DNA of 21,586 nucleotides from a virus (Duplodnaviria > Heunggongvirae > Uroviricota > Caudoviricetes). A model generated the notes under the pieces. The model was not told where the DNA came from and searched no databases. It saw only the letters and a list, made by a program, of their open reading frames with translations. Where the stretch lies: IMG/VR virus record IMGVR_UViG_3300032163_000007, positions 1 to 21,586 of that record; one strand, given 5' to 3'. Positions 1 through 21,586 of this stretch are shown here, in pieces. A program made the translations under genes and the position numbers. Positions within the stretch are counted from its first letter, which is position 1, and each line of letters starts with the position of its first letter.

Positions 1-569
1 TGTCGGTATCTCAAAGTACCTTAGAAGCATCCTTAAAGGAGTTTTTCCAACACAATGTGGGTCTGGGGTCGACTTCAGACTTAGACGCGCTTTACGACGA
101 TATAGCGCAGCGCTTTGCAGAGGTTATAGACGACTACGTAAAGACTTCATCAGACTCTGTGGGTAACTCTTGCTTGGGAGGTAGTGTCAGTACTCTTAAG
201 GGACTATTCAAAACACTGTTCAAAAACTCTACTACTGCTGCCTACTTTGCAACAAACTTTGACCTAGCCCTTACTACATATGCAGCAGCGATTCTATTCT
301 CCTTTTCATTTGTGCCTTTAGATGGTGTTTTTGGCACCGGTGTGTCAAACGCAGTTATACCGGCTCCTGCGGGGGTTGCTGGAGCACTCTTAGCAGAGCT
401 GGGAGCAGACTATTCGCCCTATGCTAACCTCGACACATATCTTAGTCAAAAGGTCAGTGCTATCAGCAGTATCATAACAGGCTTCGTGAAGTCCCGTACT
501 ACTTTAATAGCGTACTTTATACCTGGAACTCCTCTAGTACCAGCTGTTGCTACATTAACTGTTAGTTAG
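1..569 (+). CDS. Baseplate-associated hypothetical structural protein (5' end at the window edge)
   Basis: The frame of ORF 57..569 is open back to position 3 (SVSQSTLEASLKEFFQHN-V...). Positions 1-2 are 'TG', consistent with an ATG cut by the window edge. It has two copies of an 'A/S..I..[YF]VK[ST]' motif (FAEVIDDYVKTS; ISSIITGFVKSR) that I associate with small myophage baseplate proteins. Confidence 0.6.
   Translation, partial: SVSQSTLEASLKEFFQHNVGLGSTSDLDALYDDIAQRFAEVIDDYVKTSSDSVGNSCLGGSVSTLKGLFKTLFKNSTTAAYFATNFDLALTTYAAAILFSFSFVPLDGVFGTGVSNAVIPAPAGVAGALLAELGADYSPYANLDTYLSQKVSAISSIITGFVKSRTTLIAYFIPGTPLVPAVATLTVS
141..158 (+). repeat. 18-bp exact direct repeat AAGACTTCATCAGACTCT (copy 1)
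   Basis: Identical sequence at 5160-5177. Both copies are read in frame as KTSSDS. Confidence 0.85.
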
Positions 570-578
570 GCGTGTGCT

Positions 579-590
579 GGATGATAATTA
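579..590 (+). promoter_or_regulatory. Candidate phage late-promoter element GGATGATAATTA (copy 1)
   Basis: The same 12-mer occurs in the intergenic gap at 5802-5813. Both copies precede an RBS of a structural gene. Confidence 0.45.
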
Positions 591-614
591 AACAGACCTT
601 AAAGGAGAGATATC

Positions 615-1895
615 GTGGTTAGCGCAGACATCCAACAAAAAATCGACAGCCAGAGCGAATTCTATCTATCCTCGATGTCAACCCTAGGATCTCTGGGACT
701 AAATAAGATGTCCCTACAGATAGTAGATTTTCTAAACAAGCTAACAGACCCAGATGTGGTTTACTTTTTTAGAGGATCTCCTGATGATCAGATCATGTCT
801 ATTCCATCGAAATCGTCAGTCACTCAAACTCGAGGGGGCTTTTGGGTGGAGGATTTTGGATTAGGAGCTAACGAGATAAAGTTATCAGGTACCACAGGGT
901 ATAAGAGGATGTCTTTAAATGGAAAGCAGCAAGATGGTAAGGAAAACTTTGAGCAGCTTCTAATGATATACCAGAAATACAATGATATTAGAAGGGAGCG
1001 ACGAGATGCCGTTCCTAGTGTAGATGATCCTAGAGCTATTGTGCTAGTCCTTTCCATAGGTATAGATGATAAGACTCTTATAGTACACCCAACAAACTTC
1101 GTAATTAAAAAGTCTAAGAGTCAGCCTCTACTCTATTACTATGATATATCGTTTGTAGTATTAGGAGACTATGCTACCTACCGGTACGCAGGTAGAACAT
1201 ACGATCCCCTAGCCTCCAAGATATATGATGGAGAGGCTCGAAGAAGCTTAATTGCTTCTGCGATGGATGGCATTATGAAAGGCATTATGACCTATCCTGA
1301 CAGCCTTAGAAGTCCTGAGTTGACAAGTAAGCTGTCTGAGGTACCTAGCCTGGGTACCGCAATTGATAAAACAAAGAAGAGTGCTACTATAGGAGTGGGT
1401 AACTTGACTGAAGGTGGAAAAGTGACAACTGAGCAGGTATCTTCGGAGAGCTTAAAGGTACTTGTTTATACTATGCCACGTAATGCAGCTTCTGCGAACG
1501 ACCCAATAAATAAAAAGGTGTTGAGTCGTGGTCAGTTAAATGTACTCACTTACGAGAAAAGCAAAACTAGCTTGCAAGGCCTAAATCTTTCTGAGTTTAA
1601 CGCAGAGAGTCCAAAGAGTAAGCAGAAATGGACTACAAATGGCGTGAAAGACTTCGTAGGTGGGCTAGGAGGAGCTATCTCTGGAATGACCGCCGCAATA
1701 AACACGGGGGCCTCTGTCGCAAAGAACGAGATGGGAGCCACTTTTGGAATTATACGTACAGCGCGGCAGCTCCAGACTTGTGTAATGTCCCTGATCAAGT
1801 ATCCAGAGCTCTTTACACAGTCTCTAGAGAATAAGTTTAATCAGGCTATAAGTTCTCAGAGTGGATGCTCTACTACGTTAGGATTGGAAATATAA
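615..1895 (+). CDS. Baseplate/tail structural protein resembling the conserved Twort/K/SPO1-like baseplate protein that precedes the wedge genes
   Basis: GTG start with AAAGGAG RBS (601-607). Motifs 'VTQTRGGFWVEDFG...IKLSGTTGYK' and 'KKSKSQPLLYYYDISFVVLG' match the recalled pattern 'KT....IED[FY]G....I..[ST]GTTG[FY]...S...PLL[FY].Y.I.[LF]VV[IL]G'. Position in the baseplate cluster. Confidence 0.7.
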   Translation: MVSADIQQKIDSQSEFYLSSMSTLGSLGLNKMSLQIVDFLNKLTDPDVVYFFRGSPDDQIMSIPSKSSVTQTRGGFWVEDFGLGANEIKLSGTTGYKRMSLNGKQQDGKENFEQLLMIYQKYNDIRRERRDAVPSVDDPRAIVLVLSIGIDDKTLIVHPTNFVIKKSKSQPLLYYYDISFVVLGDYATYRYAGRTYDPLASKIYDGEARRSLIASAMDGIMKGIMTYPDSLRSPELTSKLSEVPSLGTAIDKTKKSATIGVGNLTEGGKVTTEQVSSESLKVLVYTMPRNAASANDPINKKVLSRGQLNVLTYEKSKTSLQGLNLSEFNAESPKSKQKWTTNGVKDFVGGLGGAISGMTAAINTGASVAKNEMGATFGIIRTARQLQTCVMSLIKYPELFTQSLENKFNQAISSQSGCSTTLGLEI

Positions 1896-3361
1896 TGCTA
1901 GCGACAGTTTCAAGATATATCGTTAAAGCGGGGGATACACTCCCAAGTATAGCAAAAGAGGTTTATGGAGATCCTGCGACCTGGTCACGAATAGCTCAGT
2001 TTAACCAGCTGGACTACCCATATATAGCGGTAGAGGATACTAGTGCAAGAGCTAGGGGGTATGTTACAGTATATAGAGATCCCACATATCTTACGGAAAA
2101 TCCTCTTGACGACATAGTGATTCCCAGCAACACCATGTTTACTGCTAGCTCAGATGGGGGTACTAAGACCTACGAGCTACAGACAAAAGCTAGTGTGACT
2201 TTCGTTAGCTGGTTACCTCTGATAGAATTACCTATTGTATGCACAAGTTATGGTATATTTGGGGAAACCCCAGCATCCACCATTGTAGCTCTCTCTACCC
2301 CTATAAGTAAGGTTAGTTCTATTATAAATAGCGAGCCTGTAACTTTGTACCCTACATATATAAGGGCAGTGGGAGAGATAGACGTTTCAATAATAGGGAC
2401 ACCTCCAACAACATTCAATCAAGGAATGATCCTCTCAACAACCTACTCGCAAAACACCCAGACGGACATTAGATACTATCAAGTTACAGAGGATGTAGTA
2501 GGAGGTACTACGAATACTCTGCCTGTGCGTGCGATGGAATCGGGAAATGTTGGAAACGTACCTCCTGACTCCATAAATACAATCAACTTCTACACGCCAC
2601 AAATAAAGGTTGCTTCTATTGACGCAACGCATAAAAAGGTGTATCTTACATCAAATAAACATGGAATTACAGCAGGTAGTAGCTTTAGGTTAGCAGAAAC
2701 CCTAGGCAACGATGGAGTATACTTGTGTGCAAGTGTAAGTTTAGATGGTAGTACCATCACTCTCAATTCTGCAGGTGGTGATTTGATCACACCAGAGAGT
2801 GATAACGGCACAATACAAAAAATGCCCTCCTTTATGGAGTATGTCGCCAGCGTAAGTAACGCAGATGCTATCTCCAATGGTGTTATTTTAAAGGTTGCAG
2901 CATTAGGGAATATTCTTTATATTCCCGCTATGAGTGCTACGACTAATACACCACCATCAGAGCTTGAGGCAGATGTGTACATTCGTAGGCTTAAGCAAGA
3001 TATCTTTTTAGACCCTGATGGAGATATTGCGATAGATGTAACGGGGGATATTCGAGTGGTAGAAGGTTTATCCAATATAGAGCAAGCTCTTCGGATAAGG
3101 CTATCTAGTAACGTTGGATCCCTAACGCATCACCCAGAGTATGGATCCCTTGTACACAGATTTATAGGGAGCTTAGGGAATGCAATTAATCTTATGATAA
3201 TTAAAAAAGAAATTATTAGAACGCTTCGTGCAGAAGAGAGAGTAGCAAGAATAGATGATGTGCGGCTAACTTTTGCGAACAGAACCTTAGACATCCGCAT
3301 ATACGCTACAATCATAGGTAGTGATGATATCCAGAATATAGCGTTTTCAATAAATCCCTAG
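1895..3361 (+). CDS. LysM domain / baseplate-J-like beta domains / gp25 (gpW-like) baseplate wedge fusion protein
   Basis: The likely start is ATG 1895 (TAATG overlap with the upstream stop) rather than 1865. N-terminal LysM: YIVKAGDTLPSIAKEVYGDPATWSRIAQFNQL. C-terminal gp25-like: GDIRVVEGLSNIEQALRIRLSSNVGSLTHHPEYGS...IIRTLRAEERVARIDDV. Confidence 0.85.
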   Translation: MLATVSRYIVKAGDTLPSIAKEVYGDPATWSRIAQFNQLDYPYIAVEDTSARARGYVTVYRDPTYLTENPLDDIVIPSNTMFTASSDGGTKTYELQTKASVTFVSWLPLIELPIVCTSYGIFGETPASTIVALSTPISKVSSIINSEPVTLYPTYIRAVGEIDVSIIGTPPTTFNQGMILSTTYSQNTQTDIRYYQVTEDVVGGTTNTLPVRAMESGNVGNVPPDSINTINFYTPQIKVASIDATHKKVYLTSNKHGITAGSSFRLAETLGNDGVYLCASVSLDGSTITLNSAGGDLITPESDNGTIQKMPSFMEYVASVSNADAISNGVILKVAALGNILYIPAMSATTNTPPSELEADVYIRRLKQDIFLDPDGDIAIDVTGDIRVVEGLSNIEQALRIRLSSNVGSLTHHPEYGSLVHRFIGSLGNAINLMIIKKEIIRTLRAEERVARIDDVRLTFANRTLDIRIYATIIGSDDIQNIAFSINP

Positions 3362-3370
3362 GAGGAATAG

Positions 3371-4756
3371 ATGGCTTTTACTATTAAGAACTTTGAGCAG
3401 ATATCCTACAGTATGATTAACTGGATGCATAATGCTGCTCCCAATATATCAGACTTTTTTGTAGGTAGCGTAGTAAGGACTCTTTTAGAGTCTGTTGCGA
3501 TGGAGTTAGATGAAATTTATTGGAGGACTTACAACTCTCTTACGGAAGCACAGTCAGAGGGTGTGTATAGTGCATTCGACTTTCCAAGAGAGCCTGCGAA
3601 AGAGGCGACAGGGTTTGTTACACTGATTGCAACAAGCTCTGGATCAGACATATCTATTCCAGCAGGTACAACATTTAACACTCAGGGGTCTGAGAATAAT
3701 CCAGAGGTTCTGTTTAAGTCTATGGCCTCCACATTCTTATACAGAGGCACAGGTGTAACAGAGCAGATATTATTCCACGCAGGTACTACGGCGTATGCTC
3801 CAGCGCAGAGACGTGTAAACACAGGAGTAGCTACTACCATGTTCGCTCACTCTGCGGGATTATTCCAAGAGCTACTTGAAGGAACTGACTACACTATAGA
3901 CACTACCAGCTCCACACAGAACTATATCGTGTTTACCAATACGATTCTCGTAGATGACAGCACATACTTTACATTTACATATACACCTCTTAGTGCGGAG
4001 GTTCAAATTATATGCACACAGACGGGGGAAGTTGGTAATGTCGGAGCAGGTACTATTACAAGTATGAAGTCACCTATTACAGGAGTTGCTTCACAGTATA
4101 ACTATGAGTCTTTTTCTAGTGGGGCAGGAGTGGAGTCGGATAGTGCTAGAAAGAGCCGATTTTCCTTATTTATTGGAGGATTATCCCGTGGGACTCTTGA
4201 TGCACTTAACTACGCGATATTTTACAGAACAACACAGTTTAAAGTATTCTCAGCGTTTATCCAAGAGAACTCCCCCATTCCCGGGTTTATTAAAATATAC
4301 ATCGCCGATAGTACTGGGTTTGCAAGCGATGCTATGAAGGCAGATGTTTTGGCAGCTATTGAGCCATATAGGGGTGCAGGAATTATTATAAACGTGGATA
4401 GTCCCACTAAAGTTCTTATAGATGTGGAGTGTAAGTTAAGGCTTAAAAATGGGTTCAATAAAGACATCATTATAGCCCAAGTCGGATCGGCTTTAAGTGA
4501 TCACTTGAGCAAGTATAGTTACTTAGATAATGGGGACTACTCTACCGTGTACCTCACTAATTTAGACTATATAGTAAAGGGTATGCGTCCCGAGGCCATT
4601 ATTGAGGCAGACATATCCTTTAAGAGGCAGACCGATGCTTGGTTAAATCCAGGTGACCCACTCACTCCTAGGCTAATTGAGGATATCATCCCAATTACAA
4701 ACGGTACAATTGCGGAGATATTTAGACCTGGTACTATTGGAGTTACCTCTTGGTAG
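3371..4756 (+). CDS. Baseplate J-like (gp6-like) wedge protein
   Basis: GGAGGA RBS at 3361-3366. Motifs 'DFFVGSVVRTLLESVA', 'ISIPAGT', 'CTQTGEVGNVGAGTI', 'GAGVESDSARKSRF...LSRGTLDAL', 'IEPYRGAGI'. Confidence 0.92.
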   Translation: MAFTIKNFEQISYSMINWMHNAAPNISDFFVGSVVRTLLESVAMELDEIYWRTYNSLTEAQSEGVYSAFDFPREPAKEATGFVTLIATSSGSDISIPAGTTFNTQGSENNPEVLFKSMASTFLYRGTGVTEQILFHAGTTAYAPAQRRVNTGVATTMFAHSAGLFQELLEGTDYTIDTTSSTQNYIVFTNTILVDDSTYFTFTYTPLSAEVQIICTQTGEVGNVGAGTITSMKSPITGVASQYNYESFSSGAGVESDSARKSRFSLFIGGLSRGTLDALNYAIFYRTTQFKVFSAFIQENSPIPGFIKIYIADSTGFASDAMKADVLAAIEPYRGAGIIINVDSPTKVLIDVECKLRLKNGFNKDIIIAQVGSALSDHLSKYSYLDNGDYSTVYLTNLDYIVKGMRPEAIIEADISFKRQTDAWLNPGDPLTPRLIEDIIPITNGTIAEIFRPGTIGVTSW

Positions 4757-4760
4757 GCTC

Positions 4761-5795
4761 ATGTCTATAGCATATGAAATTAAGAATATTCTGGGGTTTG
4801 CAGGGGAAGGCGAAGCTACTCTAGTTTGGGGAGAGCCTTTAGACTCTGACAACGTAACAAACTATTTTTATAATAGGTATGATGCCGTAGGAGGCAACTC
4901 GGGATGGATTCCTCTGGGCAGTAAAGAAGTCCTTAAGTCTATAAACTTAGGTGGTGCTGGTGCAAACTTCCTCTTATATAAGTTTAATAATCTTACCAAT
5001 GACACAGTGTATACTTATAGGATAGCAGCAGCCTCTCTCGGCTCTTCTGACATATTTTTAGATGCAAACTGTATAAGTACATACATAACCCCTTCTAGTA
5101 TAAAGAATGGGGAACCTTCTCCTGAGAGGTTGATGCGAGGCCTAGACACCAGTATCTTTAAGACTTCATCAGACTCTACTTTGTACAAAATATTTTATAT
5201 CCTAGCTATACACATAAGAGACTTCTACCTTGATTTAGGTAATGAGGCGCTGCCCCAATTAAATATATTAACAAGCACCGGAGAGTACGTTGACAACTGG
5301 GGATTTCTCTTTGGAATGAATAGGCAGCGTTTCGAGCCGGATCAGATTTATGCTGCACGTATTGTTAAAGGGATCCTAATAGAGAAGTGCACTCCTCAAG
5401 GCATTATTAAGGCTTTGACCCCTTATTCAGTAGTAGGAGTACCTGTTCAAGTAATTGATGGATCCAAAGATTACACTAGGTTTGTTTTTGATGCCTCTGT
5501 TTTGGGGGGACCTCCTACAGCTGATGGAGTCAGTCTTGATTTCGATCCTTATGCAATAGCGGGGTATATTCCAGGAACACCTGTTGGTTTTGTGGAGGAT
5601 GGTGTCTTGACTTATTCTCCACTCTTTGGAGACACTTTTGGTGGTATTGGTCTTGACAGCTTTAGTTTCATAGTAAGGCTCAGACCTATTGCTATAGGAT
5701 CTCCAGCTACTACAGCCAACACCCTAAGCATAGTATCCGAGATACTTCGAAAGTACCATATGGCAGGAACATCGTTTGAAATACAGACTATTTAG
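4761..5795 (+). CDS. Baseplate wedge protein (gpI/gp7-like, DUF2313-like) with N-terminal fibronectin type III domain
   Basis: The likely start is ATG 4761, 4 nt after the baseplate J stop. FN3 pattern: 'AGEGEATLVWGEP...Y...W...FNNLTNDTVYTYRIAA'. gpI-like motif: 'TSTGEYVDNWGFLFGMNRQRFEPDQIYAARI'. It follows baseplate J as in P2-type J-I order. Confidence 0.75.
   Translation: MSIAYEIKNILGFAGEGEATLVWGEPLDSDNVTNYFYNRYDAVGGNSGWIPLGSKEVLKSINLGGAGANFLLYKFNNLTNDTVYTYRIAAASLGSSDIFLDANCISTYITPSSIKNGEPSPERLMRGLDTSIFKTSSDSTLYKIFYILAIHIRDFYLDLGNEALPQLNILTSTGEYVDNWGFLFGMNRQRFEPDQIYAARIVKGILIEKCTPQGIIKALTPYSVVGVPVQVIDGSKDYTRFVFDASVLGGPPTADGVSLDFDPYAIAGYIPGTPVGFVEDGVLTYSPLFGDTFGGIGLDSFSFIVRLRPIAIGSPATTANTLSIVSEILRKYHMAGTSFEIQTI
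5160..5177 (+). repeat. 18-bp exact direct repeat AAGACTTCATCAGACTCT (copy 2)
   Basis: Identical to 141-158. Confidence 0.85.
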
Positions 5796-5801
5796 AATAT
5801 A

Positions 5802-5813
5802 GGATGATAATTA
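5802..5813 (+). promoter_or_regulatory. Candidate phage late-promoter element GGATGATAATTA (copy 2)
   Basis: Identical to 579-590. Lies in the 34-nt gap before the fibre gene. Confidence 0.45.
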
Positions 5814-5829
5814 GGAAAGAGGATATTTA

Positions 5830-7917
5830 ATGACGAAAAATTGGCCAATTGATAGTAACCACTTTAACAATAGTGGTAATGTTTATAGTCTTAGACGCAA
5901 GTATTTTTTTAGTGATAAGAACACAGATACATTTGATGTAAATAATCACTTCTCTAGATCTGCTTACTCTCTACAAAACTTCTCCTCTATTCGAGAAGGT
6001 CTTGACTTCCGTGTGGCTACTTCAAGTTCCGTATCCTTTGGATTTGGCTCATTCATGCACTGCGTGGATGGGAGTGTATTTAGTCAACCCATAAAAAATA
6101 TAAGCAACGTGGGATACCTATCCAGTGTGGATCATAACAGTAGCACAATACACGTAGGTCCCCTATATGATGTGCCTATGCAGTCTTACGACAATACGAA
6201 AGTATTTGCATTTCACTCCCTAGTAGGACTATCTACGTACCCTGCAGGGATGTCTGATCCTGTTTACGGAACAGTGACGGTAGATAATCCAGCAGTATAT
6301 TTGGCTTCAGATTTTGGTAATGATCAGGATTATCGCACTCCTTATATAAGTGTTACTCCGTTCGTGGCAAATCAAATTAACATGTCCGGTCTAACTGCAG
6401 GTGCTAACTATGATCTATATGTAGACTACACACCAGATGTAACGGCTACTTGGGATGCCATTCCCAATCAGAACTACACGGTAGCTAGTGGGGGTTCAAC
6501 AACAATACTCAAAGCCAGCGCTTCTACTTTCCTTCCGGGAGACATTGGCAAATGGGTAACCATTCGTACAGGGACTTACGCAGGGAAAAAGAGACAGATC
6601 GTATATTACATAGACAATCAGCATGTAGAGATAGAGGCGTTACCTGGTATACCAGCTGACGGAGTTCTGTTTTATGTGCATAGAGGTCAAGCACTACTCC
6701 CCACTCTCGCTAATAGTCCCCGATATGATGTTATAGGTATTAAGAAGAAAACATATGAAGTAAAAAAGAATGTTCAAGGCGTAGACTCAACAGGAATGCC
6801 TACTGTAGCTCCAGAGACTGCAAGATACTTCTCAACTTTCCAATTAGTGGTACAAGAGGGAGTCATACCTGTAGATGGTGGAGCTTCTATCAGTCCTTCA
6901 ACTCCTCTAGGATACCTCACTGCCGGTGACTTTATTCCTCTGGGTCTAGTTATTGCCACCAACACAGGTATAACTTTCATAAACCAAAAATTCCCTTGGA
7001 TATCCATGTTTAGAGAGCGCGGTCTTCAAACAGCCAACCTTCTTGCAAATAGCAGCTTTGAGACATGGCCTTCAACAAATCCGGATAGATGGACAGCGGT
7101 AGCAGGAGCTACTATTACTAAGGGGACACCTAGAATAGGTAGTAACTCAGCAAAAATTGTCACTACAAGCGCTCAGAACTGTATGTTCCAAACTGGTAGC
7201 CTTTCTCAAGTGGGTATTCATGTGGGAGACTGTATCTTGTTTAGCGCTTGGATGAATTCAACTGTAGTGCTTCCTGTGGGAAGGCTCCGTATGGTAATCA
7301 CCAGTAACTCCAGTAATAGCGATGCAGGTGCAGTTAAACTAGATATACATTCCAGTGATAGTATTAAATATGATGCTAACAGCAGCGGTTTTACCACGGT
7401 TACTTGTCGCGCTAGTATCCCAGTAGATGCTGGGATCGTTCCCACCGATTATATATTCTTTTACATAGAGGCATTACAAACTACAGGAGCTGGGTACTTT
7501 CAGGTAGATGACTGTGTAGCTTTTAAAATAGGTAGTATGTATAATGGTATGTATACTGCTAGCAGCGGTTCTGCTACCCTATTAACGGGAGACGTAATTG
7601 TAGCTGGGGATCTCTCGGCAAACGCCATCTCTGCTGCAAAAGATCTAACTGCCAATAATTTCCACTCTTATACAGGAACATTATCTGCAGGTGGTAACTG
7701 GCTTCCATTAGGAACTTATTTTTATCAGGATATCACAGGGATTTATGGGTCATCTCCCTCTAAGCGAAATGCCTTCATTCCCTCTTTTGTGGATAGTGCA
7801 ACAAATAAGGTAGTAGAAGTTCACGACATAGAAACAACTGACGCTAATGGTAATACAATCAGAGTATGGGTAACGGATAACACTAAGACCCTTATTTACA
7901 CAATAATTAAGGTATAG
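5830..7917 (+). CDS. Tail fibre / receptor-binding protein with a carbohydrate-binding-module-like domain
   Basis: Follows the wedge genes. Fibre-anchor-like motif 'NSPRYDVIG...VVQEG...PSTP...IPLGLV'. CBM4/9-like jelly roll 'NLLANSSFETW...LFSAW...FQVDD' (7036-7530). Beta-helix-like linker 'GDVIVAGDLSANAISA'. Confidence 0.7.
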   Translation: MTKNWPIDSNHFNNSGNVYSLRRKYFFSDKNTDTFDVNNHFSRSAYSLQNFSSIREGLDFRVATSSSVSFGFGSFMHCVDGSVFSQPIKNISNVGYLSSVDHNSSTIHVGPLYDVPMQSYDNTKVFAFHSLVGLSTYPAGMSDPVYGTVTVDNPAVYLASDFGNDQDYRTPYISVTPFVANQINMSGLTAGANYDLYVDYTPDVTATWDAIPNQNYTVASGGSTTILKASASTFLPGDIGKWVTIRTGTYAGKKRQIVYYIDNQHVEIEALPGIPADGVLFYVHRGQALLPTLANSPRYDVIGIKKKTYEVKKNVQGVDSTGMPTVAPETARYFSTFQLVVQEGVIPVDGGASISPSTPLGYLTAGDFIPLGLVIATNTGITFINQKFPWISMFRERGLQTANLLANSSFETWPSTNPDRWTAVAGATITKGTPRIGSNSAKIVTTSAQNCMFQTGSLSQVGIHVGDCILFSAWMNSTVVLPVGRLRMVITSNSSNSDAGAVKLDIHSSDSIKYDANSSGFTTVTCRASIPVDAGIVPTDYIFFYIEALQTTGAGYFQVDDCVAFKIGSMYNGMYTASSGSATLLTGDVIVAGDLSANAISAAKDLTANNFHSYTGTLSAGGNWLPLGTYFYQDITGIYGSSPSKRNAFIPSFVDSATNKVVEVHDIETTDANGNTIRVWVTDNTKTLIYTIIKV

Positions 7918-7926
7918 GAGTAATAA

Positions 7927-9339
7927 ATGCAAGTAATAGGCAAACGTGAGCAGCGCTCAACATTGAATTACCCCTTTGATTTAAGTGGTACCAGCACTTG
8001 GGGTAACACAAGCAATCTTCCTGAAGCTAGATTTGATGCAGCTTTATGTTATGACTCTCTTAACGCTAGACTTATTATAGGAGGTGGCCGTACAGACGCT
8101 ACCTATACTGCTCTTGCTACAACAAAGGTGTCCTATGATGGAGTTACTTGGGCAGCAGGACCGTCTTGCGCGGGTCTCTATGGGCATAAGATGGTTCAAT
8201 TTGGTAATGATCTTTGGGTTACTGGTGGACATACCTCAGGTGGAGATGTTAGAAATAACATAGCTATATCTGTTGGGGGCACGGCTAGCTTCACAGATAA
8301 CTTAGGTGGGTCTGGCATGACTGTAGCCAGAGGCTACCACGGCTCAGTAGTATTCAATGGTAAGCTATATGTTATTGGTGGAGAAGGTTCTGGTGGGAGC
8401 TATCTTAATTCTATCTCTTATAACTCCTCATACCCAGCAGCTTTTACTACCGTTACCCCAGCAGCTATGTGGGCAGGTAGAAAAGGACTTGGCTGCATAG
8501 TATTTCAAGGCAAGGTATGGGTAATCGGAGGACAGACTGGAAGCAGCGCCTATGACAACCAAATATGGTGGTCAAGCTCTCCAGAAACTAGCTGGACTCA
8601 GGTAACTCCGGTTGTAACAGGAGGGTCTCTATTTGGAGGCAGATCCGGCATGTCCTTATTTATATATAATGGGAAGATGTACCTGTTTGGTGGTTTTAAT
8701 GGCACTACATACCTGTCTGACCTGTATAGTACAGTAGATGGAACAAATTGGGTTGTAGAATCGGTATCTGTCACAGGTCTCGCAGGAGCTGGGTATGCGT
8801 CTGCATTAACGGCTTTTTCGAACCAGATATTTTACATGGGTGGGATCACAGGAACAAACGCATCTCCAACATACACAGGAGCTGTTTGGACCTACCCACA
8901 AGACCAGCAAGCCACTTATGGGAACCTACACGTAGTAGGTACCATGCATGCAAAGAAGCTTTGGAGCTACGCTATTGGAGCATACTACGCAGACTTGGGA
9001 GAGTACTTTTACTGCGATGAGAACTTACCTAATGGTACTCCTGTGTCTATCATAGGATATCGAAAAGTAGGTAGGTACAACGGAAAGAACTTTGCTGGAA
9101 TTATAACTATAAACTCTGGTGTGTACATGGGAGAAGACCTTAAAGGATTACCTAACACAGCACTAGTGGGACTTGCAGGTACCGTGTCTATGTGCGTTGA
9201 TGATCCTTCTATTGAGACTGGGGATGAGATTACTGCAGTAGGCTTTGAGTTTGTTAAGAAGACGAAAGAGACCCAACCAGTTCTAGCTATAGCTCAAACT
9301 TCCTATAACAAGGGTAGCGTTATAGTCTTAAAGACCTAG
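7927..9339 (+). CDS. Kelch-repeat beta-propeller tail spike / receptor-binding protein with a C-terminal peptidase G2-like (intramolecular chaperone) domain
   Basis: TAGGAG RBS. Six GG-type Kelch blades (LIIGGG, LWVTGGH, LYVIGGE, VWVIGGQ, MYLFGGF, IFYMGGI). Linker 'GNLHVVGTMHAKK', then 'YYADLGEYF...GTPVSI...FAGII...VGLAGTV...IETGDEI', the pattern of phi29 gp12-type C-terminal chaperones. Confidence 0.75.
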   Translation: MQVIGKREQRSTLNYPFDLSGTSTWGNTSNLPEARFDAALCYDSLNARLIIGGGRTDATYTALATTKVSYDGVTWAAGPSCAGLYGHKMVQFGNDLWVTGGHTSGGDVRNNIAISVGGTASFTDNLGGSGMTVARGYHGSVVFNGKLYVIGGEGSGGSYLNSISYNSSYPAAFTTVTPAAMWAGRKGLGCIVFQGKVWVIGGQTGSSAYDNQIWWSSSPETSWTQVTPVVTGGSLFGGRSGMSLFIYNGKMYLFGGFNGTTYLSDLYSTVDGTNWVVESVSVTGLAGAGYASALTAFSNQIFYMGGITGTNASPTYTGAVWTYPQDQQATYGNLHVVGTMHAKKLWSYAIGAYYADLGEYFYCDENLPNGTPVSIIGYRKVGRYNGKNFAGIITINSGVYMGEDLKGLPNTALVGLAGTVSMCVDDPSIETGDEITAVGFEFVKKTKETQPVLAIAQTSYNKGSVIVLKT

Positions 9340-9364
9340 ACCACTACAACCAAGGAGTCGTAAT

Positions 9365-9949
9365 ATGACATTTAGTTGGACAAACACCAATACTCCCTGC
9401 AGTCGAAATAGTGCAAATGGGAATAACCCCTCGCCTGTTGCTACGACAAGTATAGCTAAAGCTGCAGATCTTAATGAGGTCAGATCAGCTGTAGAGGGAA
9501 TCTATGGCTACTACCACGGCAAAGATGTAGCCTGCCCAGTTGCTCCCTCTTGGGATGGTGTAATGGCTTCTGCAGTGGCTGGAAATATTGTAAGCGCCTC
9601 CCATATAAATGAGCTGAGATATGCAGTAAACGCGCTACGTACTACTTACAACGTCTGTGACTGTAATGGTCCTCATTGCTACGATCAAGGCAACTGTAGC
9701 AGTGGTTATTGTTGCTGGAATTGGTGTAATCCACAGGATAGAGATCGAAGATACTCTTATTTTGGGCAGCCAGGAGCATTTGCTTGGACTGGCTCTGATC
9801 CGGAGAGTGATGTGAATCCTAAGCGAGTAGGAGCATCAAAGCCCGTATCAGCAGGTGCTATACAAGAACTAAGAAATGCCATCGACACAATGAACAACGC
9901 CAGTACCTGGGGTGGCAGACAGAGTTCAGGAAATAACCTAACATTCTAA
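9365..9949 (+). CDS. Cys-rich repeat protein; putative substrate of the adjacent radical SAM enzyme and possible tail accessory protein
   Basis: AAGGAG RBS at 9352-9357. Three W...[IV]xAxx[LI][NQ]E[LV]RxA[VI] repeats. Central segment C98-C121 has 7 Cys in 24 residues. Lies directly upstream of a radical SAM/SPASM gene. Confidence 0.7.
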   Translation: MTFSWTNTNTPCSRNSANGNNPSPVATTSIAKAADLNEVRSAVEGIYGYYHGKDVACPVAPSWDGVMASAVAGNIVSASHINELRYAVNALRTTYNVCDCNGPHCYDQGNCSSGYCCWNWCNPQDRDRRYSYFGQPGAFAWTGSDPESDVNPKRVGASKPVSAGAIQELRNAIDTMNNASTWGGRQSSGNNLTF

Positions 9950-9960
9950 AAGGGAAATTT

Positions 9961-11361
9961 ATGTACACTTGGGCCACGCTCAACCTAACGAATCAATGCA
10001 ACCTTTCTTGCACTTACTGCTTCGAGAGAGTGAGGAACGCGAAAGCCATGTCTTTTGAGGAAGCCAAAGACATTATCGATGAGCTTCTTTCTCATAATGA
10101 CGGAAAGACTCCTCTCAGTTTGTGGCTATTTGGCGGGGAGCCTACTCTTGTTCCAGAGCTAACAGTAGAAATTATACACTACATTAATGAGACCACTTCT
10201 ATAAGAAAGACTTTTTTAGGTGTTGTTATGTTTACTAATGGACTACTCTGGTCCCAAGATATAATTGATGAAATGTTAAAAAGCTCCGGCTACACCTCCT
10301 ACAACATACAAATATCTTACGATGGAGACTCAAATTCAGCACGAGATCGAGGAAACCTAGCACTTAGAACGGCTACGGAACAAAACATGTTAAAGTATAT
10401 AGATTCTGGGTTAAAGGCTACTATACGGTCTACAATAACTCCAGAAAGCTATGTTCCAGGGACACTATACAACCTGCTACAGCTCTCCCATCAGATTGGT
10501 ATATCTTTTGCAGCGAACTTCCTATCTGAGGCTTTCTCTTATTCTCCAGAAGTGGTAGAGGCCATTAAACAGGATCATGAAAGATGCGCTGAGCAGATTT
10601 TGGAATGGTACCGCGCAGATGATTTGGGGGAGTATGTATTTTATAGCTTTGACCCTCGCATATTTTATAATGACTCAGAAAAAGGCTGCTCAGTTACTCA
10701 AGGTAACGCCGTTAGTTTTTTACCAGGAGACCCCACCGAATATGTTTGTAACTACGCTGCGAGTCATCCTGAAGCGGAGTTTCGAGTTAAGTCTGAATGT
10801 GCCACATGTGATGTTCCAGGTTGTAACCTATGCGGGTTGCAGGAGTCTGTTGAGGGTCCTCTTGATGAATCATTCTGTGACTTCAAGAAAATGATATACA
10901 GGGATGTTTTGCTAAAGTTTAGAGATGACCTTATCAAAGAGGGGTTGGCATTTATTCCCAAAGAGGACGACCTTTTTGTAATCCGTATGCTAGAGAGTAC
11001 TTTTGCATTTTTATATCCTCTGCGCCCAGAGCATATGGGGACCTTTATGCCTAATCTACCCCCTCCTCACCATTTTCGAAGTCTCAGTGAGTACTTGAGA
11101 CATACTGCATTCGTATTATTGGACCTAGCTCAAAGTATTTTGAATAGGGAAGGACTTCTCAGAGAATTAGGAGTTGACATTCAAACCAAAGACGATGTAT
11201 ACTCGTACTTAACGTATTTAGTAGGGCAAGTCATCAGTTTTAAGTATGCTACTCCGGACGCTAAGTTCATTAAGTTAGATACTTTTGACGCAATTACCCT
11301 GATGTTTATGTTGTTAGAAGCGACGAAGCCCTTAGAGACTGTAAAAAGTAATGCAGCATGA
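9961..11361 (+). CDS. Radical SAM enzyme with a compact SPASM-type auxiliary Fe-S region and an extra C-terminal domain (putative peptide/protein maturase)
   Basis: CxxxCxYC motif C13/C17/C20 (QCNLSCTYC), 'FGGEPTL', 'FTNGLL', 'IQISYDG', 'IRSTIT'. Seven further Cys: C243, C263, C280, C283, C288, C291, C306. Confidence 0.92.
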   Translation: MYTWATLNLTNQCNLSCTYCFERVRNAKAMSFEEAKDIIDELLSHNDGKTPLSLWLFGGEPTLVPELTVEIIHYINETTSIRKTFLGVVMFTNGLLWSQDIIDEMLKSSGYTSYNIQISYDGDSNSARDRGNLALRTATEQNMLKYIDSGLKATIRSTITPESYVPGTLYNLLQLSHQIGISFAANFLSEAFSYSPEVVEAIKQDHERCAEQILEWYRADDLGEYVFYSFDPRIFYNDSEKGCSVTQGNAVSFLPGDPTEYVCNYAASHPEAEFRVKSECATCDVPGCNLCGLQESVEGPLDESFCDFKKMIYRDVLLKFRDDLIKEGLAFIPKEDDLFVIRMLESTFAFLYPLRPEHMGTFMPNLPPPHHFRSLSEYLRHTAFVLLDLAQSILNREGLLRELGVDIQTKDDVYSYLTYLVGQVISFKYATPDAKFIKLDTFDAITLMFMLLEATKPLETVKSNAA

Positions 11362-11379
11362 AAGCATAATTAAAAAGAG

Positions 11380-13446
11380 ATGTTAGTACCAGCACTATAT
11401 TTTAAACGAGTAACGAAGTACTTTCCAGCACTACTTAAGAAGTATGAGGGGCAAAAGAAGGATTCGGGTCCTCTAGTTCACAGATACGTCTATAAAGAGA
11501 TGAACGCTAGTGGTGAATGGGATTATATCTATCCTGAGGACTTACAGCGTATGGAGAGAGAAAAGGGTCCTGAGCTTGACAAGTTCCAAAGAAGTAAGAA
11601 CTATAAGTCAAATATGCGCCGCATACAAAAGCTTCAAGAGGAACAGAAGCAGAACCCAGCAAAATATGAAGAGAATAAGTTATTGGCTAGTACTCAGAGA
11701 GCCGAAGAGCCTCCTCCTAAGATATCTCCTGCAACTTTAAAAGCAAAGAAGCTTGAGTATGGCATGGATCCAGATGCTACTGCTACCTGGTTTGTAGATA
11801 CTGAGACAGGAGAAATCCGTCCAGTTATGAGGGAGCACGAAGATGTTCCTGCTGACCGTAGAGGGATACAGATACTTCCTGGAGATATTATAAAATATGA
11901 CCAGACCAAAGCGGCACATTATACTAAAGCGGAAAAAGGCGAAGATGGCAACTTTAAGAATCCTGCGGGCAAGGCAAAGAGTACTGAGGGCATATTTATG
12001 GGTCAATCTGAAGACGATCCAAATATGGCAGTAGTAGCTGTACACAGCGGAAACAGAAATGGAAAATATCTGGTTCCTATGAGTAGTATCAAACACCATC
12101 TAACACATCCTGAGAAGCATGCCGAGAAGCAAAAGGAGGTTCAGGCAACTGCAGCTTATAAGAAGAATTTAAAAGAGAGCTTGTGGAAGAAGGAATATGG
12201 ATCCCCGGGGATGTCCGTAAAAGAAATAGATGCACTCTTCCTGGCTCAGCCCGAGATAAGCGGTGGAGAGAGAACTACTACCGACCCAGAGACCGGAGAA
12301 ACAAAGACAGTGAAGATTCAGGGAATAATTCCTAAACTAGAGAACAGGCTTAAAAAGATTTTCTATCTATCAGACTTTGCCAAGAATGAGCTTACTGGAT
12401 ACTTACAGGATTTCTGCACAGACTCTTCAAAAACTCAACTAGTTAGATTGGCTTCACAGAGGGAGTCTGAGGGCTATGTAGATGAGGAGACAGGAGAAAC
12501 TGTAGAGGGTACAGGAGCTCCAGCAGCTGGTATTAGTAATAGGGTCATGACTAGACGCGCTAAAGGCATCATTGACCATCTCAATAATACGCAGACGCAC
12601 GCGCTAGCTGGTTGGTGTAAGGAAGTTATCGCAGGGAAATTTGGTATGTCCGAGTTCACTGGAGACGATATGCACAACACTATACGCTATATGAAGGTAC
12701 TTCAAGAGCTTCAGGCGAAAAACGTCGGGGATGTTACGAAGCTACCTATGAAGGCGAAGGCTGAGGGTCTCAAGCAGTCTATGATAGATAGGTTCCATGG
12801 AACCATAGCTAAACACACGAGAACGCTTGATAACGCCTTCACAGATATAGGCACTAACTACGACCCCGAAGTAAAAGCAGCAGCTAAAGAGAAGCTAAAC
12901 GGGTACATAGCCAAGGCTAAGGTAGCTATAGAAAATCTCGATAAGAAGCCTATTAGTTACTTCGAAGATCTAGTAACAACATACGACCGCTACGTATCCT
13001 TTAAGCAACTCAGTGACATAAATTCCGCCGAGGGTGTTGGTGACAGGAATATAGAGGTGTCCAACTCTATGTACGAGGGAGCAAGCGGCAGGGACACTAG
13101 AAATAAGAAGGCCCTAGAGCACTTTCAAAAGTATCTGCCTAAGATTAAGACACTTCTTCAGGGTACTGGAATGACTGAAGCACAGGTCCAGAGACTCGTT
13201 GACTATCATACAAGCTTAGACACGGGTCAAACGGAATATGAACCCTGGCAGGGCTCGGACGCGGAAGCAGCCCTTACAAAAATAGGGAAAGAGCATCCAG
13301 AGACTATGGACACCCTTAACGAGCTGATAGCTCAGGGCTTGAATCTGGCTGCAGATAAAGACAAAGACCTTTACGGTGAAGACTTCGAAGATGAGGATGA
13401 GTATGACAGTGACTTCGATCCAGCTGACAACACATCTTCTTATTAA
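11380..13446 (+). CDS. Large hypothetical protein (688 aa); possibly virion-packaged, weak sigma-70-like signature in the C-terminal half, acidic tail
   Basis: Long, highly charged ORF. N-terminal 'HRYVYKE...GEWDYIYPED' motif, SH3/KOW-like segment 'ILPGDIIKY...EGIFMG...AVVAV...YLVPMSSI', three DxETGE repeats, D/E-rich C-terminus. Confidence 0.6.
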   Translation: MLVPALYFKRVTKYFPALLKKYEGQKKDSGPLVHRYVYKEMNASGEWDYIYPEDLQRMEREKGPELDKFQRSKNYKSNMRRIQKLQEEQKQNPAKYEENKLLASTQRAEEPPPKISPATLKAKKLEYGMDPDATATWFVDTETGEIRPVMREHEDVPADRRGIQILPGDIIKYDQTKAAHYTKAEKGEDGNFKNPAGKAKSTEGIFMGQSEDDPNMAVVAVHSGNRNGKYLVPMSSIKHHLTHPEKHAEKQKEVQATAAYKKNLKESLWKKEYGSPGMSVKEIDALFLAQPEISGGERTTTDPETGETKTVKIQGIIPKLENRLKKIFYLSDFAKNELTGYLQDFCTDSSKTQLVRLASQRESEGYVDEETGETVEGTGAPAAGISNRVMTRRAKGIIDHLNNTQTHALAGWCKEVIAGKFGMSEFTGDDMHNTIRYMKVLQELQAKNVGDVTKLPMKAKAEGLKQSMIDRFHGTIAKHTRTLDNAFTDIGTNYDPEVKAAAKEKLNGYIAKAKVAIENLDKKPISYFEDLVTTYDRYVSFKQLSDINSAEGVGDRNIEVSNSMYEGASGRDTRNKKALEHFQKYLPKIKTLLQGTGMTEAQVQRLVDYHTSLDTGQTEYEPWQGSDAEAALTKIGKEHPETMDTLNELIAQGLNLAADKDKDLYGEDFEDEDEYDSDFDPADNTSSY

Positions 13447-13477
13447 AGTAAGCTTTTAATAATTTATAGAATCAGGT

Positions 13478-14284
13478 ATGCCAAAAAAGAATTTAGGAGT
13501 AACCTATAAGTTAATGCCATGCTCTATGGAGGAGCATGAGGGTGTTAAGCAGATGATACTCTTTTATAGAGATCTGATTCAGAGAAGATTTAGGGTCAAT
13601 GTCTATGGGTTTTTGAAGAAGAACCTCAGAGAAATGAAGTCTTGGAACAAGCTATACTTATCATATAAGTGGCTAAAAGAGGAGGGTATAAATGTTAAGG
13701 AATATTGGCAGGTGGTTGTACATAACTTTGAGCCGAGTATCTTCAAACATGCCTATCCTTTTCTAATTAACGCAAAGGCTTATGAAGGCCTTTACATTAG
13801 TGGAGTAGATCTCACAAAAAGAGAAAACGGAGGAGCCAACTCTACTAAATTCTCGTCTAGTTTCCATGTTACACTCAAGGTGATAGGTAGAGACCTTATA
13901 ACACTTAAAAAGCTTAAGATATCGAATAAAGCGATGGCTGACACTGATATAATGCTAGACTTCCTAGGCTTCTTCACCAATACCTTCATATTGTCAGATT
14001 TAACCTTATTTATAGCTCTAGCAGAGCAACCAAAGCTGTTCGAAAGTTACTTTTTGGATTTACACAGGCGTAAAGATATCAAGCTACTTCATAATAGGCT
14101 GTTCTATGATCAGGTAGAGTATGATAAGCTCGTTGAGTACCGAAAGATCATGGAAAGCTACATTGATCAGCGCATTGATACTGAACGAGATATGTATTTA
14201 TTAAATCCGTCGGGATTTTTGATAGGATTACAGAACGATCTAGAGGAGGTCAATTATATGATTAGTGAGGCACCATGCAAGTAA
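13478..14284 (+). CDS. Hypothetical protein coupled to the helicase gene (candidate helicase loader or replication initiator); exact start uncertain
   Basis: 268-aa ORF whose 3' end overlaps the helicase start by 10 nt. RBS at 13478 is poor; in-frame ATGs at 13514, 13526 and 13553 are alternatives. Confidence 0.55.
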   Translation: MPKKNLGVTYKLMPCSMEEHEGVKQMILFYRDLIQRRFRVNVYGFLKKNLREMKSWNKLYLSYKWLKEEGINVKEYWQVVVHNFEPSIFKHAYPFLINAKAYEGLYISGVDLTKRENGGANSTKFSSSFHVTLKVIGRDLITLKKLKISNKAMADTDIMLDFLGFFTNTFILSDLTLFIALAEQPKLFESYFLDLHRRKDIKLLHNRLFYDQVEYDKLVEYRKIMESYIDQRIDTERDMYLLNPSGFLIGLQNDLEEVNYMISEAPCK

Positions 14285-15669
14285 AACAATATGAATTTGA
14301 TGAAGAGTTTCAATGGAAGATTCTAGCACTCATGGTGCAAGAGGATAATCTTGTCAGAGATCATTATGATACTCTACACTCATCTTTCTTTACTAATCCT
14401 ATCTTTCAGAATCTGTGTAGAATTATAACTGAGTTCGTAACCAAATATGGAGTGCCTCCTTCTGAGGATATTCTTATTGAGCTGGTAAGGACATTCACAA
14501 ACAGAGATATCTACAGAGCTGAGCAAGAGCTATATATGGACATCACCAAGGAGCTTTATGCATTCTCTCTAAAGGGTAAAGATTACATCCTTGATCAGAT
14601 TATTGGATTTGGTAAGCATAGAGCTCTAGAGAACGCTATTCTTAAGAGTGTGGAACTTCTTAAGGATCATGAGTATGAGAAGATAACATCAGTAATACAG
14701 GAGGCTGCAAGAGTGGGCGTAAGCAAAAAGAATATAGGATCATTTTATTTGGATGGTGCAGACGCACGTACGTTAAAGAGAAGCATGCCACCTAGAAGTG
14801 TTGTACCAACAGGCTTTGCTGATTTAGATAAGTATCTAGAGGATGGTGGGATGCATGCACAGGAGTTAGCTTTTATTCTAGCTCCGTCTAGCGCTGGTAA
14901 ATCACTGATGTTAGGGAACCTGGCCAGGAACGCACTACTTAACAGGTTTAAGGTGCTGTATATAACTCTCGAAATGAGTATTGAGCAGATTGAGACCCGT
15001 TTAGACAGCATGTTCGTGGAAACAAGGAAAAAGGAATTAAAGCATAAGGGAGAGAACCTGACATCCAAGATGAAGGCAGTTAAGCTCCTTGGTGGTAACA
15101 TCCATATCCAGCACTTCCCCTCCAAGTCAATCACAACTAATGACATTATTGCGTACATAGATATGTTAAGAGTTACATATAATTTTGAACCAGACATCCT
15201 CTTTGTAGATTATGCTGATCTTATGAATCCCGTTGATCCCCAAAAGGATGAGCGTTTGAGACAGGCTAAAGCCTTTGAAGATCTCTTCTCTCTTGCAGGT
15301 ACTCTTCAGATTCCAGTGTGGACAGCTACTCAAGCTAATGCCAGTGCCTATACTGCAGCCAAAGAAAAGCGCAACATCGAGATGCAGGATGCTAGTGAGA
15401 GCAAAAATAAAGCTTTTACTGCGGATCTAGTTGTTAGTTTGCAGAGCTTAGAAAAATCTCCAGATGGTAGTACAGGTAGAAGCAGACTCTACATAGCCAA
15501 GTACCGTCACGGGGTATCTCAAGTGGCACATGAGATTGATGTCAATTATGACACTATGACAATGCACACGACTGGAAAGCAATTCTCAGATGTAGAAAAA
15601 GATAAGAAGCGCATCAAAGAATTATTTAATGCCCCGATAGAGGAGGAAGCTGATGGCAACAAAAAGTAA
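14275..15669 (+). CDS. dnaB: Replicative DNA helicase, DnaB/T4 gp41-like (SF4)
   Basis: 'VPTGFADLD', Walker A 'APSSAGKS', 'LYITLEMS', Walker B 'ILFVDYADLM', 'VWTATQAN', arginine-finger region 'KYRHG'. Confidence 0.95.
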   Translation: MQVKQYEFDEEFQWKILALMVQEDNLVRDHYDTLHSSFFTNPIFQNLCRIITEFVTKYGVPPSEDILIELVRTFTNRDIYRAEQELYMDITKELYAFSLKGKDYILDQIIGFGKHRALENAILKSVELLKDHEYEKITSVIQEAARVGVSKKNIGSFYLDGADARTLKRSMPPRSVVPTGFADLDKYLEDGGMHAQELAFILAPSSAGKSLMLGNLARNALLNRFKVLYITLEMSIEQIETRLDSMFVETRKKELKHKGENLTSKMKAVKLLGGNIHIQHFPSKSITTNDIIAYIDMLRVTYNFEPDILFVDYADLMNPVDPQKDERLRQAKAFEDLFSLAGTLQIPVWTATQANASAYTAAKEKRNIEMQDASESKNKAFTADLVVSLQSLEKSPDGSTGRSRLYIAKYRHGVSQVAHEIDVNYDTMTMHTTGKQFSDVEKDKKRIKELFNAPIEEEADGNKK

Positions 15670-16243
15670 GAAGATTGGTGTCATGCTGGTGGGTGGAATG
15701 TGCAGTGGCAAAAGCTATTACGCTAAAACACTCAAAGCAGGGATTAGAGGCTCTGGTATATTCAGCTTTGCATGCTCCTTAAAATCCATAGTAGGAAACC
15801 ATTATGCAAAGAAGGCTACCTTCAGCAAAGACGGCTCATACCCAGTGTATAGAAAGAGTATGGATGGTGGATGGGGGCTAGTATCAGGTAGATGGTTGCT
15901 GCAACAAATATCAGAAGCAATCAAGGCAATAGACTACTCCTGGTTTTACGTAGAGACCTACCGTCAGATTGTTGAAAGTCATTCAAAGTTCTTTATTATT
16001 GACGACTGTAGATTTAAAGAGGAGTATGAGTACTTCAAGGGGAAGTTTGAAAAGGTGATCCTTGTGTACCTCGATCTACCCAAAGCCCTTAGAGAAGAGC
16101 GATGTAAGAAGCTTTATGGTACCTCTATTGATACAGATCATGTGTCCGAGAAGGTGGAGTGGGCAAGAGAATATGCTAACTACTTTGTAAAAGAAGAGAA
16201 TAAAGAAAAAGAGCTCTTAGAGTTCATCAAAATCTTTGTCTAG
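15653..16243 (+). CDS. Deoxynucleoside monophosphate kinase (T4 gp1-like P-loop kinase)
   Basis: GAGGA RBS. P-loop 'GGMCSGKS', 'SFACSLK', 'GRWLLQQIS', 'IIDDCRFKEE'. Confidence 0.85.
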   Translation: MATKSKKIGVMLVGGMCSGKSYYAKTLKAGIRGSGIFSFACSLKSIVGNHYAKKATFSKDGSYPVYRKSMDGGWGLVSGRWLLQQISEAIKAIDYSWFYVETYRQIVESHSKFFIIDDCRFKEEYEYFKGKFEKVILVYLDLPKALREERCKKLYGTSIDTDHVSEKVEWAREYANYFVKEENKEKELLEFIKIFV

Positions 16244-17285
16244 TCTTTATTCCTTTTTTGAGTCTAAGTTTGATGTGGAAGCAGGTAACTCCTACGATCC
16301 CAATCAAATAAAGATTTGTTGTCCCTTTTGTGAGGGCTCCCTAAAAGATAACGGCTCTACAAGAAGTAGAGACACAGAGTTCAAGTGTTATGTCCACCTA
16401 GGCAAGCAGATGTATTATTGCCAGAGGTGTGGTGCTAAGGGTGGGTTAAAGTCATTCTTTAAGAAGGTGTGGAATGTAGATCCCAAGGAAATGGGTATCT
16501 ACATCGAAAATACTACGGTAGCTACTGGAGAAGACCTACAATCAATTGTACTTAAGGCCATCTTCAGTACTCCCGCGGAAAAGACAAGGGTAGAGTTGCC
16601 AAAAGAGTATAGAGACTTGAATGTGAGGGAAGCTCTGAGTGGTAGAACAATTGGTAAAGCAGAGCTTCTCGCCTATGACTACGTCCTCAATAGAGGGTTA
16701 GAAGAGGACGAGGTAGCCTACTATAGACTGGGCTTTTGTTCAGAGGGTTATTATAAGGATAGGTTAATCATCCCCGTGGTGGAAAAAGGTGAAGTAGTCT
16801 ATTTCACAAACAGAATATATATGTGGAAGGGCAGTAGGCTTACACCGGAAGTCGAGAGGCAACTAAAGGCCATCGGTATACGCAAGACCATAAATCCATC
16901 AAAAGAGAAGGATCCCAACCTCCTAGGTAAGTCTGATGTAGTGTTCAACTTAGATTCTATACAATCAGGAGGTCAAGTCGTAATAACCGAAGGCCCATTT
17001 GACGCCATGCGTGTGGGTACGGATGCTGTAGCAATACTAGGATCCACTATGTCTAAGACTCAGATGACTAAGATTATGAAGAAGAGACCATCTAAGGTCA
17101 TTGTAATGCTAGATGGAGATGCCTGGGATAAGGCTCAGGCCATAGCAAAAGCATTTGAGGGGTTAGCCAATGTACACATAGCGCGTATAGGGGAGGCGGA
17201 TCCCGGAGATATGGAAAGATCTGAAAGTAGAGCTTATATAGAGTCCGCTGAGAAGTACGTAAGTGGTAAAGTAAGTTTTTTATAG
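16236..17285 (+). CDS. dnaG: DNA primase (Zn-binding domain plus TOPRIM, DnaG-type)
   Basis: TTG start overlapping the kinase stop. Zn-binding 'CPFC...YYCQRCGAKG', 'RLIIPV...YF..R', TOPRIM 'ITEGPFDA' and 'VMLDGDA'. Confidence 0.92.
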   Translation: MSSLYSFFESKFDVEAGNSYDPNQIKICCPFCEGSLKDNGSTRSRDTEFKCYVHLGKQMYYCQRCGAKGGLKSFFKKVWNVDPKEMGIYIENTTVATGEDLQSIVLKAIFSTPAEKTRVELPKEYRDLNVREALSGRTIGKAELLAYDYVLNRGLEEDEVAYYRLGFCSEGYYKDRLIIPVVEKGEVVYFTNRIYMWKGSRLTPEVERQLKAIGIRKTINPSKEKDPNLLGKSDVVFNLDSIQSGGQVVITEGPFDAMRVGTDAVAILGSTMSKTQMTKIMKKRPSKVIVMLDGDAWDKAQAIAKAFEGLANVHIARIGEADPGDMERSESRAYIESAEKYVSGKVSFL

Positions 17286-17315
17286 AACACTAGTATAAGC
17301 GAAAAAGGAGATAGC

Positions 17316-17891
17316 ATGGCAGACATACAATTTATTTATAATTCGATCGTAGAGGATGATTGCTTCGGCATGGCAGTTAAAGAGGATAAGCTCTGTAAGC
17401 AGTGTGGGGCATATGATATGTGCCGAGACATCGTTGGCAAGGCAGAAGAGCAAGAAGTAGTTAAGCGTATCATAGAAGAGACGCCGGTTAAAGGAAAAGA
17501 GACCGTCGTAGTTTTAGATGACGAAGAGGTTGTTGAGAAGCCTAAAAAAGAGAAGGCTAAAAAGGCAAAGAAGGATGACGGAGCGTATAACAGTTTAGTG
17601 ACTCCATTTATCAACTACCTTAACATGAAAGATAAGTTCGAGTATGTGGATAAAGGTCTACAGGGACTTGCTGCCCAACTTAATGCTAAGACCTTCCTAA
17701 CGGTCAAAAGTTATAAGAAGCCCAACACAAAATACAATATTGTGTTTACAGCAGCAGCGCGAGGTATTCCTGGGGTAACAGAAAGGGTAGTAACAGCAGC
17801 CTACACTCAGCAGGTTTATGAGGGTTCGAGTTTCGAGGAGCTTCAAGGCATCGTGGAAGTATATTATAAGAAAGTGAAAGGTGCGAAATAA
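17316..17891 (+). CDS. Hypothetical protein with an N-terminal 4-Cys metal-binding motif and a charged linker
   Basis: AAAGGAG RBS at 17304-17310. Motif C16-x10-C27-x2-C30-x5-C36 (CFGMAVKEDKLCKQCGAYDMC). E/K-rich linker, then a globular C-terminal half. Confidence 0.7.
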   Translation: MADIQFIYNSIVEDDCFGMAVKEDKLCKQCGAYDMCRDIVGKAEEQEVVKRIIEETPVKGKETVVVLDDEEVVEKPKKEKAKKAKKDDGAYNSLVTPFINYLNMKDKFEYVDKGLQGLAAQLNAKTFLTVKSYKKPNTKYNIVFTAAARGIPGVTERVVTAAYTQQVYEGSSFEELQGIVEVYYKKVKGAK

Positions 17892-18397
17892 TGATAGTAA
17901 ATCCTAAGCAGGCAGTAGACGATGGAGTAATTACAAATGTAGGCGATGGCCAGGTACAGCAAAATGGTATCGACATTCGTATTGATAGAATGTATAGAGT
18001 CAGGGGTTCAGCCTACCTGGGGATTGCTAAGAAGCTAATGCCCAATTTTGATGAGGTGCATCCACGTAAGAATGCTGAAACTGGTGAGTGGGTATTTGAT
18101 CTATCTCCGGAGCAGTCTTATGTATTCGACGCTGTTGAGGTTGTTGATATGCCTGAAAACCTGATGGCACTTATAGTTACTAGATCAACTCTAAACCGTT
18201 GTGGTATCCGGGTTACTTCTGGAGTATGGGATTCTGGTTTTCGTGGAACCCTCGGTGGTTTTATAAACACAGGAAGTATCCCAGCCTTTATTGAGCGTGG
18301 CAGCCGCATAGCACAAGTAGTATTTTATAATGCTGACTCCGCTTCAATGTATAACGGTCAATACCAGGATGGAAACAGTCAGAGTGTCGGAAAGTAG
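17891..18397 (+). CDS. dut: Trimeric dUTPase of the dCTP deaminase-like superfamily
   Basis: AATG overlap with the upstream stop. Motifs 'QQNGIDIR', 'RSTLNRCG', 'GVWDSGFRG', 'RIAQVVF', 'YNGQYQ'. The Glu expected for deaminase activity after the DxG[FW]xG motif is absent (TLGGFIN). Confidence 0.85.
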   Translation: MIVNPKQAVDDGVITNVGDGQVQQNGIDIRIDRMYRVRGSAYLGIAKKLMPNFDEVHPRKNAETGEWVFDLSPEQSYVFDAVEVVDMPENLMALIVTRSTLNRCGIRVTSGVWDSGFRGTLGGFINTGSIPAFIERGSRIAQVVFYNADSASMYNGQYQDGNSQSVGK

Positions 18398-21236
18398 CCC
18401 ACTTCGTAAATACTGTAACCCTAAGTGTAAGGGCTTTTGTGAGGATATCAAGGAGCCTGAGAGCTTCCATAATCCCCAGGCTAAGATAGTATTCTTAGTT
18501 GATGCTCCGGCATATGAGACTATAAAGGATCCTGATGACTCTTGGAGTACCACTGAGGTATTAAATACCGAGAGATACTGTGGTTATGAGTTCTTTGGCT
18601 TACTTCTTGATAATGGATTTAAGGAGAAGCAATTAAATGACGACATTACGATACTTCCTCTAACGGGGTGCATTCTACCGAAGTCAGCTGAACCTATCAA
18701 GGAAAAGCTTCACAGATCTTGCGCTAGATGTAACATTCTCAAAATTGTGGAAGACATTAATCCCCATATAGTGGTAGCTGTAGGAGAAGAGGCCTTAAGC
18801 GCTTTACCTAAGACTATTTCGGAGTTTCTGAGAATGGGACGCAAGAATGGTAAGTACATGGTAAACGTGTATAGGTCAGTTGCTCCACATAGACTCTACT
18901 ACTATCTTCCCGATTATGAGAAGGCAGTAACTGAATATGATAATAAGAATGATGTCCCATATAACGACTTTATGGCAAACATCAAAAATATTCTCCTTGT
19001 ACATAACACAGGGATCACGCCTAAGCCAGTTGATTATACCTTTATAGACACCCCAGAAAAGCTTGTGGAAGTCTATGAGATTATGAAGGCACAACCAATC
19101 CTAGCAACGGATATTGAAACATCTGGATTGGATCCTTTCTCTAAGAAGGCTAAGGTAGTGTCTATAAGCTTCTCTTGGGAGGAGCATCAAGGTATTTGTA
19201 TACCCCTCTACCATGACGAGTGTCCTTTTGATGAGGAGCAGCTCAAGGTTGTAGCAGAACTCGTCAAGGACATCTTAGAAGATGACAAAATTCTGAAGCT
19301 CCTACACAACGGGAAATTTGACTGCAACTACCTAGAGCTTACTATGGGCATTAAGACAGCCAATTTCGGTTTTGACACAATGCTTGCACATTACGCCCTG
19401 GATGAAGCCAGAGGTACTCATGGCTTGAAGCGGTTAGCTCTGCAACATACGGATCTTGGTGATTATGATGCATTCTTAGATACTTGGATGCAGGTAAATG
19501 GCCTGAAGAACTGTGGATACGATGTAATACCTCTTGACATTCTCTGGCAGTATAACTGCTGTGACACAGATGCCACTCTGAGATTATACAACCTATTTCG
19601 TGAGAGACTATTGGAGGAGCCTGGTGATCTTGGAGTGTTTAGAGACCTCATGGATATATCAGAGGCGTTCTCACAGATTGAGCGTAATGGTTGGACTATT
19701 GATCTCAGCGTCTTAGCGAAGCTAGAAGAGTCTATGCCCAAAGAGATTGAAGTGCTTACCCAGAACTTTTTTAGTTATCCTGAAGTTATAGATATTCAGA
19801 TGGAGCTGCAGTCAGTGGAGAATAAGAAGAAGTCTCCTAAGCAGCTGGAGTTTAATCCTGATTCACCAATACAGATGAGAAAGCTCCTATTTGATAAGCT
19901 TCAGTTACAGGAGTATATTCCCATGAAGAAGCTAAAAGACTTCTTGACGGATAAGGGTAAAGCTGAACGAATTAAGATGTTCAGAACAAGAACAAAATGG
20001 AAAACCATTAAAGATGTCCCATTAAAGTTTCTTAGCACGGGTGCAGAGGTTTTGGAGTTCTTCGACGAACTCGACGTACACGAATGTGTTAAGATTCTCA
20101 TGTCATTGAGAAAGCTTCAAAAGCTTTACGGCACATATGTGCAGCCAGTTAGAGATACCTGGATTAGTGATGATGGCTACGTACACGCAAGTAACCAAAT
20201 TGCAGGAACGCAGACAGGGCGACTAGCCTGCTCTAATCCAAATCTACAGAATATTCCTCGTGGTAGCACCATTAAGAATATGTTTATTAGTAAGTTCAAA
20301 GGTGGCTTAATTGGTCAGTTGGATTATTCTCAGATTGAGTTGAGAGTCGCTGCACTAGTCTCCAGAGAGCCTGTTCTGCTTGAATCTTATAGAAATGGCG
20401 AGGACATCCACAAGAGAACTGCTGCCATCGTTAATGAAATCGATATCAAGGAAGTTACAAAGGAGCAGAGACAAAATGTTAAAGATGTTAATTTTGGTAT
20501 TCTTTATGGCAGGTCTGCTTTTTCTTTGGCACCAAAGCTAAAGAAGACAGTTGACGAAGCAGAAGTATTTATCGAGAACTACTTTGAGAGGCTGCCTTTA
20601 TTGAAGCAGTTCATTGACAGCAAGAAGATGGAGATCATCGACTTGGAAGTATCAACTTCGATGTTTGGACGCAAAAGACGTTTCACAGGCCTCAACAAGA
20701 CTTGGATGAATTTTGCGAATGACAAAGAAAAGAGAGCATCTATTGAGGCGAATCTTCGAGAGGGTGTTAATCACGTCATTCAGTCAACTGCTGCTAGCTT
20801 CACACTATACAGTGTTATTGAGTTGGAAAAGTTTCTCAAGAGAAGTGGGCTTAAGTCTCAGATACTAGGAACGGTATATGACTCTATCATGCTAGACCTC
20901 TATCCTGGAGAGCAGGCAGAGGTACTCGCTAATGCTAAACGCATTATGGAAGAGGTAGGAGTTAGACTGGGTCTGGATTGGATTGACATTCCGATTGTAG
21001 CAGACTGCGAAGTAGGACCTAGATGGGGTAAACTGGCTCACGCCGTGTTTACTGAGAAGGACCGCGAAGAGATGATGGCGAACGAGGAGCAGCAGAAAAG
21101 GGCTCTTGATGGTAAGCGAGCAGATGAAGGTAAGAAGATCAAGGATTCCTTTAGCTCCTACTACGACCTAGCAAGCTCTCAGTTCTTACACTTTAACAAT
21201 GGGCAGCTTATGGAAGAAGACCTTTTTGCAGCATGA
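18369..21236 (+). CDS. polA: Family A DNA polymerase with an N-terminal uracil-DNA glycosylase (family 4)-like domain and 3'-5' exonuclease
   Basis: The likely start is ATG 18369. ExoI 'ATDIETSGLD', ExoII 'HNGKFD', ExoIII 'YNCCDTDAT'. 'TGRLACSNPNLQNIP', motif A 'DYSQIELR', motif B 'RQNVKDVNFGILYG', motif C 'TVYDS'. N-terminal UDG-like 'AKIVFLVDAP...INPHIVVAVGEEAL'. Confidence 0.96.
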   Translation: METVRVSESSPLRKYCNPKCKGFCEDIKEPESFHNPQAKIVFLVDAPAYETIKDPDDSWSTTEVLNTERYCGYEFFGLLLDNGFKEKQLNDDITILPLTGCILPKSAEPIKEKLHRSCARCNILKIVEDINPHIVVAVGEEALSALPKTISEFLRMGRKNGKYMVNVYRSVAPHRLYYYLPDYEKAVTEYDNKNDVPYNDFMANIKNILLVHNTGITPKPVDYTFIDTPEKLVEVYEIMKAQPILATDIETSGLDPFSKKAKVVSISFSWEEHQGICIPLYHDECPFDEEQLKVVAELVKDILEDDKILKLLHNGKFDCNYLELTMGIKTANFGFDTMLAHYALDEARGTHGLKRLALQHTDLGDYDAFLDTWMQVNGLKNCGYDVIPLDILWQYNCCDTDATLRLYNLFRERLLEEPGDLGVFRDLMDISEAFSQIERNGWTIDLSVLAKLEESMPKEIEVLTQNFFSYPEVIDIQMELQSVENKKKSPKQLEFNPDSPIQMRKLLFDKLQLQEYIPMKKLKDFLTDKGKAERIKMFRTRTKWKTIKDVPLKFLSTGAEVLEFFDELDVHECVKILMSLRKLQKLYGTYVQPVRDTWISDDGYVHASNQIAGTQTGRLACSNPNLQNIPRGSTIKNMFISKFKGGLIGQLDYSQIELRVAALVSREPVLLESYRNGEDIHKRTAAIVNEIDIKEVTKEQRQNVKDVNFGILYGRSAFSLAPKLKKTVDEAEVFIENYFERLPLLKQFIDSKKMEIIDLEVSTSMFGRKRRFTGLNKTWMNFANDKEKRASIEANLREGVNHVIQSTAASFTLYSVIELEKFLKRSGLKSQILGTVYDSIMLDLYPGEQAEVLANAKRIMEEVGVRLGLDWIDIPIVADCEVGPRWGKLAHAVFTEKDREEMMANEEQQKRALDGKRADEGKKIKDSFSSYYDLASSQFLHFNNGQLMEEDLFAA

Positions 21237-21469
21237 TAGTATTTCCGGGTCAAAATTATAAGGGCTATCAGAAGGTCGCAGTTGACTGTGATTCAAGGCA
21301 GTCGCCCTACTGTAAGAAGAGGTCTCTGATTGCATATAGACGCTACAAGAAGAACGTCGAAAACCATAAGGGACGCTATGTGTGTAACCAGTGTGGCCTA
21401 GCTGAAAAGCATGGTGTATCCACAGAGGGTATGTTTTTGTTAAGGAAGTTCTTCAATGAGGAAAAGTAA
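21233..21469 (+). CDS. Small basic zinc-finger-like protein
   Basis: ATGA overlap with the polymerase stop. Motif 'VAVDCD-x6-C...YVCNQC' with four Cys; Lys/Arg-rich. Confidence 0.6.
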   Translation: MIVFPGQNYKGYQKVAVDCDSRQSPYCKKRSLIAYRRYKKNVENHKGRYVCNQCGLAEKHGVSTEGMFLLRKFFNEEK

Positions 21470-21479
21470 CGAAATAAAT

Positions 21480-21488
21480 TGTTATAGT
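21480..21488 (+). promoter_or_regulatory. Candidate extended -10 promoter element (TG-T-TATAGT)
   Basis: One mismatch to TGnTATAAT, in an AT-rich intergenic gap 29 nt before ATG 21518. No clear -35. Confidence 0.4.
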
Positions 21489-21517
21489 AACATAACAACA
21501 AATATAAGGAGCAAAAC

Positions 21518-21586
21518 ATGGGTAATTTAGAAAATATAATGAACGGTACGAAAGTCTTTCTTGAGACTTACAAGACAAGAGATCCT
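21518..21586 (+). CDS. Hypothetical protein, 3'-truncated by the window edge (MGNLENIMNGTKVFLETYKTRDP...)
   Basis: AAGGAG RBS at 21506-21511, ATG at 21518, frame open to the window end. Confidence 0.7.
   Translation, partial: MGNLENIMNGTKVFLETYKTRDP

Follow-up and report, generated by a model that had tools for sequence, protein, structure and literature searches.

A two-gene cassette of a Cys-rich scaffold protein and a radical SAM/SPASM-type enzyme closing the tail module of a large myovirus-type phage

The window, that is, the whole stretch of 21,586 nucleotides that was analysed, derives from a large myovirus-type phage whose tail module is closed by a two-gene cassette encoding a Cys-rich protein (P0001) and a radical SAM enzyme (P0002) (Table 1). 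Both genes are as the first-pass annotation had described them, namely a 194-aa protein with a seven-Cys core followed by a radical SAM enzyme after an intergenic gap of 11 nt (9950-9960). The placement of the pair right after a tail gene is likewise confirmed, since the gene directly upstream encodes a Kelch fibre-type protein and is itself preceded by baseplate genes (gp25, Baseplate_J). This Kelch protein shares 54% identity with L013:1-1308. Its C-terminal ~145 residues constitute a conserved domain that is located directly upstream of the Cys-rich gene in three related loci (L012, L013, and L014), shares 35-38% identity with stand-alone 143-aa genes of L012 and L014, and matches PHROG tail-fibre families, although weakly. 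Downstream of the pair, two genes encoding proteins of 688 and 268 aa have no family match, and the replication module (DnaB, primase, and DNA polymerase) starts after them. The absence of a neighbouring transporter, protease, or immunity gene, already remarked upon in the first-pass annotation, holds for these two downstream genes, in which no such family was detected with Pfam, PHROG, and NCBIfam. The stretch is present in two sediment DNA sequencing runs, and no RNA run is listed as containing it; the origin of the sample, a sediment metagenome, is in keeping with an anoxic host.

Table 1. Coordinates of the cassette, of its upstream neighbour, and of the main protein features, in positions of the window
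Feature	Position	Strand	Remarks
Kelch-repeat beta-propeller tail-fibre-type protein	7927..9339	+	470 aa; Pfam Kelch families
P0001, Cys-rich scaffold protein, presumed substrate	9365..9949	+	194 aa; three W[TD]...INELR repeats
Span of the three predicted scaffold helices of P0001 with the xxINELRxAI motif	9461..9898	+	residues 33-51, 78-94, 163-178 (AF2 model)
Cys-dense core of P0001	9656..9727	+	residues 98-121, 7 Cys in 24 residues
P0002, radical SAM/SPASM-type enzyme, presumed maturase	9961..11361	+	466 aa; Pfam PF04055
CxxxCxxC motif of P0002 (C13, C17, C20), for the SAM-cleaving [4Fe-4S] cluster	9997..10020	+	invariant in alignment A2
SPASM-like auxiliary-cluster block of P0002	10687..10878	+	C243, C263, C280, C283, C288, C291, C306; conserved Cys columns in A2
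Alpha-helical C-terminal extension of P0002, ~150 aa	10918..11358	+	helices 304-461 in model; in all full-length relatives

The P0001 gene is preceded, 8 nt upstream, by the ribosome-binding site AAGGAG, and the protein has Cys residues at positions 12, 57, 98, 100, 105, 111, 116, 117, and 121. With the Cys frequency of this phage (1.09%; 16,721 residues sampled), ~9e-5 windows holding 7 Cys in 24 residues are expected by chance. The xxINELRxAI motif occurs in three copies in the P0001 open reading frame. Elsewhere in the 85.6-kb record no gene contains it, and the sole further match of the regular expression lies in an antisense frame broken by stops. Alignments A1 and A3 place the Cys core as an insertion between scaffold repeat helices 2 and 3 and pinpoint C100, C111, and C117 as invariant among relatives. 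Alignments and counts further indicate that the length and the Cys number of the core are hypervariable across the family (5-15 Cys); a G-C-W motif is common in these cores, CxC, CC, and Cys-His patterns also occur, and Cys density is the sole conserved property while all else in the core varies. The AF2 model of P0001 has a pLDDT of 55.7, with the Cys core at low confidence and devoid of regular secondary structure. P0001 is a folded three-repeat scaffold with an inserted Cys core rather than a leader-plus-core peptide, a detail to be amended in the RiPP-style picture of the first-pass annotation, as the core sits between repeats 2 and 3 of the scaffold. Indeed, P0001 departs from classical RiPP precursors in being a 194-aa protein with an internal core, and in having no protease, transporter, or immunity family adjoining it.

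The protein is otherwise isolated in the databases. No match to Pfam, NCBIfam, PHROG, or PDB sequences was obtained with P0001 or with its family profile, the AF2 model gave no match in BFVD at E below 1 (Foldseek), and the Atlas structure matches all have a TM below 0.5 and are leads only. A tblastn search of GenBank phages returned no match, a word-index homologue search returned P0001 itself only, and viral-contig searches with P0001 alone, P0002 alone, or alignment A3 (P0001 first) returned no confirmed locus. Relatives of P0001 were recovered only by exhaustive phmmer and by re-ordered alignments.

P0002 belongs to the radical SAM superfamily (Pfam Radical_SAM, PF04055: 47.9 bits, cut-off 29.5) and carries a GGEP motif at residues 58-61. 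The public gene call of this protein begins at Met30 and so leaves out the CxxxCxxC motif. Where the first-pass annotation had reported seven extra Cys, eight are counted, of which seven indeed form a conserved block while C209 is not conserved. This block, CX19C...CX2CX4CX2C...C, aligns with Cys residues of all full-length relatives (A2). SPASM domains (TIGR04085/PF13186) are defined by the pattern CX9-15GX4C ... CX2CX5CX3C ... C and by two auxiliary [4Fe-4S] clusters, against which the spacing in P0002 is CX12GX6C ... CX2CX4CX2C ... C. The SPASM HMMs of Pfam and NCBIfam give no match for P0002 itself, whose SPASM region is divergent and has a pLDDT below 50 in the model; a relative (L006) scores 24.5 vs a cut-off of 27, a more distant neighbour enzyme in L016 scores 37.6, and relatives of P0002 match TIGR04085 and TIGR04119. 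P0002 presumably carries three [4Fe-4S] clusters. The NCBIfam models nearest to it, each with a score far short of the respective cut-off, are PapB, CcpM, QhpD, CefB, and the SCIFF maturase, and its top Foldseek matches are the SPASM or twitch-domain enzymes CteB, anSME, SkfB, ChlB, TigE, and SuiB; P0002 is kin to peptide- and protein-cross-linking SPASM enzymes. Neither an N-terminal RRE nor a known mode of substrate recognition was found in P0002, and there is no space for an N-terminal RRE since CxxxCxxC begins at residue 13. Substrate recognition, normally a task of the RRE, may fall to the C-terminal extension, with which an Atlas search gave nothing useful. When P0002 and P0001 were modelled as a complex, the score was 0.00, which is evidence neither way. 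A phage housekeeping role of P0002 was considered and rejected; the other two radical SAM open frames of the record are short (226 and 243 aa) and located elsewhere.

The association of both genes extends well beyond this phage. An exhaustive phmmer search of 1.8 billion representative proteins identified about 10 distant relatives of P0001, a rare subfamily with an irregular core inside the scaffold. In 10/10 distinct loci with usable context (the window, L004, where the cassette occurs twice, L005, L006/7, L008, L009/10, L011, L012, L013, and L014), a P0002 homologue is found downstream of the P0001-type gene. The two genes are immediate neighbours everywhere except in the second L004 cassette, in which one opposite-strand gene lies between. 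Full-length homologues of P0002 align across 330-450 residues. The two L004 cassettes belong to different subclades, and the Cys protein and the enzyme of each are nearest to the same other loci, a pattern that argues for their co-inheritance. Furthermore, the usual lack of a Cys-rich neighbour next to enzyme homologues, which by the first-pass annotation would have counted against its own proposal, is not observed: a same-strand open reading frame holding 6 or more Cys within 30 aa lies within 1.5 kb in 64 of the 79 viral loci with related enzymes. Cys-dense open reading frames number 77/701 near these enzymes vs 4/712 far from them (Fisher p = 6e-20, with loci that are partly non-independent). 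The co-occurrence next to fibre or baseplate genes that had been proposed for checking is also found, as fibre-type genes come before the pair in the phage loci with upstream sequence. Because both comparisons turned out this way, a functional pairing and a link to the tail module are supported. In most relatives a third gene (family A5) comes after the enzyme; this family matches nothing in Pfam and PDB, and no homologue exists in the 688-aa or 268-aa proteins or anywhere in the 85.6-kb record, so that the cassette of the window may be incomplete or work differently.

Several characterized systems provide a frame for this pair. CrpC installs ranthionines on the 28.8-kDa CrpA in Methanococcus voltae (PMC13692751, 2026), and both systems have a SPASM or, in the phage, SPASM-like radical SAM gene beside that of a Cys-rich whole protein, CrpA being a thioether-modified protein and not a peptide. 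However, CrpC, a member of TIGR04463, possesses an N-terminal RRE, whereas P0002 has none and TIGR04463 is absent from its best models; CrpA has a leader-like N terminus and C-terminal 17-residue repeats, whereas the core of P0001 is embedded in a three-repeat scaffold; and CrpC/CrpA is archaeal and cellular, whereas P0002/P0001 lies in a phage tail module. The radical SAM/SPASM enzyme QhpD introduces several intra-chain Cys thioethers into QhpC (PMC7876137), a small structural subunit that stays in a larger assembly, quinohemoprotein amine dehydrogenase, and to which P0001 would in this respect be comparable. According to the introduction of PMC13692751, QhpD engages the QhpC leader peptide through an RRE. 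P0002 scores 53.9 bits with the QhpD model TIGR03906 (cut-off 453), and dehydrogenase genes are absent from the phage locus.

The PapB/freyrasin and CteB/SCIFF maturases are the best matches of P0002 in both sequence and structure (NF047865, TIGR03974; PDB 5WGG/5WHY) and combine a SPASM domain with Cys-rich substrates, as P0002 would do with its SPASM-like block and P0001. P0002 nevertheless falls outside both families, with 79.7 bits for PapB (NF047865, N-terminal half only; relatives 84-129 bits, cut-off 340) and 51.4 bits for the SCIFF maturase CteB/ScfB (TIGR03974, cut-off 425), and P0001 does not match the SCIFF precursor family PF13165. The substrates of PapB and CteB are short leader-core peptides whereas P0001 has 194 aa, CteB has an N-terminal RRE whereas the match of P0002 begins only at CteB residue 101, and the ~150-aa C-terminal extension is extra in P0002 compared with both enzymes. 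The anaerobic sulfatase-maturating enzyme anSME (PDB 4K36-4K39; TIGR03942), a top structural match, resembles P0002 by the lack of an RRE and a CxxxCxxC motif near the N terminus, and has a SPASM domain where P0002 has the SPASM-like block; it acts on a whole protein, oxidising one Cys or Ser to formylglycine in the sulfatase motif, but no sulfatase is encoded at the phage locus and P0001 has many Cys. As for the CXXX-repeat target/maturase system (TIGR04115, TIGR04117, TIGR04119), its chemistry is to our knowledge uncharacterised. Relatives of P0002 match TIGR04115 over the full length (59-91 bits; P0002 itself 47.8 bits) and TIGR04119 across the SPASM region and what follows it (34-43 bits), all far below the cut-offs of 350 and 150, respectively. 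Moreover, CXXX repeats are missing from P0001, and its core lies inside the protein instead of at the C terminus.

Given the features of both sequences, the pairing of the genes across loci, their place in the tail module, and the relationships of the enzyme, the reading that we favour, with a confidence slightly better than even, is that P0002 cross-links the Cys core of P0001, probably via thioethers and much as QhpD acts on QhpC and CrpC on CrpA, to give a tail-associated protein. Both genes would then constitute a protein-maturation cassette, in which P0001 is the presumed substrate. P0002 would reductively cleave SAM to yield a 5'-deoxyadenosyl radical, which would remove a hydrogen from a residue of the Cys loop (residues 98-121) that serves as acceptor; a Cys sulfur would then form a thioether (ranthionine or sactionine) on that carbon, and several rounds would lead to a redox-insensitive, covalently stapled knot on the three-repeat helical scaffold. 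Mature P0001 may be a part associated with the tail fibre, such as a distal adhesin or a cap. Thioethers would here replace disulfides, whose formation the reducing cytoplasm of an anaerobic host would prevent.

The destination of the product can be approached from the genes that surround the pair in other phages. In all phage loci with upstream sequence, the Cys-rich gene directly follows fibre-type genes, which encode collagen-like tail fibres in L006, proteins that share the C-terminal domain of these fibres in L008, L009, and L011, and the Kelch-type C-terminal domain in L012-L014, and P0046, a more distant relative, is located after gp25 and baseplate genes. In distant relatives the Cys segment is found at the C terminus: a Peptidase_S74 fibre-chaperone domain, above the Pfam cut-off, comes directly after it in L029, L030, and L044 (L029, L044, and L040 match the P0001-family HMM), another relative has it fused to a central tail fibre J-like protein, and P0041 has CXXX repeats at its end, with two radical SAM genes downstream. 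This position and these fusions, together with the lack in the window of genes for a leader peptidase, a transporter, or immunity, argue against a product that acts outside the virion, a reading that we hold to be unlikely. Modified P0001 would in that case function inside the host cell during infection or be set free by lysis, as an anti-defence, superinfection-exclusion, or bacteriocin-like factor, or would serve as a fibre-assembly chaperone that is not retained. It is consistent with such a role that P0001 matches no structural-protein family and that genes directly after fibre genes often encode assembly chaperones. Moreover, a hydrophobic segment is present at the N terminus of the relative P0008, whose gene belongs to a radical SAM-rich cluster with TatA/TatC in a contig assigned by binning to a Marinamargulisbacteria MAG, which suggests export from a cell. 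The cluster of the L004/L099 relative, with TatA/TatC, is unlike phage DNA, and the P0001 family is for this reason not strictly a virion family.

Turning to the chemistry, the nearest sequence models of P0002 (PapB, SCIFF maturase, and QhpD) correspond to thioether-forming enzymes and only Cys density is maintained in the core, which makes it rather improbable that P0002 modifies P0001 by another radical reaction, be it Cys-to-formylglycine conversion as by anSME, C-C or C-O cross-linking through a conserved aromatic residue (Trp or Tyr), epimerisation, or methylation. Such a reaction would find an argument in the presence of anSME, likewise devoid of an N-terminal RRE, among the best structural matches, in the frequent G-C-W motif of the core, and in the many different reactions catalysed by SPASM enzymes (PMC10288494). 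A defined metal site would not normally show a Cys number varying from 5 to 15 with variable spacing, the pairing of Cys protein and enzyme persists though the upstream fibre type switches between Kelch and collagen-like, and related viral enzymes adjoin many kinds of Cys-repeat tails (79-locus scan); the least probable reading is accordingly that the Cys/His loop is a metal or iron-sulfur site and P0001 not a substrate but a possible helper of the enzyme, for instance an electron or cluster donor, the target being something else, such as a fibre protein or a small molecule, even though Cys-X-Cys, CC, and Cys/His clusters are classic metal-binding patterns, so that the core might bind a metal instead of being cross-linked, and T4-type fibres contain structural metal ions.

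Returning to thioether cross-linking of P0001, we tentatively suggest, as a possible rather than a probable extension, that phages of anaerobes use a radical SAM enzyme to staple a hypervariable Cys loop of a fibre-tip protein and thereby obtain a redox-proof and protease-resistant receptor-binding element. Within the full-text literature searched on phage radical SAM/SPASM enzymes, tail fibres, thioethers, ranthipeptides, and RiPPs, no such system and no publication describing the covalent enzymatic modification of a virion tail protein by a radical SAM enzyme was found; a cyanophage "radical SAM maturase" is only named as an "antibiotic synthesis gene" (PMC12801897).

Thioether formation by radical SAM/SPASM enzymes has been described for small secreted peptides, and few whole-protein substrates are known, among them QhpC and, since 2026, CrpA. 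If a phage applies such chemistry to a tail-associated protein, enzymatic cross-linking would join the ways in which viruses build and diversify their adsorption apparatus. Furthermore, this would account for a group of radical SAM genes that is widespread in phages but lacks annotation, and would provide natural scaffolds, made of three helices and a stapled hypervariable loop, for the engineering of stable binders.

The 194-aa Cys-rich protein P0001 holds Cys residues at positions 12, 57, 98, 100, 105, 111, 116, 117, and 121, and the seven-Cys core noticed in the first-pass annotation is borne out, with 7 Cys in 24 residues against a chance expectation of about 9e-5 such windows (phage Cys frequency 1.09%). 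P0001 matched neither curated families nor solved structures and appeared orphan-like, with no relatives, in a word-index search; an exhaustive phmmer search of 1.84 billion representatives recovered ten relatives (E-values from 1e-12 to 8e-4). Alignments reveal a conserved N-terminus including Cys12 and three copies of a W[TD] - about 20 residues - xxINELRxAI repeat. The Cys-dense segment lies between repeats 2 and 3 and varies in length and Cys count (5 to 15 across relatives), with C100, C111, and C117 invariant. By regular expression, xxINELRxAI occurs three times in P0001 and is absent from all other genes of the record; the sole other match falls within a stop-interrupted antisense frame. 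The AF2 model predicts the three motif helices and gives the core no confident structure (pLDDT 55.7 overall). A profile search widened the family to proteins with the same repeats and a C-terminal Cys-rich segment, e.g., CxCxC runs or CXXX repeats. Given the repeat plan, the internal Cys segment, and this wider family, P0001 is, judged from sequence, a scaffold in which a hypervariable Cys core is embedded, and not a leader-core peptide. The three-fold W/F-TD...HI-x-ELR unit is also found, devoid of a Cys tail, at the ends of bacterial and viral proteins of fn3, RHS, protease, and other types (P0020, P0027, P0036, P0058, and P0059); the unit has no match in the Pfam and NCBIfam copies searched. 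Besides P0001, a single ORF of the record reaches at least 6 Cys per 30-residue window; it lies outside the window, encodes 99 aa with 7 Cys, and has no radical SAM neighbor.

The assignment of P0002 (466 aa), 11 nt downstream, as a radical SAM enzyme is confirmed by C13xxxC17xxC20, GGEP at 58-61, and a Pfam Radical_SAM score above cut-off. It had been credited with seven extra Cys, which holds for the conserved, SPASM-like set (243, 263, 280, 283, 288, 291, and 306), to which a non-conserved Cys 209 must be added. The public call (437 aa) starts at Met30 and loses CxxxCxxC, so that automatic annotation would miss this key feature; alignment with relatives shows the ATG at 9961 to be the true start. 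The closest NCBIfam models (PapB, CcpM, QhpD, CefB, and the SCIFF maturase) all fall far under equivalog cut-offs. Among P0002 relatives, matches span PapB and TIGR04115 end to end and cover TIGR04119 in the SPASM/post-SPASM part. CteB, SkfB, and the tetraether synthase GDGT-MAS are the closest solved sequences, and the first structural matches of the AF2 model (pLDDT 69; radical SAM core 80-90; SPASM region <50) are CteB, anSME, SkfB, ChlB, TigE, and SuiB. While the match starts at residue 101 of CteB, past its RRE, it already starts at residue 7 of P0002, which indicates that the latter has no N-terminal RRE. A helical C-terminal extension of ~150 aa is common to all full-length relatives, and a search for a related domain found none.

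In the contexts of eight P0001 relatives and one more from IMG/VR, a P0002 homolog follows the Cys-rich gene at every locus, with fibre-type genes upstream in those phage loci that have upstream sequence, in line with the co-occurrence originally put forward as a check. Full-length homologs align over 330-450 residues. Locus L004 has two cassettes of Cys-protein and enzyme genes (in the second, one opposite-strand gene intervenes) from different subclades. Within either cassette, the nearest relatives of the Cys protein come from the same other loci as those of the enzyme, which shows that the two genes travel together. Conversely, the enzyme alignment searched against IMG/VR yielded 79 loci; in 64 of them an ORF with 6 or more Cys per 30 aa lies on the same strand, no more than 1.5 kb from a radical SAM gene, contrary to the concern that such enzymes usually lack a Cys-rich neighbor. 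Cys-dense ORFs by this measure numbered 77 of 701 near versus 4 of 712 far (p = 6e-20), many loci being near-duplicates and not independent events. Upstream, L006 has an 875-aa collagen-like tail fibre and a 233-aa collagen-plus-tip protein whose tip domain recurs in L008, L009, and L011, while L012, L013, L014, and the window have a second, Kelch-associated tip domain. That the fibre type changes while Cys protein and enzyme stay together argues for the Cys protein, not the fibre, as the enzyme's likely partner.

The window opens an 85.6-kb record (CheckV, ~57% complete) from a sediment metagenome, of which it is the first 21.6 kb, and these genes also occur on a separate 172-kb contig. As baseplate and Kelch genes precede the pair and the replication module comes later, the pair stands at the end of the tail module. 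Every window gene is on the + strand, the intergenic gaps are 25, 11, and 18 nt, and no convincing promoter or terminator was found between genes; co-transcription with the fibre genes is therefore likely.

Coordinates of the window genes, in order, and of features elsewhere
Feature	Locus	Position	Remark
Virion structural protein	window		first
LysM/Baseplate_J/gp25 fusion, 498 aa	window	1865-3361	N-terminal LysM, Baseplate_J-like middle, C-terminal gp25/sheath-initiator; unusual fusion
Baseplate_J wedge protein	window
372-aa protein	window		baseplate-type PHROG matches
695-aa orphan	window		precedes Kelch gene
Kelch-repeat protein	window	7927-9339 (+)	beta-propeller fibre; ends in ~145-aa domain, motif YADLGEYF...PVSI
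P0001	window	9365-9949 (+)
P0002	window	9961-11361 (+)	9961-10047 lost in public call
688-aa orphan	window	11380-13446	very Lys/Glu-rich, acidic C-terminus; no family match found
268-aa orphan	window
DnaB, dNMP kinase, primase, dCTP deaminase, DNA polymerase	window		replication module
99-aa ORF	G000:C1 (full record)	80820-81119
Stand-alone ~145-aa Kelch-fibre end domain (143 aa)	L012; L014	7570-8001; 5568-5999	directly before Cys-rich gene
A5 third genes	L006; L014; L009; L004; L004	6501-7226; 7984-8712; 3096-3812; 1923-2558; 10933-12096	weakly conserved
Stretch holding the glycosyltransferase-2/methyltransferase fusion (750-760 aa)	L006; L008	6501-9905; 4029-7088	after cassette
S74 proteins	L029; L030; L044	7369-8091; 7378-8088; 7363-8181	small phage proteins
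Radical SAM cluster	L004 (same cluster as L099)	1-15826	16 kb

A link to fibres appears in the wider family. The P0001-family HMM matches L029, L044, and also L040, and in L029, L030, and L044 a Peptidase_S74 (endosialidase chaperone) domain above the Pfam cut-off directly follows the Cys segment. In these three proteins, each encoded directly after two radical SAM genes, a CxCNxDCxCN-type run directly precedes SDERLK, where the self-cleaving chaperone starts. S74 domains fold trimeric fibres and then self-cleave off, so that here the Cys segment would remain at the distal end of the fibre. Furthermore, a central-tail-fibre-J-like protein of L062 is Cys-rich at its N-terminus, the gene of protein P0046 is located after gp25 and baseplate genes, and the gene of protein P0041, which has a CXXX tail, has two radical SAM genes downstream.

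We propose that P0002 would bind P0001, perhaps through its C-terminal extension, and make several thioether links within residues 98-121 by radical chemistry, as do PapB, CteB, and QhpD (PMC7876137), acting on a whole protein as CrpC does on CrpA (PMC13692751). The modified protein would stay with the tail fibre, where thioethers could replace disulfides in a redox-independent manner, which fits the sediment setting. The enzyme probably modifies the Cys core; that the links are thioethers is a tentative assignment by analogy. Less probably, the core is a metal site; Cys-X-Cys is a metal-site pattern as well. The divergent SPASM block of P0002 and the missing third gene also count against the proposed reading. 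This third gene belongs to the A5 family (210-240 aa), for which Pfam and PDB gave no match; it comes after the enzyme gene in L004 (twice), L006, L009, L012, and L014 and is absent from the window and the whole record. In some relatives the glycosyltransferase-2/methyltransferase fusion comes after the cassette, in L008 together with a second, small radical SAM protein of 239 aa, and additional tailoring, e.g., glycosylation or methylation, is possible there.

Whether P0001 is virion-borne is close to evenly balanced, leaning slightly against. A purely virion role is weakened by L004, whose contig was binned with a Candidatus Marinamargulisbacteria MAG and where one relative lies in a radical SAM-rich TatA/TatC cluster; the scaffold family is therefore not restricted to virions. 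Of the eight radical SAM genes in this cluster, two have B12-binding domains and one is MiaB-like. Besides TatA/TatC, it encodes a U32-like peptidase and two full cassettes of Cys protein, enzyme, and third gene, and one of its Cys proteins has an N-terminal hydrophobic segment.

Taken as a dedicated maturation of the neighboring Cys core, the combined reading is the one we mildly favor. SPASM-type cross-linking of a neighboring Cys-rich substrate is of a known kind, of which the window pair would be a variant with proposed chemistry; by sequence, its subfamily is a rare form, with an internal core, irregular Cys spacing, an enzyme devoid of RRE, and no third gene. Full-text literature searches turned up no account of a phage tail protein modified by a radical SAM enzyme, and the pair would thus place predicted SPASM-type cross-linking in a new biological setting, the phage tail module.
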